From Chromatiales bacterium (GTDB taxonomy: Bacteria; Pseudomonadota; Gammaproteobacteria; Poriferisulfidales; Oxydemutatoraceae), in NCBI GenBank assembly GCA_014323925.1, contig JACONC010000005.1, positions 16,117 through 80,116 of the forward strand: a stretch of 64,000 bases of DNA, written 5' to 3'. Made by a program: the position numbers and the translations under genes. The notes beneath the pieces were generated by a model, which ran no database searches, had not been told where the DNA came from, and was given only the letters and a program-made list of their open reading frames with translations. Each line of letters begins with the position of its first letter. Position 1 is the stretch's first letter. Below are positions 1-64,000 of the stretch, piece by piece.

Positions 1-391
1 CATGAATGATGCCGTCTTTTATATCTACACTGATCGTACCAGGCGTAAGCGTAATAGAGTTTGCGTGTATTAAATGGAACAGCGGTGTATCGCCGGCAAG
101 TTTTATTTGAAGATACTGGGGTTCTACAGGTAAGCGTGGATGCAGTATCCTATAAGCGACTTGCACATTCGCTAGGATGATCTTCCATGTCAACCAGATA
201 ATATAAATCGTTAGCTTGAGGTAAAACAACAGTCGGTGTTCGCCGATTCCTCCCAATCGCATACGCGCCGATAAATATGTAACGATTACTGCTGAAACGG
301 CACCAAGCAACACAATTAAATATTCAAAGTGGCCAGAAAGCGCCAGCCAAAAGATAAATAGTAATACGATAATTAAAATCTTCTCGCGCAT
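1..391 (-). CDS. Na+/H+ antiporter subunit E (MrpE/MnhE-like), 5' part only. The gene runs off the window start.
   Basis: I translated the minus strand from the ATG at 389-391: MREKILIIVLLFIFWLALSGH...ITLTPGT. The small hydrophobic protein and the ITLTPGT motif are typical of MnhE/MrpE. It is absent from the ORF track because there is no stop codon inside the window. Confidence 0.55.
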   Translation of the reverse strand, partial: MREKILIIVLLFIFWLALSGHFEYLIVLLGAVSAVIVTYLSARMRLGGIGEHRLLFYLKLTIYIIWLTWKIILANVQVAYRILHPRLPVEPQYLQIKLAGDTPLFHLIHANSITLTPGTISVDIKDGIIH

Positions 392-929
392 AAAATTCCT
401 TTTATTTTATTTACTGTAGTCTCGTTTAGAATATGCTTAGTAATATAGTCTACATCATAATTATAATGCAGTATAAAAAACGCTACTAAATCGAAGAAGG
501 CTACTGTCTAGCCCAGGGAATTATATAGATAATTTGATAAGCGATTTTGCTTATCGTGAATCGTCTGGTCAAACCTAGTTTGACAATATATGCCGAATCA
601 TCTTGCAATCACCTGTTGTAGTAGTTTTTGGTGTTGTATAGCACCTAGCAATATGAAAAATCTATAATAACAGTTTCTGTGATATACAGCGATTTTTGAA
701 CTTGCGTCATAGAATAATTACATACATCGCCACCCAGGTCTGCCGTCTCGTTTTAATTCTTATGTGTGATAAAGCAAATAACTTAATTAGCGGTTTTGGC
801 GTTCATTTCCACATAAGCCAATTGAAAACTACCGTAATAATAATTTACCTCGCTACTAACAGAGGTTGTGCGTTATATCAGTAACGATTTGTTGTCTGAT
901 AGAATAAGCAGTTTAATCGGTCTTTTACC

Positions 930-3770
930 ATGACATTTTTAGCATCCGACGATCGTTATCTCCGTGCCCGAGTTAAGTTACTGGGCAAAATACTAGGCGA
1001 TATTATCAAAGAAAGTAGCAATGAGCGTACATTCAATACTATTGAAACACTACGCAAGGGCTTCATAAGTCTGAGCAGCAAGCGTAACGATAAGAAAGCC
1101 CAAGACATTATTGCACTAATCAATGCGCTACAACCGGATATGGCGTTCACGATTATACGAGCTTTCTCTACTTATTTTAATCTGGCAAATATCGCTGAGG
1201 AGATTAGCGAATATAAAAATGTTCATCATCGGATCTCGTCTACTGGAGCAATGGGTTTGGGTAGCGGCACGCCTATTGCAGTGTTGTCGTCGTTTAAGGA
1301 TGCTGGCGTAAAAGCCGCCGATGTGCAGAAACTTTTCAATAAACTCGAGTATATACCGGTGTTCACTGCGCATCCGACCGAAGCAACCCGACGCACGATT
1401 ATGCAGCTGCAAAAGCGTATTTTCGAAACTGCGAAGCAAATGGAAAAGCGCCCCCACAGCATAGAGGAAAGAGCAGAGAGAGAATACTGGGCACAGAAGC
1501 TACGCAACGATATACGGATATTATGGGAGACCGACGAGGTGCGTTTGAGCAAGCCAAGTGTTGCATTAGAGGTTAGCAACGGGCTTTATTACTATAAGAC
1601 ATCATTATTCGACACCATTCCTAAAGTATATCGTATGCTAGAAGCGGCAGTTGCTGAAGTTTATCCCAACGAGGAAATTATAATTCCCAGCTTTATTAAT
1701 TTTGGCTCATGGATCGGTGGTGATAGGGATGGCAATCCATATGTAACACCGTCGGTGACTAAGCACACCGTACAATTACAATCTGTGATGATACTCGAGC
1801 ACTATATTGATTGTGTTGAGCACCTGATAGGTGTGTTAACACATTCAATTAATATGGTGAATTTATCGGAGAATTTTATACTCAACCAACGCAAAGATAA
1901 AGAAGATGGTATCGTCGAAAAAGCGTACCAAGATACCGGCTATAATTTCGCCAAAGAACCATACAGATGTAAATTATCTATTGTGCTTTATCGTTTACGG
2001 TGTAAATTGCGCTTAATAAAAGCACAGCAGGTGCATGCTAATGACCGTGAATATGCCTATCAACACGAATACGAACTGCTTGACGACCTGAGATCTATGT
2101 ATGAATCTTTGTCTTACCACGGTGATCGTATTGTTGCCGATGCCGAATTAAAAGATTTGATACGCTTAGTTGAAACTTTTGGCTTTTATCTGGCACGATT
2201 GGATATAAGAGATGAGTCTAAACAGCATACTGGAGCAGTCGCGGAGATTGCCAAACAATGGGGGTGTTCCGATTACTCGTCAATGAATGCCACCCAAAAA
2301 GCCGATTATTTGAGTGAAAAAATTGGCAGTGATGTCGCCCTAGAAATAGATCAGAGTCGCTTGAGTGAGGATACCAAGCGTATTTTGCAAGTCTTTGAAT
2401 GTATGGTGCAAGCACAAGAAGAAATCAGCCCTAAAGTTATCGGCAACTATGTCGTGTCTATGACGCATAACGCCAGTGATGTATTAGAGGTTGTTTTGTT
2501 GGCAAAAATTAATGGTTTAGTTGGACAAAAAGCGGATGGCACACGATATTGCAATATCAGTGTTTCACCGTTATTTGAAACCATAGACGATTTAGCCCGC
2601 ACTAAAGACATACTCGAAGATCTATTCGGTAATCCGGTCTACAATAAACTTTTGCAGTCTTCTGGTGGCTTACAAGAAGTCATGCTGGGCTATTCCGACT
2701 CGTGCAAAGACGGTGGCATACTGGCATCTAAATGGCAGTTGTATCAAGCGCAAAAGAGCATTATCGGATTGATGATTAAATACCGAGTTACCTGTCGCTT
2801 GTTCCACGGGCGCGGTGGAACTATAGGGCGCGGCGGCGGGCCTACTTATGAGGCAATTACATCACAGCCGCCGGGCACCGTGAACGGTCAAATTAAAATT
2901 ACTGAACAAGGCGAAGTATTGTCGTATAAGTATAGTAAAAGAGAGGCTGCCGTTTATCACTTATCTACTGCGATTGCCGGGTTAATCAAGGCAAGTCAGC
3001 ATTTGGCTATATCGCATTCTTTTGATCTGTCGTTCAAACCCAGAGATGAGCAAACCTATTTAGAAATTATGGCTAAGCTATCCGACAGCGGCGAACGTTA
3101 TTATCGCCAACTGATAGACCATACCGACGGTATATTGGATTACTTCTACGAAGCAACTCCGGTGGTTGAAATCGGTCAAATGAATATAGGTTCTCGGCCG
3201 TCACATCGTCGTAGCACCGATCGTTCTCGCCAATCTATACGCGCAATACCTTGGGTGTTTGGCTGGTCTTTGTCTCGTCATACTCTACCGGCGTGGTTTG
3301 GCATCGGCAGTGCACTTGAGGATTTCGTAAACGAGCACGCCGACAATATGCGCAAGCTACAGAAACTTTACAGCGAGTGGCCTTTTTTCCATAGCTTAAT
3401 GGAAAATATGCAAATGGCATTATCTAAAGCAAACATGAGTATTGCCGAGCAATACGCCGGTTTATGCGTTGACCAAGAAAGTGCGATGCGGATACTCAAA
3501 ATTATTAAAACTGAGTATTACAAGACCGTTGATTATGTACTACAGGTCAGTGGTTGCGATAAGTTATTGGCACATCAGAGTTCTCTGATGCTTTCAATAC
3601 AAAGGCGAGAACCTTATATACAGCCGATTAATTATTTGCAGATCATGCTACTGAAAAAATACCGACAAATTCAACAAACGAATGGCTCATCTGATGATGA
3701 AAATCAGTATATGGAACTTGTATTGCGTTCGATGAGTGCAATCGCATCTGGGATGCGCAACACTGGTTGA
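930..3770 (+). CDS. ppc: phosphoenolpyruvate carboxylase
   Basis: The 946-aa ORF contains the FHGRGGTIGRGGGP motif and the C-terminal NTG typical of PEPC. Confidence 0.9.
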   Translation: MTFLASDDRYLRARVKLLGKILGDIIKESSNERTFNTIETLRKGFISLSSKRNDKKAQDIIALINALQPDMAFTIIRAFSTYFNLANIAEEISEYKNVHHRISSTGAMGLGSGTPIAVLSSFKDAGVKAADVQKLFNKLEYIPVFTAHPTEATRRTIMQLQKRIFETAKQMEKRPHSIEERAEREYWAQKLRNDIRILWETDEVRLSKPSVALEVSNGLYYYKTSLFDTIPKVYRMLEAAVAEVYPNEEIIIPSFINFGSWIGGDRDGNPYVTPSVTKHTVQLQSVMILEHYIDCVEHLIGVLTHSINMVNLSENFILNQRKDKEDGIVEKAYQDTGYNFAKEPYRCKLSIVLYRLRCKLRLIKAQQVHANDREYAYQHEYELLDDLRSMYESLSYHGDRIVADAELKDLIRLVETFGFYLARLDIRDESKQHTGAVAEIAKQWGCSDYSSMNATQKADYLSEKIGSDVALEIDQSRLSEDTKRILQVFECMVQAQEEISPKVIGNYVVSMTHNASDVLEVVLLAKINGLVGQKADGTRYCNISVSPLFETIDDLARTKDILEDLFGNPVYNKLLQSSGGLQEVMLGYSDSCKDGGILASKWQLYQAQKSIIGLMIKYRVTCRLFHGRGGTIGRGGGPTYEAITSQPPGTVNGQIKITEQGEVLSYKYSKREAAVYHLSTAIAGLIKASQHLAISHSFDLSFKPRDEQTYLEIMAKLSDSGERYYRQLIDHTDGILDYFYEATPVVEIGQMNIGSRPSHRRSTDRSRQSIRAIPWVFGWSLSRHTLPAWFGIGSALEDFVNEHADNMRKLQKLYSEWPFFHSLMENMQMALSKANMSIAEQYAGLCVDQESAMRILKIIKTEYYKTVDYVLQVSGCDKLLAHQSSLMLSIQRREPYIQPINYLQIMLLKKYRQIQQTNGSSDDENQYMELVLRSMSAIASGMRNTG

Positions 3771-3782
3771 TAGGCTACTTGC

Positions 3783-4178
3783 TTAATCGGCGAGCGCCGA
3801 TAACTGCGGGCGCATGCTAGCGGAATTGATTTTGACAATCCGGTTGTGTTTATCTAAATAGACTAATGTAGGTTTATGCTTTTTAGCCTCGGCTTCGCAG
3901 AGTTGCACATAAGTGCAGATGATAATCCGATCGCCGACTATGCCGCGATAAGCAGCTGCGCCGTTTAACTCTATAGTCTGGCTGTCGGCAGCGGCGCTGA
4001 TCGCATAAGTTGTCAGGCGGTCTCCATTGCGCAAGTTATAAATCTCTATTTGCTGATATTCGCGGATGCCAGCGGCAGCCATCAAATCGGAATCTATTGC
4101 GCACGAACCGTCGTAGTTAACTTCAGTTCCAGTGACACAGGCGCGATGTAATTTGCTTTGCAAGAAAGTCAGTTCCAT
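3783..4178 (-). CDS. panD: aspartate 1-decarboxylase
   Basis: MELTFLQSKLHRACVTG...YDGSCAIDSDLM...NGAAA matches the PanD pyruvoyl-enzyme family, including the G-S cleavage site. The track ORF extends upstream across a tRNA, so I placed the start at the internal Met (MELTF). Confidence 0.85.
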   Translation of the reverse strand: MELTFLQSKLHRACVTGTEVNYDGSCAIDSDLMAAAGIREYQQIEIYNLRNGDRLTTYAISAAADSQTIELNGAAAYRGIVGDRIIICTYVQLCEAEAKKHKPTLVYLDKHNRIVKINSASMRPQLSALAD

Positions 4179-4214
4179 ATCACAGTGCTCTTCATAGTAG
4201 ATGCATAATACTAA

Positions 4215-4291
<77 letters not shown>

Positions 4292-4550
4292 TCGTCCAAT
4301 AGACAGATTATTCTATCATAAGTAGCATATCCCATACTAATCCATATCGTATCTAATCTGGGAGTTATACTGCCAACAAAAAGTACAGATATCCGATTTT
4401 TAATACCACCGCAGGCCTACTGATGCCTAGATATAATTTCTTTGCTAGTCACCCACAATTTGCTAGTCACCCATAAAGAGAGAGGGTCAACAAAGATCAT
4501 CTAGATGCTACTGCAGTGAAGCAAGATGTTAAGATGAATAACGATTAGTT

Positions 4551-7349
4551 CTATAAATAAATACGTTGTTCGCCTTGATGATTGATGTTTAGCAAACATC
4601 GCTCGCAGATTGCACCGTAGTTTGATTCTTTAAGATCTGCACATCGTTGCCAACATCTAGCACATTTTGCTTGTCCACTCGGTGATATTAAAATACTGAG
4701 ATGCTCGGTTGCTTGCACAGCATCGCCGGGGGCTTGTGCCAACGGATACGCTTCGGCGTTTGAAACAATGAACAGAAATTTAAGTTCAGCTGCCAGTTGT
4801 TTGAGCAAGTGCAAACCATTTTCATCACAATAGAGCTTTAATTCGGCATCCAGAGAGGAGCCTATGGTGCCGGTTTTTCGTAAGTTCTCTATCTGTTTAT
4901 TCACGGTATCGCGAATTTCTAGTATTTGATTCCACTGCTCCATACTCAGCATTTCATTGTCCGATAAATCAAACAACGCATCGTACCATTCGGCTAAAAA
5001 AATGGTTTGTCGTTTCTCTCCGGGCAAGGATTTGCATATCTCTTCGGCAGTAAAACTTAAAATCGGTGCCATCCATCGTGCCAATGCTTGCACGATATGG
5101 TAGATTGCCGTTTGTGCGGAACGTCTGGCCGCGGCCTGCGGATGAATAGTGTAGAGGCGATCTTTTATGATATCCAAATAAAAGCTACCCATTTGTATAT
5201 TGCAAAAATTGTGTAGCCTATGGTACAGGTGGTGGAAAGTATAATTGCGGTAATCGTTTTGTATTTCACGCTGTAGTTTTGCGGCTGTTGCAACCGCCCA
5301 TCTATCCAGTGCCAGCATAGCACTGGGTTCTATCTGGTCCTGCTCAGGATTAAAATCGTATAGATTAGCCAACAAAAAGCGAGCGGTATTGCGTATTCGG
5401 CGATAGGCGTCTACGATGCGTTTCAAAATCTCATCGGAGATGTTCATCTCGCCACTGAAGTCGGTCGCCGCAACCCACAACCTTAAGATATCAGCACCGT
5501 ATTGTTTAATCACATCTTGTGGGGCGATTACATTACCTCTAGACTTGGACATTTTCTGACCGCGCTCGTCGACAACGAAGCCGTGTGTTAAAACACCAAG
5601 GTAGGGTGCGTTGCCATTGTATGCAACTGAGCTCAGTAATGATGACTGAAACCAACCGCGGTGTTGATCCGAACCCTCTAAGTAGAGGTCGGCGGGTCTT
5701 GCTAGTTCTTCTCGTACATCTAATATACAGGCGTGTGTAGTTCCTGAATCAAACCACACATCCAATACATCGTTGATTTTTCGGTAATCATCGGCGTCAT
5801 CTCCCAACAGCTCTTTATGATCTGATTCAAACCACGCTTCTATGCCGCAATGCTCTATCTGCTGTGCTATCTGCTCTATAAACTCGGCACTACGCGGATG
5901 CACCGTGCCGTTTTCTTTATGCACGAATAATGCAATGGGTACGCCCCAATAACGTTGGCGAGACACACACCAATCTGGGCGCGCACGCAACATGCCCTTA
6001 ATGCGGTCTTGCCCCCAGTTGGGAGTCCAATGCACTGTATCACAGGCGGCTGATGCTCGGTCCAATAAATCATTCTTTTTCATGGCTATGAACCACTGCG
6101 GTGTTGCTCTAAAAATAATCGGGGTTTTGTGACGCCAACAGTGAGGATAGCTATGTTCATAATCGCAGCTATGCAGTAAATTTCGTTTCTTGGCAAGCTG
6201 CTCAACAATTGGCGTACCAGATTTGCGTAGATGGCAGCCAGCTAGAAATCCTGCAGCTTCGGAAAACACTGCATTGCTTTGCAACGGTGTTTGATGTCCA
6301 AGCCCATAGCGTTGACCTAATAAATAGTCATCAACACCGTGTGCCGGGGCGATATGCACGCAGCCGGTACCAGCCTCTAAGGTTACATGGTCACCCATGA
6401 CGACCGGCACATCATAATCGTACAGCGGATGCTTGAGCATAAGTTTTTCTAAATGCTTGCCTTTAACAATATCAAGCGTAGTCGTTTTTTGCCACCCGTA
6501 TCTTGCACAGCACTGCCCGACGAGCTCTGCAGCGATGATATAGTTTTGCTCACCGTTGTTTACCACTGCATAATCTAGATTCGGGTGTAGTGCCACGGCT
6601 TGGTTGGCTGGCAAAGTCCACGGCGTAGTAGTCCAAATCACTACACTAGTCGCAGAGTCTATTTCCGGTGTTAATCTGCTGTTTAAGTCGTCTTTGTTCT
6701 GTACACTAAATGCAACATCTACCGCGGTAGACACTTTGTCGCCATATTCAACTTCCGCTTCGGCAAGTGATGAGGCGCATTCTAAGCACCAATGTACCGG
6801 TTTATGTCCTTGCTGCAGATAGCCTTTGACTAATAATGCACCCAGCGTTCGTAGTATGTTCGCTTCGGTCTGAAAATCCATACTCAGATACGGATTCTGC
6901 CAATCACCCAACACGCCTAAACGAATAAAATCACGCTTTTGCTTTTCAATTTGGCTACTTGCATACTTCCGGCACTGTTCTCTAAAATGCGCTGGATCTT
7001 CGGCGGTTTTAGCTTTGCCGTATTTTTTCTCCACTTGTTGTTCTATAGGCAAGCCGTGGCAATCCCAACCCGGAATATAGGGCACATCCAATCCCTGCAT
7101 CAGGCGGCTTTTAACGATAATGTCTTTGAGTATTTTGTTTACTGCGTGTCCGATATGTATACTGCCGTTTGCATAAGGAGGCCCGTCGTGCAGAATAAAT
7201 TGCTTGCGTCCGCGTCGCTCCGAACGAACTAAGTCATACAGCCCTATAGACTCCCAATAAGCCAATATTTGCGGCTCACGCTGTGCCAAGCTGGCACGCA
7301 TCGGAAAATCTGTTTTAGGGAGATTTAAGGTGTCTTTGTAGTCTCCCAT
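4551..7349 (-). CDS. ileS: isoleucine--tRNA ligase
   Basis: The 932-aa ORF has the HIGH ([15 protein letters not shown]) and KMSKS (KMSKSRGN) class I motifs and a C-terminal Zn-finger Cys cluster. Confidence 0.95.
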
Positions 7350-7358
7350 CGTAATATT

Positions 7359-8288
7359 TTATTGTTTTCCTAACAGCGATTTTGCTGCGCTTACATCTTT
7401 GCATATCGCATCCTTCAGTTGTGCTGTATCATTGTATCGTTGTTCTGCTCTGAGATAATATCGCGGATAAACGGTTAACCGTTGTCCATATAACTCTTTT
7501 GAAAAATCAAAAATATGAGTTTCTATTCGGTATTGTGTTGCCCCTACAGTCGGGCGCACGCCAGCGTTAGCAACTCCTATTAGCTCGGCATTTTGTATTT
7601 TTACCGAAACCGCATAAACCCCTTGCAAAGGAGGTTGTCGTTTCCCAAAAGTTAAATTAGCGGTAGGATAACCCAATTGCGTTGCCAACCGATCGCCTTG
7701 TCCAACCCGCCCGGCAACGCTGTAAGGTCTTCCTAGCAAGCGATTAGCTTTGTCAATCTCACCGGCGAGCAACAATAGCCGTATGCGCGTACTACTAATG
7801 CGCTTATCGTCGACCGTCACCTCAGGCGTGCAACTCACCTCAAAGCCGTAGCGGTTGCCATAATCACACAGCGTATTATAATCTCCTTCTCTATTTTTGC
7901 CGAAACAAAAATCATCTCCCACGACTAAATGCCGAGTGCATAGCCCTTTTAATATAACGCGTTGCACGAAATCCGCTGCCGTCCAGTTCGCCAAAGCCGC
8001 ACTAAAACGCAAGCATACTAGATAGTCAACATCTAAACTTTTCACTAACTCTATACGTTTACGCAAAGGGTAAATCCGTTTAGGAGGAGTATCATTGGTG
8101 GCAAAGAACTCGCCGGGCAAAGGTTCAAACATAATCACAGCCGACGGTAGTTTATACTGTTTTGCTATCGCTTTAGTCTGTTGTATAACCCTTTGGTGGC
8201 CTATATGCAATGCGTCAAAAGCACCTATGGTTGCCACACATGGGTGATTAAAATTATCCAGACTGTCTAGACTATGCAACAATCGCAT
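7359..8288 (-). CDS. ribF: bifunctional riboflavin kinase / FMN adenylyltransferase
   Basis: GAFDALHIGHQ nucleotidyltransferase motif; 309 aa. It sits immediately downstream of ileS, as in many proteobacteria. Confidence 0.9.
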   Translation of the reverse strand: MRLLHSLDSLDNFNHPCVATIGAFDALHIGHQRVIQQTKAIAKQYKLPSAVIMFEPLPGEFFATNDTPPKRIYPLRKRIELVKSLDVDYLVCLRFSAALANWTAADFVQRVILKGLCTRHLVVGDDFCFGKNREGDYNTLCDYGNRYGFEVSCTPEVTVDDKRISSTRIRLLLLAGEIDKANRLLGRPYSVAGRVGQGDRLATQLGYPTANLTFGKRQPPLQGVYAVSVKIQNAELIGVANAGVRPTVGATQYRIETHIFDFSKELYGQRLTVYPRYYLRAEQRYNDTAQLKDAICKDVSAAKSLLGKQ

Positions 8289-8827
8289 TATGATTGTTTC
8301 CTAAGATGATTAGCGACATCGGCTAAATTATCAAAGACCAGTACGCTTTTAGGTAGTTTTGAATTAGCTTCGGTTGTAGCGCCTTGTCCGCTACGCACCA
8401 AAATCGCTTGCGCGCCGATCTTCTTTGCTGCTTTTAAGTCATTCATCGTGTCGCCGACATAAGGTACTTTCTTTAGGCTGATATTCATTCGCTTTGCGAG
8501 ATCTTCAAAAAGCCCGGTTTTAGGTTTTCGGCAGCGACAATCATCATCTGGATGATGAGGGCAAAAAAACAATCCATCTATCTGCCCGCCGTTGGATATT
8601 AAAAGCTTTTGCATTTTTTCGTGTATCTTAGCCAGCGCCTCGACCGTAGCCAGTTGGCGCCCGATAACTGATTGATTGGACACTACAAAAATACGCCAGC
8701 CGGCTTTATATAGCTGAGCAATAGCCTCTATGCTGCCTTCTATGGGTAGCCATTCGTCTGGTGTTTTGACATAGTCCGGCGAGTCATGGTTAATGACGCC
8801 GTCGCGATCGAGCAGAATTAATTTCAC
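8288..8827 (-). CDS. gmhB: D-glycero-beta-D-manno-heptose-1,7-bisphosphate 7-phosphatase (HAD family)
   Basis: The N-terminal DRDGVIN HAD motif, the CPHHPDDDCRCRKP Zn-binding loop and a ~180-aa length are all typical of GmhB. Confidence 0.8.
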   Translation of the reverse strand: MKLILLDRDGVINHDSPDYVKTPDEWLPIEGSIEAIAQLYKAGWRIFVVSNQSVIGRQLATVEALAKIHEKMQKLLISNGGQIDGLFFCPHHPDDDCRCRKPKTGLFEDLAKRMNISLKKVPYVGDTMNDLKAAKKIGAQAILVRSGQGATTEANSKLPKSVLVFDNLADVANHLRKQS

Positions 8828-8986
8828 GGTACTAAACAGTCTATCTGAAGAAATGAAAAGACAATGGCATACAAGTAATTATCAAACTTTATATTACCAT
8901 TTATATTATACATAACTGCGCTAGCATCACAGTTGCCTGTGCATTATCCTCACCATAATTGATTTGGTAGAATAAGCGCCAAACTA

Positions 8987-9877
8987 TTGAACTCCGTCAT
9001 GACAATAAAATCAAATACCATTCAAAATATGTTGTTATACCTGCAGCATTATTGGGCAGAGCAGGGCTGTGCTGTATTGCAAGCTTATGATCTTCCAATG
9101 GGCGCTGGTACTTTTCATCCAGCAACTTTTTTGAGGGTGCTGGGTCCACAACCATGGCGATGCGCTTATGTGCAGCCGTGTCGGCGCCCGTCTGACGGTC
9201 GCTACGGCGACAATCCGAACCGCTTGCAACACTACTATCAATTTCAGGTGGTCTTAAAGCCTTCGCCGTCTGACATACAACAGTTATATCTGGACTCTTT
9301 AACTGCTTTAGGCATTGACACCGAGCGAGACGACATTCGTTTTGTAGAAGATAACTGGGCATCACCTACGCTGAGGGCATGGGGCCTTGGCTGGGAGGTG
9401 TGGCTAAACGGCATGGAGATAGGACAATTTACTTATTTTCAGCAGGTCGGCGGTATAGAGTGCAAGCCGGTTGCCGGTGAGATTACTTACGGGGTCGAGC
9501 GTCTGGCTATGAGTCTACAGCAAGTTGATAATACTTTTAGTTTGTGCTGGTCGGATCAGGTCGACCCACCGCTCTATTATCGCGATCTATTTCATCAAAA
9601 CGAAACACAACAATCAGCGTATAATTTTGACCAGGCAAATGTTGCCGAATTAAAGCAACAGTTTGACGAGAAAGAGCGAGCGTGTTTAGATCTGCTTGAC
9701 AAAGGATTAACATTACCGGCCTATGATCAAGTGGTTATGGCATCTCATATTTTTAATCTACTTGATGCGCGAAGAGCGGTTTCGGTAACCGAAAGACAGC
9801 GTTATATATTGAAAGTCGGCAAACTTGCACAGCGTATTGCAAAACACATAAGCATCAGTGAGCATAACGACGATTAG
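8987..9877 (+). CDS. glyQ: glycine--tRNA ligase alpha subunit
   Basis: [15 protein letters not shown]...[23 protein letters not shown] is a strong match to GlyQ. The true start may be the Met at 8999 (MTIKS). Confidence 0.9.
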
Positions 9878-9905
9878 TCTATAGCACTCTCCTTGCGAAC
9901 AAAAA

Positions 9906-11999
9906 ATGCAAAAACAAAATTTATTGATAGAAATAGGCACCGAAGAACTCCCGCCGCTCGAATTATCCGAACTGGGTGAGGCTTTTGCAGCTAACCTGAA
10001 GCAGCTATGTAACGACGCCGGATTAGGCGGCGAGCAAGTGCATGCTTTTGTGACGCCGCGGCGCATTGCAGCACGATTAGACGCAGTAGCAGAGGCACAA
10101 GCCGACCGGCTGATAACGCGCACCGGTCCGCTTGTAGAAAAAGCATACGATCAAAACGGCAAGCCGCTACCAGCGGCGATAGGTTTTGCTAAATCCTGCC
10201 AAGTGGAAGTGTCGGAACTGCAAATCTCTGAACAAGACAAACGTCTTTATGTGCAAAAAACCGTTAACGGTCAGAGCATAAAAGATTGCCTGCCAAAGCT
10301 ACTAGAGCAGACACTAGAACACCTACCTGCCGGCAAGCGCATGCGATGGGGTAGCGAGGACTACGAGTTCATACGCCCAGTGCATTGGCTACTGGTACTA
10401 TACGGTGATACGCCGATCGATCTGGAAGTGATGGGGATTGCGTCGGCTAACCATACTTATGGGCACCGTTATCATTGTCACAAACCTCTAACCGTATCGC
10501 ACGCGGATGATTACGAAAAGATATTGCAACAGCAAGCCAAGGTCATTCCTTCGTTTGACCGGCGCTTGCAAAAAGTGAAATCGCAAGTGATGGCAGCAGC
10601 ACAATCAGGCGATGTGCAGATGAACGACGACTTACTCTCGCAAGCCACCGCCATTGTTGAATGGCCGGTTGCAGTATTGGTATCTTTTGACCAGAGTTTT
10701 TTGAAATTACCGGCGACGGTGATTACTGAGATCTTAGAAAAAGAGCAAAGATGCTTTACCGTTTTAGCTGCCGATGGTGCATTGGCTGCGGAGTTTATCG
10801 TCGTATCAAATATAGAAAGTAGCGATATCCAGGCGTTGCGTAGCGGTTATCAGCGGGTGGCTATATCCAGACTAAAAGATGCCGATTTTTTTATCAAGCA
10901 AGATAGAAAACATCCGCTAGAGTATTATGCCGATAGCCTTGATCAATTGACTTTTCATCACCGCTTAGGCAGTTTAGCCGATAAGGTAGAACGCATCGCA
11001 GCACTGTCGCTTGCCATTGCCCGACATTTATCGGATACCGGTAATGGCTATGACTTTAACGCATCCGAAATTGAACTGATAAAGAAATCGGCGCGCCTTT
11101 GTAAGGCTGACCTCAGCACCAATATAGTCTGCGAATATCCGGAATTGGCAGGGTTTGCAGGCAGTTATTATGCGGAGTGCGACGGTGAGGTCGCCGATAT
11201 AAGCCGTGCCATACTACAGCACACAAAGCCCCAGCGCGCCGGTGACTCATTGCCGCAAGGGAAAATAGCCATCGTACTGGCAATAGCCGACCGACTGGAT
11301 ACTCTGGTTGGGATTTTCGGTAGCGGTGAATACCCCAGTGGTAGTCGCGACCCCTATGCGCTACGACGAGCCAGCCTAGCACTCATACGCATCCTTAGCA
11401 AATACCAACTGGATTTAGATCTAGCGGAATGGGTTATCAAGAGCCATCAATGTTATACAGTGGAGATCGCCGACAACGGCATTGCCAAGTTATTGGATTA
11501 TTTGAAAGAGCGGCACAGACATTATTTTATAGATTGTGGTTTTAGCGGTGATCAAGTAGATGCGGTTAGCGTCGACCGTCCTTTGCATAGCTACGATATA
11601 TATCAGCGGCTAGTTGAATTGCGAAGGTTTATGGAGATACCACAAAGTACCGAACTTGTAGCAGCCAATAAACGAATACGGAATATCTTAAAAAACAATC
11701 GTAGCGAGATTATCAAAGGAGTTGATGTGCAGATAATAAACAACGATGCCGAGTCTAGGCTCTACGAGACATCCGCTGCGCTAAGTCCGCAAGTTCAGGC
11801 ATTGGTTGAAAGCAGGAATTATTTTGAAGCACTAAAAGTTTTGACACCACTACGAGACCTTATAGATCGTTTTTTCGACCAAGTGCTGGTGATGTCGGAC
11901 GATGAAAGAGAAAGAAATAATCGCCTCGCATTACTGCATCAAATAGATTGCTTATTTATGCGTATTGTAGACTTTTCTGCGCTACGTTTAGATGAGTAG
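9906..11999 (+). CDS. glyS: glycine--tRNA ligase beta subunit
   Basis: 697 aa, directly downstream of glyQ. The N-terminal LLIEIGTEELPP motif is typical of GlyS. Confidence 0.9.
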   Translation: MQKQNLLIEIGTEELPPLELSELGEAFAANLKQLCNDAGLGGEQVHAFVTPRRIAARLDAVAEAQADRLITRTGPLVEKAYDQNGKPLPAAIGFAKSCQVEVSELQISEQDKRLYVQKTVNGQSIKDCLPKLLEQTLEHLPAGKRMRWGSEDYEFIRPVHWLLVLYGDTPIDLEVMGIASANHTYGHRYHCHKPLTVSHADDYEKILQQQAKVIPSFDRRLQKVKSQVMAAAQSGDVQMNDDLLSQATAIVEWPVAVLVSFDQSFLKLPATVITEILEKEQRCFTVLAADGALAAEFIVVSNIESSDIQALRSGYQRVAISRLKDADFFIKQDRKHPLEYYADSLDQLTFHHRLGSLADKVERIAALSLAIARHLSDTGNGYDFNASEIELIKKSARLCKADLSTNIVCEYPELAGFAGSYYAECDGEVADISRAILQHTKPQRAGDSLPQGKIAIVLAIADRLDTLVGIFGSGEYPSGSRDPYALRRASLALIRILSKYQLDLDLAEWVIKSHQCYTVEIADNGIAKLLDYLKERHRHYFIDCGFSGDQVDAVSVDRPLHSYDIYQRLVELRRFMEIPQSTELVAANKRIRNILKNNRSEIIKGVDVQIINNDAESRLYETSAALSPQVQALVESRNYFEALKVLTPLRDLIDRFFDQVLVMSDDERERNNRLALLHQIDCLFMRIVDFSALRLDE

Positions 12000-12070
12000 T
12001 TCAAATATGGCTGTCTCCATTTTATTTATTTATCGTTGTTAAATCGTGTATCATATATTCTTTTATAACA

Positions 12071-13147
12071 ATGGATTCCTTAGTAACACAGTGGTTTAAG
12101 AAAGTTTTATCCAACGCACAACTGGTAGTGCTGATAGTGCTACTGGTGGCGATTGTAGTCGTATTGAATATAGCGGGCGATATATTAATGCCGTTGATAA
12201 TCGCTGCGATATTTGCTTATGTATTAGACGGTGCAGTTGAACAATTAAAGCAATGGAAAGTTCCGTCAATGCCGTCACTTACCGTCGTTTATCTTTTGTT
12301 CCTCGGCATCTTGTTGTTTATTATATTGGTGTTGTTACCGCTGATGACAGTAGAGATCACTCAATTCTTAGGCGATTTACCCGCCATCGTTAGCCGCGGC
12401 CAACAATTACTACTGCAACTGCCGCAGACCTATCCTGAACTTATAGAAGATCAGCAAATCAATAACTTCATTGCCAGTATGCGCGAAGAGATCACCAGTA
12501 TCGCACAAAGTGTATTGAGCACTTTGCTGGTTTCAATTCAAGGTTTCATAACCGTTTTGGTTTATTTGGTGTTGGTGCCTATGTTGGTGTTTTTCTTCTT
12601 GAAAGATAAAGATGTGTTGTTGCGTTGGGCTAGCGGTATGTTGCCGCATAAAGAAAATCGCGCATTGACTACTCAAGTATGGCAAGAAGCCAATCAAAAG
12701 ATCTCAAACTATATACGAGGAAAGCTGTTGGAGATATTGATAGTTTGGTTCGTCTCGTGGATTGTGTTTGCATTCCTTGGTCTGAATTATGCGCCGTTGC
12801 TCTCCTTCTTAGTCGGCATTTCAGTGATAGTTCCCTTTTTGGGAGCAGCGATCATCACCTTGCCGGTAGCTATGGTTGCTTATGCACAATGGGGTGTTTC
12901 GTCGGAATTTATCTATGTGATGGTTGCTTATGCGATTATTCAATTCCTTGACGGCAATTTGCTTGTGCCCTTTCTATTCTCGGAAATAGTCAATCTTCAT
13001 CCGGTCGCTATCATTTCCGCAATTCTTATATTCGGAGGCATCTGGGGAGTGTGGGGGGTGTTCTTCGCTATTCCTCTAGCGACGGTGGTTAATGCGATAT
13101 TGAAAGCTTGGCCGCGTGAAGCCGCTGCTCAGCAAAGCACAGTATAA
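12071..13147 (+). CDS. AI-2E family transporter (PerM/YdiK-like permease)
   Basis: 358-aa polytopic membrane protein with the characteristic AI-2E topology and the conserved C-terminal GGIWGVWGVFFAIPL segment. Confidence 0.65.
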   Translation: MDSLVTQWFKKVLSNAQLVVLIVLLVAIVVVLNIAGDILMPLIIAAIFAYVLDGAVEQLKQWKVPSMPSLTVVYLLFLGILLFIILVLLPLMTVEITQFLGDLPAIVSRGQQLLLQLPQTYPELIEDQQINNFIASMREEITSIAQSVLSTLLVSIQGFITVLVYLVLVPMLVFFFLKDKDVLLRWASGMLPHKENRALTTQVWQEANQKISNYIRGKLLEILIVWFVSWIVFAFLGLNYAPLLSFLVGISVIVPFLGAAIITLPVAMVAYAQWGVSSEFIYVMVAYAIIQFLDGNLLVPFLFSEIVNLHPVAIISAILIFGGIWGVWGVFFAIPLATVVNAILKAWPREAAAQQSTV

Positions 13148-13185
13148 TAAGTTTGTAGTATTAATTAACAACACAAATCTATGTA

Positions 13186-14076
13186 TTGAAAGCGATGTCG
13201 GTAAAGTTCCAAGGCAGTATGGTAGCGATTGCAACCCCTATCAAGGGTAGCTATATAGATTATCCATCTTTTGAGAATTTACTAGAGTTTCATATAGAAA
13301 ACGGTAGCGACGCTATCGTAGTTGCCGGCACAACCGGTGAATCGGCAACACTTGATATCAACGAGCATCGCGAAGTATTACATTTCGCAGTGGAAGTAGT
13401 GAGACAGCGAGTAGCAGTCATCGCCGGCACTGGTGCCAATTCTACCGCAGAAGCTATAAAACTAACCGAGTTTGCCGAGCATGCCGAGGCTGATGCTTGT
13501 CTTTCGGTAACGCCTTATTACAACAAGCCTACCCAAGAAGGACTTTACCATCACTATCGCAGTATCGCCGAGGCGGTTGATATGCCGCAGATACTCTACA
13601 ATGTTCCGGGGCGTACAGCGTGCGATATGCTCCCCGAAACTGTCCAACGATTGTCTGAAATTGACAATATCATTGGCATCAAAGAGACCGTATCCTTATC
13701 GCGCATGCAACAGATTAGAGATTTATGCGGTGATGATTTCGCACTCTACAGCGGTGAAGATGCACTGGCTGCAGAGGCGATATTGCAAGGGGCTGATGGC
13801 GTTATATCAGTGACCGCCAATGTAGCACCGGCATTGATGCATCGCTTGTGTGTTGCAGCACTGAACGGTGATCGCCAATCAGCCGAAGAAATAGACCAAC
13901 TATTGCAACCGTTACACAAAGCTTTATTTCTTGAATCCAATCCAATCCCGGTCAAATGGGCACTAACGCAAATGGCTTTAATGACCAATGACATACGCTT
14001 GCCGCTAACTATTTTGTCTGCAACACATCGTCAAGCGGTAGCCGATGCAATGAAACACGCCGGTATAGAGTTATGA
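13186..14076 (+). CDS. dapA: 4-hydroxy-tetrahydrodipicolinate synthase
   Basis: GSMVAIATP...AGTTGESATL...PYYNKPTQEGLYHHY...ILYNVPGRT aligns closely with E. coli DapA. The start may be at 13195 (MSVKF). Confidence 0.9.
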   Translation: MKAMSVKFQGSMVAIATPIKGSYIDYPSFENLLEFHIENGSDAIVVAGTTGESATLDINEHREVLHFAVEVVRQRVAVIAGTGANSTAEAIKLTEFAEHAEADACLSVTPYYNKPTQEGLYHHYRSIAEAVDMPQILYNVPGRTACDMLPETVQRLSEIDNIIGIKETVSLSRMQQIRDLCGDDFALYSGEDALAAEAILQGADGVISVTANVAPALMHRLCVAALNGDRQSAEEIDQLLQPLHKALFLESNPIPVKWALTQMALMTNDIRLPLTILSATHRQAVADAMKHAGIEL

Positions 14077-15125
14077 GAATAACAAGATGCGCAGCGATTA
14101 TATATGGTATATGCGGCTGCTTGGCGATGGCCGGCTGTTCATCCGACGGTTCGTCCTTTATGGACGATATAGAATTCGGCTTGCCCGGCTTAGGCGAGGG
14201 AGTGTATATGGGAGAGGACAATAAAGCATTGCAAGTGCCGCCCGACTTAACCGCTTTGGATGCCTCGAAAAAAATAGGTGTGCCGGGCAGCGAGAATGTA
14301 AGTATGTCCGATATGGCTTTTGATAGCCGGGTGTTGCCCGAACGTTTAGATTTGCGCGTCCAGCGCGAAGGTGATGTGATATGGCTTTCAGTCGATGTCG
14401 ATCCGGTGACCTTGTGGCCCGAGTTGCAGGGCTTTTTGCAACTCGGTGGCTTTGATGTTGTCGCAAGCGATCCAGCCGCCGGCAACATGGAAACCAGTTG
14501 GCGAGAACGACAAATCAATGTAGATCAAAAGCGACAAGGCTTAATCAGGCTACGCAATCAGCTACGGGTCAATTTGGAACGAGAACCTAACGCAGTTACC
14601 AATGTTTTCTTCTCAGTGCGCGAAGCTGGCTATATCGGCAGCGGCTGGCGAATATTGCCGCCTGATCCCTATATAGAGAGGCTGCTGTTATTTAAGTTTA
14701 AGGATTATCTCGCCCGCAATAGGGAGATAGCCAATCCGCAGATGGCATCTTTGAGCGATATAACAACACTGTTGCGCATTCGGAACGCCGAAGGTGTGGC
14801 GGTGCTTGAGATAGGGCAGTCGTTTAGCAAAGTATGGCGGCGTCTGAATGCAACGCTACGACGGTCGGACATGAATGTGCGCGCAAGTGACCGCAGTCGT
14901 GGCATTTATCTCGTCGAATACCGAGCAACACCCGCCGAGCGCAACGGATCAATAGATAGTACGCCTGCCAACCAATCTTTATTACAACTGCATGTACTCG
15001 GTAGTGGCAATCGCACCATCGTAACCGTGCACCCGAACCGAGACAATCAAAAGGTGCCATACGCCACTGCCCAACGCGTGCTACAACGAGTTGTTATGGC
15101 GTATCAACCGACTTTGAGATCTTGA
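14073..15125 (+). CDS. bamC: outer-membrane protein assembly factor BamC (NlpB) lipoprotein
   Basis: It lies immediately downstream of dapA (the conserved dapA-nlpB pair). The N-terminal lipoprotein signal carries a lipobox (LAMAGC SSD). Length is 350 aa. Confidence 0.6.
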   Translation: MRITRCAAIIYGICGCLAMAGCSSDGSSFMDDIEFGLPGLGEGVYMGEDNKALQVPPDLTALDASKKIGVPGSENVSMSDMAFDSRVLPERLDLRVQREGDVIWLSVDVDPVTLWPELQGFLQLGGFDVVASDPAAGNMETSWRERQINVDQKRQGLIRLRNQLRVNLEREPNAVTNVFFSVREAGYIGSGWRILPPDPYIERLLLFKFKDYLARNREIANPQMASLSDITTLLRIRNAEGVAVLEIGQSFSKVWRRLNATLRRSDMNVRASDRSRGIYLVEYRATPAERNGSIDSTPANQSLLQLHVLGSGNRTIVTVHPNRDNQKVPYATAQRVLQRVVMAYQPTLRS

Positions 15126-15526
15126 TGGAAGAGCATAAATGTCCCTTTCAGATGCCGCAAATTAAACAAGATTTTGCCTGCGCATTAGGTGTCGGAGTGA
15201 CTCGCCGAGATGGCGCAGCCATTGCCTGCCAGTCAAACTCTGCCAGCATACGCTGCTGTGAATTGCATGCACACTTGAAGCAAGCAGGCTTGGCAGCTTA
15301 TGGGGCGAGCGACGATTTATTGCGAGTACCGCAGAGCTTTTATATTAAGGTACAATATGGAGGTTTGTTAGGATTGCAGAGATTACTCGGCGACGCCCAA
15401 CGGGATATTGCAGATATATCGTCGCTGGTTGCACAGTTGTACGAGCACTATGGTGCGATTGAAAATATACCCTGCGAGCAAGTGATAACCGACATTGCAT
15501 CTTACAAAGTGCGGCGCAAGAAATAG
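15122..15526 (+). CDS. hypothetical protein (134 aa)
   Basis: The ORF overlaps the bamC stop by 4 nt. I recognise no motifs, so coding status is uncertain. Confidence 0.25.
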   Translation: MMEEHKCPFQMPQIKQDFACALGVGVTRRDGAAIACQSNSASIRCCELHAHLKQAGLAAYGASDDLLRVPQSFYIKVQYGGLLGLQRLLGDAQRDIADISSLVAQLYEHYGAIENIPCEQVITDIASYKVRRKK

Positions 15527-15579
15527 AGCCATGCTGGTGAAAGGACAATTTTGATTTTGAACAAAGCAAGGAGTATAAA

Positions 15580-15798
15580 ATGGAAGATACTTTACATCAT
15601 AAAAATGACGAAACAGGCTTCATCATAGGTTGGAGATACAAATATAAGTTTGAAGCTGGCTATTATTATGACGAAGAAATGAGCTTCGGAGAGGCTAAAA
15701 AGCGTGTTGAGGAATTGCACGAAAAACATCCTGATATGACTTTTTGGCCGAAGAAAAAATCAATCACCGCAGCCTTCTATAACCCTGACGCGCACTAA
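15580..15798 (+). CDS. small hypothetical protein (72 aa), Tyr/Lys/Glu-rich
   Basis: A strong AAGGAG ribosome-binding site sits 7 nt upstream of the ATG. The sequence MEDTLHHKNDETGFIIGWRYKYKFEAGYYYDEEMSF... matches no family I recognise. Confidence 0.35.
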   Translation: MEDTLHHKNDETGFIIGWRYKYKFEAGYYYDEEMSFGEAKKRVEELHEKHPDMTFWPKKKSITAAFYNPDAH

Positions 15799-15855
15799 TC
15801 GGCATCGCCCAAGCAGGTGCAATACAGGATGGTTCAATCATAATGGGTTATCACA

Positions 15856-17268
15856 GTGGCTGGACTGACTTTATACGACAAACTATGGCAAGATCACCTA
15901 GTCTTTGAAGAGCCTAGTGGCGATGCTCTCATTTATATCGATAGACATTTAGTACACGAGGTCACCTCACCGCAGGCTTTTGAGGGCTTGGCATTGTCCA
16001 AACGCAACTTATGGCGTAAGGACAGCATCATCGCAGTACCTGACCACAATGTGCCGACCCGCAACCAGAACACCACCATTGCCGATCCTATTTCGCGGTT
16101 GCAACTGGAGACGCTGGCAACAAATTGCGCGACACACGGCATCCGATATTACCCACTCGGCGATATGCGCCAAGGTATCGTCCATATTATCGGACCCGAG
16201 CAGGGCGCGACCTTGCCAGGGATGACGATAGTCTGCGGTGATTCTCACACTTCCACGCACGGAGCTTTTGCAACTTTGGCGATGGGTATCGGCACCTCCG
16301 ATGTCGAGCATGTGTTCGCAACCCAGTGCTTGAAGACTGCTAAGCTCAAAAATATGCGCATCAACATAGCAGGCTCGCTACCGTTGGGTATCAATGCCAA
16401 AGATTTGATATTGGCGATCATCGGCAACATCGGCACCGCCGGTGGCACTGGCTATGCAATAGAGTATAGCGGCAGTGCTATCAGTGAACTATCTATGGAA
16501 GCGCGTATGACGATTTGCAATATGACCATAGAAGCGGGCGCACGCGCTGGTCTGATTGCTTTTGACCAGTGCACTGCCGATTATTTGAAAGGTCGCCCCC
16601 TTGCCCCTAAAAATTTATTGTGGGAGCAAGCACTAGGTAGCTGGGAGACATTACATTCCGACGCTGATGCGGCGTTTGACACCGAACATACGATCAACGC
16701 AAACGATGTGCCACCGCAGGTTACTTGGGGCACCTCACCAGAGATGGTCGTCTCAGTTAACGATGCGGTGCCGAACCCTGATGAGCAGAGCGATGAGAAC
16801 AAAGCAAAGAATTGGCGGCAAGCACTGGCTTATATGGATTTGCAGCCCGGCACGCTGATGCAAGACATACGACTGGATAAGATCTTTATCGGTTCGTGCA
16901 CGAATTCTAGAATTGAAGATTTGCGGCTCGCTGCACGCATCGTCAACAATAAAAAACTAGCAAGCAATATCAAACAAGCGATCGTCGTCCCCGGTTCGGA
17001 GATGGTCAAACACCAAGCCGAACAAGAAGGTCTGGACACCGTCTTTACCCGTGCTGGTTTTGAATGGCGAAATCCAGGCTGCTCAATGTGTCTAGGTATG
17101 AACGACGACCGTTTGAGTCGTGGTGAACGGTGTGCGTCAACTTCTAACCGCAACTTTGAAGGCCGCCAAGGTCAAGGTGGGCGCACTCATCTGGTGAGTC
17201 CGGCGATGGCAGCAGCAGCAGCAATCAACGGGCACTTCACTGACATCCGCCACTGGAATATAGACTAA
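15856..17268 (+). CDS. leuC: 3-isopropylmalate dehydratase large subunit
   Basis: [11 protein letters not shown]...[12 protein letters not shown] is the aconitase-family LeuC N-terminus. Length is 470 aa, with the Cys ligand cluster ([15 protein letters not shown]). Confidence 0.95.
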
Positions 17269-17903
17269 TGCAAAAGTTTCAGAGCATTCAAAGCATCGTC
17301 ATACCGCTGGATCGCACCAATGTTGATACCGATGCCATCATCCCCAAACAGTATCTAAAATCAGTCAAACGCAGCGGCTTAGGACCCTATCTATTTGACT
17401 ATTGGCGATACCTAGACCCTGGCGATTTAACCATTGATAACGCACAAAGACGACAGAACTCAGACTGCATATTCAACGACCCACATTATAAGGACGCGCA
17501 GATTTTATTGACCGGAGCCAACTTCGGTTGCGGTTCCTCGCGTGAACACGCAGTCTGGGCAATGATCGATTACGGCTTGAAAGCAGTTATCGCCGCTGGC
17601 TTCGCCGACATCTTCTATAACAACGCAATCAAAAACGGCTTATTGCCTGTCGTGCTCAATGAACAAACTATTGCAACCTTATTTGACAACACTGCCGACC
17701 CGAATTACACCCTAACCATCAACCTAGCCGACCAAACCGTCGCCGATGCCCAGTCGCAATGGCACTTTGATATCGCTGACTTTGATAAACAATGCCTGCT
17801 GGAAGGTCTAGACCAAATTGCCCTGACCCTTAAACACGCTGACAAAATCCGTGCCTACGAACTCAAGCGCCGACAAACCACACCATGGTTGTTTGCGGAA
17901 TAA
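17268..17903 (+). CDS. leuD: 3-isopropylmalate dehydratase small subunit
   Basis: 211 aa, start overlapping the leuC stop. The GANFGCGSSREHAVWA motif is present. Confidence 0.9.
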   Translation: MQKFQSIQSIVIPLDRTNVDTDAIIPKQYLKSVKRSGLGPYLFDYWRYLDPGDLTIDNAQRRQNSDCIFNDPHYKDAQILLTGANFGCGSSREHAVWAMIDYGLKAVIAAGFADIFYNNAIKNGLLPVVLNEQTIATLFDNTADPNYTLTINLADQTVADAQSQWHFDIADFDKQCLLEGLDQIALTLKHADKIRAYELKRRQTTPWLFAE

Positions 17904-18118
17904 GTCGCTTGGTTGCACAAAGCACGCCACCCACCATTAAACGATCGCGACAAACCTATGTGGTGAGCCACCGGCATGCGTAGCGTGTCGTCTCGCAACA
18001 TCACACAGCAAAATGTTATGGTTAAAAACAGTAACAGAGTTCGGCAGGCACTGCCCATCTTACACAAGGCATGTATAATAAATCCTCTTTAACTATAGTC
18101 CTTAGGATACTGTAAATC

Positions 18119-19207
18119 ATGGCCGATGCTAAACATATCTTATTACTGCCTGGCGACGGCATAGGTCCCGAAGTAATTGCCGAGGCCGTTAAACTCATCA
18201 AGTGTCTGCAAAGCGAAGGGCTAAACATTGCGTATAGCGAAGGATTAATCGGTGGCACAGCCTACGATGCCTGCGGCAAACCATTGCCCGACGAGACTTT
18301 GGCGGCAGCGCGGTCGTCTGATGCGATATTGATGGGCGCGGTGGGCGCCCCCCAATACGAGAAATTGCCACGCGAGGCACGCCCGGAGCAGGGGTTGTTG
18401 GCAATACGCAAAGAGCTAGGCCTGTTCGCTAATTTGAGGCCGGCGATGTTGTTTAAGCCGCTGGCAACCCGTTCTAGCTTGCGCACTGACCTGATAGAAG
18501 GGCTGGATATTTTGATAGTGCGAGAATTGACTGGCGGCATCTATTTCGGTGAACCGCGCGGCAAACATTATAACGAAGACCATCTACACGAGGCATACAA
18601 CACGATGGTCTACAATGAGGATGAGATAATGCGCATTGCGCGTATGGCATACCAAGCGGCGGCGATGCGCGGTAAGCGGTTGTGCTCAGTTGACAAAGCA
18701 AATGTATTGGAAGTGTCTGAGTTGTGGCGAGAGGTCGTCGAAAGTTTAAGATCCGACTATTCCGATGTTGAACTGACCCACCTTTATGTAGACAATGCAG
18801 CGATGCAGTTGGTGCGTGAACCCAAGCAGTTTGATGTAATTGTCACCTCTAATCTATTCGGCGACATACTATCCGATTTGGCAGCGATGCTAACCGGTTC
18901 AATAGGCATGCTACCGTCGGCTTCTCTAGACAGTTCAAATAAAGGTTTGTACGAACCGGTGCACGGTTCCGCACCCGATATAGCTGGGCGCGGATGTGCC
19001 AATCCACTGGCAGCGATTTTGTCGCTTGCTATGCTACTACGCTATTCTCTGGAGATGTCCGACCCAGCAGACCGCATAGAACAAGCAGTCGCCCAAGCAC
19101 TAGAAACCCATCGCACACCAGACATCGCCGCCGGCAGCAACGCAGTATCCACCGCCGAGATGGGCGATGCTGTCGTACGCTATTACAACCAAGCTGTAGC
19201 GGGCTAA
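18119..19207 (+). CDS. leuB: 3-isopropylmalate dehydrogenase
   Basis: [12 protein letters not shown]-terminus and the NLFGDILSD decarboxylating-dehydrogenase signature; 362 aa. Confidence 0.95.
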
Positions 19208-19243
19208 TGTTTGGGCAAAGCTGTCAAACTATCTGATGCCCCA

Positions 19244-19951
19244 ATGAGAACGCTTGCTATTGGTGATATACACGGCACGCACAAGGCAATGCTACAGTGC
19301 TTTGACAGGTCTCAGTTTGATTATGAGGAGGATCAACTGATTGTGTTGGGCGATGTTTGTGATGGTTATCCGCAAGTCAAGCAATGCATAGATGAGTTAT
19401 TAAAAATTAAGCATTGTCGTTTGGTCATCGGTAATCACGATATATGGGCATTGGACTGGGCGCTGAAAGGTGAGATGCCTGAAATATGGACTCGCCAAGG
19501 CGGTGCGCGAACCATCGCTTCGTATGATGGCGAACCTATGCCGAAAGCGCATATTGAGTTTTTAAGAGGCGGAGAACTTTGGATTGAACGCAACAAGCAA
19601 TTCTTTGTGCACGGTGGCTTCAAGCCTGATGTGCCGCTTAACAAGCATACTGCAAAAATGTTTATTTGGGATAGAACGCTTATTGATACGGCATGGGAAA
19701 AACATACCACCAACACCGCATGCCAATTAGGCAAGTATAAAGATATATTTATCGGTCATACGACAACCGAACACTTTGAAACATTAGAACCGCTAAATGT
19801 ATGCAACATCTGGGATTTAGATACCGGTGCCGGCTGGAGCGGCAAACTGACCCTTATGGATGTTGACACAAAAGAATACTGGCAGTCCGATTTAACACAG
19901 GATTTATATGGCGGATTACCCAATCAACTGGCAGCACAATGGAGTGCTTAA
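19244..19951 (+). CDS. metallophosphoesterase, Ser/Thr protein phosphatase PrpA/ApaH-like
   Basis: LAIGDIHG...GDVCDGYPQ...GNHD motifs of the calcineurin-like phosphoesterase family. The track ORF starts at a TTG (19211) only 4 nt after leuB; I chose the internal ATG at 19244. Confidence 0.7.
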   Translation: MRTLAIGDIHGTHKAMLQCFDRSQFDYEEDQLIVLGDVCDGYPQVKQCIDELLKIKHCRLVIGNHDIWALDWALKGEMPEIWTRQGGARTIASYDGEPMPKAHIEFLRGGELWIERNKQFFVHGGFKPDVPLNKHTAKMFIWDRTLIDTAWEKHTTNTACQLGKYKDIFIGHTTTEHFETLEPLNVCNIWDLDTGAGWSGKLTLMDVDTKEYWQSDLTQDLYGGLPNQLAAQWSA

Positions 19952-20004
19952 CATAGCGACTATATGATGTACTATGATACTTTCATAAAATAGTAGGCAT
20001 AAAA

Positions 20005-20052
20005 TTAGTGGAGAAAAAATTAGTGGAGAAAAAATTGACAGAGAAAAAATTA
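20005..20052. repeat. three imperfect 15-bp tandem repeats (TTAGTGGAGAAAAAA x2, TTGACAGAGAAAAAA)
   Basis: Read directly in the sequence. They lie at the 5' end of the ORF track's call for the TlpA-like gene (encoding EKKL-VEKKL-TEKKL), probably upstream of the real start at 20098. Confidence 0.6.
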
Positions 20053-20640
20053 ACGAAGCGGTTCTATGCAGCGGCACGCACACTGCTCTCTAGTTGGATG
20101 AAGGCAGTCACCTTTTGCTTGTGCGTGGCAATTATATTTATCGGCACGATGCCGCCCTCGACCTCCATCACCTTATCCGACCATCCCAAAACATTACCGC
20201 CATTTCATACCCAAGAAGCGATTGACTGGCTCAATTCTCCGCCGCTACAAGTGGAAGACCTAAAAGGCAAAGTGGTACTCATTGATTTTTGGACTTACAG
20301 CTGTTGGAATTGCTATCGCTCTTTCCCGTGGCTAAACACTATGGAAGCCCGCTTCAAAGACGAGGATTTTATCGTCATTGGTGTGCACACCCCTGAGTTT
20401 GACCACGAACGAGACCGCAGTAAAGTAGCCGAAAAAATCAAAGAATTCGGATTACATCACCCCGTTGTCATAGACAACGATCACCGCTACTGGCAAGCCA
20501 TGCGCAACCGCTACTGGCCGGCATTCTATGTGGTAGATAAACAAGGAAACATCCGCCACCACTATGTTGGCGAAACCCACGAAGGCAGCCAACGCGCCCG
20601 CATCATAGAACAGGCGATAAGCCAACTGCTCGCCGAGTAA
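20008..20640 (+). CDS. TlpA-like thiol:disulfide oxidoreductase (thioredoxin-fold redoxin), membrane-anchored
   Basis: WTYSCWNCYRSFP is a CxxC redox motif in a TlpA/ResA-like context, preceded by an N-terminal TM helix. The probable real start is the ATG at 20098 (MKAVTF). Confidence 0.6.
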   Translation: MEKKLVEKKLTEKKLTKRFYAAARTLLSSWMKAVTFCLCVAIIFIGTMPPSTSITLSDHPKTLPPFHTQEAIDWLNSPPLQVEDLKGKVVLIDFWTYSCWNCYRSFPWLNTMEARFKDEDFIVIGVHTPEFDHERDRSKVAEKIKEFGLHHPVVIDNDHRYWQAMRNRYWPAFYVVDKQGNIRHHYVGETHEGSQRARIIEQAISQLLAE

Positions 20641-20688
20641 GTGCATAATATCAAAACCCCAGAGCCTTATAAATCTATAGGCACCCCA

Positions 20689-20728
20689 CCAAATTAAGTG
20701 TGCAAATTAAGTATGCAAATTAAGTGTG
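20689..20728. repeat. three 13-bp tandem repeats (CAAATTAAGTGTG / CAAATTAAGTATG / CAAATTAAGTGTG)
   Basis: Read directly. They sit in the intergenic stretch at the left edge of the defence island. Confidence 0.6.
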
Positions 20729-20810
20729 TGCCACCAAGATATTCGCATTAGAGCAGTGCGCCGACATAATGCATATTTGATAAGGTGCTGAAAAAACGAC
20801 CTTAACTCTG

Positions 20811-21263
20811 TTAAGCAGTCTGGTCTAGCCTATATGTGCTGATAGATGTTCTGCTTCTAATAGCCTTTATTTGCCTAGTTCTTCTTTTGGGTGGCGTGCT
20901 GTAGACATTCCACTTTGGAACTACCAATAGAGAAAAACCTAATTGTCGTAATTTCAGTTCCACTGACTCTTTAATTGTAGTCTTACCATTTTCCATAGAC
21001 TTCAGCGTTCTTTCAGCTATTTCCAGCTCCTTTGCCAATTCTTTAGGGGTATAGCCCATCTCAGTCCTCAAAAATCTTATCTCATCTCCATTGATAGATT
21101 TGGACTCTAGAATGTCCTTAGCAATTAACCAGTGTAAAGCATGTATATTAGGAATTGTTATCACCTTCTCGCCATCGTCATCAGCAAAATGCAACCCATC
21201 AATATACACATTTTTTAGCCCACACTCAGTGTAATGGTATCTTTCTTTACTCTCTGCTTTCAT
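20811..21263 (-). CDS. XRE-family HTH protein, putative antitoxin of a type II TA pair
   Basis: 150 aa with a central HTH (TPKELAKELEIAERTLKSMENGK). Its start overlaps the stop of the upstream toxin-like gene by 17 nt, in a toxin-first arrangement like HigBA/MqsRA. Confidence 0.5.
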   Translation of the reverse strand: MKAESKERYHYTECGLKNVYIDGLHFADDDGEKVITIPNIHALHWLIAKDILESKSINGDEIRFLRTEMGYTPKELAKELEIAERTLKSMENGKTTIKESVELKLRQLGFSLLVVPKWNVYSTPPKRRTRQIKAIRSRTSISTYRLDQTA

Positions 21264-21582
21264 TTTCCCACATCACGGTTACTAGTTTAACAGCACAACG
21301 CTCTAAGCTGGGTATAATTACGATGCATATTCTTTTACCTCCAGAGTTAGGTGTGTAACCAGCAATTTTATACTTGTATAAGCCCTCATCAGATCTAGTG
21401 GTTTCATCAAGGCTTATCAGTTCAAATTTGTGTCTGAGGAGATACAGTATATCAGACATGATAATACCACGCTCGATTAAACGTTGCTTAGCATGTCTAG
21501 TCCACGTAATCCGCTCTATTCCGTTATTTCTTTGCAGAAAATCAAATAATTTTTTTTCATTTAAGGGTTTATGAGAGTACAT
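21247..21582 (-). CDS. DUF4258-family putative toxin (RelE/ParE-superfamily-like)
   Basis: The 111-aa protein has a TRHAKQRLIERGI motif that I remember as diagnostic of DUF4258 toxins. It is translationally coupled to the downstream HTH gene. Confidence 0.5.
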   Translation of the reverse strand: MYSHKPLNEKKLFDFLQRNNGIERITWTRHAKQRLIERGIIMSDILYLLRHKFELISLDETTRSDEGLYKYKIAGYTPNSGGKRICIVIIPSLERCAVKLVTVMWENESRE

Positions 21583-21668
21583 ATTATGTTGAGGGAAATA
21601 ATTCTAACAAAGTCTTAATCATGCTATCAAAATTGTATTATCAACATCGGTTCTATCTGCCACTGCTC

Positions 21669-22382
21669 TTAAGACAGTGCCATTTCTAGTTTGTGTTTGC
21701 GGGTGAGCCAGTCGGGCATGGTTCTGTCCAGCAGGCGGTAGAATTCGTTGCTGTGATTGTGGTGTTTGAGGTGGCAGAGTTCGTGGACGATAACATATTC
21801 TATACATTCTTTGGGGGTTTTGATTAAGTCGGTGTTGAGTGTGAGTTGTCCTCTGGGAGAGAGGCTGCCCCATCTTGTTTTAAGCCATTGGATTCTGAGT
21901 TTGGGTTTTATGTGTGTCGCTTGGTCAAAGTTATTCCAGCAGTTGTCTACCATCTTGGTTAAATAGACGAAGGCGTGGCGTTGATACCATGTTGTCATCA
22001 ATTTGCGTATGTAGGTTGGGTCGGACCTGATGCATTGTATATAGAAATAGCCGCTCTTTAACAGCACTTGGTCTCTGCTTGCGAGGGAAATTTTGAGGCG
22101 GTATTTTCTGCCCAAATAGAGATGACTTTCACCGCCGACATATTGTCGCGGTGGTGTTCTTGGTTCAAAGCGGTTGAAGTATGCGATTTGTTTAGTAATC
22201 CAGCGTACCCGTTTGGCAACGCGCGCACGGATAGTATCTATAGAGTAGACCGCAGGTGCTTTAACGACCACTCGCTTATCAGGATGTACCGCTATCTCCA
22301 GCGACTTTCGGTCCATTAGCAATAGTTCGTAGTTGATAACGGTTTCGCCGTAGTGTATCGTGCAAGCGATGGGCTGGGTCAT
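21669..22382 (-). CDS. M48/DUF45 (YgjP-like) zinc metallopeptidase associated with Type I R-M
   Basis: HELCHLKHHNH HExxH zinc motif; 237 aa. Its start overlaps the hsdR stop by 4 nt, which is the classic hsdR-linked DUF45 gene. Confidence 0.7.
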   Translation of the reverse strand: MTQPIACTIHYGETVINYELLLMDRKSLEIAVHPDKRVVVKAPAVYSIDTIRARVAKRVRWITKQIAYFNRFEPRTPPRQYVGGESHLYLGRKYRLKISLASRDQVLLKSGYFYIQCIRSDPTYIRKLMTTWYQRHAFVYLTKMVDNCWNNFDQATHIKPKLRIQWLKTRWGSLSPRGQLTLNTDLIKTPKECIEYVIVHELCHLKHHNHSNEFYRLLDRTMPDWLTRKHKLEMALS

Positions 22383-25300
22383 GTGCTGCGTCTGCTTTCA
22401 GCGATTTTCATGACTCGGCTGATAATATCAACCACCTGTTCCCCTGGTAGCGATATGTTAAATCTTGCTTTGACATCATCGGATAGGTAGTCGTCTATAT
22501 CGCTTTTGATAGAATTACAGGCATCAAAATTGCGCCAAAAATCCACTATAGTATTCTCGTTCAAAATCTTTTGAATGTACAAAGCGGTTTCTGATGCTGC
22601 CTGTTCGGCAAGTTTGTCGTCAGCCAGCCCCTTAAAATGAGATTGCATCACGCCGAAGTAAGCGCAAGCCTCGCGGTTTTCACGTATCGCTTCAGGGACA
22701 TCGTCGCGGGTGTTGGAACTCACCTGATTGCGAACATCCATTGCGATTTTCAAATAGGCTGTGTCTATGATTCTCCCTTGCCTAAAATCGTCTATTGCTT
22801 GTTGAATCAACTTTGAGAACTTTTCATAAAAGGTGGGGTCTTGGTTCTTAAATTTCTCTTTAAGGGTCTTTTTCGTTGCGTGTGCAATGGCATCGGCTCT
22901 AGCTGCGGTTGACCTCACCGACTGATCGTGGATAGGGTTATCCTTCATCACCGCATTGACCGACCGCTCGTCCATTATGTCAATTGGTTCGCTTATTTGT
23001 ATCACTTCCCTGTCCGCGTGTATATGCCTATCCAGAAGTTTCTCTATTCTATTTTCATAAACACCAAAGTCTATTTTTTCGGCGTAGCGCAACTGAACGG
23101 ACTTGCGCAGTTTCATAAAATGCTTAAGGTCACCTCTATAACGGTCTAATTCCTGCTCATCAATCTCGGATAAAAACTTATCGCTAGATAGGGCAATGGC
23201 GAGAGTTTTGCTATATTCGGTCAGACACTCGTAAAAATCGTCGCGTTTATTTTGATCAGCAAGCAGTCTCTCAAATGCTTCGTTATCATTTTTGTTTGTT
23301 ATTTCTTTGAAAATATCCCACAAAGCGGCATGCGCTACCGGCAACTTATCTATTTCTTCTCTGATAGAAATCAGTGCCTTGGCAATATCCTCCTCGTCAA
23401 AGTCCTTAAAAGCATCATACATTATTAATGCTTTATCCAGTTCCGCCAATACTCTATCGTAGTCAACGATATAGCCATGGTCTTTGCCTTCATAGATGCG
23501 ATTGACGCGAGCGATGGCTTGTAGCAAGCTATGTTCTCTTAAGTTCTTGCATAAATAAAGCACCGTGTTCCTAGGTGCATCAAAACCGGTTAAGAGTTTA
23601 TCCACCACGATGATAATTTCCGGTTCTCTCTCGTATTTGAATTGGTCAATAATTTGCTTTTCGTATTCCTGAGGCGTGCCGTACTGATTCATCATTCTTC
23701 TCCAAAATCTGACGACTTCAGCGGTTGAGTCATCATCTATTTTTTGATGACCCTCGCGCGTATCTGGCGACGAGATAACCACTTCCGAACTAACACATCC
23801 TATATCCTCTAATGCGTGGTGATATCTAATGGCTGTGAGCTTGTCGGGTGCGACCAGCTGGGCTTTGAACTCAGTGTCCTGCCAGTTTTCCCTAAAATGC
23901 ATACTAATATCCCACGCACGCGCATAGATCACTTGCTCCGTTTTATTGAGCATCCGCGCACGCGCATATTTTCTCTTCAAATCGGCTTTCTGTTCATCCG
24001 ATAGATCATCGGTGTGCCTCTCAAACCACAAGTCAATGTCCGCTTGGTCTTGTTTTATTCCAACATGCCTGGCTTCGTATAGTAGCGACACAATAGTTTT
24101 ATCTTTCACTGCTTGTTCAATGGGATAACTTGGTTCTATCAAGCGGCCGAATTTGCGAAAACTGTCTTTGTCTTTTTTCATCAGCGGAGTGCCGGTGAAA
24201 CCAATATAACACGCATTAGGTAGCATCTTCCTCATTTTCGCAGCAAAGAAGGCAAAGTTTGTGCGATGGCTTTCATCCACCAACACAAACAGATTGGTAT
24301 CGTCGTCAACATAATCCTGTGCCTTTAATGCCGTATTAAATTTATGTATGACGGTGGTAATAATCGGTGTTTTTGCTTTGAGAAGGGTCGTTAAATTTTT
24401 ACCCGTAGTTGCTCGTGTTCTTTCCAGACCACATTGCTTAAATGTATTTCCCAGCTGCTCATCCAAATCGGTCCTGTCGGTGACCAGTAAAATCCGCGGA
24501 TTGCTAATTTCTGTATCTGATATCAATGCTCTCACCATCATCACCATAGTCAACGACTTGCCTGAGCCTTGTGTGTGCCATACGATGCCGCCTTCACGAC
24601 GGTTGCCATCGTATTGCTTGACTCGCTTTAAGGCATTGTGCACCACGAAAAATTGCTGATAGCGGGCAATTTTTTTAGCACCGTGTTCAAAGATAGTAAA
24701 ACGATAGGTCAGGTCTAGAAGCCGCTCAGGTCGGCATAAACTATAAATCGCCTTGTCCTGTTCAGTGAGTTGCCTGCCACCCTGGGCGTCTATCTCGTCA
24801 AAGTGTTGACGACACTGTGCAAACTCATCAGTAAACAAAACCTCCTTTTGTGCGGCAGACAAAGGTTGATTGACCAACGCTTGGATATCGTCATCTTTGT
24901 CTTCGAGCTCTTGCCATACACTCCAAAATTTTTCCGAAGTACCGGCGGTTGCATATTCCGCCTCATTTTTATTGACCGCTAAAACAAGTTGCGCATAAGC
25001 AAATAGATTGGGAATATAATCCGTACCTTGATTGCGGATATGTTGAGAAATCGCTTCCTCTACTTCAACCTCAGGCGATTTACACTCAATTACACACAAA
25101 GGAATACCGTTGATAAACAGCACAATATCAGGTCTTGCATGCGCATTTGAATGTGCACGCTCAACCGCAAACTCAGGCAACGCATGAAACACATTGTTGG
25201 TTATATCCTTCCAGTCAATGTAGTTTAAGTCAAAACTTCGCGTATTATTCTCCACCGTCTGCGTCAAAGATACCGGCAATGTAATGTAGTCATAAATAGC

Positions 25301-25579
25301 TTCCTGTGTTTTACCTCGCCCGTCACGCCGCACACCCTTAAATTTCTGCACAGCCTCTTGAATGTTCGCCTCCGAGAACAGATACTCTCGCCCCTGATAG
25401 TGGATACGATTAATCTTGTGCAGCTGTTCAGTTAAGATACTCTCCAATAACACATTGCCCGTACTGCCGCCACGCACCGCCAACGCCGCAGCAGGCGGCA
25501 ACACCTGATAACCCAGTTTCGCCAACAACTGCAACGCCGGAATCTGCGACGATCGCAACTCATCAATTTTTAACGACAT
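22379..25579 (-). CDS. hsdR: Type I restriction enzyme R subunit
   Basis: 1066 aa with an N-terminal nuclease region, a Walker A (HTQGSGKS), the DEAH-like VLVDESHR box, SF2 helicase motifs, and the C-terminal helical domain typical of HsdR. Confidence 0.9.
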   Translation of the reverse strand: MSLKIDELRSSQIPALQLLAKLGYQVLPPAAALAVRGGSTGNVLLESILTEQLHKINRIHYQGREYLFSEANIQEAVQKFKGVRRDGRGKTQEAIYDYITLPVSLTQTVENNTRSFDLNYIDWKDITNNVFHALPEFAVERAHSNAHARPDIVLFINGIPLCVIECKSPEVEVEEAISQHIRNQGTDYIPNLFAYAQLVLAVNKNEAEYATAGTSEKFWSVWQELEDKDDDIQALVNQPLSAAQKEVLFTDEFAQCRQHFDEIDAQGGRQLTEQDKAIYSLCRPERLLDLTYRFTIFEHGAKKIARYQQFFVVHNALKRVKQYDGNRREGGIVWHTQGSGKSLTMVMMVRALISDTEISNPRILLVTDRTDLDEQLGNTFKQCGLERTRATTGKNLTTLLKAKTPIITTVIHKFNTALKAQDYVDDDTNLFVLVDESHRTNFAFFAAKMRKMLPNACYIGFTGTPLMKKDKDSFRKFGRLIEPSYPIEQAVKDKTIVSLLYEARHVGIKQDQADIDLWFERHTDDLSDEQKADLKRKYARARMLNKTEQVIYARAWDISMHFRENWQDTEFKAQLVAPDKLTAIRYHHALEDIGCVSSEVVISSPDTREGHQKIDDDSTAEVVRFWRRMMNQYGTPQEYEKQIIDQFKYEREPEIIIVVDKLLTGFDAPRNTVLYLCKNLREHSLLQAIARVNRIYEGKDHGYIVDYDRVLAELDKALIMYDAFKDFDEEDIAKALISIREEIDKLPVAHAALWDIFKEITNKNDNEAFERLLADQNKRDDFYECLTEYSKTLAIALSSDKFLSEIDEQELDRYRGDLKHFMKLRKSVQLRYAEKIDFGVYENRIEKLLDRHIHADREVIQISEPIDIMDERSVNAVMKDNPIHDQSVRSTAARADAIAHATKKTLKEKFKNQDPTFYEKFSKLIQQAIDDFRQGRIIDTAYLKIAMDVRNQVSSNTRDDVPEAIRENREACAYFGVMQSHFKGLADDKLAEQAASETALYIQKILNENTIVDFWRNFDACNSIKSDIDDYLSDDVKARFNISLPGEQVVDIISRVMKIAESRRST

Positions 25580-25748
25580 AACATAACCCTATACTGATAC
25601 TGAACAACTATAATCAAAACCTTTGATAACCCCATACTACTGTGTGCCATAGTCGTCCGTAACCAGTGCCATTGCCTCCTTCAGTAACTTTCTCTGCGAG
25701 ACTGGTCCCCCCTTTTAGTATTAACTAATGCGGTTATCATCGTATAGT

Positions 25749-28001
25749 TCAGGATTTCTTTCTCATATATTTTTCATAATGTTCTTTATAGCCAGTTTCT
25801 ATAAAAACTTGCCTAAATGCTTCTCTAAATACGTCAGTATCTATTTCTCTATTATCGCAAATATTCGTAGCATCAGAGTGTGCTTCTCTATTCATGTATC
25901 GGCAAAATGCTCCGTATTTTTTTGAATCCATAGATTCCAGTATTTTGTGTAGTTTCTTTTTCTCACAGAGGAAGAACGCGAAAAAATACTCAAGTATGTT
26001 CCTCATACTAATCGCCAATAAGGCACTGGTTACTTTTTCTGAAGAATCTTTAATTATCTGCCAATATGATTGGTATTCATTTTGTATGTCATTTTCGTCT
26101 ATGGGTTCAATGAGGGATCCTTGCTTACCTTTTATAACTCTAAAATAGTCTATTGCATTGCTTTCGTTTATCTTTAGTTCATGGAAAAAATATAAACTGT
26201 GAGTCAATATAAATAATTGGTAGTTCTTTCCATCAGTGTTGTTCTTTCTATAAAATTTTTCCTTGATAAGCATAGCTACATTGTATATATGTATGTGAGA
26301 TAAGCTGGATATAGGGTCATCAATAACAATTATTTTATTTTTATCTACCTCATCTGGTTTCTCCCTTCCTAGACATAATTCTATAAAATAAAGAAAGCTA
26401 ATTATCATTTTTTCACCCTCGCTTAAAGTCTTAAAAGCATTTTTATTTTGTCCGTTTCGGACAACCCTGTAATGTTCTTTTTTTTGTTCATGTTTCTCAA
26501 TCTTGAAACCTTCCATGTTGAGTTCACGGAGCCTATTGTTTATACTAAAAATAGCATCTTCTATATTCAATGTATAGCGCTGTGCCTCCTGAATAATTTC
26601 ATTCTGCTTGCCAACTTCCTTTTTTGATTCCTTTATACTGGCTTCCGTTTTCCCTATCTTATTCTTTATCTCGCCTGTATCTTCTTGGTATCTGGTTATC
26701 GTTTGATCATAGTCGCAGCGCATTATTTGCCAAAATATATTCTTAATATCTTCTTTAGTTTGCGCTATGTTCTGAATTTGTAGATTATGCTTATCTATAT
26801 CTTGATTTATTAGGTTTATCGCTTGGTTTAATTTCTCTATATTTCCCTGGGTGCTTTGTAATTCCATCCTTTGGCTTGGGGTATTAATTTTATTTTCAAT
26901 TTTTTGTAAATTGGCGTCTATTTTTCTTAATAGATTTGCATGTAGGCTATTAAAATCAGTTTTATTTGTAGCATCTTTTTGTATATAGGTATTGTCATCA
27001 AACTCTCCTTTGAGGCTGTTAGCTCTATTTTTACTTTCGTTGTATCGTTCTCTTAATTGCCTTAAGTTTTTTAGTTGTTGTTCATAAGTCTCATCAAAAT
27101 AATTCTTTATCTCGTTGGCTAATTCTTTACTGATAGTTTTCTCCTGACAAAAAGGACATTGCTCATTTTCTGTTATATCGTCAGGTTCATTTATATAACA
27201 GACACCCTGACGCACCCAATCGGAATTATTTAACTGTGTAATTAATTCTTTTATCTGGCTATCTTGGTTACCTGTAATAGGTTCTTGAAAAATAGTATTT
27301 CTTTCAATAGCTGCGAAGTCTTTTGGTTCCATGCTATTGAGTGGCTTAATAGTTTGCCCATCTTGCAATGCCTGAGCTTCCTTTTCAAGGTCTTCTACAG
27401 TTTTACTAGGTTTTGTTTCAGGTTTAGAGATATTTATAATATGCTTAAATAGTTTTTTCTTATCTCCTTTAAAGCCTGCTACACAAAAATCTAAAGGCCT
27501 ATCTTTTCCAGAATAATTCGTAATTATCTCCCAGATTTTGTCACGAGCTGCTACCTTAAAATTAGCTTCTTCGGTTTCTAAATCTTTCTTTAGAGCTTCT
27601 TGATTACTCAAACGTTTTTGAAGTTCTTCCTTTTCCTTTTTAGCTTTTTCAATTTCTTTTTCAGCTGCTTTATTTTGTGAAGACAAAGTAAAAATACCCT
27701 TTTGTGATCCTTCTATGCTTTGAAAAATATCTTCAATAAAATTTTGGTTATAGACTAATATCTTTTCTCCATCCTCAAAACCTTCTATAGAGCAGTCACC
27801 ATAATCTATATCAGGTGGGTTTTTACTTTCATCTCTATTATTTGCTTCATACCTAAGATAATCAGATAAGATCGACTTTCCAGTACCATTAAGTCCATAA
27901 AAAAGGTTAATATCCTTGTTTGTTTTTATAGGTTCAGGGTTCTCATCCTTATAAGTTGCTACATTTTTCAGTGTGATTTTTTTAATCATATTAGCCTCCA
28001 T
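25749..28001 (-). CDS. AAA ATPase with coiled-coil and CxxC zinc-hook insert; RloC/PrrC-like anticodon nuclease candidate
   Basis: 750 aa. Walker A (GLNGTGKS) at the N-terminus, a long Lys/Glu-rich coiled coil, a central CPFC motif (QCPFCQEK), and a distal ABC-type signature-like region (DDPISSLS, FILTHS). It lies between hsdS (16-nt overlap) and hsdR, the canonical prrC/rloC position. Confidence 0.55.
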   Translation of the reverse strand: MEANMIKKITLKNVATYKDENPEPIKTNKDINLFYGLNGTGKSILSDYLRYEANNRDESKNPPDIDYGDCSIEGFEDGEKILVYNQNFIEDIFQSIEGSQKGIFTLSSQNKAAEKEIEKAKKEKEELQKRLSNQEALKKDLETEEANFKVAARDKIWEIITNYSGKDRPLDFCVAGFKGDKKKLFKHIINISKPETKPSKTVEDLEKEAQALQDGQTIKPLNSMEPKDFAAIERNTIFQEPITGNQDSQIKELITQLNNSDWVRQGVCYINEPDDITENEQCPFCQEKTISKELANEIKNYFDETYEQQLKNLRQLRERYNESKNRANSLKGEFDDNTYIQKDATNKTDFNSLHANLLRKIDANLQKIENKINTPSQRMELQSTQGNIEKLNQAINLINQDIDKHNLQIQNIAQTKEDIKNIFWQIMRCDYDQTITRYQEDTGEIKNKIGKTEASIKESKKEVGKQNEIIQEAQRYTLNIEDAIFSINNRLRELNMEGFKIEKHEQKKEHYRVVRNGQNKNAFKTLSEGEKMIISFLYFIELCLGREKPDEVDKNKIIVIDDPISSLSHIHIYNVAMLIKEKFYRKNNTDGKNYQLFILTHSLYFFHELKINESNAIDYFRVIKGKQGSLIEPIDENDIQNEYQSYWQIIKDSSEKVTSALLAISMRNILEYFFAFFLCEKKKLHKILESMDSKKYGAFCRYMNREAHSDATNICDNREIDTDVFREAFRQVFIETGYKEHYEKYMRKKS

Positions 28002-29089
28002 TTGGCGGTGAGTAGTTTTTGCATTAAGCCGCGTTTTTGTATGCGGTATCGTTCTGTTAATTGTTTCAGTAAAGTAATTTCTTGTTGGGCGGTATTGAGA
28101 ATTTGAGTAATGGCTTTTTGCTTTTTGATATCGGGCAAGGCAATCGGAATAATACTCAAACTATCAAAGCTGACTGTTTTCCTGACGCTGCCTTGTTCGC
28201 TATTTTTAATTCGCTGCTTGGCTTCGTCGGATGATAGCCAATATAAAAAGTAATCATTCTCAATTTTCTCTGGGTTCAATTTGAAAACTGTATACATCGG
28301 GCTTATTATTCCGTTATGCCAATTATCTAACCTGGCTATTGAACCGACATTAATACGGGCTGGATTGTATGCATATTGACTGCGTTTAACAATTTTGTAG
28401 TTAGAAACATTGCTACTAGCAACTCGTCTTTCAAATTGTTCTTCAGGTAGCACAAAACCACTATGATTAGTAACGCTTAGGACACGGTCTAGCTGATTAT
28501 CTTTGTTGCGTATTGATACTTCCTCAATAAAGTTTAGTAAACGGGTCATTTTATGATCGGATTTGTTGATTAGAGAATTTACCAACCACTCAAACTGTTT
28601 TTTTTTTGCGGCGATTAGGGCTTCGGTTTTTTCAATCGCTGTGTCCCATGTTTCTAATAGAGAGGCGATGGCTTTTTGTTCGGCGAGAGGGGGTATTTTT
28701 ATATCTTGTGCGTACGCAATATTTCTATTCAAACCAGGCACCGCAGAATCTGAATTTAAACTATTTAACCCAAGATTCTTGAGCAAATAGTAAAGAAAAT
28801 GTAAATCACATTTTGTGTTTCGTTCTGAGATATAAAAAGTAGTATCAATAGGGAAAAATGATATGTCACTCTTATAAACGGAGCCTGCTGTTCCTTTTCT
28901 ACCAATAATGATTCCCGGCTCTTTTACTAATGGTTCATTATGCTTTCCAATTAATCCAGCAGAACTAAACACTGGTACATCACCTAAAATCCTCCTCTGC
29001 TTTGGCAATGATTGGCCATAATTAAAAACTGCCACTTCACCCAGTCTCATTTCTTGCCATCCTTTTGGTAATATTTGTTTTTTCATCAT
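27986..29089 (-). CDS. hsdS: Type I restriction-modification specificity subunit
   Basis: 367 aa with two target-recognition-domain halves and conserved repeats (PPLAEQKAIASLLE, LPDIKKQKAITQIL). It is downstream of hsdM. Confidence 0.8.
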   Translation of the reverse strand: MMKKQILPKGWQEMRLGEVAVFNYGQSLPKQRRILGDVPVFSSAGLIGKHNEPLVKEPGIIIGRKGTAGSVYKSDISFFPIDTTFYISERNTKCDLHFLYYLLKNLGLNSLNSDSAVPGLNRNIAYAQDIKIPPLAEQKAIASLLETWDTAIEKTEALIAAKKKQFEWLVNSLINKSDHKMTRLLNFIEEVSIRNKDNQLDRVLSVTNHSGFVLPEEQFERRVASSNVSNYKIVKRSQYAYNPARINVGSIARLDNWHNGIISPMYTVFKLNPEKIENDYFLYWLSSDEAKQRIKNSEQGSVRKTVSFDSLSIIPIALPDIKKQKAITQILNTAQQEITLLKQLTERYRIQKRGLMQKLLTAKWRLI

Positions 29090-29131
29090 CTCTCACCAAT
29101 CTGTAAATACATCACCTGTACATGCGCAGAT

Positions 29132-30646
29132 TCATCTATCAATCCCTTTCAGTAGTTCTCTCATCTTTGTTCGCACTGCACTCAGTTCATTTTCCATTGT
29201 GTCTATTTCATTTTGCACCGCATCAATATCTATTTCTTCCTCTTCTTCAAAGGTGTCTACATAGCGGGGGATGTTCAGGTTAAAGTCATTTTTTTTGATT
29301 GCGTCCAAGTCAGCTAGGTAGGCATATTTATCAACCTTTCGGCGGGCTTCGTAGGTTTTCAGTATCTTGTCTATGTGTGCATCCAGCAGGCTGTTTTGGT
29401 TCTTACCGGCTTGATAGTCGCGGCTGGCATCTATGAATAAGACATCTTTGCGGTGTTGATTTTTGCCGTATTTTTCCCGCGACCTATCAAAGATAAGGAT
29501 AGCAACTGGAATAGATGTGGTTGGAAAGAGATTTTTTGGCAAGCCGATAACTGCGTCCAGCAGGTTGTCTTCTATCAGTTTGGTGCGAATGCGTCCTTCA
29601 GATGCGCCGCGAAATAAAACACCGTGTGGCACAACGACTACAACTCGGCCTTTTTTCTCTGTAGCTGCTTCAATCATATGACTGATGAACGCATAATCGC
29701 CTTTTGACTTGGGTGGTATACCCCGCCAGAAGCGATTGTAGGGATCGTTCGCAGCATCTTCAGCACCCCATTTTTTCATAGAAAAAGGTGGGTTAGCAAC
29801 GATGTTGTCAAACTTCATTAGACGATTTTTATCTACCAGATTGGGATCCTTGAGAGTGTCGCACCACTCTATTCTTGCTGAGCTTTTGCTGTGCAGAAAC
29901 ATGTTCATACGACACAACGCCCAAGTGATAATGTTTGATTCCATGCCGTAGAGTGCATAGTCAGGGCTTGCGACTACCTTTGCTGCTTCAATCAGCAGTC
30001 CGCCCGACCCACAGGCCGGGTCACAGATGCGCGCACCGGCACTCGGCTTGCACAGCTTGGCAACGAGTTCGGATACTTTGTGTGGTGTGTAGAACTCTCC
30101 CGCTTTCTTGCCGGCATCTGAGGCAAAGCGTTCTATTAAATAGATATAGGTATTGCCGATGACATCTTCCGAGACCCGAGGTGGGCGCATATCCAACTGG
30201 GGTTTGTTGAAATCCTCCAGCAGTGTTTTCAGTCGCCGATTTTTATCCTTAGCCTCACCAAGATAGGTTTCGGAATTAAAGTCTATTTTGCGTAATACGC
30301 CTCCCAACTTTTCTTTGTTTTTGATCTCAATGGCACCCAATGCCTGATTGATAATATCACCGATATTTGGTTCGTTGCGCTGATTATATAAATCGTAAAA
30401 ACTTGACCCTTTGGGCAAAACACACCATTTTAGCTTTAGCTTGCGGAGAATACGCGCATCATCGTCGCCGTACTGTTGCTTATAGGCATCATAGTGGTAT
30501 TGCCATACATCGGAGATATATTTGACAAATAATATCACCAGAATATAGTCCTTGTAGTTGGCTGCGTCTACTACGCCGCGGAAAGTGTCGCAAGCCGACC
30601 ACGCCGCATTGTTGATGTCTTGCTGTTTAATAGTCGTTTGTTCCAT
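29132..30646 (-). CDS. hsdM: Type I R-M N6-adenine DNA methyltransferase subunit
   Basis: 504 aa with the HsdM N-terminal domain, the AdoMet motif DPACGSGG and the catalytic NPPF (ANPPFSMKKW). Confidence 0.9.
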   Translation of the reverse strand: MEQTTIKQQDINNAAWSACDTFRGVVDAANYKDYILVILFVKYISDVWQYHYDAYKQQYGDDDARILRKLKLKWCVLPKGSSFYDLYNQRNEPNIGDIINQALGAIEIKNKEKLGGVLRKIDFNSETYLGEAKDKNRRLKTLLEDFNKPQLDMRPPRVSEDVIGNTYIYLIERFASDAGKKAGEFYTPHKVSELVAKLCKPSAGARICDPACGSGGLLIEAAKVVASPDYALYGMESNIITWALCRMNMFLHSKSSARIEWCDTLKDPNLVDKNRLMKFDNIVANPPFSMKKWGAEDAANDPYNRFWRGIPPKSKGDYAFISHMIEAATEKKGRVVVVVPHGVLFRGASEGRIRTKLIEDNLLDAVIGLPKNLFPTTSIPVAILIFDRSREKYGKNQHRKDVLFIDASRDYQAGKNQNSLLDAHIDKILKTYEARRKVDKYAYLADLDAIKKNDFNLNIPRYVDTFEEEEEIDIDAVQNEIDTMENELSAVRTKMRELLKGIDR

Positions 30647-30975
30647 TGTTATTGCCTTATTAGTAGTTTATCTCTTATCTCTTGGTGGATGCGGGTCATT
30701 GCCGTAGCTATTTCCATCTCTGATTTTTCCGTTCTAATGTATAGTAATCGGCAATACACTTTTGCTTTTCTTGATACGGGATGATTGCTTGTAGTTTCGC
30801 CAATGTTCGTTTGCTTATCATTTTAACTACCGATCCTTCGGAACGCATGCGGAAATATGCCTGCAATACCGATCGCTGTACTCCTCAATAAGAGCAACCC
30901 TCTCTATCAGTATCATTATATATAATGTAAGAAAACTTGGATAGGTTCAAAAATTAAAACCATTGGAGGTGAACC

Positions 30976-32094
30976 ATGCAAAAAGATATGCACTTTTGGG
31001 GTACCTATGTTATCACTAGAGCGGCGGGAGTTCCGATGAACGACGCCCATACCATTGCTTATGCTGCTCAATATGTAGACGATTCCACCCAGCAAGATAG
31101 CGAACAACATGAAGACGGTGGGTTGCTCTACGGTATTGCAACTGCGCATCATGCTTTGAAAAGTGCGGCAAACAGTGTTATTGATCGCGAAGCGCAACGC
31201 CGAGTATGGGTGCCGTTTCATTTTATACCGGGTGGCATGGGCAAAACTTTAGCAGAGAAATTACTCTGCGTTAAAGATAGCGAAATCGCCCAAGAGATGA
31301 TCACGCACCATATTGCTAAGGCAAAAGAAAAAACCTTTGCACTAGAACTTATCGGCATTGCTGCCCATGTCTATATGGATACATTCTCTCACTATGGATT
31401 CTCTGGGATTAGTTCCGAATACAACGCGGTAAAGGCGGACTCTTTTAAGTTTTTTAATGTTGAATCAGGGTCGCGGATAGAAAAGTACATTAAAGGTAAA
31501 CACAGTGCCTTTGTTGAAAAGTACAAAGAACAAATAGAACAAGTGCATAATTTTTTCGCGGGGATAAAAAGTTCTGTAGCGGAAGCAGGTTCTGGTGCTT
31601 TAGGACATGCGGGCGTTGTCACCTATCCCGACCGACCTTTTTTACACTGGCAAGTTGAGTTTGAGCGTGCGCGTGCTGATAAATTATCTAATCGCAATAA
31701 TCCGCAAACCTATCTTGAAGGGTGCGAAAAATTGCACGGCTACTTAAGTGAATTTGCACGAGAGAGATACGAACAACCAGAGATTGTGCCGTTTGAAAAT
31801 ATCAAAGGCGAGGTAGAAAAGATTATCCAATTTCAAGGTGCTAAGGAAGAGCGCATAGATAAATGGAAGCAGGCGATTACTGAAAGGACCGTATATGCTC
31901 CTGAAGAGGGTGAAGCGAAAGAAACCAAATATGAAGCGAGTCTGTGGGAGGAGGAGAAAGAAGGATTTCATAATGCCACATCATCTAGCGAGGGTATTGA
32001 CACGAATGTCTACCGTTTTCATCAGGCAGCCGCCTTTCACCGCTATTATGTCTTAAAGGATCTCTTGCCCAAGCATAATATTGCTGTTTACTAG
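30976..32094 (+). CDS. hypothetical cytoplasmic His/Asp-rich protein; possible zinc-dependent PLC / S1-P1 nuclease-fold hydrolase
   Basis: 372 aa, no signal peptide. The N-terminus HFWGTYVITRAAG...AHTIAYAAQYVDD resembles the WGxxGHxxVAYxAQxYV opening of S1/P1 nucleases, and there are further His/Asp clusters (VPFHFIPG, AHVYMDTFSHYGFSG, LGHAGVV). It is divergent from hsdM. Confidence 0.35.
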   Translation: MQKDMHFWGTYVITRAAGVPMNDAHTIAYAAQYVDDSTQQDSEQHEDGGLLYGIATAHHALKSAANSVIDREAQRRVWVPFHFIPGGMGKTLAEKLLCVKDSEIAQEMITHHIAKAKEKTFALELIGIAAHVYMDTFSHYGFSGISSEYNAVKADSFKFFNVESGSRIEKYIKGKHSAFVEKYKEQIEQVHNFFAGIKSSVAEAGSGALGHAGVVTYPDRPFLHWQVEFERARADKLSNRNNPQTYLEGCEKLHGYLSEFARERYEQPEIVPFENIKGEVEKIIQFQGAKEERIDKWKQAITERTVYAPEEGEAKETKYEASLWEEEKEGFHNATSSSEGIDTNVYRFHQAAAFHRYYVLKDLLPKHNIAVY

Positions 32095-32385
32095 ACTTGC
32101 AGTCGATCGTCCACTATCGACTAAGGGCACCCTCACTTTAATCTAAACAGCACAATTTTCTGGTTAAGACAAAAAAGTAGCAGCAATATTCTTGCCAACG
32201 AATTTCTCCAATTTTTGTCCTTATGCGATAATACCTTGATTTTGTGAGGAAGCCATTGGTTGGTTTTATCTCGCAAACTGAAAAATATAAGGATGGCTGA
32301 TGGTGTAATGTGGGGATATCCGCTGGCAAGTGCTTAAGGTCTCCTTGCGCGTCGCTCAATTAACATTTACGCATTGTATATCTAG

Positions 32386-33405
32386 ATGAAAAAAGTCAAT
32401 ATAGCAGTTGTCGGTGCCACTGGGGCAGTCGGTGAGGTCATGCTTGAGGTTCTGCAGCAGCGGGATTTCCCAGTAGATGAGTTGTATCCGCTTGCGAGCA
32501 GGCGGTCGGCGGGTGGTGTTGTGCGGTTTAGGGGGCAGGATTGCGAGATTGGTCTGCTGGATGATTTTGATTTTGCGCGCACGAGTATTGCACTGTTTTC
32601 AGCAGGTGCTTCAGTGTCAGATGTTTATGCGCCGCGCGCAGCAGATGCGGGTAATGTTGTAATAGATAATACTTCGCGTTTTCGCAACGAGGCAGATATT
32701 CCGCTGGTGGTGCCAGAGGTTAATGCGCATGCGGCAGCAGATTATGCGCCGCGGCGGATTATTGCTAATCCGAATTGTTCGACGATACAGATGGTGGTGG
32801 TGTTGAAGCCGCTGCACGATTTGTTCGATATCAGCCGAGTGAATGTTGCTACTTATCAGGCGGTTTCGGGCGGCGGGCGGCGTGCACAGGATGAGATGTT
32901 GGCACAAACTCGTATGCAGTTGGATGGTGAGGTGGTGCAGACTGAAGTTTATCCGAAGCAGATTGCGTTCAATGCGTTGCCACAGATAGATTGTTTTATG
33001 GACAACGGCTATACACGGGAAGAGATGAAGATGGTTTGGGAGACGCAAAAGATTTTGGGGGATGAGCAGATTAAGGTGAATCCCACGACCGTGCGTATCC
33101 CAGTGGTGAACGGACATTCGGAAGCAATACATATAGAGTTCAAGCAACAGGTAGATGAGGTCGCCGCTCGTGAGGCATTGGAGAAAGCGCCTGGCATTAA
33201 GGTGTTGGATGAGCGTGTCGCAGGCGGGTATCCAACAGCTGTAACCGAAGCGGATCATCAGGATGCGGTTTGGGTTGGGCGTATACGTAAGGATATTTCC
33301 CATCCCAATGGGCTCAATGTATGGGTGGTGGCAGATAATTTACGCAAAGGTGCGGCGACCAACAGTGTACAAATCGCCGAGTTGATGTTGCGGGAGTATT
33401 TGTAA
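32386..33405 (+). CDS. asd: aspartate-semialdehyde dehydrogenase (short, USG-1-like type)
   Basis: NIAVVGATGAVG Rossmann motif and the active-site NPNCSTIQMVVVLKPLH. 339 aa. The leuB...asd-fimV-truA neighbourhood matches Pseudomonas. Confidence 0.85.
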   Translation: MKKVNIAVVGATGAVGEVMLEVLQQRDFPVDELYPLASRRSAGGVVRFRGQDCEIGLLDDFDFARTSIALFSAGASVSDVYAPRAADAGNVVIDNTSRFRNEADIPLVVPEVNAHAAADYAPRRIIANPNCSTIQMVVVLKPLHDLFDISRVNVATYQAVSGGGRRAQDEMLAQTRMQLDGEVVQTEVYPKQIAFNALPQIDCFMDNGYTREEMKMVWETQKILGDEQIKVNPTTVRIPVVNGHSEAIHIEFKQQVDEVAAREALEKAPGIKVLDERVAGGYPTAVTEADHQDAVWVGRIRKDISHPNGLNVWVVADNLRKGAATNSVQIAELMLREYL

Positions 33406-33669
33406 AGAGAGTTGTTGCGGTTGGTTTTCATGCTCTGATGATGATACGCAACAGCATGCGGTTATCGCGCGATGTTTAATATAGATATAGGGTTGACTAA
33501 AATTTTATGGTATGCCTCTGGTGTGCAACGGCTTATGGGGTGTGCGTATAGGTGTCTATTTAGCAGCGCTGTTAAGGTTGCTTATAAAGCAGACTGTTTA
33601 TGTTACTTTAACAAACGGCGCCTGATGAGGTCTGAAAGTGACTGCATAGGGACACCTCTATGGTTTGCA

Positions 33670-35028
33670 ATGGCACTAGGCAAGGACAATCACACTGGGT
33701 TGTCCTTGCGGTGGTCGATGTTGTGGCTGGTGTTGAGTTGTTTTGCGGTGAGTTCGGCAGTGGCGTTGGAGTTGGGCGACCTATCAGTTGACAGCGAGGT
33801 CGAGCAGATATTGGATGCCAAGGTCACGCTAGGCGATGTAGCACGCGAGAACTTAGCAAATTGGTATGTGTTACCTACGGATGAGAACGATTATCAGGCG
33901 CAAGGGCTTGAGTATCTAAAGAGTTTGCACGACCGCTTGGTGATGGAGATAGTAACATCGGCAAATCCACCTTATATTGCGGTTAGCAGTCTTGTGTCCA
34001 TCGGACTTGATAGTTTTGATTTAATCGTTCGCATCGGCGACGGCGATAAGATATTGAGTAATACTTATCGGCCAATATTAAAAGAGCCATCGGCACCGCT
34101 GCCTGAAATAATCAAAGCGATGACACCTGCTGAGATGTTGAATTATTTGGTGAATAAGCTCGCTACCGCGCAAAACATCCCTGCTGGAGAAGTATGGGGT
34201 GAGTTGCAATTATTGACGACTGCCACTGATCCGGATGGCGAATACAAGTTCATGTCGTATCTAAGTTCAGTCAATGTAGACCCGCGCTTTTTAGCTGGTG
34301 TAGAAGCAATGCTCAGCGATTATCAAAAGACTGTTTTTGATAAGGCTCGTGCTGAGTCGGGTGATGCTCGTGCAGTCGCTACGATATTATTCGCTCAGCA
34401 AGGCTTTCTGATATTAAAGGCATTATTTGGCAAAGCGACTGAGTCTTCACTAGAAGAAGGTGAGACCAGGAGCGAGCAATTAGACTTTGCCCGTGAAAAT
34501 GCGGCAATATTGCAAAACAAACTTTTTGCGCTTGAGTATGCTAAAGCGCAGCAAGATGCGGCAGCACAGCAAGGACAAGCCGATACGGCGGTTGGTCAAG
34601 ATAAAAAGTTTCGTTGGTCGGATTATCTGCAGTGGGGAGAGCAGCCGTTGATGACGAACGCTAAATTTTGGATGGTTGTGGCAATGTTCTTAGTTGTACT
34701 GCTATTGCTGGAGAGCCTATGGTTACTTAAGAAGCGAAAGGCACTGCCTATTCGGCAAGCGAGCAATGTCGGTCGTATGGGTGCACCGTTGCCGGGGCAA
34801 GAGAAATTAGCAAAACTGCGCTCTCCACGAGAGTATGTAGAGCCGCCGAATAATTTGCCCAAAGTCACAGCCGATAAGACTATTGGCAAGCTCAACCAAG
34901 CCGAAGCCTATATAGAAATGGGTGACTACGACAAAGCAAGCCGTCTACTCAAGGAAGTAGAGCGACAAAGCGAGGATGCCGAGCAACTAGCACGTCTGGG
35001 TAGCTTACGAGATAAAATGAAAAAATGA
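33670..35028 (+). CDS. FimV-like protein (C-terminal FimV domain)
   Basis: Signal peptide (MLWLVLSCFAVSSAVA), a single TM helix (FWMVVAMFLVVLLLLESLWLL) and the C-terminal LNQAEAYIEMGDYDKASRLL FimV motif. It lies between asd and truA as in Pseudomonas. The start is uncertain: the track ORF begins at 33472 and 33718 is another candidate. Confidence 0.6.
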   Translation: MALGKDNHTGLSLRWSMLWLVLSCFAVSSAVALELGDLSVDSEVEQILDAKVTLGDVARENLANWYVLPTDENDYQAQGLEYLKSLHDRLVMEIVTSANPPYIAVSSLVSIGLDSFDLIVRIGDGDKILSNTYRPILKEPSAPLPEIIKAMTPAEMLNYLVNKLATAQNIPAGEVWGELQLLTTATDPDGEYKFMSYLSSVNVDPRFLAGVEAMLSDYQKTVFDKARAESGDARAVATILFAQQGFLILKALFGKATESSLEEGETRSEQLDFARENAAILQNKLFALEYAKAQQDAAAQQGQADTAVGQDKKFRWSDYLQWGEQPLMTNAKFWMVVAMFLVVLLLLESLWLLKKRKALPIRQASNVGRMGAPLPGQEKLAKLRSPREYVEPPNNLPKVTADKTIGKLNQAEAYIEMGDYDKASRLLKEVERQSEDAEQLARLGSLRDKMKK

Positions 35029-35804
35029 AGTTTGCTGCTGGCATTGAGTATAAAGGCACCGCCTTTGACGGATGGCAGTGCCAATCGCACGCGCCCAGTG
35101 TGCAAGATTGTTTGGAGCGAGCTTTAACGAAAGTGGCGAATAGTCCGGTGCGCACCGTGTGTGCTGGACGCACTGATAGCGGAGTGCATGCCACCGGACA
35201 AGTTGTTCATTTTGAAAGCGATGCGCAGCGCAGTGAGCGAGAATGGCTACAAGGTTGCAACGCGCATACCACTAAAGATATTGGTTTGCGATGGATGAGT
35301 GTGGTGGATGCGAGCTTTGATGCGCGCAGAAGTGCAATCCGCCGGCATTACCGATATGTCATTTTGAATAGCCTTCTGCAGTCGCCTTTGTTGCACGATC
35401 TAAGCACACATATATATAAGCCACTGAGCGAACAAACGATGCATCAAGCCGCACAAGCACTAGTTGGCGAACACGATTTCAGTAGCTTTCGCAGTGCCGG
35501 CTGTCAATCTAAGACGCCGGTTAGGCAGGTCTATGCGATAACGGTGTGCCGAGATGGACGATTTATTTATATAGATGTTTGTGCCAATGCCTTCGTTCAA
35601 TATATGGTGCGCAATATCGTCGGTGTGTTGTTGGAGGTCGGCGCCGGTTCCCAGCCTGAGCACTGGGTCGCCGATGTATTGGAGAAAAGAGACCGAACAC
35701 AAGGCGGCGTGACCGCATCAAGCAACGGGTTATATCTGGTGAAGGTAGAATACGATACTCGTTATGGTTTGCCCGACGATACGGTGTATCCAAGTTTTTA
35801 TTAA
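35025..35804 (+). CDS. truA: tRNA pseudouridine(38-40) synthase
   Basis: MKFAAGIEYKGTAFDGWQ...RTDSGVHA is the TruA catalytic Asp motif; 259 aa. Confidence 0.9.
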   Translation: MKFAAGIEYKGTAFDGWQCQSHAPSVQDCLERALTKVANSPVRTVCAGRTDSGVHATGQVVHFESDAQRSEREWLQGCNAHTTKDIGLRWMSVVDASFDARRSAIRRHYRYVILNSLLQSPLLHDLSTHIYKPLSEQTMHQAAQALVGEHDFSSFRSAGCQSKTPVRQVYAITVCRDGRFIYIDVCANAFVQYMVRNIVGVLLEVGAGSQPEHWVADVLEKRDRTQGGVTASSNGLYLVKVEYDTRYGLPDDTVYPSFY

Positions 35805-36211
35805 AGAGTAGGATAAATCGTAGGGGCGGTTCTGCGTGCCACTAAATTGTAGAAGCGGCCGGTGATTTTCACACGACTACAGTAATGTGCCGTTTGTTGT
35901 AATTGCACAAATGATTTGCTTGTGTATAGCCTTAGCAGTGTTGTTGAATACATAAATCTACGAGCGTAATATCCGCTGTTTTATGTGCAGGCACGCTAAC
36001 AATTTTAGTAGCAAGTTCAGTGCACTGTTAGCCACTCAGAAGCATACCCAACAACCCGCCGCCACGCATTAAGATACACATAAAAGGTTCGCAAGATGTC
36101 GCCTATTCCTTGCTGATTATTGGCGATTATTGTATATAATAGATGTCGCACTACAACAGTAGGCAATACAATAACTTAATTTATTTGATAATTTTTAGAT
36201 AGGAGAATGAA

Positions 36212-36574
36212 ATGTCGGAAGCAGACGAATCAAAGACTCTAACTGTGAAAGGTAGGGAAATTAAGAGAGATAAAAACGGTTATCTGTTAAACCCCTTGGA
36301 CTGGAGCCAGGAAGTGGCAGACGAGATGGCTCAACAAGAAGGCTTAAAAATAACCCCCCAACACATGGATATCATCGTACATTTGCGCGATCGGTTCTTC
36401 AATTTTAACGAAGAGCAGCCTAACACTCGTAAGATAGTCAAAGCCATGCAAGAACAATGGGACAACAGCGATCTTTCGGCTAAAGAACTTTATGCTCTTT
36501 TCCCTAAAGATCCAAGTAAGCAAGGAGCACGCTTTGCAGGATTACCTGAAAGTCGCCGCAAAGGTGGCTATTGA
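36212..36574 (+). CDS. TusE/DsrC-family protein lacking the C-terminal Cys
   Basis: The 120-aa protein aligns with E. coli TusE (GREIKRDKNGYL..W...A...A..EG...T..H..I...R.F), but ends ...GLPESRRKGGY with no terminal cysteine. Confidence 0.7.
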   Translation: MSEADESKTLTVKGREIKRDKNGYLLNPLDWSQEVADEMAQQEGLKITPQHMDIIVHLRDRFFNFNEEQPNTRKIVKAMQEQWDNSDLSAKELYALFPKDPSKQGARFAGLPESRRKGGY

Positions 36575-36585
36575 TTAGTTGCTAA

Positions 36586-36661
36586 TGGTAGGCGCGATTG
36601 GATTTGAACCAACGACCCCCACTATGTGAAAGTGGTGCTCTAACCACTGAGCTACGCGCCT
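36586..36661 (-). tRNA. tRNA-Val (anticodon CAC)
   Basis: Minus strand: AGGCGCGTAGCTCAGTGGTTAGAGCACCACTTTCACATAGTGGGGGTCGTTGGTTCAAATCCAATCGCGCCTACCA. It folds as a cloverleaf with a 7-bp acceptor stem, closely resembles E. coli tRNA-Val, and has a TTCACAT anticodon loop. Confidence 0.8.
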
Positions 36662-36695
36662 ACGGTACACAAAGCAAAGCGATACTTTAATTTGC

Positions 36696-37022
36696 CTAGA
36701 TATTCTGGTCTATAAAAGCAGTTAACTGAGAGAGTGTTAGCATACCCACCTTGGTATCTTTGACCTCACCACCCTTAAACAGAATCAAAGTAGGTATGCC
36801 CTTAATACTGTATTTAGACGCTGTCTCTTTATTATGATCAACATCGAGCTTGACTACCTTAATTTGTCCTGCATATTCTTTGGCAACTTGTTCAATCAAA
36901 GGTGCGATTGCCTTGCAGGGCCCACACCATTCTGCCCAAAAGTCTACTATAACGGGCATATCTGAATCTAATACATGTTCTTGAAAATTACTGTCGTTTG
37001 CAGCGATCATATGGTTATCCAT
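36696..37022 (-). CDS. trxA: thioredoxin
   Basis: 108 aa with the WAEWCGPCK active site. Confidence 0.9.
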   Translation of the reverse strand: MDNHMIAANDSNFQEHVLDSDMPVIVDFWAEWCGPCKAIAPLIEQVAKEYAGQIKVVKLDVDHNKETASKYSIKGIPTLILFKGGEVKDTKVGMLTLSQLTAFIDQNI

Positions 37023-37523
37023 TATTTATTTACCGGTTGATTATTAAAATACCCCGTAGCCTCAGCAAAGCATTGAAACTACAGGCTCAATTATCACAGA
37101 CTATCTGCTTTTACATAGCAATCTGCGAAGTAAGGTGTCTAATATACTTGCATAAGCAGGCTATGTCCAGTTTTTAGCGAATGCGTGTCAAACCAAAGCA
37201 CAGATGTCCGCCTTTGCTCACAGCAGAAATGTCCTATTTGCATAGGATAGTTTTAGGATAGTTCTAGGAGAGTTTGGGCGTCTTGGTGCGATGGCAATGA
37301 TGGCTGTTCTTGATAGGGTATAGGCTAACTTTTCCCCTTAAGCGAGTTGAAAATGCTCTAGGGTCATCAAAAGCACATTTCTGTTTGGCAGAAATAGGAC
37401 TTTACTACTTTTGTCCCTACAGGTATATTTAATTTTACGCACAGCTTATCTGCTATCTTGTTATAATGCCTATCATACATATAACTAACAAAGGACAATT
37501 ACAAGGAGAATGTCCTCTTTGGG

Positions 37524-38441
37524 TTGGTGAAGAAATCATTGCTAGCACGGATGAAAGACATTAAAAACACCCGATGCGTCGGCTTAATACTCAAACACGA
37601 CGATAGCGGTAAAACTCGCGATGTAGCGATACATCTATGCGATTACCTTAAGCAGCGTTTTGACTCAATCATTGCTTGCGTGCGAGATAAAGCTATCGTA
37701 TCCGATCAGACAAACATACGGTTTGTCTCTGCAGAGGAATTCAGTCGCCAGTGTGAGCTCGCCTTTTCCGTCGGTGGCGACGGCACTTTATTGCAAGCGA
37801 GTCATCTATGTAGCGAGCACGACATTCCTATCATTGGCATCAACCTAGGGCGACTAGGTTTTCTGGTAGAAATATCGCCGGATAACTTTCGCGAACACTT
37901 AGACAGCATCTTGAATGGGAATTACCGATTAGAAGAGAGAATTATGCTCGATGTAGCACTGCATAGAAACGGTAGCATAACCGAGAGCTTTACCGTTTGT
38001 AACGATGTTGCAATGCATAATAAAAATACTGTTCGCATGCTTGAATTAAATACCCATGTAGATGGCGTTTTTCTAAATACTATACACGGCGACGGACTGA
38101 TTATTTCAACACCTACGGGTTCTACTGCTTATGCCTTAGCTAGCGGTGGTCCGTTATTGGAACCGACTATGGAAGCGTTATTGGTGGTACCCATCTGTCC
38201 GCATACATTGAGCCAACGACCGTTGGTCATAGACTCCAAGAAAGTTATTGAAGTGACGGTCACCGAAAGGTATCGTGACGATACCGTTATTGCTGTAGAC
38301 GGTCAAATAACCCGTAGTATTGAGAGTAACTCTAAAATCATCATTAAACGTTCCCCACATAAGCTAAAACTAATACAGATCCTGCAACACGACTACTTTA
38401 CTACGCTGAGAAATAAACTCATGTGGAGTACCAAGCCTTAG
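37524..38441 (+). CDS. nadK: NAD+ kinase
   Basis: GGDGTLL motif and the NDVAMH region; 305 aa. It is upstream of recN, as in E. coli. Confidence 0.85.
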   Translation: MVKKSLLARMKDIKNTRCVGLILKHDDSGKTRDVAIHLCDYLKQRFDSIIACVRDKAIVSDQTNIRFVSAEEFSRQCELAFSVGGDGTLLQASHLCSEHDIPIIGINLGRLGFLVEISPDNFREHLDSILNGNYRLEERIMLDVALHRNGSITESFTVCNDVAMHNKNTVRMLELNTHVDGVFLNTIHGDGLIISTPTGSTAYALASGGPLLEPTMEALLVVPICPHTLSQRPLVIDSKKVIEVTVTERYRDDTVIAVDGQITRSIESNSKIIIKRSPHKLKLIQILQHDYFTTLRNKLMWSTKP

Positions 38442-38442
38442 A

Positions 38443-40119
38443 TTGATGCTAAGCGCATTAACGGTCGAGAACTTTTTAATTATCGATAGAGTAGTCGCCA
38501 ATTTTGAACGCGGCATGACAGTCTTAACCGGCGAAACCGGAACTGGTAAGTCGATATTAATAGATGCATTAGAACTAACACTGGGACGACGCGCACAAAG
38601 TCATCTGCTACGCCCTGGCGCCAACAAACTGTCGTTGAGCATTGCTCTAGATGTGAGCGGACAAACTGCGGCAATAAGCTGGCTCAAAAAACAAAGCATG
38701 GAAAACGATGAAAACAGCTGTGTCATCAGACGGGTTATTAATAGCGAAGGACGTTCGCAAGCCTATATTAACGGTTCGCTCTCGACACTGGAACAACTCA
38801 AAGAACTGACCATGCTACTGGTTGATGTGGCCGGTCAGAATAATCAACAACAATTATTAGATAGCTCTCGCCATTTAGCGTTGCTCGATTTATACAGCGA
38901 CCACGAAGCGCAATTACTGGAAATGCAGAATATCTATCAGCAATGGAAGATGGTAAACGACCAACTCAATCATCGCCAGCAGCAATCGCAAGAAATAGAA
39001 ATCAAACAGCAATGGTTAACACAGCAATGCCAAGAACTAGAGCAAGCCGCAATCAAAGCTGGCGAATATGAACAAATAGAGCAAGAACACCGCGTGCTTT
39101 CACAAAAAGAAAAACTCAAACAAGCACTTGCCAACGCCTACCAAGCACTAGATGCTGAATCCCAACAAAATGCAAATCTGTTGCTGGCTACAGCGTACAA
39201 CGAATTACACTCCTTGAGTGAAATAGATACTAAACTTCAAGAAGTAGCCGAGTTGGTGAACTATGCACTGGATCAAAGTAACGAAGCAGCGCGCGAGATC
39301 AAGCAATATCTAGACCGTATAGATAACACACAAGGTGAGCTTGAGACCATCGAGAGACGGCTGGGTGTTTTGACCGAACTGGCGCGCAAATATAAAACAT
39401 CAGCCAATCTGTTGCCTGAAAAACTTGAACAGATGAGTCACGAGTTAAAAATGTTGGACGACCCCGAACAAAGTATCGAGCAACTTGAAAAGAAAAGGGA
39501 TAACGCTGAGGCAGATTATAAAAAAATTGCGCTACAAGTGAGCGGCACCCGAAAACGATCGGCGCGCGTATTAGAAGAGGCAGTATTGAAACTGCTAAAG
39601 CAACTGAATATGAAACAGGCGCAATTCAAAATAAACTTTGTCACAGACAGCCATACTACCCCATCACCAAGCGGGCTTGAGCGGGTTGCGTTTATGTTGT
39701 GCGCCAACCCAGGTCAAAAACTACAACCCTTGGCGAAAGCGGCGTCGGGCGGAGAACTCTCTCGTATTAGCTTGGCTTTGCAAGTCGCACTGTCAAACCG
39801 ACGCATGATACCCGTGCTGATATTTGACGAGGTAGATAGCGGAGTCGGTGGTGCAACCGCAGAAATAGTCGGCCGTCTATTGAAGAAATTATCCTCACAA
39901 ACGCAAGTCTTTTGCGTTACCCATCTGGCACAAATCGCCTGCCAAGCAGACCATCATTATTATGTAGAAAAAGTAAGCAAAGATGGAAGCACCTCAGTGT
40001 CGTTAACCAAACTGAATAAACAAGACCGACTACAAGAACTCGCAAGAATGATAGCAGGAACAAAAATCACCAAGCAATCCCTAGACCACGCCCGACAAAT
40101 GCTTGCGACAACCGAATGA
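38443..40119 (+). CDS. recN: DNA repair protein RecN
   Basis: 558 aa with an SMC-like Walker A (GETGTGKS), a coiled coil, and the C-terminal signature/Walker B (GGELSRISLAL...LIFDEVD). Confidence 0.9.
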   Translation: MMLSALTVENFLIIDRVVANFERGMTVLTGETGTGKSILIDALELTLGRRAQSHLLRPGANKLSLSIALDVSGQTAAISWLKKQSMENDENSCVIRRVINSEGRSQAYINGSLSTLEQLKELTMLLVDVAGQNNQQQLLDSSRHLALLDLYSDHEAQLLEMQNIYQQWKMVNDQLNHRQQQSQEIEIKQQWLTQQCQELEQAAIKAGEYEQIEQEHRVLSQKEKLKQALANAYQALDAESQQNANLLLATAYNELHSLSEIDTKLQEVAELVNYALDQSNEAAREIKQYLDRIDNTQGELETIERRLGVLTELARKYKTSANLLPEKLEQMSHELKMLDDPEQSIEQLEKKRDNAEADYKKIALQVSGTRKRSARVLEEAVLKLLKQLNMKQAQFKINFVTDSHTTPSPSGLERVAFMLCANPGQKLQPLAKAASGGELSRISLALQVALSNRRMIPVLIFDEVDSGVGGATAEIVGRLLKKLSSQTQVFCVTHLAQIACQADHHYYVEKVSKDGSTSVSLTKLNKQDRLQELARMIAGTKITKQSLDHARQMLATTE

Positions 40120-40127
40120 ACTAGATA

Positions 40128-41477
40128 CTAGTGTTTCTGCATGACCACGATATACTCGTTGGTCATCGTCGCTGATATAGAACCCGCTTTATTAGTCGGG
40201 CTATTCCTACCCGGCATCCTCTTGTTAGGAATAGCTCTGATAAATGTGTTCTGATACTCCACCCCGTGGTGTTCAAAGACCGACTTGGTGATTTCATCAG
40301 TCGGCAGTTTGATATCTTTTACTCTGCGATTGCCGACTACATAACATATATAAGCACCGCGTTTTACTACACCAACAACATTAGCGATCGACTTAATATA
40401 ATCATCATAAAAACTGTAGACCGCCTGCGCTCTTTTTAGATCTTGTCGGGCAATTTTCTCCACTATGCTATCAACGATACCAATCCCCGTTTTTCCTATT
40501 TCTTTTATTTTGCCGCCCATTAATTGATTATCCACTTGATTGGCATCGCTTATGCCAAGCCACTGATTAGCCAAGCGCGAAAACTGACCATAGGCTACCG
40601 TCGTCTTGCTATCACCGTAGGGGGGAGAAGTGACGACTATATCCATCGAATCTTTTTCTATTGCCGATATATCGCGAGCGGAATTAAAATCATATATATT
40701 CGTTGTTGCAGAGATATTTTTAGTTTTTAGCAGATAGCTTTGCAAACCTTTGTGGTTTCTTGACAACTTAGCGGTCATTATTGAACAAACATCAGGGTTG
40801 AATTTCTCTCTTTTTATTTTTGACATTCTATACAACTTAAACTCGCCATTCCTAGTTAAGCTGCTTTCCCTCACCGTCTCGCTAAAAGCTATCAAGAAAA
40901 ATTCCTGTACATTTTTATCTTCTATCGCATCTATAAAACCTTTGACAATTGCCAACTTTTCTTTGGTTTGCGGCTTAAACCAGAAATCAATGTTATGAAA
41001 TTCAGGCAATGTAACACTAAAGTTCTTTAGCTCAAAATTTAACGCAAACAAAAATTCCTGAAATTCTTTTAGATACAAATCTAGCACTTGAAGTTTTATA
41101 CGAGTGGTTTTTGCTCTAGCAATCAACCGCGCTAAAGGGTTTAGGTCGGTTCCATAGGCATTGATAGATTTAAGGTTTGCCTCCACCAGCGAAGTACCCG
41201 TGCCACAATACGGATCAAAAAGAGTCTTCGCGTTGCTAGCGTATCGTGCAATCAGCCTTTCAGCGACTTGCGGAATCATCATTGCCGGATAGTTATGATA
41301 GCAATGCGTATCTGCCTTAGTATCAGCAGTTCTAAAATCCCAACTAAAATCTCGGTATTTTGATCTGCTCCTTGACTGCATGCTAAATTTCCTCGACTCT
41401 TGCGAATAACAGGGATAATTTGTTTTCAAATATTCGGAATCCAGTGCCGTGGTTTCTGGCATACGTTGCTTTGGCAT
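40128..41477 (-). CDS. orphan amino-methyltransferase (alpha-class N6-adenine/N4-cytosine DNA MTase-like)
   Basis: 449 aa. The AdoMet motif FDPYCGTGT (near aa 88) is followed about 200 aa later by the catalytic VVTSPPYGD motif. It lies convergent to recN and upstream of fur, with no adjacent endonuclease. Confidence 0.65.
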   Translation of the reverse strand: MPKQRMPETTALDSEYLKTNYPCYSQESRKFSMQSRSRSKYRDFSWDFRTADTKADTHCYHNYPAMMIPQVAERLIARYASNAKTLFDPYCGTGTSLVEANLKSINAYGTDLNPLARLIARAKTTRIKLQVLDLYLKEFQEFLFALNFELKNFSVTLPEFHNIDFWFKPQTKEKLAIVKGFIDAIEDKNVQEFFLIAFSETVRESSLTRNGEFKLYRMSKIKREKFNPDVCSIMTAKLSRNHKGLQSYLLKTKNISATTNIYDFNSARDISAIEKDSMDIVVTSPPYGDSKTTVAYGQFSRLANQWLGISDANQVDNQLMGGKIKEIGKTGIGIVDSIVEKIARQDLKRAQAVYSFYDDYIKSIANVVGVVKRGAYICYVVGNRRVKDIKLPTDEITKSVFEHHGVEYQNTFIRAIPNKRMPGRNSPTNKAGSISATMTNEYIVVMQKH

Positions 41478-41590
41478 GCAGCCTTAAATCAACCAGTCAA
41501 TGTTCTCAGTAAATGCTCCGAATAATTTTAAATTCTCTGTGGAATTCTGCTGGCGTCAATTTTTCTTATAGTTTTTAGAAAACAACACGC

Positions 41591-42031
41591 TTACGAGTGT
41601 TTTAAGTGCTTACAATTATTTGCCTGACAGTCTACATACATTACCAGTGAGTGATCATTGAGGGTAAAACCGTGCTTTTTGGCAATAGCTTCTTGTCGGT
41701 CCTCTATAGTTGAGTCGACGAACTCAATGATTCTGCCGCACTGGGTGCAGACCATGTGGTCGTGATGATCGCCGCGGTTAATTTCGTAGCATGCTTGTCC
41801 TCGCTTTAGGTAGCGACGCAGTATTAAACCGGCTGCCTCAAATTGCGCAAGCACATTGTAGATAGTTGCCAAACCGACATTTTCGTCTTTTAAGGTTAGC
41901 TTTTTGTGTATATGCTCAGCAGTCACATGGCGGGAGTCGGCTTGCTCCATAATTTTCAATATTTTAAGGCGCGGCACCGTCACCTTAAGTCCTACTCGTT
42001 TGATATCTTGCTGGTTCATAATATTTAACAA
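41591..42031 (-). CDS. fur: ferric uptake regulator
   Basis: 146 aa with the Fur winged helix and metal sites (HDHMVCTQCGRIIEF). Confidence 0.9.
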   Translation of the reverse strand: MLNIMNQQDIKRVGLKVTVPRLKILKIMEQADSRHVTAEHIHKKLTLKDENVGLATIYNVLAQFEAAGLILRRYLKRGQACYEINRGDHHDHMVCTQCGRIIEFVDSTIEDRQEAIAKKHGFTLNDHSLVMYVDCQANNCKHLKHS

Positions 42032-42059
42032 TTTAAGCTACTTATATTATCATTATGTA

Positions 42060-42464
42060 ATGCTCAAACGAAATTATAAGCTATTCCGCAGTCTAGCCAT
42101 TGCCATATGCAGCGCGATATTGTGTTCTTGCAGTAGTGAGCTGGGTCAGGAATCTAGCGGATTCTTTGGTCGGTTATTCAATCCCGACAGCTACAAGCTA
42201 TATCGTATGGATATTACCCAAGGCAATATATTAGAACCATCAAAAATTGCAAAAGTAAAGGTCGGCATGACCAAAAGCCAGGTGTACTATTTGTTGGGTA
42301 CGCCAGTGTTGCCGACCGCATTTCACGATGATAGGTGGGATTATGTTTACTATAACGATGTCTTGCGAAAGGAACTAGAACTCTACAGACTAACACTGCT
42401 ATTTGATGGTGAGCGCATAGAATATTTACGCAAAACAGAAAATTTGGTTATTGATAAATCCTGA
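42060..42464 (+). CDS. bamE: outer-membrane protein assembly factor BamE (OmlA/SmpA) lipoprotein
   Basis: It is divergent from fur, as with Pseudomonas fur-omlA. It has a lipobox (ILCSCSS) and a BamE core (ITQGNILEPSKIAKVKVGMTKSQVYYLLGTP...DRWDYVY). The track ORF start (41904) overlaps fur, so I chose the internal ATG at 42060. Confidence 0.75.
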   Translation: MLKRNYKLFRSLAIAICSAILCSCSSELGQESSGFFGRLFNPDSYKLYRMDITQGNILEPSKIAKVKVGMTKSQVYYLLGTPVLPTAFHDDRWDYVYYNDVLRKELELYRLTLLFDGERIEYLRKTENLVIDKS

Positions 42465-42490
42465 AAATAGCATAGCGATCGACAAACAAA

Positions 42491-42772
42491 TTAATGATTA
42501 TTAAGCGCTCGGCGGCGGCGGGCCTCTTGCGGACTACATTTTAACGGGCGATATATCTCGACCCGATCGCCTGCTTTAAGTTGCAATTCCAACGATACTT
42601 TGCGCCCAAAGATGCCGACCTTGTTATGCGCCATACTAATCTCAGGAAACTCTGCCAATAAACCAGATTGGCGGATGGCATCTATAACCTGCATATTAGG
42701 CTGTAGATCTACGCTCACTACTCGTTGCTTATGCACTGCGGCATAGACGACTTCTACTCGTTGCTCAGACAA
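42491..42772 (-). CDS. rnfH: RnfH/YfjF (RatB) family ubiquitin-like protein
   Basis: It aligns with E. coli RnfH (QRVEVVYA...QVIDAIRQSGLL...NKVGIFGRKVSLELQLKAGDRVEIYRPL). A probable TTG/CTG start lies near 42772, whereas the track ORF extends to 42838 through the ratA 3' end. Confidence 0.6.
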   Translation of the reverse strand: MSEQRVEVVYAAVHKQRVVSVDLQPNMQVIDAIRQSGLLAEFPEISMAHNKVGIFGRKVSLELQLKAGDRVEIYRPLKCSPQEARRRRALNNH

Positions 42773-43208
42773 CAGTCCCGTACCTTTGTCGTGCGCGGGT
42801 TTGAAAAGCATCAAACAAAGACACCGACACCTTATCAAAAATCTGCTTAAACAATATATATTTCAAAGATTTATTGAACTCGTAGTCGAGCTGAAAAATA
42901 ACTTTGCAACCACTCTCCCCAAGTGGTTGAAAATACCAATGCCCACTTAAGCTACTAAAAGGACCGTCGGCTAATTTCATATCTATAGATTGCTCAGGTG
43001 TATTGGTGTTAATAGTAGTGAAAGATAAATTTATCGTTTGCTTATAGAGTATGCTCAAACGAACTTTAACCGAATTTTCGCTTAATACCTCAGTATCAAC
43101 CTTGTCGCACCAAGAAATAAACTCCGGATAATCTGACACATCGGCAACTAAATCGTACATTTGACGGCAAGAATAGGGGACTATGGCCTTTCGTGAGATA
43201 CGACTCAT
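42765..43208 (-). CDS. ratA: RatA/YfjG-like SRPBCC (polyketide cyclase fold) ribosome-association toxin homolog
   Basis: MSRISRKAIVPYSCRQMYDLVADVSDYPEFI aligns with E. coli RatA (ISRTALVPYSAEQMYQLVNDV.SYPQFL). I used the internal Met as the start. Confidence 0.7.
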   Translation of the reverse strand: MSRISRKAIVPYSCRQMYDLVADVSDYPEFISWCDKVDTEVLSENSVKVRLSILYKQTINLSFTTINTNTPEQSIDMKLADGPFSSLSGHWYFQPLGESGCKVIFQLDYEFNKSLKYILFKQIFDKVSVSLFDAFQTRARQRYGTVV

Positions 43209-44572
43209 GTCTCCCCCAACTGATTTGCAATAAGAATAGCCAATATCAATATAGGACAAAAATAGCGCGCACTCCAACGCCATATTTGGTAATAGGTATT
43301 GGAACTTGAGCCAAACTGTTTTTTGCTAGCTGTAGCAGGTAGCACCCAACCGGCAAATAGAACTATCAACAAGCCGCCCAAAGGTAGCGTGATGTTCGAG
43401 GTTAAATTATCTATTAGATTGAATGGAGTCATCTCCCATAATTCGACTTCTTGCCATATATTGAAAGAGAAAACAGTTGCAAAACCTAGCAACCAAATTA
43501 CCAAGGCAGCGATAGCCGCCGCCGTGCTGCGTGTCCAACGAGTATGCTCAGTCAGCCAGGCAACAGCAGGCTCCAATAACGAGAAAGCTGAAGTCCAGGC
43601 GACGATGAAAAGTAATACAAAAAATATGAAACCAAGTAAAGCACCGCCAGGCATCTGAGAGAAAGCAATGGGTAAAGTCTTAAAAATCAAGCCCGGGCCT
43701 GCAGCCGGTTCTAAATTAAAAGCAAATAAAATAGGAAAAATCATTAGACAAGCAAGGATAGCAACTAAGGTGTCGATCACAACTATAGTGCTGGTCGTGG
43801 CAAGCAAAGGTTCACTATCTGACAAGTAAGAACCGTAGATCATCACTGCTCCCATCCCTAGACTCAACGAGAAAAATGCTTGTCCTAGGGCAACCAAAAT
43901 TACATCGGGCTGCATATCTTGCCACCTAAACAAAAACAAAAAACGCACCGCCTGTCCCATATCGGCGTTATAAAAATTATAGACAATGATTCCAATTATC
44001 AATATCAGCAACAATGGCATAAAATAATAAACAACCTTTCCTATGCCGGCATTAATGTTTCGCATACAAACAATTGCGGTTATCAACATAAATAAGCCAT
44101 GGTACAAAATCATCTGCTTAGGATCTGCTAAAAGCGTATTGAAAAGATTTGAAAAGCCCTCAACCGACTGAGATTCAAAGGTGCCGGTGGCGGAATGAAA
44201 TACATAAACCACTAACCATCCTGCAATCACACTATAGAAGGATAATATCAAAACACCGGTGATGATGCCCATCAGTCCGATTACCTTCCAAATCGGGCTG
44301 GCTCCATATTCTCTATGAAAACGGGAAAAAGTATCTACAGTATTGCGTTTTCCCAAACGACCTAGCATCACCTCGCTCAACATCACAGGTAATCCCATTA
44401 CGATGACAAAAAATATGTAAAGTATAACAAATGCACCTCCGCCGTACTCGCCAGTAATATAAGGAAAGCGCCAGATATTACCCAAACCGACCGCCGATCC
44501 GGTTACTGCCATAATAAAGACAAGTCGCGAAGCCCATTGGCTATGGGTGTAGTAATTTTTGCTGATCATCAT
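43205..44572 (-). CDS. sodium-dependent transporter (NSS/SNF family)
   Basis: 455 aa, roughly 11 TM helices, with the N-terminal GLGNIWRFPY motif characteristic of neurotransmitter:sodium symporter homologs. Confidence 0.8.
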   Translation of the reverse strand: MMISKNYYTHSQWASRLVFIMAVTGSAVGLGNIWRFPYITGEYGGGAFVILYIFFVIVMGLPVMLSEVMLGRLGKRNTVDTFSRFHREYGASPIWKVIGLMGIITGVLILSFYSVIAGWLVVYVFHSATGTFESQSVEGFSNLFNTLLADPKQMILYHGLFMLITAIVCMRNINAGIGKVVYYFMPLLLILIIGIIVYNFYNADMGQAVRFLFLFRWQDMQPDVILVALGQAFFSLSLGMGAVMIYGSYLSDSEPLLATTSTIVVIDTLVAILACLMIFPILFAFNLEPAAGPGLIFKTLPIAFSQMPGGALLGFIFFVLLFIVAWTSAFSLLEPAVAWLTEHTRWTRSTAAAIAALVIWLLGFATVFSFNIWQEVELWEMTPFNLIDNLTSNITLPLGGLLIVLFAGWVLPATASKKQFGSSSNTYYQIWRWSARYFCPILILAILIANQLGET

Positions 44573-44625
44573 TGGATGAGATATTATTTAACGATTTAGA
44601 AACAAGGCTTTATTATAGTGGAATT

Positions 44626-45096
44626 ATGAAGACTAATAAAACAAAACAGGCTAAAACGGCGCAGAACCCAGAAGCTAGGCGCAATTATTTTATATCCGAA
44701 CAGATAGAAGCAGGCATCGTGCTCGACGGCTGGGAAGTCAAAAGCCTCAGAGCCAATCGCATACAGTTGAAAGAAAGTTATGCTATCTTAAAAGATAACG
44801 AAGCGTGGCTAATCAATGCACATATTAGTCCGTTGCCGAGCTGCACTGTCTCGACAACAAACCCGGCGCGCACCCGCAAGCTGTTGCTCAACCAAAGAGA
44901 ATTACGCAAACTACACGGTAAACTGACGCAGCAAGGCTACACATTAATACCGCTTGATGTGCATTGGAAAAACAATCGTGCCAAAATCCAGTTGGGTCTG
45001 GGCAAGGGAAAACACAAATACGATAAACGCATGACTGAGCGTAACCGTAGTTGGAATATAGAAAAACGCAGGCTTCAAAAAATAAAGTTTCGGTGA
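44626..45096 (+). CDS. smpB: SsrA-binding protein
   Basis: ISEQIEAGIVLDGWEVKSLRA...TRKLLLNQRELRKL aligns with E. coli SmpB. The track ORF starts at an upstream TTG, so I chose the ATG at 44626. Confidence 0.9.
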   Translation: MKTNKTKQAKTAQNPEARRNYFISEQIEAGIVLDGWEVKSLRANRIQLKESYAILKDNEAWLINAHISPLPSCTVSTTNPARTRKLLLNQRELRKLHGKLTQQGYTLIPLDVHWKNNRAKIQLGLGKGKHKYDKRMTERNRSWNIEKRRLQKIKFR

Positions 45097-45310
45097 AAAG
45101 TCTGGCTATTTGCGTAGCGGCGACCGCAAAAACCACTAAGCCGTAGAGGTAACCTCAAACTCGTTACTGTAGATTTAGCGTAGCGGCCCTTCTAGGAAAA
45201 CCTTAGTTCGGACACGGATACCTGTATCAAAACTGGTGGCATCGCACAATGTTTTGAAACCGGGTTGCTATGCTATATAATAAACTAACTAAGCATGTCA
45301 AGGAGGTATA

Positions 45311-45562
45311 GTGGACATGGTACATGTTGATGAGAAAACAAGCAATGTCAGTTTTGCTGACATACTTGTGATATTAGTACTAGGACTTATTAGTATGAGT
45401 ATAATATTTTTAGGGGACTATCTTGAAAATCCCGTCATCTCCTTATTAGGATTGCTGTTTTTCATAATAGTAATCGGAACTGCTATAGTTAAATTTGGAA
45501 CTGCCATAACTAATTTTATAAATTCTATTCTAGACCTCAAAGACCGTCTAAAACGAAAGTAG
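45311..45562 (+). CDS. small two-TM hypothetical membrane protein
   Basis: 83 aa with two hydrophobic helices, in an AT-rich ~1 kb region otherwise free of ORFs. Coding status is uncertain. Confidence 0.25.
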   Translation: MDMVHVDEKTSNVSFADILVILVLGLISMSIIFLGDYLENPVISLLGLLFFIIVIGTAIVKFGTAITNFINSILDLKDRLKRK

Positions 45563-46146
45563 ACTCTTATTTTCAACCACTTCTAATTACTTTTCCAGCA
45601 CAGCACCAAGTGCGGCGCAAAACCGCATAACTTCGTAGGTAGTTTGGTATAGCTCGCTCCGAGATCGTTGCTCTATCGCGAGCTATGGGCTTCGTTTTTT
45701 TAGAGACTGTATAATGCCAGAAACATGTAAGCAGGTAGTTGTCTTGATACCTCAATTCAATGCTAAAATCCTATTAATTGAATGGTTCAACTAGTTGGGA
45801 AGTTTGCAAAGGGTATATCGGCTTTGCACAAATAAAAGGGTTAAATAGATATGGCCGAAATAGCATTATATAATTTATTGAGACGGATACCCGATGTGTC
45901 TGATAAGGAAGCAAAGGAAGCAGTAGATGGAACTTAAATATTTGCGTTGGGTACTTTTCCCTTTGAATGCAGCTATCCTGGTAAAGTTATTTTTTTAATT
46001 TATTACGGTGGCAATCAGTGTAGAGAGCACGATAAACTAAATTAGGGGAGAGAAAAATCGCCAGCAGAAATAAGTTTTAATCTGAGCTATTTAGCCAAAT
46101 AAATTACGAGCGAAGGTTTTAATCTAAAATTTGTGACTAAAACTTG

Positions 46147-46788
46147 CTAGCGCCCATTTTGTATGACATCGACATCTTCAGGTAGTTTAATTTTAAAGTA
46201 ATCTCTCTTAAATTCTGTGCCTGTTTGGACATCGTAAAAGCGTATATGCGTAGATTGATCGAAATGGTCGTAGAGTACTAAATACGATAAACGGCTGTTC
46301 CTGAAGCCTACATCAAAGTAAATAAAATCGGTGTCATCTTCTTTTGGTTCCAGTCTCAACCAATCAACCGCATCAATCTCGGCATAAGTATTATCGGCTA
46401 TAGTGTCTACATAAAAATCATCAGCTACAGTGCGTTTATCCAGCAGCAACATCAAGGGTGCTTTTCCTAAAGTGGTCAGTGTTGGGCGGATGTATGCCTG
46501 TTTGAGGGGCACATCGTAAATCAATAGATTGATGCCGTCGGTTAAAATCAGATAAGGCTCGGGCAAGACATATTCCCAGCGAAAGCGCCCCGGTCTATGG
46601 AACAATATAAATCCTTTCGATTCATCAATCTTTTGACCATCAGCACTGTAAACCTTTTGCTCAAAATTCGCCCGAAATGTTTCGGCATCAAAAAAAATAT
46701 CCAAATCACTAAATATGTCGGCGACCGCCGATGCATAGAAAAAAAACAGGCAACTCAATACTGCCGCACTAATTTTATACGGTCGCAT
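46147..46788 (-). CDS. lolA: outer-membrane lipoprotein carrier protein
   Basis: 213 aa with a signal peptide, and it lies immediately downstream of ftsK (the conserved ftsK-lolA pair). The LolA-like FRANFEQ region is present. Confidence 0.8.
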   Translation of the reverse strand: MRPYKISAAVLSCLFFFYASAVADIFSDLDIFFDAETFRANFEQKVYSADGQKIDESKGFILFHRPGRFRWEYVLPEPYLILTDGINLLIYDVPLKQAYIRPTLTTLGKAPLMLLLDKRTVADDFYVDTIADNTYAEIDAVDWLRLEPKEDDTDFIYFDVGFRNSRLSYLVLYDHFDQSTHIRFYDVQTGTEFKRDYFKIKLPEDVDVIQNGR

Positions 46789-49070
46789 TAATCTTTGCCC
46801 GGCGCTGCAACCAACACTTCGCGAGAACCGTTCGAATGTATTCTGGAGACTATTTTAGCGGCTTCCATATCTTCTATCATACGCGCCGCTCGGTTGTAGC
46901 CGACCTTAAGACGGCGTTGCAAATACGAGATAGAGGCTTTGCGCGATTCTATTACAATTTCCACCGCTTGATTATAAAGCGGGTCTTTGGCATCAGAGAT
47001 ATCCAACCCAACCGTAGCCGTGTCCGATGCTTCTATATTTTCTATGTAAGCCGGAGGCCCCTGTTGCCGTATAAAGTCGGTAACTGCTTGCACTTCATTA
47101 TCTGATATAAATGCACCGTGTACGCGCAGGGGTGTCGAATAACTCGGCATCAAACACAACATATCGCCTTGTCCGAGCAGTTGTTCGGCACCGTTCTGAT
47201 CAAGGATAGTGCGCGAATCCACCTTTGAAGAAACTTGACATGCAATCCTCGCTGGCACATTGGCTTTAACTAAACCCGTAATGATGTTTACCGATGGTCG
47301 TTGTGTAGCAAGTACTAAATGTAATCCGGCAGCACGCGCCTTCTGCGCAAGCCGGATAATCATTTCCTCTACTTTCTTACCTACCATCATAATCATGTCA
47401 GCAAATTCATCTATAAAAATAACGATATAAGGCATCGTCTCTAATAACGGTGCGGTTGCGCCGTCTTCGTGCTTATCGGCATCAAACAGTGGATCGGCTA
47501 TCGGTTGCTTCTTTTTTTGTGCCTTAAGAATTTTATTATTGTACGACCCGATACTACGCACATTGAGGGCAGCCATCAAACGATAGCGGCGCTCCATTTC
47601 GGTGACTGCCCAGTATAAGGCGCCGGCGGCTTCCTGCATATCAGTGATCACTGGTAGCAATAGATGGTGGATATGCTCGTACGATTTAAGCTCAAGCATT
47701 TTAGGATCTACTAGAATTAAACGAACCTGAGAGGGACGATTACGAAACAATAAACTCGCTAGCATAGAATGCACGGCGACCGATTTACCGGAACCAGTGG
47801 TGCCAGCAACCAGTAGATGTGGTAGCTTTTCTAGATCTATAAATACCGCTTGCCCAGCAACATCCTTGCCCAGAGCAAGCGTCAGAGGTGAATGTTGCTT
47901 TTCGTATTCGTCCGACCGCAACAGCTCACCGAATTTCACAACGGCTCTTTTTCTATTAGGTATTTCTATGCCGATTGAAGATTTACCGGGGATAACTTCT
48001 ACCACTCTAATACTGGGAAGCGATAGCGAGCGCGCAATATCCTTCTGAATACCGCTTATGCTACTTGACTTAGTGCCGGGCGCAGGCACCACTTCAAAAC
48101 GGGTGACTACCGGGCCGGGCTGTGCTTCAGTCACTTGAGCAGTGATTCCGAAGTCTTCTAATTTAATTTCAAGTTGTCGCGCAAGCTGTTCAACTTCGTC
48201 TTTAGAGTAATGTGAAACTGCTGCTGCCTCTTGGTCAAGCAAACTCATCGGTGGTAATTCTTCTCTGCCGTCTATCGGCAATGTGATCTGATGCTTCTGG
48301 TTAGCTTTTTCTCCGCGCGATAAACTGCTAATGGCACTCCCTATTTTAGGCGGTGTTCGTTGTCGGAGTTTCTGCTTACGCTTTGAAACTATTTGACTGC
48401 GTTCTACTGATCGTTCGTGCACTAATAGGCGACTCTGCAGCCATTTTTTTGCATTCACCACGGATTGCGCAGCGACGAACAAACATAAGCCGACCCTATC
48501 TACCACCTTCAGCCAGGCGATACCGGTCATTATCGTAAAACTTGCGACAATCAGCCCCAACAATAATATGGTCGACCCCACCATATTGAACAGCGGATAA
48601 AAGCTATTCATAACCAACACGCCTAACCGACCACCACTGCTGGCAGGAAGTTCAGGCGCAACAAAATGTATCGTTGCTAACCCACAACACGCAGCGATGG
48701 CAAGTGTCGCTGCTAACCAAATAATTAGGTGTCTGTTCCATATTGAACTTTGTTCGTATGCAGGTTTGAACAGCCGCGCAGCACTCATGAATATAGCGAG
48801 TGGCAACAACACCATCGCCGGTGCACCGAATAGAAAATAGGCACTATAAGCAACCCATGCACCAATAACGCCGCCTAAATTTCGGGCTTGGTCTAAGGGA
48901 ATATTATTCGCCCACGACGGATCGTCGACTTGATAACTTAACATAGCAAGTAAAAAGTATAAGCCGACAAAAACAAGAAACCACCCGCCTCCTTTACGCA
49001 GATACATTGCCTCTTGATGCCAATTTTTTGCACCGGATCTAGACATCCGGGCTGATGTTTTGCTTCTCAC
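46788..49070 (-). CDS. ftsK: DNA translocase FtsK
   Basis: 760 aa with N-terminal TM helices, the motor-domain Walker A (VAGTTGSGKS), and the C-terminal gamma winged helix. Confidence 0.95.
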   Translation of the reverse strand: MRSKTSARMSRSGAKNWHQEAMYLRKGGGWFLVFVGLYFLLAMLSYQVDDPSWANNIPLDQARNLGGVIGAWVAYSAYFLFGAPAMVLLPLAIFMSAARLFKPAYEQSSIWNRHLIIWLAATLAIAACCGLATIHFVAPELPASSGGRLGVLVMNSFYPLFNMVGSTILLLGLIVASFTIMTGIAWLKVVDRVGLCLFVAAQSVVNAKKWLQSRLLVHERSVERSQIVSKRKQKLRQRTPPKIGSAISSLSRGEKANQKHQITLPIDGREELPPMSLLDQEAAAVSHYSKDEVEQLARQLEIKLEDFGITAQVTEAQPGPVVTRFEVVPAPGTKSSSISGIQKDIARSLSLPSIRVVEVIPGKSSIGIEIPNRKRAVVKFGELLRSDEYEKQHSPLTLALGKDVAGQAVFIDLEKLPHLLVAGTTGSGKSVAVHSMLASLLFRNRPSQVRLILVDPKMLELKSYEHIHHLLLPVITDMQEAAGALYWAVTEMERRYRLMAALNVRSIGSYNNKILKAQKKKQPIADPLFDADKHEDGATAPLLETMPYIVIFIDEFADMIMMVGKKVEEMIIRLAQKARAAGLHLVLATQRPSVNIITGLVKANVPARIACQVSSKVDSRTILDQNGAEQLLGQGDMLCLMPSYSTPLRVHGAFISDNEVQAVTDFIRQQGPPAYIENIEASDTATVGLDISDAKDPLYNQAVEIVIESRKASISYLQRRLKVGYNRAARMIEDMEAAKIVSRIHSNGSREVLVAAPGKD

Positions 49071-49099
49071 TATTTCCTTTTGTTGATTACATCAAACGC

Positions 49100-50119
49100 T
49101 TAGTATAAATCAATCAATCCAGTCGTTTCATCAAGACCTAGCATTAAGTTCATATTCTGCACGGCTTGTCCAGCAGCCCCTTTGATTAAATTATCAATGA
49201 CCGAGAAGATAATCGCAATATCGCCATATGCCGGTTTATGCACAGCTATCAAACAGTTGTTAGTCCTGCTTACATCACCGGTCTGCGGATGGCTGTCGGG
49301 CGGCATAACATGAACGAAGGCCTCTTGACGATAAGCCTGCTCCAAGCACTGCTGTAGTTGCTCAAGCTCGGCGGTTGTCTTAATGTACATCGTTGATTGC
49401 AAGCCGCGAACAATCGGCAATAAGTGCGGCGTAAAACTCAACCCTATTTCGGTGCCAGCGATTTGATTCAACTGCTGTCTGATTTCCGGCCAGTGTCTGT
49501 GACCGCTGGCTTTATACGCTCTAAAGTTTTCACTACACTCTGAAAACAGCAGTTCTACATTCGCTTGGCGGCCAGCACCGCTGACCCCTGATTTTGCATC
49601 AATTATCAAAGCTGCAGTGTCGGCGTAGCCCGACTCTAGCAGTGGCTTTAATCCTAGTATCGCCGAAGTCGGATAGCAGCCAGGGTTAGCTACCAGATTT
49701 GCCGCCGCGATGGCGTTGCGATTTATTTCGCTGATGCCGTAGACTGCTTTGTCCAATAAATGCGGGCAGGTATGCTGTGTGCCATACCAATGTTGCCACT
49801 CGGATACATCGCGCAACCTAAAATCCGCTGCCATATCTATCAGCCGTATTCCGGCATCCAGCAAGGTCTCGGCGTGCTGCATCGCAGTACCGTTGGGAGT
49901 AGCAAAAAACACCAAATCTGGATTAAGGTCGCGTTGCAAAACATCGCTGTAATGCAAATCAGTCAGTGCGGTCATCCTAGGATGCACCTCGGCAATAGCA
50001 CGACCTGCGTAAGTACGCGAGATAACCTGCGTGAGCTTGACTTGCGGATGATGTAGCAAAAGGCGCGTCAATTCGTACCCTGTGTAACCACCGCCACCTA
50101 TGATTGCGACCGCATGCAT
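49100..50119 (-). CDS. argC: N-acetyl-gamma-glutamyl-phosphate reductase
   Basis: 339 aa with a Rossmann N-terminus (IIGGGGYTGYEL) and the active-site ANPGCYPT. Confidence 0.9.
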   Translation of the reverse strand: MHAVAIIGGGGYTGYELTRLLLHHPQVKLTQVISRTYAGRAIAEVHPRMTALTDLHYSDVLQRDLNPDLVFFATPNGTAMQHAETLLDAGIRLIDMAADFRLRDVSEWQHWYGTQHTCPHLLDKAVYGISEINRNAIAAANLVANPGCYPTSAILGLKPLLESGYADTAALIIDAKSGVSGAGRQANVELLFSECSENFRAYKASGHRHWPEIRQQLNQIAGTEIGLSFTPHLLPIVRGLQSTMYIKTTAELEQLQQCLEQAYRQEAFVHVMPPDSHPQTGDVSRTNNCLIAVHKPAYGDIAIIFSVIDNLIKGAAGQAVQNMNLMLGLDETTGLIDLY

Positions 50120-50222
50120 TATTTGTCCTCTTTGTATGTATAAGCGATTGTTAGTTAAATAACTTTATATTTTATCATCACTGATATTTTGAGTAATTCT
50201 ATAATTCTGCCACAATAGTCGG

Positions 50223-50648
50223 ATGTTTTTATGGTTTAAGACACTGCACCTGATATTCATGGTCGCTTGGTTCGCTGGCTTGTTTTATCTGCCGCGCCTA
50301 TTCGTCTACCATGCCATGGCTAGCGACAGCGATACGATTAAACACTTCACAGTGATGGAGCGTAAATTATTCTGGGGAATTATGACTCCCAGTGCGGTAT
50401 TAACCATGTTTTTCGGTGGTGGCATGCTAATCTACGGATGGGCAGCATATCAAACGCAGTGGTGGATGCATGTAAAACTGTTCATCATTTTTTTGTTATT
50501 GGCATACCATATATGGTGCGGAATGCTACTACGGGATTTCAAACACAACCGTAACAAACACGGTCATGTGTGGTATCGCTGGTTTAACGAGATAACCTTT
50601 GTCGCACTGGTTGCGGTGATATGGCTTGCGGTGTTCAAGCCGAGCTAA
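50223..50648 (+). CDS. hemJ: protoporphyrinogen IX oxidase HemJ (UPF0093 family)
   Basis: 141-aa, 4-TM protein. LWFKTLHLIFMVAWFAGLFYLPRLFVYHA is the HemJ signature. Confidence 0.75.
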   Translation: MFLWFKTLHLIFMVAWFAGLFYLPRLFVYHAMASDSDTIKHFTVMERKLFWGIMTPSAVLTMFFGGGMLIYGWAAYQTQWWMHVKLFIIFLLLAYHIWCGMLLRDFKHNRNKHGHVWYRWFNEITFVALVAVIWLAVFKPS

Positions 50649-51094
50649 GCATTGTGCGGCGAAAAGCTTTCCAATACCCGTCTATAAACTTGGCGCTTAA
50701 AAGCGACGATTGTATCCAGCGGATACCACCAATCCACCCAACACCACTGGTCAAACTCATTGCTCTCAGTCAAGTCAATAGGGTCGTCGGCGACTAACAT
50801 TTCCAATAAAAACCAAGTTTGCTTTTGCCCTTTATAGGACATCTGCATAGCTGAGGGGAATTCATAGCAGAGTAATTGATCTATAGTTTGCAGCAATTCT
50901 ACATGATCAGATAACAAACCGACCTCTTCGTTCAGTTCACGCCACATTGCAGTTTCTGCAGACTCGCCTCGCTCTATACCACCTTGCGGAAATTGCCAGG
51001 CATCCATTCCGACGCGCTTACACCATAATATCTTCCGGTCGGGACGGCGTATAACCATACCCACACCCAGTCTATATCCTTCGTCATCCTGCAT
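50645..51094 (-). CDS. rppH: RNA pyrophosphohydrolase (Nudix)
   Basis: Nudix box GGIERGESAETAMWRELNEEVGL; the N-terminus aligns to E. coli RppH. Confidence 0.85.
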   Translation of the reverse strand: MQDDEGYRLGVGMVIRRPDRKILWCKRVGMDAWQFPQGGIERGESAETAMWRELNEEVGLLSDHVELLQTIDQLLCYEFPSAMQMSYKGQKQTWFLLEMLVADDPIDLTESNEFDQWCWVDWWYPLDTIVAFKRQVYRRVLESFSPHNA

Positions 51095-51184
51095 AACTCG
51101 TCCTTTGTTGCATAAAACATATAATAATACGCTAAAATTAGGTTATCTGCTCATTGTGCAACCACGAAATAGATACGAATTGCT

Positions 51185-51841
51185 TTGCATATGGACTTAG
51201 TACTCTTTGATTTAGACCATACCCTGCTAGACGGTGACAGCGATTTTAGCTGGGGAGAGTTCTTATGCGAGATTGGCGCAGTGGATGCCCACTATCAAAA
51301 GCGCAATAGAGATTTCTACGAAGCGTATACTCGCGGTGAACTTGACATAGCTGAGTATATAAAATTTTCTCTGCAGCCTCTGGCGCTAAACGATATGCAG
51401 CAACTGCAGGTTTGGCAACAACGATTTATCACCGAAAAGATAGTACCTATGGTTAGGAACGAGGCTGTAGAACTCGTTGCACAATACCGAAGCAACAAGG
51501 ATTTTATCGCGATAATTACTTCAACAAACTCTTTTATCACCCGACCTATCGGCAAAATATTCGGTATAGAGACGGTCATCGCCACTGAACCTGAATTGAT
51601 AAATGGTTCTTTCACTGGCAATATAGCTGGCGTGCCTTGCTTTCAAGAGGGCAAAATTGTTTGTCTAAAGCAGTGGCTTGATAAGCACTCGCTAGACTAT
51701 CAAAAAAGCTGGTTCTACAGCGACTCTTATAACGACAAAGCGTTACTGTCGTGGGTTGATGAACCGGTCGTCGTCAATGGCGATGCAGAACTGATGAAAC
51801 ACGCCGCCCGAAATAACTGGCGTATGCTTAACTTGAGATAA
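51185..51841 (+). CDS. HAD-IB family hydrolase (phosphoserine-phosphatase-like)
   Basis: LVLFDLDHTLLDGDSD motif I; 218 aa. It is divergent from rppH, as in Pseudomonas. Confidence 0.7.
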   Translation: MHMDLVLFDLDHTLLDGDSDFSWGEFLCEIGAVDAHYQKRNRDFYEAYTRGELDIAEYIKFSLQPLALNDMQQLQVWQQRFITEKIVPMVRNEAVELVAQYRSNKDFIAIITSTNSFITRPIGKIFGIETVIATEPELINGSFTGNIAGVPCFQEGKIVCLKQWLDKHSLDYQKSWFYSDSYNDKALLSWVDEPVVVNGDAELMKHAARNNWRMLNLR

Positions 51842-51872
51842 CAGCGCTATCGCAATAGAGAGTAGGCTTGCC

Positions 51873-52811
51873 TCACCAACCGATATCGTCGCCGTAAAGT
51901 TCGGTGTAGCGTTGCTTGAACTCGGTTTTAGAAAAACCATGTTGCTGACCGCCTCGGTGCTCAACCTTATAAGCCGCCAACAACGATGCTATACGCCCAG
52001 TCGTTACCCAATCTAGATTTTCCGATAGACCATAAAGCAATCCTGCTCTATAAGCGTCTCCGCAACCAGTAGGATCCTTTGGGTTATCCGAATGTATAGC
52101 AGGGATGGAATACACTTTGCCGTTAGTGTGAATCAGCGAACCCTTATCGCCCTGAGTGATGATGAAAGCCTGTAGACATTCGGTGACTTGCTCAACTGTC
52201 TTATTGGTGCGCTCGCAGATCATTTGTGCCTCGTAGTCGTTGCACGCCAACCAATCGGCTTGCTCAATAAAATTATTCAGTTCCTCTCGGCTAAACATGG
52301 GTGTGCCTTGACCCGGATCAAATATAAACGGGATGCCTGCTTCGTTAAACTGCTGTGCGTGTTGGAGCATCCCGTCACGCCCATCAGGTGAAACAATGCC
52401 CACGGTAATACCTTGATGCTGGGGCACTTGGTTAATATGACACTGATTCATTGCCCCCGGATGAAACGCGGTGATTTGATTATCATCCATATCGGTTATG
52501 ATAAAAGCACGCGGTGTATAGCTATCTTTGATAACTTTAATATACTCCCTACTGATGCCACATTCGTCCATCCATTTGCTGTAATCAGTAAAATCTTTAC
52601 CCACGGTCGCCATCACATAAGATTGGCAGCCCAGCAATGACAAGCTATAAGCGATGTTGCCAGCACAGCCACCGTATTGTTGATGCATATCAGGCACCAA
52701 AAACGACACATTTAAGATATGTAGCTGGTTTGCTAAGATGTGATTCTTAAACCGGTCGTTGAAGACCATAATGTTGTCAAAAGCAACCGAACCACAGACT
52801 AATATAGACAT
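51873..52811 (-). CDS. PfkB-family carbohydrate/nucleoside kinase
   Basis: 312 aa with a ribokinase-like N-terminus (GSVAFDNI...GGCAGNIAYSL) and the C-terminal DPTGCGDAY anion-hole motif. Confidence 0.7.
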   Translation of the reverse strand: MSILVCGSVAFDNIMVFNDRFKNHILANQLHILNVSFLVPDMHQQYGGCAGNIAYSLSLLGCQSYVMATVGKDFTDYSKWMDECGISREYIKVIKDSYTPRAFIITDMDDNQITAFHPGAMNQCHINQVPQHQGITVGIVSPDGRDGMLQHAQQFNEAGIPFIFDPGQGTPMFSREELNNFIEQADWLACNDYEAQMICERTNKTVEQVTECLQAFIITQGDKGSLIHTNGKVYSIPAIHSDNPKDPTGCGDAYRAGLLYGLSENLDWVTTGRIASLLAAYKVEHRGGQQHGFSKTEFKQRYTELYGDDIGW

Positions 52812-52818
52812 AAATATT

Positions 52819-52992
52819 TAGTCCAACGTAACCATTTCAAAGTCCGATTTTTGTGCGCCGCACTCCGGGCAACACCAATTCAACGGAATATCTTCCCAGC
52901 GAGTCCCTGGCTCTATGCCATCCTCCGGGACACCATATTCCTCGTCATAAATCCAACCGCACACTACGCACATATATTTCTTATATTCCATC
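52819..52992 (-). CDS. rubredoxin
   Basis: I found this 57-aa ORF by hand-translating the minus strand; it is below the ORF-track size cutoff. It reads [57 protein letters not shown], with both CxxCG / CPxCG iron-binding knuckles. Confidence 0.8.
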
Positions 52993-53319
52993 ACCAGTCA
53001 CGAAAATAAAACTAGAACGGGCTAATTATACAGAATACACACTAGCCACACAATCAACGCACAGGCACAAACTCTGCTGAAAATTGCACGGCAAGCTACG
53101 CAGGATTATCCAGTAAGATAAAAGTAACCCGCCGGGTGCGCATTGGAAACGAATTTCCCCTAGGCGTGGCGGGTATTGTTATACATAACATAGCACAACA
53201 TTGGAGTTTATCGTCTATTTCTGTATGCCTTGCCCACTCTAAGAAAGAAATAATATACGAGAAGCTTTGGCTTGCGCTACAGGTGACAACCCTAAGGATG
53301 CAAGGGGATACCCTGCCAG

Positions 53320-56103
53320 CTAGCGTAATGGCCCCTCCAAGAAGACCTTCACTCGGACACGGATGGCAGCCCGGTCTACTGCTATCGTATAGGTTTTCTT
53401 CGTTTCGTCATCTTGCGCTGTGACGACAATCGTAATCGTTGTCACGCGACCTGCGGTTAGCATAATACTGCTACTCGTAGTACCGCTAACCACCGTATCA
53501 TTATTCACTGTGATAGTCGCATTCGGGTGAGTCGCCGATGGTATCACCTGCACTTGCGCTACTATGCTTTCTACATCTACCGTATAAGTGGTCGTTGTTG
53601 GGGCAAAATCCTCAGCCAGTGGAATTGATGTGCCATTACTTTGCGTTAGCACTAAATTACTTAAACTCGCATCACTACTCGGTGCACGGTCTACTGCTAT
53701 CGTATAGGTTCTCTTCATCTCGTCATCTTGTGCAGTGACGACAATCGTAATCGTCGTCACGCCACCTTCGGTTAGCATAATATTGCTACTCGTAGTACCG
53801 CTAAACACCGTGTTGCCATCCACCGTGATAGTTGCATTCGTGTGAGCCGCCGTTGGCATTACTTGCACTTGCGTTACCGTGTTGGCTACACCTACCGTAT
53901 AGGCCGTCGTTGTTGGGGCAAAATCCTCAGCCAGTGGAATGGGTATGCCATTACTTTGCGTTAGCACTAGATCTCTTAAACTGGCATCACGGCTTGGCGC
54001 ACGGTCTACTGCTATCGTATAGGTTCTCTTTGTCTCGTCATCTTGTGCAGTGACGACAATCGTAATCGTTGTCAAGCCACCTTCGGTTAGCATAATATCT
54101 CCACTCTGACTATCGCTAAACACCGTGTTGTCATCCACTGTGATAGTCGCATTCGGGTGAGTCGCCGTTGGTATTACTCGCACTTGCGCTACTGTGTTCT
54201 CTACATCTACCGTATAAGTGGTCGTTGTTGAGGCAAAATCCTCAGCCAGTGGAATGGGTGTGCCATTACTTTGCGTTATCACTAAATTACTTAAGCTCGC
54301 ATCACTACTCGGCGCACGGTCTACTGCTATCGTATAGGTTCTCTTCGTTTCGTCATCTTGTGCAGTGACGACAATCGTAATCGTTGTCACACCGCCTTCA
54401 GTTAGCTTAATATCTCCACTCTGACTATCGTTAAACACCGTGTTGCCATCCACTGTGATAGTTGCATTCTCATTAGTTGTCGTCGGGGTGACCGTTATCG
54501 TTTTCGTCGTATTAGCTACCGACACTTTGTAGGTTAGTGTACTGCTAGTAAAGACCGGCATTAATGTGCCTGCCGATACTGTCAAATTACTTAAACTCGT
54601 ATCTTTACTGTACGGAGCCACAGTCAACATGTAGATCTCGGTCTTTCTTCCATCTGGTTCAGACACTTCAATCGTAATTCTCGTGATATCGCTTTTGGTT
54701 AAGGAAATATCTACACTGATGCTACTGATATCAGTGGTCGCTTGCGCGCCTATGCCATCACTACGAATGGTAATAACACTATCCGTAGTAGCCGTTGCTT
54801 GCAGGGTGATTGTATTGACCATCTCACCGACTGCCACCTGATAGACAAATCGCTGCGGATTAAACGCAGTTATCAATAGACCATTGGACACCGTGAGCGT
54901 GTTCAAAAGTTCACGAAATTGATTGACTAATAAACTGCCGCAGTTAGGTTTGCCGGCGATACCACAGGCTGGGTTATTGCCATCGGGTCCTCTGGTATAT
55001 TTCAATGCTGGGTATTGTGATGCATTACCAAAATCCCAGTCTGCAGTGCTCCATGCACTGTATATACCCGTTGCCGTAGTGGGCAACCGCAGTTCCCTAA
55101 TGGACAGATGCCGGCTATTCGTTACATTACTGCTAAAAGAATTTCTGCCGACTAAACCGCCTGCATTATCATTGCCATCCACAGTACCGGTCGCATAGCT
55201 GTTGGTTATATCACCATAATTTTGGCCGACTAAACCGCCTACACTACTACTACCAGCAACAGCACCGGTCGCATAGCTGTTGGTTATATCACCATCATTG
55301 TCGCCGACTAAACGGCCATTTTCGCCGACTAAACCGCCTACATCAAACCTTCCTTGCACATCACCGGTCGCATAGCTGTTGGTTATATCACCATTATTGT
55401 CGCCGACTAAACCGCCTACACTAGACCGCCCAGTCACAGCACCGGTCGCATAGCTGTTGGTTATATCACCATTATTCCAGCCGACTAAACTGCCTACATA
55501 ATCATCTCCTATGATAACTACATTGAGCAGACCTATATTAGTCATTTTAGAACCAGTGTCTGTATGACCGAATAAACCTATATAATCATCACTACTGGGT
55601 CTATTTATCATTAGGTTAGATATCGTATGACCGTTGCCTTCAAATACTGCACTGAAGCTCTGACTTGCCCTGAAGCGCTGACTCCACCTGCCTATCGGCG
55701 CCCATCCTTGACCTGTCGTCCACGCCGTATTAATGCTTCCACTGTCATAACTGTTAGCATCGTGAAAGTCTAAACTCAGAACCAATTCGTAACCACGACA
55801 GCCACCCTGAGGACAACCGGTCGTTATCCGGGTTGCGGTGCCACTCGCTTTATAGCCAGTCCCATCCAACTGATAGCGTATCGCATCCAATCCCTCTAAG
55901 CTACACAGTTCTATCAGACCATCACCATCTTTGTCTATATCCATAGCTGCTGATACACCGTCGTTATCAGTATCCTCTATGAACTGAGTGCAAGAGGGGC
56001 GTTCCTGAGCAACCGCAGGTTGCCACAATATAAATGCCACCAAAGCAATTAACAAAAATATGCTTAACGGCAGTGACTCATCATTTTTTATGGTTATATA
56101 CAT
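53320..56103 (-). CDS. large secreted repeat protein (adhesin-like) with GLUG-like repeats and four cadherin-like beta-sandwich repeats
   Basis: 927 aa with an N-terminal signal peptide. It has at least 4 copies of GLVGxNxGDITNSYATGxV (GLUG-type motif). It then has four ~105-aa repeats (...YTVDVENTVAQVRVIPTATHPNATITVDDNTV...ITIVVTAQDDETKRTYTIAVDRAPS) matching the cadherin-like beta-sandwich pattern. Confidence 0.7.
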   Translation of the reverse strand: MYITIKNDESLPLSIFLLIALVAFILWQPAVAQERPSCTQFIEDTDNDGVSAAMDIDKDGDGLIELCSLEGLDAIRYQLDGTGYKASGTATRITTGCPQGGCRGYELVLSLDFHDANSYDSGSINTAWTTGQGWAPIGRWSQRFRASQSFSAVFEGNGHTISNLMINRPSSDDYIGLFGHTDTGSKMTNIGLLNVVIIGDDYVGSLVGWNNGDITNSYATGAVTGRSSVGGLVGDNNGDITNSYATGDVQGRFDVGGLVGENGRLVGDNDGDITNSYATGAVAGSSSVGGLVGQNYGDITNSYATGTVDGNDNAGGLVGRNSFSSNVTNSRHLSIRELRLPTTATGIYSAWSTADWDFGNASQYPALKYTRGPDGNNPACGIAGKPNCGSLLVNQFRELLNTLTVSNGLLITAFNPQRFVYQVAVGEMVNTITLQATATTDSVITIRSDGIGAQATTDISSISVDISLTKSDITRITIEVSEPDGRKTEIYMLTVAPYSKDTSLSNLTVSAGTLMPVFTSSTLTYKVSVANTTKTITVTPTTTNENATITVDGNTVFNDSQSGDIKLTEGGVTTITIVVTAQDDETKRTYTIAVDRAPSSDASLSNLVITQSNGTPIPLAEDFASTTTTYTVDVENTVAQVRVIPTATHPNATITVDDNTVFSDSQSGDIMLTEGGLTTITIVVTAQDDETKRTYTIAVDRAPSRDASLRDLVLTQSNGIPIPLAEDFAPTTTAYTVGVANTVTQVQVMPTAAHTNATITVDGNTVFSGTTSSNIMLTEGGVTTITIVVTAQDDEMKRTYTIAVDRAPSSDASLSNLVLTQSNGTSIPLAEDFAPTTTTYTVDVESIVAQVQVIPSATHPNATITVNNDTVVSGTTSSSIMLTAGRVTTITIVVTAQDDETKKTYTIAVDRAAIRVRVKVFLEGPLR
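53376..54640. repeat. four near-identical ~315-bp tandem DNA repeats inside the adhesin gene
   Basis: Repeat copies begin with GGTCTACTGCTATCGTATAGGTT at 53376, 53688, 54004 and 54320. They produce the spurious opposite-strand ORFs (53538, 53832, 54168) that end ...LLLSYRFSSxRHLVQ. Confidence 0.8.
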
Positions 56104-56228
56104 ATAATAAGTAGAACTACGGGACTAGGAAGTTTTAGTCACAAAATATAGCGTCAAATTATGGAGTGAAGGTTACCTTACTAGAAGTATTACCCACTGG
56201 CACTTTCTCCATTGGTAGCCAAGTTCAA

Positions 56229-57137
56229 TCAATTCGCGTTATATCCAAACTCGCCGCGGCTATGCAGTGCACCTTTCCAAAAGTTCTCCCTATGTATGAT
56301 AGCTTCGTCGCTGGTTTTGAATGGCCAACATTCAATAAGCGTGAATCTGAAATTTTTTCTTACATAATCTAAAGGATTTTCACTTTGAAATATTGCCCGC
56401 ATACTATCATTTTCTTGATTGTTTGCTAATAGTTCTTTTAGTTCTTTGTTACCACCATGGAGACTATCCACATAGCAACGCCATCTGTGCCATATTCCTG
56501 ATTCCCCATAGGCCGACCCCACATATTTCTTACCAGTCTGCTTATCAAAAATAACATAAATACCCTTGTTATTCTGCAATGCGGTTCGCCAGTCGTTTCT
56601 GTTGGCATTAACGATAGCCTCAAGTTCAGTAAAGTCCAAGCTAACATTCTCGTAGCCACAAAAAGGTTGACCAGAATATCGGGATTTTAAGAGTTCACTA
56701 AACTCTAGTTGATCGTAAACGTTTTCTAGGTATAGATACTGTTGTCGCACTTTGTTGTTATAAGTAATTTTTAAGCGACCAATCCATTCCTTTCCCTGCT
56801 CAGTTAAATGGACATCATAAAGTGCGCCTACCTTATCTCCTTTAGAGTAAGGATTTTTTACTTCAAATATACCCCCAAATAACCAAACATTTTCACCTTC
56901 AGAGTAAACTCTCATAAACGACAAGATGTATTTGCGTGTCCATCTATTTCTTGCTTGATACCAAGCTTGCCAGCCCCACCACGCAGATTCTTTCTCTCCT
57001 GCTCTTTCCCCGTCTGCTATAAATTCATCTAAGGGTTCTCTCTTACCGTAGCTTTCCTGAACGGCAGCGTGAAGTTTGTATTCATCCAACTTATTTGTAT
57101 CTATGTCTAGCAAATTAGCAAGCTCTATTTTAGCCAT
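56229..57137 (-). CDS. GIY-YIG nuclease-domain protein with an uncharacterised N-terminal domain
   Basis: 302 aa. The C-terminus has GIYVIFDKQTGKKYVGSA...HRWRCYV...IHRENFW...GYNAN, which matches the GIY-(x10)-YVG, Arg, Glu and Asn positions of the GIY-YIG catalytic core. The N-terminal ~180 aa match no family I recognise. Confidence 0.65.
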   Translation of the reverse strand: MAKIELANLLDIDTNKLDEYKLHAAVQESYGKREPLDEFIADGERAGEKESAWWGWQAWYQARNRWTRKYILSFMRVYSEGENVWLFGGIFEVKNPYSKGDKVGALYDVHLTEQGKEWIGRLKITYNNKVRQQYLYLENVYDQLEFSELLKSRYSGQPFCGYENVSLDFTELEAIVNANRNDWRTALQNNKGIYVIFDKQTGKKYVGSAYGESGIWHRWRCYVDSLHGGNKELKELLANNQENDSMRAIFQSENPLDYVRKNFRFTLIECWPFKTSDEAIIHRENFWKGALHSRGEFGYNAN

Positions 57138-57694
57138 TGTATTTTTTCTCCTTAGTTAATAATTTTCTCCTGACAAGGTGTCAGGCGCTTGCTACAAACA
57201 ACACAAAAAGGATGTTCCCGATTATTTCCCTGTCGGGTTTTATATTCACGGGTCGCCCGACGAGCGAGCGGATTTGTGTTGTATGTAGCGTTGAATATAA
57301 TAGCAAAATCAGGTGTAAAGTCCAAAAATTTATTTAAAACTGAGCCACTAAAGACCAGCGAGCTGATTTGTGATGCTTTGTAGCGTTGGATAATGGAACA
57401 GAATTATTAAATGTCAAACCAGGTATATTTAGATTCAAAGTAGAAATGTCAGGCTTTTGAAAAAGTACGCTTTATCCCCTGAAGCTATACCGGGATGAAG
57501 AATGTTGTTGTAAACCAAAATCTTATCCAGTGAAAATAAAAATCTAAAGTGGGCGATAATCTCTTTAGATTTTCAAACCCCAGCACAACATTTCGCTGCT
57601 TTATTCCCTCATTCGTCGCAGATTCGTGGCATCGTGCAGTATTTCCTCTATAAACCGGCGATGTTATATAATAGGGTATTGGAGGAATAATACT

Positions 57695-57913
57695 ATGTTG
57701 ATTTTGACTAGACGAGTGGGAGAGACACTTAAGGTAGGAGATGATGTGAGTGTTACTGTGCTGGCAGTAAGGGGTAACCAAATAAGAATTGGCATTAATG
57801 CCCCTAAAGGCATTGGTGTTTATCGTGAAGAGATTTATGATAAGAAAAAAGGTGCTGACAAGCCTACCACTGATATTGATGAAGAAAACACCAATTCTGT
57901 CACACCGCATTAA
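57695..57913 (+). CDS. csrA: carbon storage regulator
   Basis: [48 protein letters not shown] is near-identical to the CsrA consensus. GGAGG lies 9 nt upstream. It is followed directly by tRNA-Ser, as in E. coli csrA-serV. Confidence 0.9.
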
Positions 57914-57934
57914 CGGCGATTGTTACCTGACTAC

Positions 57935-58027
57935 GGAGAGATGGCCGAGCGGCTGAAGGCGCTCCCCTGCTAAGGGAGTATGGGGTTTGTAGCTCCATCG
58001 AGGGTTCGAATCCCTCTCTCTCCGCCA
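57935..58027 (+). tRNA. tRNA-Ser (anticodon GCU)
   Basis: GGAGAGATGGCCGAGCGGCTGAAGGCGCTCCCCTGCTAAGGGAG...long variable arm...GGGTTCGAATCCCTCTCTCTCCGCCA is a class II tRNA similar to E. coli serV. Confidence 0.85.
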
Positions 58028-58099
58028 TCCAATCTAACTGCCGTGCTTACCAACCGAAGCAATAAAAGCCTTCAGGATACTCAATGTGAGATGATGATA

Positions 58100-58450
58100 G
58101 CTGCGCACTGATTGGTCAACTAGTTGTCGTTTCCATTGGTGGTCGCCAAGTGGTTCGCTGCTTAGATCAACTTATCGTAAACAGAGAGCAACCTGAGAAA
58201 ATCGTCTGTGATAACCCTGAGTTTATGAGTAAAGCCTTGTTTTTCTGGTCGCAGGATACGGGATAAAACTCCATCAACCCGGCAAACCGACCCAAAATGC
58301 GTTTATTGAAAGCCTTCATGGCAAGTATAGGGGTAGTTGTCTCAACCTACACTGTGGTTTCGCAGTCTCAAGGAAGCGTACCACATTATTGAGTAATGGC
58401 GATACCACTATAACTATGCGCGACCGCACAGTTCCCTTAATTACCCAAAG
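58100..58450 (+). pseudogene. IS3-family transposase (OrfB integrase core, C-terminal fragment), frameshifted remnant
   Basis: Translation in two frames gives ...KIVCDNPEFMSKALFFWSQDTG* and IKLHQPGKPTQNAFIESLHGKYRGSCLNLH.... This matches the DNGxEF...GKPxxNAFIES(F/L)(N/H)GxxRxE rve-domain C-terminus. There is no intact ORF and the frames are broken. Confidence 0.6.
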
Positions 58451-58598
58451 TCTATAGCGCGTATGTAGAAAATGGCTTAAAGTGAAATCTTATTCATGCG
58501 ATAGCCCTGAAGAAGCGGGAAGGTCGCAGTCGCTTGAATATCTACACTGTGTAGGTTGAATCTATAGAACGGTACTGCTTGGGGTACTTTTATCTTTT

Positions 58599-59903
58599 AT
58601 GGTATATAATTTCTTATCGTTAAGTATGAATACAGCACACCCATCCCAACCTGAAGAAGCGATATTGGTCGCTACCCATTTTGGACACGAACAAGATAAC
58701 CTAGCACATATAGAAGAGTTCTGTGAGCTGGTTAGTTCGGCCGGTATTTATGGTAAACACCTATTAAAGGTACATCGTTCTAAACCAGAGCCTAGATATT
58801 TAATTGGTGCAGGGAAAGCGGCTGAACTGCGCGAACGGGCACAAGCAAATGATATAAGTCTCACCATAGTGGATAGGGACTTAAGCCGCAGTCAGATACG
58901 CAACTTAGAACAGTACAGCGGTACCCGAGTTATCAGTTATGCTGGGTTGATATTGGATATATTTGCGCAGAGGGCACGCTCATACGAGGGCAAACTGCAG
59001 GTCGAATTAGCGCAGCTAGAATATCTCTCTACGCATTTGGTAAGAGGATGGACACACTTGGAGCGACAAAAAGGTGGTATCGGCTTGCGTGGTCCTGGTG
59101 AAAAGCAACTAGAAACCGACCGCCGCCTATTACGGCGACGAGTGGCTACCATTAAAAATGAACTGCAGAGCATTAAACACCGATACCAGCAACGCAGACG
59201 GACGCGCAGAAAAAATGCATTGCCGTCGGTCGCACTCGTCGGCTATACCAACACCGGCAAATCTACTCTATTCAGTGCACTGACCACTGCCCAAGTAGAC
59301 TCTGCTAATATGCTTTTTGTAACACTAGACCCGATTACTAGACGCTTAGAATTGGAAGACTGCACCCTATTAGTCTCAGATACCGTTGGCTTTATCAGGA
59401 ACTTACCCCACCAACTAATAGAAGCATTCAATGCAACTTTATCTGAGGTTCGGGATGCTAATTTAATTTTATGTGTAGAGGATGCATCGGACGCCAAGCG
59501 GCTGGAGAAACGCCGTTGTGTTGAGCAAGTGCTACAGCAGATTGGTGCTGGAGATATTAAATGTATCCGAGTAATGAACAAAATAGATCTATTGGATAAC
59601 GCAAAAGCCAAGGTCGACTTTAACGCTGATGCTTCGGTTAGAATGATCTATCTGAGTGCCTTAAAAGGTGTCGGCATCAATCTTTTGCGACAAGCATTGC
59701 ACGACGAAATTGTTGCTAACCGAAGAACATATAGCTTTCACTTGCCGGCTAGTGCTGGTGCTTTACGCGCTGAATTATACGATAACAAAAGGGTGGTTAA
59801 GGATCGTTATATTCCTGGGCATGGATGGTTATTAGAACTGAGTTTGGAGCAAATAGAATTACAAAAATTACGTACCCGAGCAATGCTACATAAAACCGAC
59901 TAG
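58599..59903 (+). CDS. hflX: GTPase HflX
   Basis: 434 aa. HflX N-domain followed by a GTPase domain (GYTNTGKSTLF, DTVGF, NKID). Confidence 0.9.
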   Translation: MVYNFLSLSMNTAHPSQPEEAILVATHFGHEQDNLAHIEEFCELVSSAGIYGKHLLKVHRSKPEPRYLIGAGKAAELRERAQANDISLTIVDRDLSRSQIRNLEQYSGTRVISYAGLILDIFAQRARSYEGKLQVELAQLEYLSTHLVRGWTHLERQKGGIGLRGPGEKQLETDRRLLRRRVATIKNELQSIKHRYQQRRRTRRKNALPSVALVGYTNTGKSTLFSALTTAQVDSANMLFVTLDPITRRLELEDCTLLVSDTVGFIRNLPHQLIEAFNATLSEVRDANLILCVEDASDAKRLEKRRCVEQVLQQIGAGDIKCIRVMNKIDLLDNAKAKVDFNADASVRMIYLSALKGVGINLLRQALHDEIVANRRTYSFHLPASAGALRAELYDNKRVVKDRYIPGHGWLLELSLEQIELQKLRTRAMLHKTD

Positions 59904-60083
59904 AGCCTCGTCTAACGACATAGTTAGCCGTTGCGTTGCGTTACTGCCGACAACACCTGTATAGTTAGATTTTTAACAGATGATTCTCCCTGCGCTGAAT
60001 CGTAACTGCTACTTTGTCAAGCCTATCCATAGCAACCCGAGTGTCTGTAGCGATGCCCACATGATTGTTTTTGCGTGCTATAG

Positions 60084-61214
60084 CTATTGTCGACATGGTT
60101 GTGCGATGATACGGATATCATCTCCAATATTCTTTACTTCTTTATAGCTAAAATTAATCCGCTCATCCATCGTTCTTACAACATTATCAAATCTTGCCAA
60201 TCCTTGACTGCCTGCTCCGAGTATACACGGTGCTAGATACAATAATAGTTCGTCGCACAAATCGGCTTCCACGATAGCACCAAACAACACGCCACCGGCC
60301 TCCACTTGTATTTCATTGATCTCGTATTGCGCAGCTAAAGTCTCTAAAAGCTCTACTAGAATGGCGCGTGATTTTATCGCTTGTACCGTTAAAATTTCAA
60401 CACCTTTCTGTTCAAATTGAGCCATCAGTTCTTTGTCTGCTGTGTTATCACAAACAACTATGGTGGGTGCATCTGAGTTATAGATTTTTGCCGACGGCGA
60501 GGTCGTCAATTTTCTATCCAACACCACCCGCAAGGGTTGTCTAACAGCGCCTTTTATATCCAGTGCTTCACTATCAAGCCGTACATTCAGCTGCGGATTA
60601 TCGGCTAGAACTGTACGACTACTGGTTAATAGGGCAGTGCTTTGAGCACGCCAAAACTGTACATCGCGTCTTGCTGCCTCGCCACTAATCCAACTGCTTG
60701 CGCCGCATGCCAATGCAATATGTCCGTCTAGGCTAATGGCCGATTTGATACGCAACCAAGGTCTACCTCGTTTAATGCGTGAGACAAAACCGCAGTTTAA
60801 TGCTTGTGCCTGCTGGGCGAGCAAACCATGTTCTACTTGCACGCCGGCAGCCCGTAACTCGGCTATACCTTGTCCGTTGACTCGCGGATCAGGGTCGGAC
60901 ATCGCTATGACAACACGCTTGACTTTCGCTTCTATCAGCGATGGTACGCACGGGGGTGTGCGCCCTTGATGCACGCACGGTTCTAAAGTCACATAGACCG
61001 TTGCACCGTGTGCTGCATCTGCGGCAGCGGCGAGGGCTAACGGTTCAGCGTGTGGGCTACCGATGCGGTGGTGATAATTTTCTGCAACGATTTCTTCATC
61101 ACGGACAATCACACAGCCAACCATAGGGTTGGCACCAACGGTGTAGCGACCGCGGGCGGCTAAGGCTAGTGCCCTCGACATGTAGTGATGATCGCGCTCG
61201 CTGAATTGCTCCAT
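60084..61214 (-). CDS. ribD: bifunctional diaminohydroxyphosphoribosylaminopyrimidine deaminase / 5-amino-6-(5-phosphoribosylamino)uracil reductase
   Basis: Deaminase Zn motif (HAEPLAL...TLEPCVHQGRTPPC) plus a C-terminal reductase domain; 376 aa. Confidence 0.9.
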   Translation of the reverse strand: MEQFSERDHHYMSRALALAARGRYTVGANPMVGCVIVRDEEIVAENYHHRIGSPHAEPLALAAAADAAHGATVYVTLEPCVHQGRTPPCVPSLIEAKVKRVVIAMSDPDPRVNGQGIAELRAAGVQVEHGLLAQQAQALNCGFVSRIKRGRPWLRIKSAISLDGHIALACGASSWISGEAARRDVQFWRAQSTALLTSSRTVLADNPQLNVRLDSEALDIKGAVRQPLRVVLDRKLTTSPSAKIYNSDAPTIVVCDNTADKELMAQFEQKGVEILTVQAIKSRAILVELLETLAAQYEINEIQVEAGGVLFGAIVEADLCDELLLYLAPCILGAGSQGLARFDNVVRTMDERINFSYKEVKNIGDDIRIIAQPCRQ

Positions 61215-61248
61215 AAAATCACGCGATTTCAGGGTCTAGTCCCTGAAA

Positions 61249-62499
61249 TCAACCATATACAGGATAGCGTTTACACAAACTTAAGATTTGCTCTTTGACT
61301 GTTTTGATTTTGTCTTCGTCGTTAATATCGTCCAATACATCACAAACCAGATGCGTTAGCTGTGCCACGATATTACCATCAAAGCCGCGTGTTGTAATTG
61401 CCGGGGTACCAAAACGCAAACCGCTGGTCACAAAGGGTGATTTAGGGTCTTTGGGTACGCTATTCTTATTGACCGTGATATTGGCTCGCCCAAGTGCGGC
61501 ATCGGCATCTTTGCCAGTTATGCCTTTAGAGATCAAGCTAACTAGCATCAGATGGTTTTCGGTACCACCCGATACGATTTCATAACCCCGGTCTAGCAGA
61601 GTTTGCGCCATGACTTTGGCATTACTTTTAACGGTAGCGATATATTCCTTAAACTCAGGTTGCAGGGCTTCCTTAAAAGCAACTGCTTTCGCAGCGATGA
61701 CATGCATGAGCGGACCGCCTTGCATACCGGGAAATACCATAGAATTTATTTTCTTTTCTATCTGTTCGTCGTGCTGACAGATAATAAAACCGCTGCGTGG
61801 TCCTCGCAAACTCTTATGCGTAGTCGAGGTGACCACATGCGCGTGAGGCACTGGGTTAGGATACCCATCACCGGCGACTAAACCGGAAACATGCGCCATA
61901 TCAACAACCAAGTATGCACCTACCAGATCGGCTATTTCTCTCATCCGTGCCCAATCGACAATCTGCGAGTAAGCGGAAAAACCAGCGATGACCATCTTCG
62001 GCTTATGCTCAACAGTCAAGCGCTCTATCTCGTCGTAGTCGAGGAAGCCTTCGTCGTTTATGCCATACTGGACAGCATTGAAAACCTGCCCAGAAAAGTT
62101 AACTTTAGCGCCGTGCGTCAGGTGTCCGCCGTGGGCTAAGCTCATACCGAGTATGGTGTCACCAGGTTTACACAATGCCAAATAGACTGCGGCGTTCGCT
62201 TGTGATCCGGAATGTGGTTGCACATTCGCATAATCCGCACCATATAATTCCTTTAGACGATCTATCGCCAGTTGTTCGGCGATATCGACATTTTCGCAGC
62301 CGCCGTAATACCGCTTATTGGGGTAACCCTCAGCATATTTATTAGTCATAATAGAACCTTGTGCTTCCAATACGCGCGGGCTGGCGTAATTCTCGGAGGC
62401 AATCAATTCTACATGTTCCTCTTGTCGCCTACTTTCGGCAGCAAAGGCATCTGCCAACTCAGGGTCGAACGAGGCTATGGTCATATCTTTTTCGAACAT
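61249..62499 (-). CDS. glyA: serine hydroxymethyltransferase
   Basis: 416 aa. [11 protein letters not shown]...[11 protein letters not shown], with the PLP-lysine region. Confidence 0.95.
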
Positions 62500-62554
62500 T
62501 GCTCTTTCCTTATGTAATCTAGATTTAGAATTGCCTTGATGCGGTAAAACCCTA

Positions 62555-63160
62555 TTATACCCGATATCGGTAGGATTGCTTTATATAATAGGTTAAGCGA
62601 TAACCCAGCAGCAAAGCCAGTATACTCAAATAAATCCATGCCTTTAAGTAGTCGGCGCGTATCAGCCACCAATAGTGTACTAAACCAGCGATAGCGATAA
62701 CATAAACCAAACGATGTAATGAAGTCCAGTGGTTTTGCAGATATCGCACCGCACGATCATTGGATGTAATTGCCAATGGAATCAACAGAACAAAAGCACC
62801 AAAGCCGGCAAAAATAAAAGGGCGATCAAGTATATCTACCGCTATAGACTGTAAGTCAAAAAACTGATCTAGCCATATATAAGTAACGAAGTGACAGCTA
62901 GCATAAAAGAAAGTATATAAACCGACCGCTCGGCGGTGACGCAATAACCAGCGCATATTGCTCAGATGCACCACTGGTCTGAATGCCAATACTATGAGGA
63001 TGAGGCGCAAGGTCCAGTCACCAGTATGGCGGGTAATATATTCAATAGGGTTCGCCCCAAGGTTGTTATTCCAACCGGCGTAGAGCAAATATAAAAAAGG
63101 TATCAGACACAAAATGTGTACGAGGGCTCTGCTTAACAGTAGCGGTGGTGCAGCTAGCAT
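62555..63160 (-). CDS. msrQ: protein-methionine-sulfoxide reductase heme-binding subunit
   Basis: Membrane protein aligning with E. coli MsrQ/YedZ and sitting downstream of msrP. The track ORF extends to 63235 and would overlap msrP, so I chose the internal Met (MLAAPP). Confidence 0.75.
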
Positions 63161-63173
63161 AACGGTTGAAATA

Positions 63174-64000
63174 TTAGAAGTATTTTTCCAAGTCCATTCC
63201 GCTATATAAACTGGCAACTTCTTCTTCGTAACCATTGAACATCAAAGTGCTCCGTTTTCTAAACTCGCCTATGCGTCGTTCGCGTTTTTGCGACCATCTC
63301 GGATGATTGACTTCAGGATTGACATTTGAATAAAAACCGTATTCCTGAGGTGCCGATAGATTCCATGCCGTAGGCGGTTGTTGTTCGGTAAACTCCATTG
63401 CCACAATTGACTTGATACTTTTGAAGCCGTATTTCCATGGCACTACTAAACGGAGCGGTGCGCCATTTTGATTAGGTAGCACTTTGCCGTATAGACCTAC
63501 CACAAAAATGGCGAGTGGATTCATCGCCTCGTCTATACGCAAGCCTTCCTTATACGGCCAATCCAGTACCGGCCGGCTTTGACCGGGCAAGTTCTCACGA
63601 TCTAGTATGGAACGGAAGGCAACATATTTGGCTCTCGAGGTTGGTTTGCTTTTTTTAATAATTTGGTTGACTTCGAAACCTACCCACGGTATCACCATTG
63701 ACCATGCCTCCACGCAACGCAAGCGATAAATCCTGTCTTCCAACTGATGCGGTGTGACAAAATCCTCCAAACTGTAGACACCCGGGTTTTCACACTCACC
63801 ATCCACCGCAATGCTCCACGGTTCAGTCTTGAGGTATTTGGCATTTTTGTGTGGGTCATCTTTACCGTAACCCAGTTCGTAGAAATTGTTATAGGTGGTA
63901 ATGGAGCGTTCATCAGTTAATTCTTCGTCGATGTTGTAACGGCTGTCTGGTAGATTATCCAGTGGCCCCAGAGCTGCTTTTGCATAAGTCGTCAATGACA
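63174..64000 (-). CDS. msrP: protein-methionine-sulfoxide reductase catalytic subunit (molybdopterin oxidoreductase YedY), partial. The N-terminus lies beyond the window end.
   Basis: This is the C-terminal 273 aa of a sulfite-oxidase-family Mo enzyme (...[13 protein letters not shown]...[16 protein letters not shown]...). The ORF is open to the window edge. Confidence 0.8.

Follow-up and report, generated by a model that had tools for sequence, protein, structure and literature searches.

In the EcoprrI–PrrC locus of E. coli CT196 (prrA/hsdM–prrB/hsdS–prrC–prrD/hsdR), an ABC-ATPase/anticodon-nuclease gene lies between hsdS and hsdR; PrrC proteins are 341–416 aa long, have a PrrC box and an uninterrupted ABC domain, and lack a coiled-coil/CxxC insert. 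RloC proteins, including those of Geobacillus kaustophilus and Acinetobacter baylyi and of the Campylobacter jejuni hsd loci, have been defined by ABC motifs, a CxxC zinc hook in a coiled-coil insert and an Arg-x3-Glu-x36-52-His triad (PMC2610378). The activity expected of them is removal of the tRNA wobble nucleotide, regulated in response to Zn2+ and DNA. In the published view, RloC usually acts without a linked restriction–modification (R-M) system (8 of 73 were linked). PADLOC includes a single-gene candidate, PDC-S06, and the Vibrio atlanticus plasmid pCECT7223 combines type I R-M genes with a SprT/YgjP gene. DUF4258 toxins, which have been placed in the BECR-fold RelE/ParE superfamily (PMC11980606), occur in type II modules with MqsA-like antitoxins, and DUF4258–MqsA fusions are documented.

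Here, we analyzed a 64,000-nt stretch of DNA (the window) from an uncultured sulfur-oxidising gammaproteobacterium related to Ca. Porisulfidus, in which a block of roughly 11.5–13 kb separates leuB from asd. We consider it highly probable (≈85%) that this block is a defence island of composite make-up, acquired horizontally and assembled by insertion between the two genes. The island is real, but an ordinary case of a type already known, and does not overturn current understanding. It does provide a clean example of a defence island inside a deeply conserved biosynthetic gene junction in a symbiont-like organism, and documents a portable hsdM–hsdS–rloC–hsdR–ygjP cassette. The features were assigned as follows:

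15856–17268, leuC (Pfam)
17268–17903, leuD (Pfam)
18119–19207, leuB (Pfam)
19211–19951, plus strand, NinI/ApaH-like PPP-family metallophosphoesterase (Pfam Metallophos)
20008–20640, plus strand, tlpA, redoxin/TlpA-like, TlpA/ResA-like thiol-disulfide oxidoreductase (Pfam)
20690–20728, tandem repeat, 13 bp × 3, unit CAAATTAAGTGTG (TRF)
20811–21263, minus strand, HTH (XRE/MqsA-like) antitoxin, 150 aa (HTH_3, 26.7 bits; cutoff 23)
21247–21582, minus strand, DUF4258 toxin, BECR-fold RelE/ParE superfamily (PF14076, 32.2 bits; cutoff 25)
21669–22382, minus strand, ygjP, YgjP/DUF45 zinc metallopeptidase-like (PF01863, 183 bits; HELCH at residue 200)
22379–25579, minus strand, hsdR, type I restriction subunit (TIGR00348, 465 bits; cutoff 285)
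25749–28001 (25749–27989 from M5), minus strand, rloC, AAA_13 ATPase (PDC-S06, PDLC04886, 756 bits, end to end)
27986–29089, minus strand, hsdS, specificity subunit with two target-recognition domains (Methylase_S matches in two stretches)
29132–30646, minus strand, hsdM, N6-adenine methyltransferase (TIGR00497, 281 bits; cutoff 243)
about 30708–30848, minus strand, possible HsdS-like remnant, 46-codon frame (alignment to the resident HsdS)
30976–32094, plus strand, DUF6765 protein, 372 aa, cytoplasmic, rich in invariant His/Asp (Pfam)
32172–32385, plus strand, asd upstream/promoter region (alignment, blastn; conserved with relatives L164 and L165)
32386–33405, asd (Pfam)
33472–35028, FimV_N protein (Pfam)
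35025–35804, truA (Pfam)

All the genes that the initial annotation had named in the block (the toxin–antitoxin (TA) pair, the DUF45 peptidase, hsdR, the ATPase, hsdS, hsdM and a divergent gene) were found at the positions it gave. Its description of a multi-component immunity locus was also borne out, as the block encodes a type I R-M system with RloC embedded in it, YgjP as an accessory, and the TA pair.

The restriction–RloC cassette

A PADLOC run on the window, as had been suggested earlier, matched PDC-S06 and the type I R-M models REase_I, MTase_I and Specificity_I to island genes; all three type I subunits are present. A motif search found the catalytic motifs intact in HsdM (NPPF at 285, DPACGSGG at 209) and in HsdR (PD-x13-ECK at 156–172, corresponding to a PD...ExK nuclease, and a GSGKS Walker A at 338, with a SWI2/SNF2 motor domain). 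Gene identities and motif integrity were thus observed directly, while all biochemical activities and any regulatory coupling are predictions from homology. HsdM, HsdS and HsdR are predicted to be active as a type I R-M system, in which HsdM2S would methylate the host's own sites and HsdR2M2S would translocate along unmodified incoming DNA and then cut it.

The cassette runs on the minus strand, apparently as two translationally coupled units, hsdM–hsdS–rloC and hsdR–ygjP. The start of ygjP overlaps the stop of hsdR by 4 bp (ATGA), and M5 is the likely start of rloC, which gives an ATGA overlap with the stop of hsdS. The DUF45 peptidase had been counted as an independent layer of immunity, but its gene is coupled to hsdR in translation and moves as part of the cassette; YgjP would rather be a zinc peptidase-like accessory of HsdR. 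A literature search for a link between YgjP/DUF45 and type I R-M returned nothing usable.

The same cassette, in the same order, was found in a relative (L170), on the same 2.7 Mb contig as locus L169 and about 570 kb from asd. Amino acid identities between the two copies are 81% for hsdM, 33% for hsdS, 52% for rloC, 63% for hsdR and 78% for ygjP, and nucleotide homology is confined to positions 21667–30680 of the window. The mobility of the cassette is directly visible in this comparison, which marks it as a portable unit. Since hsdS is only 33% identical to the L170 copy, the specificity of HsdS is predicted to differ between the two.

The ATPase had been described as RloC-like, and its size (746–750 aa), ABC motifs, zinc hook and triad indeed match the published definition. 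In an alignment of 20 sequences, the Walker A motif (G36–K42), CPFC 282–285, LSEGE 526–530, DD 561–562 and H601 were invariant, as was the C-terminal triad R667-x3-E671-x36-H708. The AF2 model has long helices (108–163, 304–373 and 385–474) around the CxxC motif, and its best Foldseek matches were Rad50 (6.5e-7) and SMC heads. By these sequence criteria, the protein is a predicted RloC-type anticodon nuclease with a Rad50-like zinc-hook head; JGI names its homologs “wobble nucleotide-excising tRNase”. We assigned it to the RloC type rather than to PrrC because of the coiled-coil/CxxC insert. PrrC itself was considered and rejected, as the protein has 750 aa with the insert and the PADLOC PrrC model covers residues 452–742 only (E = 1.2e-9).

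In its size, its ABC motifs, its R-x3-E-x36-H triad and a zinc-hook CxxC set in long helices, the protein agrees with the RloC proteins mentioned above, and its gene, like rloC of C. jejuni, is linked to R-M, as is a minority of RloC genes. It differs in its sequence (about 43–46% identity, measured against the JGI-named RloC homologs) and in having Ala before the catalytic His, where most homologs have Ser, while most plasmid-borne members of the family stand alone. The end-to-end match to PDLC04886 relates it to PDC-S06, but the gene here, unlike that single-gene candidate, sits inside a type I R-M operon and is probably translated together with it. Compared to EcoprrI–PrrC, an ABC-ATPase/anticodon-nuclease gene again lies between hsdS and hsdR, and the expected logic would be the same, a latent tRNase guarding against anti-restriction; however, the embedded gene is 750 aa long with the coiled-coil/CxxC insert, ygjP follows hsdR, and there is no known Stp-like trigger. 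RloC here occupies the same operon slot as PrrC.

RloC would be made together with the R-M subunits and remain latent. Upon neutralisation of restriction or DNA breakage, the Rad50-like zinc-hook ATPase would license the C-terminal nuclease, which would excise the tRNA wobble nucleotide and stop translation (abortive infection). Silencing of RloC by the adjoining R-M system is proposed here from PrrC only. Because RloC has been described as rarely linked to R-M, cassettes of this kind are suited to testing whether RloC is silenced by a cognate type I enzyme in the manner of PrrC.

The plasmid pCECT7223 has the order hsdS'–hsdM–hsdS–hsdR–ygjP in common with this locus, including a half-hsdS upstream of hsdM, and also has an adjoining DUF6765 gene. 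The plasmid lacks rloC, its proteins are only 25–52% identical, and its DUF6765 gene is found on the ygjP side, in convergent orientation and with two small conserved genes ahead of it.

Insertion between leuB and asd

The distance from leuB to asd is 13,178 bp in the window. The alignment with relatives that the initial annotation had called for identified 72 related loci, spanning Gamma- and Betaproteobacteria, in which leuB ends 18–1532 bp upstream of asd. The four closest genomes (asd 82–84% identical) are among them and have the order tlpA–leuB–asd, gaps of 34–176 bp and zero island genes, contrary to what would be seen if all related genomes carried these genes at this position. Island genes were found at the leuB–asd position nowhere else among the related loci compared, and defence genes between leuB and asd in 0 of 166 other loci; the few larger gaps held an M23 peptidase with bactofilin, a second asd paralog, SMR/GNAT genes or an outer-membrane-protein-like gene. 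Among the matches listed in a metagenome contig search with asd, relatives were all ≤67% identical. The size of the gap, together with the absence of island genes there elsewhere, therefore identifies the block by sequence comparison as an insertion in one lineage, and the insertion itself was observed directly. The earlier claim that everything between 20.8 and 32.1 kb is accessory agrees with this interruption of a widely conserved adjacency.

The proposed left flank, leuB–phosphatase–tlpA, did not prove to be core. The phosphatase is absent at the leuB–asd spot in all relatives, with no homolog in L004 or L167–L169, and in relatives tlpA precedes leuB (leuD–tlpA–leuB–asd). Measured against the ancestral order, with leuB next to asd, lineage-specific DNA therefore begins at 19208 rather than at 20640. 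Because it is absent at this position in relatives, the metallophosphoesterase gene probably entered between leuB and tlpA in an earlier accessory insertion; its product had weak ApaH/PrpA-like NCBIfam matches and is 35–41% identical (aa) to phage phosphatases. The tlpA gene is a core gene, with 73–80% aa identity to relatives, yet displaced; its true start is probably the ATG near 20098, and an exact-protein lookup with the GTG start gave no match. On the right, the alignments place the limit of lineage-specific DNA at the asd promoter region. Only this region aligned when a tlpA deletion scar between leuD and leuB, and an “empty site” in L164–L166, were sought; a shared 10-mer, AAATTAAGTG, was not significant.

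No integrase, transposase or recombinase ORFs were found in 19.2–32.4 kb, att-like direct or inverted repeats flanking the borders occurred as chance-level pairs only, and there was no tRNA next to the borders, the nearest being at 4.2 kb and 36.6 kb. An Rfam scan of 19–33 kb had no hits with E ≤ 0.1, and a promoter/terminator scan showed no excess compared to shuffled sequence. The absence of mobility genes, border repeats and an adjoining tRNA makes it unlikely that the block is a self-mobile element (an integrative island, transposon or prophage remnant) targeting leuB–asd as a dedicated hotspot, as do the lack of defence cargo in the other loci and the non-defence genes in the larger gaps. 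In favour of that reading, the site combines no fewer than four modules of separate derivation (phosphatase, TA, cassette and DUF6765), the relatives' contigs L003, L164 and L166 break 190–300 bp upstream of asd, L165 has unrelated genes upstream of asd, and a short tandem repeat is present at the left edge. The repeat, which the initial annotation had pointed out, was located by TRF (period 13, 3.0 copies) between the converging tlpA and antitoxin genes, but neither it nor the HsdS-like remnant could be linked to an insertion mechanism. Thus, with no integrase, att site or tRNA and no other genome with defence cargo there, the suggestion of a general integration hotspot is unsupported. Classification as an integrative mobile island by its genes was rejected on the same three features, although the block is absent from the site in relatives.

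The proposed comparison of GC content with the flanks singled out only part of the island. The rloC (0.32), hsdS (0.37) and TA genes (0.37–0.38) deviate strongly from the adjacent leu and asd genes (0.51–0.53), whereas hsdR, hsdM and DUF6765 (0.44–0.45) equal the window mean of 0.443, and composition alone therefore cannot mark the whole block as foreign. The near-mean values, and the failure to find mobility genes and att sites, would suit an ancestral locus, in which R-M, RloC, TA and DUF6765 were present in a common ancestor and deleted in relatives. However, the leuB–asd adjacency in the 72 loci, the four closest genomes included, means that many independent precise deletions would be needed; with the same cassette at a different chromosomal place in a relative, and the deviant GC of rloC, hsdS and the TA genes, we regard this model as very improbable.

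Least probable of all is an artefact in which assembly or binning attached foreign DNA to a core contig: the sequence does come from a MAG or metagenome contig and the low-GC stretch at 25.5–29 kb (0.31–0.37) contrasts with the flanks, but the low GC of rloC is intrinsic to the cassette (0.30 in L170, within the 2.7 Mb contig), the reading frames are intact and translationally coupled, and an identical layout, core genes at either end included, recurs on ENA (74 kb), JGI (33 kb) and NCBI MAG (98.5 kb) contigs, which may all derive from overlapping sample data and therefore give limited independent confirmation of contiguity.

Toxin–antitoxin pair, DUF6765 and HsdS-like remnant

The TA genes overlap by 17 bp and combine a toxin domain with an adjacent DNA-binding antitoxin in an overlapping operon, as in type II systems. 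The pair would be a type II module that stabilises the horizontally acquired island or adds an abortive layer. It resembles the DUF4258–MqsA-like modules in its toxin family, the HTH antitoxin downstream and the overlapping genes. However, the antitoxin scored below the MqsA-family cutoff (TIGR03830, 24.9 bits; cutoff 61.8), its N-terminal zinc-finger cysteines are degenerate, with one Cys only in the N-terminal region, and the CxxCG–CxxCG pairs are missing; membership of the MqsA family was rejected.

DUF6765 is the sole uncharted part of the island and would be cargo separate from the cassette. An alignment of homologs showed invariant D4, H6, D35, D36, H58, H82, H131, D135, H139, H211 and D219. 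PF00882 matched the protein weakly (13.6 bits, E = 0.063) and matched 17 of 35 homologs (best E = 2.5e-6), and the top Foldseek match, also weak, was C. perfringens alpha-toxin (E = 0.89), suggesting a distant zinc-phospholipase-C-like family. Genes of the family are found next to type I R-M (in the window and on the Vibrio plasmid), to a reverse-transcriptase/HTH gene pair, and to Fic and IS elements; they also occur in the company of SIR2, GmrSD and BREX genes, and one prophage carries such a gene as a moron-like insert, with portal on one side and terminase on the other. INPHARED phage genomes gave no match, DUF6765 is missing from PADLOC, and the literature searched did not mention it. We tentatively raise the possibility, which we consider doubtful, of a cytoplasmic zinc-phospholipase-C/P1-nuclease-like effector representing a new single-gene or small-operon family of anti-phage defence or inter-element conflict. 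Both DUF6765 and the hsdR-coupled YgjP peptidase are recurrent, uncharacterised companions of restriction systems.

An HsdS-motif remnant had been reported near the right edge. A weak HsdS-like remnant is present, but further inside, between hsdM and DUF6765. Its alignment (21.6 bits) falls where the target-recognition domain of the resident HsdS meets the conserved region; in 200 shuffles, the 95th percentile was 19.2 bits and the highest score 24.6. A Pfam scan gave no match, while seven PADLOC Specificity_I models matched weakly (E = 0.002–0.014), making an HsdS origin plausible but weak. Located upstream of hsdM, the remnant is not covered by the homology to the L170 cassette, and pCECT7223 has its half-hsdS in this same position.

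Accessory DNA between leuB and asd

The window carries a real composite defence island at the conserved leuB–asd junction. At the centre of the island is a type I R-M cassette in which RloC is embedded. The window's source is an uncultured gammaproteobacterium, whose asd protein has identical copies in three places: a 74-kb metagenome scaffold from ENA, a 33-kb contig from JGI, and a MAG at NCBI that is labelled Chromatiales bacterium. In the species-level collection, a Ca. Porisulfidus MAG comes nearest, with an asd 84% identical. With asd as the anchor, we compared 80 genome and 80 metagenome loci among the matches listed, together with seven contigs of closer relatives. The following features of the window are relevant here (flanking genes by Pfam; genes of the 20.8–32.1 kb block by Pfam, PADLOC and NCBIfam):

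Left flank: leuC, leuD, leuB, calcineurin-like phosphoesterase, redoxin/TlpA-like protein
19211–19951: this phosphoesterase, a NinI/ApaH-like PPP phosphatase, starting 3 bp after leuB
20.8–32.1 kb block: HTH antitoxin and DUF4258 toxin, genes overlapping by 17 bp
21669–22382 (−): ygjP, YgjP/DUF45 protein
22379–25579 (−): hsdR
25749–27989 (−): rloC, AAA_13 ATPase (PADLOC PDC-S06, 756 bits; weak PrrC match at the C-terminus)
27986–29089 (−): hsdS
29132–30646 (−): hsdM
30976–32094: DUF6765 protein, on the strand opposite to the other island genes
Right flank: asd, FimV_N protein, truA, dsrC

All genes that the initial annotation had listed for the block were thus recovered. Among the matches listed, 72 loci have both leuB and asd, and the end of the former lies 18–1532 bp from the start of the latter; the window's gap measures 13,178 bp. 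Comparison with four close relatives (L004, L167, L168 and L169; asd 82–84% identical) bore out the proposed insertion of an accessory block at this junction, since leuB and asd are directly adjacent there, in the order tlpA-leuB-asd-fimV-truA with gaps of 34–176 bp. Two of these (L168 and L169) have the upstream synteny dapA-bamC-...-leuC-leuD in common with the window. In the compared loci, neither the phosphatase nor any island gene had a homolog outside the identical contigs L001 and L002. Upstream of asd, conservation with the relatives' contigs L164 and L165 runs from position ≈32172 on, which places the right limit of the lineage-specific DNA just past the DUF6765 stop codon. Given the short leuB–asd gaps, the absence of the island genes elsewhere and this conservation upstream of asd, insertion is far more parsimonious than repeated loss.

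The left limit differs from that first proposed. The genes leuB-phosphatase-tlpA are present, as the initial annotation had stated, but they do not represent a core order, since the relatives have tlpA-leuB-asd and lack the phosphatase. The tlpA gene lies between leuD and leuB in the relatives and after leuB in the window (leuD-leuB-phosphatase-tlpA at 17268–20640, compared to (leuD-)tlpA-leuB-asd in L004, L167, L168 and L169). No scar that would explain the swap was found, and no trace of tlpA is left between leuD and leuB in the window. A promoter-like TGTATAAT box of leuB is kept upstream of that gene in both arrangements. The phosphatase is 35–41% identical to phage-encoded phosphatases, has no counterpart at the same position in the relatives, and is probably a separate piece of accessory cargo. 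With the ancestral leuB|asd adjacency as the reference, lineage-specific DNA starts at 19208.

A short tandem array lies on either side of tlpA: a 15-bp unit repeated 3.5 times at 20001–20052 (AAAATTAGTGGAGAA) and a 13-bp unit repeated three times at 20690–20728 (CAAATTAAGTGTG), the latter being the left-edge repeat already noted, which is real. Both have an AAATTA(A)GTG core in common. In the contig of the closest relative (L164:10–19), the 10-mer AAATTAAGTG recurs ≈290 bp upstream of asd, a match that is not significant (E 0.17).

The junction had also been described as an apparent integration hotspot; a general hotspot is not supported by the evidence. All that speaks for one is that several modules accreted at this site in the window's lineage, that unrelated genes lie upstream of asd in L165, and that three contigs (L003, L164 and L166) stop 190–300 bp upstream of asd. 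However, no integrase, transposase, att-like repeat or adjacent tRNA was found at the island, and the leuB–asd gaps of more than 400 bp in other genomes hold non-defence genes (an M23 peptidase with a bactofilin, a second asd paralog, SMR/GNAT genes, and an outer-membrane-protein-like gene). The ends of the three contigs, which are independent and come from close relatives or the same species, lie close to the island's right border; they are compatible with population heterogeneity at the junction or, equally, with ordinary assembly breaks.

The five-gene cassette as a mobile unit

A relative's copy of the cassette (L170) shares the 2.7 Mb contig of L169, where it is ≈570 kb away from asd, and has the same order, hsdM-hsdS-rloC-hsdR-ygjP. 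Amino acid identity between the two copies is 81% for hsdM, 33% for hsdS, 52% for rloC, 63% for hsdR and 78% for ygjP. Since the gene order is the same and nucleotide homology to L170 is limited to 21667–30680 of the window, we conclude that the five genes travel as a unit. The island is a mosaic, in which the toxin–antitoxin pair, the HsdS-like remnant and the DUF6765 gene are separate additions to the cassette.

The catalytic motifs of HsdM, HsdR and YgjP are intact, and ATGA overlaps join the hsdS stop to the likely rloC start and the hsdR stop to the ygjP start, as they do in L170. Intactness of the genes, translational coupling and mobility of the cassette are established. The GC content of rloC is 0.30–0.32 in both copies, compared to 0.41–0.45 for hsdM and hsdR, indicating that the cassette's low-GC core is a feature of its own and no assembly artefact. 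The HExxH protein YgjP comes right after hsdR in the window, in L170 and in a Vibrio plasmid; that it exerts proteolytic control over HsdR is a guess.

The rloC and hsdS genes are far more diverged from their L170 counterparts (8724–12253) than are hsdM and ygjP, a pattern suggesting that the specificity and guardian genes evolve faster or were exchanged separately. The L170 copy (ERZ21861969 ctg21575c, 763–785 kb) sits inside a larger defence-like island, which also has a GmrSD_N protein, an NgoFVII/PLD-like nuclease, and three tandem DUF8245 genes with a small ORF before each.

Identity and proposed action of RloC

Judged by its sequence, the island's AAA_13 ATPase is RloC. Davidov and Kaufmann described RloC as a protein of 658–897 residues with ABC ATPase motifs, a coiled-coil insert with a CxxC zinc hook, and a C-proximal Arg-x3-Glu-x36–52-His triad (PMC2610378). 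The window protein has 746–750 residues, the motifs GLNGTGKS, CPFC (282–285), LSEGE, DD (561–562) and H601, and the triad R667-x3-E671-x36-H708. All of these motif residues are invariant in an alignment of 20 sequences (homologs 42–52% identical), several of which are named wobble nucleotide-excising tRNase by JGI. In the AlphaFold model (mean pLDDT 80), long helices flank the CxxC and the C-terminal domain is all-helical; the PDB folds that match best are Rad50 (E 6.5e-7), SMC heads, Lamassu LmuB and retron PtuA. PrrC was excluded by the too great length and the insert of the protein, although rloC takes the slot between hsdS and hsdR that prrC has in EcoprrI. Linkage to R-M genes was reported for 8 of 73 RloC genes (PMC2610378), consistent with the plasmid homologs we inspected, which stand alone.

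By analogy with studied homologs, the type I enzyme would methylate host DNA and restrict foreign DNA, with RloC as a latent guardian that would fire upon blocked restriction or a build-up of DNA breaks. Active RloC would then take the wobble nucleotide out of tRNAs and abort the infection.

Genes added to the cassette

The score of the HTH antitoxin falls short of the MqsA family cutoff. Its partner's family, DUF4258, is part of the BECR-fold RelE/ParE superfamily and is without a known target (PMC11980606).

For the HsdS-motif remnant of the initial annotation there is a weak candidate upstream of hsdM: a 46-codon frame at ≈30708–30848 (−) resembles the junction between the target recognition domain and the conserved region of HsdS. 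The score of this frame is 21.6 bits, compared to 19.2 at the 95th percentile of shuffles, and it has seven weak PADLOC Specificity_I matches and no Pfam match. An HsdS origin is thus plausible but weak.

In DUF6765, about a dozen His and Asp residues are invariant. The literature search found no mention of this family, for which neither PADLOC nor NCBIfam offers a model. Its AF2 model is confident (pLDDT 87), with no significant PDB fold match (top match alpha-toxin, E 0.89); Pfam Zn_dep_PLPC matches weakly in 17 of 35 homologs (best E 2.5e-6). Close homologs occur in a SIR2/GmrSD/BrxC island, at a locus with a reverse transcriptase, an HTH gene and IS21, in Fic and transposase/IS neighbourhoods, on a Vibrio plasmid adjoining a type I R-M system with a SprT/YgjP gene, and in the portal–terminase interval of a prophage; distant Ralstonia homologs have ordinary gene neighbours. 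By guilt by association, this pattern hints at a role in defence but does not establish one. On Vibrio and Photobacterium plasmids, two conserved small genes, missing in the window, precede DUF6765.

Downstream of asd-fimV-truA, the relative's contig L166 carries four to five near-equal tandem Aminotran_3 gene fragments of about 270 aa each (5213–10071), explained by either tandem amplification or faulty assembly. Elsewhere in the window, a putative 449-aa methyltransferase at 40128–41477 (−), for which no partner restriction gene was noticed, is the neighbour of recN, in a patch of low GC (about 0.40); its matches to N6_N4_Mtase and UPF0020 are weak, and that to the anti-phage DUF1156 model is faint.

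Follow-up and report, generated by a model that had tools for sequence, protein, structure and literature searches.

The RloC proteins of Geobacillus kaustophilus (GkaRloC) and Acinetobacter baylyi (AbaRloC) have been studied and are known as wobble-nucleotide-excising nucleases (PMC2610378, PMC3458546, PMC3874168). Published RloC proteins range from 658 to 897 aa and the family was named from genes of Campylobacter jejuni located in a type I restriction-modification (R-M) locus (PMC2610378); most rloC genes are stand-alone. The evidence on its control points to an internal switch consisting of a zinc hook and a DNA-dependent ATPase (PMC3458546). PrrC, known from the type IC locus ecoprrI of E. 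coli (EcoPrrC), cuts only once, on the 5' side of the wobble base, and is kept silent by an outside factor, EcoprrI (PMC2610378, PMC3458546, PMC3874168). It is 341–416 aa long with an undivided ATPase, lacks a coiled-coil/CxxC insert and harbours a PrrC box together with a terminal Walker A Arg for dTTP sensing (PMC3458546).

Two further groups share features with these proteins. Rad50, SbcC and T4 gp46 have an ABC head divided by a helical insert, which carries a CP-x-C zinc-hook motif, while PARIS AriA, Lamassu LmuB and Septu/retron PtuA have SMC/Rad50-like heads that gate a toxic nuclease, which in these systems is a separate protein of another fold (TOPRIM, Cap4 or HNH).

The gene described here comes from an uncultured Chromatiales bacterium and is a further, R-M-linked example of the RloC family, which has been known since 2008. 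With a probability of roughly 0.7 it encodes, judging from its sequence, an RloC-family latent anticodon nuclease and, coupled in translation, is an integral part of the type I R-M operon hsdM-hsdS-rloC-hsdR-ygjP. It resembles RloC in its ABC-ATPase motifs, its helical insert with a central CxxC, the motifs Arg-x3-Glu-x36-His and Rx6H, its size (746–750 aa, inside the published range) and its type I R-M locus; it differs in having an Ala before the catalytic His, in its E-H spacing of 36 and in being part of a conserved 5-gene hsd cassette. With PrrC it shares the operon order hsdM-hsdS-X-hsdR, the ATPase motifs and the catalytic Arg/Glu/His.

Gene model and family assignment

In the window (the whole stretch of 64,000 nucleotides that was analysed) the list of open reading frames and their translations contains, as originally predicted, an ORF of 750 aa at 25749..28001 between hsdS and hsdR; the prediction had omitted that it lies on the minus strand. 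The ATG at 28001 is an alternative start giving 750 aa, while translation probably begins at the ATG at 27989 and yields a protein of 746 aa. The latter lies 5 nt downstream of a GGAGG sequence and matches both the NCBI gene model and the consensus N-terminus of the family. It overlaps the TGA stop of hsdS as ATGA, and this 4-nt overlap following GGAGG suggests translational coupling; the 16-nt overlap with hsdS proposed earlier holds for the first ATG only and not for the second one, preceded by the Shine-Dalgarno sequence. Residue numbers are throughout those of the 750-aa form, and all features are collected in Table 1.

Table 1. Positions in the window of the rloC-like gene, the parts of its product and the surrounding operon
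Feature	Position	Strand	Basis
hsdM, N6-adenine methyltransferase subunit	29132..30646	-	Pfam N6_Mtase (E 8.8e-100) and HsdM_N
hsdS, specificity subunit, two target-recognition domains	27986..29089	-	Pfam Methylase_S (E 1.4e-27), 2 stretches
GGAGG ribosome-binding site	27995..27999	-	read directly
rloC-like gene	25749..27989	-	ORF list, translation, AAA_13, PDC-S06, identical NCBI protein
ABC-ATPase head N-lobe, aa 5-105	27687..27989	-	motif conservation, Foldseek matches to Rad50/SMC heads
Walker A GLNGTGKS, aa 36-43	27873-27896	-	
Helical insert, aa 106-495	26517..27686	-	AF2 (mean pLDDT 82) and DSSP, crude heptad scan, weak SMC/ASRP profile matches
CPFC, zinc-hook-type CxxC, aa 282-285	27147..27158	-	invariant in homologs
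ABC-ATPase head C-lobe, aa 496-633	26103..26516	-	invariant residues, PrrC profile (E 5.5e-10, C-terminal 283 aa)
ABC signature LSEGE, aa 526-530	26412-26426	-	
Walker B/D-loop IIVIDDPISSLS	26298-26333	-	
Linchpin His601	26199-26201	-	
Putative anticodon-nuclease (HEPN-type) domain, aa 634-750	25752..26102	-	catalytic-residue motifs
R667-x3-E671 (R667-NIL-E671)	25989-26003	-	
R701-x6-H708 (R701-YMNREA-H708)	25878-25901	-	
hsdR, restriction/translocase subunit	22379..25579	-	Pfam HSDR_N, SWI2_SNF2, T1R_D3-like
YgjP-like metallopeptidase gene	21669..22382	-	Pfam YgjP-like (E 7.5e-54); 4-nt overlap with hsdR stop

An identical protein of 746 aa in NCBI (P0001) is annotated "AAA family ATPase". 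Profile searches revealed a match to Pfam AAA_13 that covers the protein end to end (E = 9.3e-118, profile positions 1–712 of 713) and is far beyond chance, a match to the PADLOC candidate profile PDC-S06 with E 1.2e-227, and one to the PADLOC PrrC profile with E 1.2e-9 for the whole protein. The weak profile and fold matches to PARIS AriA, LmuB and PtuA score orders of magnitude below those to PDC-S06 and AAA_13. Homologs at 42–46% identity carry the JGI name "wobble nucleotide-excising tRNase", a name that denotes RloC, and COG4694, AAA_13 and PDC-S06 are presumably labels of this same family. The nearest relatives found are ~52% identical and the rest of the family 27–46%. PDB searches, in which both the protein sequence and the family profile served as queries, gave no PrrC or RloC structure, only weak Rad50 (5da9) and spurious coiled-coil matches.

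Membership in PrrC proper was excluded by the size of the protein, by the insert of 390 aa and by the residue directly after the Walker A GKS, which is Ile44 and not Arg. Membership in Rad50/SbcC was excluded by the extra C-terminal domain and by a Pfam search that found no Mre11/SbcD-like partner gene in the operon. All sequence hallmarks published for RloC are present and are conserved in homologs as distant as 27% identity. As far as sequence can tell, the protein is an ordinary member of the RloC family, with a Rad50-like ATPase fused to a putative latent tRNA-cutting nuclease, and the original prediction of an RloC/PrrC-like ABC-type ATPase with a CxxC helical insert and a C-terminal anticodon-nuclease domain survived all sequence-level tests that were run. 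The generic annotation is thereby corrected; the RloC family is already in the defence-system catalogues, and the practical value of the correction is modest.

The divided ATPase and its insert

Conservation was judged in two alignments, one of 46 close homologs and one of 30 homologs at 27–46% identity, and the comparison with GkaRloC was made by landmark residue numbers and not by direct alignment. On this basis the mutationally validated residues K44, C291, D572, R692, E696 and H737 of GkaRloC are co-linear with residues found here (PMC2610378, PMC3458546). The predicted Walker A is present, with G36, N38, G39, G41 and K42 invariant in both alignments, and the N-lobe also contains a conserved YNQ (Q86). 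VIDDPISSLS (aa 559–568) and FILTHS (aa 597–602), previously described as a signature/Walker-B-like region, were found as well, but VIDD is the Walker B (IIVIDD, aa 557–562) and SSLS (aa 565–568) the D-loop, while the real signature, LSEGE, had been overlooked. Residues S527, E528, E530, D561, D562, P563, S565–S568, T600 and H601 are invariant in both alignments.

When the AF2 model (pLDDT 82) was run through Foldseek, matches to the heads of Rad50, SMC, PtuA and LmuB were obtained, the top ones being Rad50 7zr1 and 5dac, and the predicted head resembles Rad50/SMC heads. These top matches would also fit an accessory SMC/Rad50-like ATPase that serves the type I enzyme without being a nuclease, for instance in the handling of DNA ends or loops, with a C-terminal domain that is structural only. 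We regard this as highly improbable; Rad50 and SbcC lack the extra 117-aa C-terminal domain of putative RNase type found here (PMC2610378), no Mre11/SbcD-like gene accompanies the ATPase in the operon, and the residues of that domain, described below, speak against it.

The insert splits the ATPase head and, as in RloC, is largely alpha-helical and broken by a central CX2C loop. The QCPFCQEK sequence containing this CxxC was located at aa 281–288, as predicted, and C282, P283 and C285 are invariant down to 27% identity. By residue number the CPFC corresponds to C291 of GkaRloC, the mutation of which activates the nuclease (PMC3458546). Long helices were predicted at aa 108–156 and 292–475 (AF2/DSSP), separated by a region of short helices rich in invariant residues (aa 157–270, pLDDT >90 to about aa 210, then 79–92). 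The CPFC itself is modelled within a beta-hairpin flanked by helical segments. The Rad50-style, Lys/Glu-rich coiled coil proposed earlier agrees with the composition of aa 100–500 (K 12%, E 11%) and the expected position of the CxxC between helical segments is also seen in the model, but the arm before it is a predicted conserved globular helical subdomain and not a plain coiled coil. It is far shorter than the insert of Rad50, and asymmetric. Since it departs from the simple antiparallel coiled coil of Rad50, the details of the zinc-hook mechanism may be different. A further possibility, in view of the conserved globular subdomain in front of CPFC, is that the "hook" is a structured zinc module instead of a Rad50-like apex.

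The C-terminal domain

The RloC triad has been defined as a C-proximal Arg-X3-Glu-X36-52-His, often with a Ser before the His (PMC2610378). The sequence R667-x3-E671-x36-H708 fits this triad, with R667 and H708 invariant in both alignments and E671 invariant among the close homologs and at least 90% conserved among the more distant ones. The catalytic residues, earlier held not to be obvious, are in fact plain to see, and the C-terminal ~120 aa are, on the conservation of these residues, a good candidate for an anticodon nuclease. The spacing of 36 between E and H is the lower limit of the RloC range and Ala707 precedes the catalytic His, where at least 90% of the relatives have a Ser. The NREAHSD cluster of the original prediction was found at aa 704–710. 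R701-x6-H708, both residues of which are invariant among the 30 homologs, also agrees with the motif Rx4-6H of the HEPN superfamily (PMC3710099).

The predicted catalytic loop (aa 707–714) has a pLDDT <50, structural comparison of the C-terminal fold gave no confident match to any RNase, and the isolated 117-aa domain did not match the PADLOC PrrC profile. The missing RNase match favours the accessory ATPase mentioned above; against it stand R667, R701 and H708, invariant across homologs at 27–46% identity, with E671 nearly so, and mutation of the matching residues kills the nuclease activity of GkaRloC (PMC2610378).

A nuclease of HEPN type under the same switch might also have another substrate (mRNA, rRNA or a non-wobble site in tRNA), in which case "anticodon nuclease" would be wrong for this clade. 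The clade is only 27–46% identical to other family members, HEPN RNases have diverse targets (PMC3710099) and the tRNA-recognition region of PrrC has no described counterpart in RloC (PMC2610378). We nevertheless consider another substrate improbable, as PrrC and RloC from two phyla both cut tRNA anticodon loops (PMC2610378, PMC3874168) and this protein retains the catalytic residues at the conserved distances from one another.

Operon context and control of the nuclease

The Pfam order hsdM-hsdS-X-hsdR bears out the proposed placement between hsdS and hsdR, as for prrC/rloC. The gene is separated from hsdR by 169 nt. The best solved relative of HsdR is the HsdR of EcoR124I (E 5e-33). Both closest relatives (L081 and L082) share the cassette hsdM-hsdS-rloC-hsdR-ygjP, with ygjP at the equal position (77–78% identity) as a conserved fifth gene. 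A scan of the operon for promoters and terminators gave counts no higher than those expected from shuffling, with no terminator in the interval from rloC to hsdR, the 169-nt spacer showed no conservation with the spacers of these two relatives, and an Rfam search of 20000–32500 had no match. Among relatives at 39–46% identity HsdS is encoded directly upstream in 19 of 71 cases and HsdR directly downstream in 10 of 70, while an HsdS or N6_Mtase gene is located directly upstream in at least 28 of 71; the majority of the relatives do not adjoin R-M genes.

On the favoured reading of a latent RloC-type anticodon nuclease, and by analogy with the RloC orthologs of G. kaustophilus and A. baylyi, the CxxC/zinc joint would hold the nuclease off in the resting state. 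DNA ends or broken DNA on the ATPase head, together with ATP hydrolysis, would switch on the C-terminal metal-independent RNase, which would cut tRNA anticodon loops with excision of the wobble nucleotide; this would then stop translation and abort the infection. The location of rloC inside the hsd operon, implying co-expression and co-transfer with a DNA defence, suggests that the nuclease would act when restriction fails or is alleviated. Its role would thus probably be that of a back-up suicide defence against phage.

The original prediction took it as established for RloC and PrrC alike that the nuclease is kept silent by the R-M complex and released by anti-restriction factors, but this has been shown for PrrC only. 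Such control, in which the nuclease is bound and silenced by HsdM2S1R2 and freed by a Stp-, Ocr- or Ard-like anti-restriction protein of a phage, would be compatible with an internal switch and we regard it as possible, though doubtful. The order hsdM-hsdS-X-hsdR equals prrA-prrB-prrC-prrD (10.1101/2021.01.18.427177, PMC12707154), the ATGA coupling to hsdS hints that the two products are made together in stoichiometric amounts, the cassette is kept in the closest relatives, and the share of relatives with HsdS or N6_Mtase directly upstream compares with 8 of 73 in the whole-RloC census of 2008 (PMC2610378). PrrC partners type IC enzymes (PMC3874168) and EcoR124I is of type IC, but the type IC assignment is weak since EcoR124I is almost the sole full-length HsdR in the PDB. 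Furthermore, all elements of the internal RloC switch are kept here and Ile44 stands in place of the PrrC Arg (PMC3458546), and in A. baylyi, although its R-M system is unlinked, hsdR, hsdM and hsdS mutants showed unchanged silencing and activation of RloC (PMC3874168). As most relatives are not located beside R-M genes, the family can do without a silencer from outside.

It is conceivable, but in our view unlikely, that the R-M-embedded clade combines both controls, the zinc-hook/DNA-dependent ATPase switch being linked to the condition of the cognate Hsd complex, e.g. through DNA ends or stalled translocation from HsdR, perhaps with involvement of the YgjP-like peptidase. The compact, conserved five-gene cassette is well suited for testing whether an R-M-linked RloC answers to its R-M partner, like PrrC, or only to DNA damage, like stand-alone RloC.

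The GC content of the rloC-like gene is 31.8%, compared with 44–45% for hsdR and hsdM; this dip was rejected as a mark of recent insertion, being equal in the two closest relatives. An ORF with a Metallophos domain (19211–19951) is situated on the opposite strand, outside the island.

Family assignment of the window protein

The 750-codon ORF between hsdS and hsdR is present as claimed in the original prediction, although its strand has to be amended to minus, and all the quoted peptide motifs were found in place. Its identification as a RloC/PrrC-like protein proved correct on profile, motif and neighbour evidence. Pfam AAA_13 (PF13166) covers the whole protein (profile positions 1-712 of 713, E = 9.3e-118), the PADLOC candidate single-gene system PDC-S06 matched with E = 1.2e-227 and the PADLOC PrrC profile with E = 1.2e-9 (aa 452-742). 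An identical sequence from a Chromatiales MAG is already found at NCBI, named 'AAA family ATPase', and JGI annotates homologs with 42-46% identity as 'wobble nucleotide-excising tRNase', a name for RloC. The family comprises 937 clusters (50% identity) at E <= 1e-30, with 354 relatives in many phyla among 185,579 species genomes.

Davidov and Kaufmann defined RloC as proteins of 658-897 aa with PrrC-like ABC-ATPase motifs, a helical insert with CX2C at its centre and a C-proximal Arg-X3-Glu-X36-52-His triad (PMC2610378). In the window protein the ATPase motifs are K42 in GLNGTGKS, LSEGE (aa 526-530), IIVIDD (557-562), SSLS (565-568) and H601, the CX2C is CPFC (282-285) and the triad is R667-x3-E671-x36-H708. 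In an alignment of 46 homologs with 43-52% identity these landmarks are unchanged, and a more divergent set (30 homologs, 27-46% identity) keeps every one of them invariant but E671 (at least 90% conserved). They are co-linear with residues K44, C291, D572, R692, E696 and H737 of G. kaustophilus RloC (GkaRloC), validated by mutagenesis (PMC2610378, PMC3458546). In addition R701-x6-H708 conforms to the HEPN criterion Rx4-6H (PMC3710099), both residues being invariant in the divergent set of 30, while among the 46 closer homologs the conservation of R701 is 90% or more. Cys70 in the ATPase N-lobe is likewise invariant down to 27% identity.

Identity with PrrC itself was rejected, the protein being twice the size of PrrC, having the insert and lacking the Arg that ends the PrrC Walker A (PMC3458546). 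In the region previously called 'signature/Walker-B-like', VIDD is indeed the Walker B, SSLS forms the D-loop, and it is LSEGE that constitutes the ABC signature. The window protein is a further member of the known RloC family, in a context already described, as the name rlo, 'restriction-linked ORF', tells. The HEPN survey, too, describes the PrrC/RloC group with the words 'often found in R-M operon' (PMC3710099).

Head, insert and nuclease domain in the predicted structure

An AlphaFold2 model was built from a 46-sequence alignment (mean pLDDT 82) and compared with the PDB using Foldseek. The matches were Rad50 (7zr1, 5dac, 5da9), SMC heads, retron/Septu PtuA and Lamassu LmuB, which confirms, for the predicted fold, a head of the Rad50/SMC type. 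A Rad50-style coiled coil with CxxC had been proposed; the long helices and CPFC are there, but the modelled insert is asymmetric, with a long helix (108-156), a short-helix segment at aa 157-270 (window 27192-27530; pLDDT > 90 to about aa 210, then 79-92), CPFC in a beta-hairpin after this segment, and further long helices (292-475). The short-helix segment is rich in invariant residues (W157, G166, D167, R168, C173, W262 and G266), and instead of a Rad50-like apex the 'hook' may belong to a structured module.

The C-terminal 283 aa match the PrrC profile (E 5.5e-10) while the isolated nuclease domain gave no match to it, in agreement with the original RloC report, where finding the triad took manual adjustment. 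Ala707 (window 25881-25883) replaces the Ser before the catalytic His, turning RESHSD into REAHSD; at least 90% of the family has Ser at this place, as do the four closest relatives aligned.

The restriction-modification cassette and control of the putative tRNase

Genes of the cassette, with protein identity of the two closest relatives to the window
Gene	Position	Strand	Features	Identity
hsdM	29132-30646	minus	Pfam N6_Mtase (E 8.8e-100) and HsdM_N	81%
hsdS	27986-29089	minus	Pfam Methylase_S, two stretches	31%
rloC	25749..28001	minus	750-codon ORF	51-52%
hsdR	22379-25579	minus	Pfam HSDR_N, SWI2_SNF2, T1R_D3-like	63%
YgjP-like metallopeptidase (DUF45/WLM/SprT-like, HExxH)	21669-22382	minus	Pfam; 4-nt overlap with hsdR stop	77-78%

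The same hsdM-hsdS-rloC-hsdR-ygjP cassette occurs in the two closest relatives (loci L081 and L082), and this sharing together with the ranking of the identities indicates at the sequence level that rloC is an old component that evolves at a higher rate than hsdM and hsdR. A GC trough at 25749-29089 (rloC 31.8% and hsdS 37.0%, against 45.2% in hsdM, 44.2% in hsdR and ~50% in the core flanks) was considered as a sign of recent insertion, which was rejected since the trough recurs in L081 and L082 (rloC 30%, hsdM 43%); the low GC is an old trait of rloC. The YgjP-like gene (13663-14373 in L081, 10288-10998 in L082) is co-conserved with the cassette, better than HsdR, and such peptidases in type I R-M operons possibly have a role in restriction alleviation or HsdR turnover. 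In L082 the rloC-hsdR junction (5224-6966) contains, ahead of an intact hsdR, a 139-aa hsdR N-terminal fragment, 49 aa left over from an hsdS 3' end (67% identity to the C-terminus of HsdS in the window) and a DUF4917 gene. This arrangement resembles a scar left by recombination or insertion at precisely this junction.

The proposed 16-nt overlap with hsdS holds if the first ATG of rloC is used but not for the second (27989), which has GGAGG 5 nt upstream, forms ATGA with the hsdS TGA and agrees with the 746-aa protein in the database as well as with the N-terminus of the family consensus. The 169-nt spacer ahead of hsdR gave no Rfam match, and promoter and terminator motifs were not above chance.

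A neighbour census of 80 loci of relatives with 39-46% identity revealed HsdS directly upstream in 19/71, an N6_Mtase-family methylase in 9 more and HsdR directly downstream in 10/70; enzymes of the Eco57I and MmeI types, GmrSD and Fic/Doc also occur next to the gene. Judged from gene neighbourhoods, at least ~39% of these relatives are linked to R-M genes, so the linkage is not universal, compared with the lower 8/73 counted in 2008 for RloC as a whole (PMC2610378).

The GkaRloC nuclease stays inactive unless a DNA-dependent ATPase switches it on, zinc-hook mutations make it constitutive, Zn2+ inhibits it, and it cleaves first on the 3' side of the wobble nucleotide, then on the 5' side (PMC2610378, PMC3458546). 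The A. baylyi RloC is activated by a double-strand-break inducer and is unchanged by loss of the unlinked hsdR, hsdM or hsdS (PMC3874168). With the anatomy of the window protein established, we infer its mechanism from these orthologs: most likely it would be a RloC-type suicide tRNase gated by DNA state, whose co-expression with the R-M system would provide a back-up defence. That the R-M complex silences the nuclease and anti-restriction factors release it had been put forward as established, which is so for PrrC but not beyond it (PMC12707154, PMC3874168); as a rival or an addition to gating by DNA state this control would nevertheless be reasonable here, given a gene order like that of prrC loci, the apparent translational coupling of rloC to hsdS and the conservation of the cassette. 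The main value of the locus is as a clean natural cassette for asking whether R-M-linked RloC proteins obey their R-M partner.

Borders of the island

The R-M island sits between leuCDB and asd-fimV-truA. The flanks are conserved housekeeping blocks, leuC-leuD-leuB with metallophosphatase and redoxin genes at 15856-20640 and asd-fimV-truA at 32386-35804. Neither an integrase nor a tRNA gene was found at the borders, the nearest tRNA being tRNA-Val (36586-36661). Just downstream of ygjP an overlapping pair (20811-21582, minus strand; GC 37-38% against ~50% in the flanks) encodes a DUF4258 protein (111 aa) and a second protein, of 150 aa, that ends in an HTH_3 domain; the pair has the look of a type II toxin-antitoxin module on the margin of the island. 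At the other edge a DUF6765 gene (30976-32094, plus strand; E 3e-87) is divergent from hsdM and adjoins asd.
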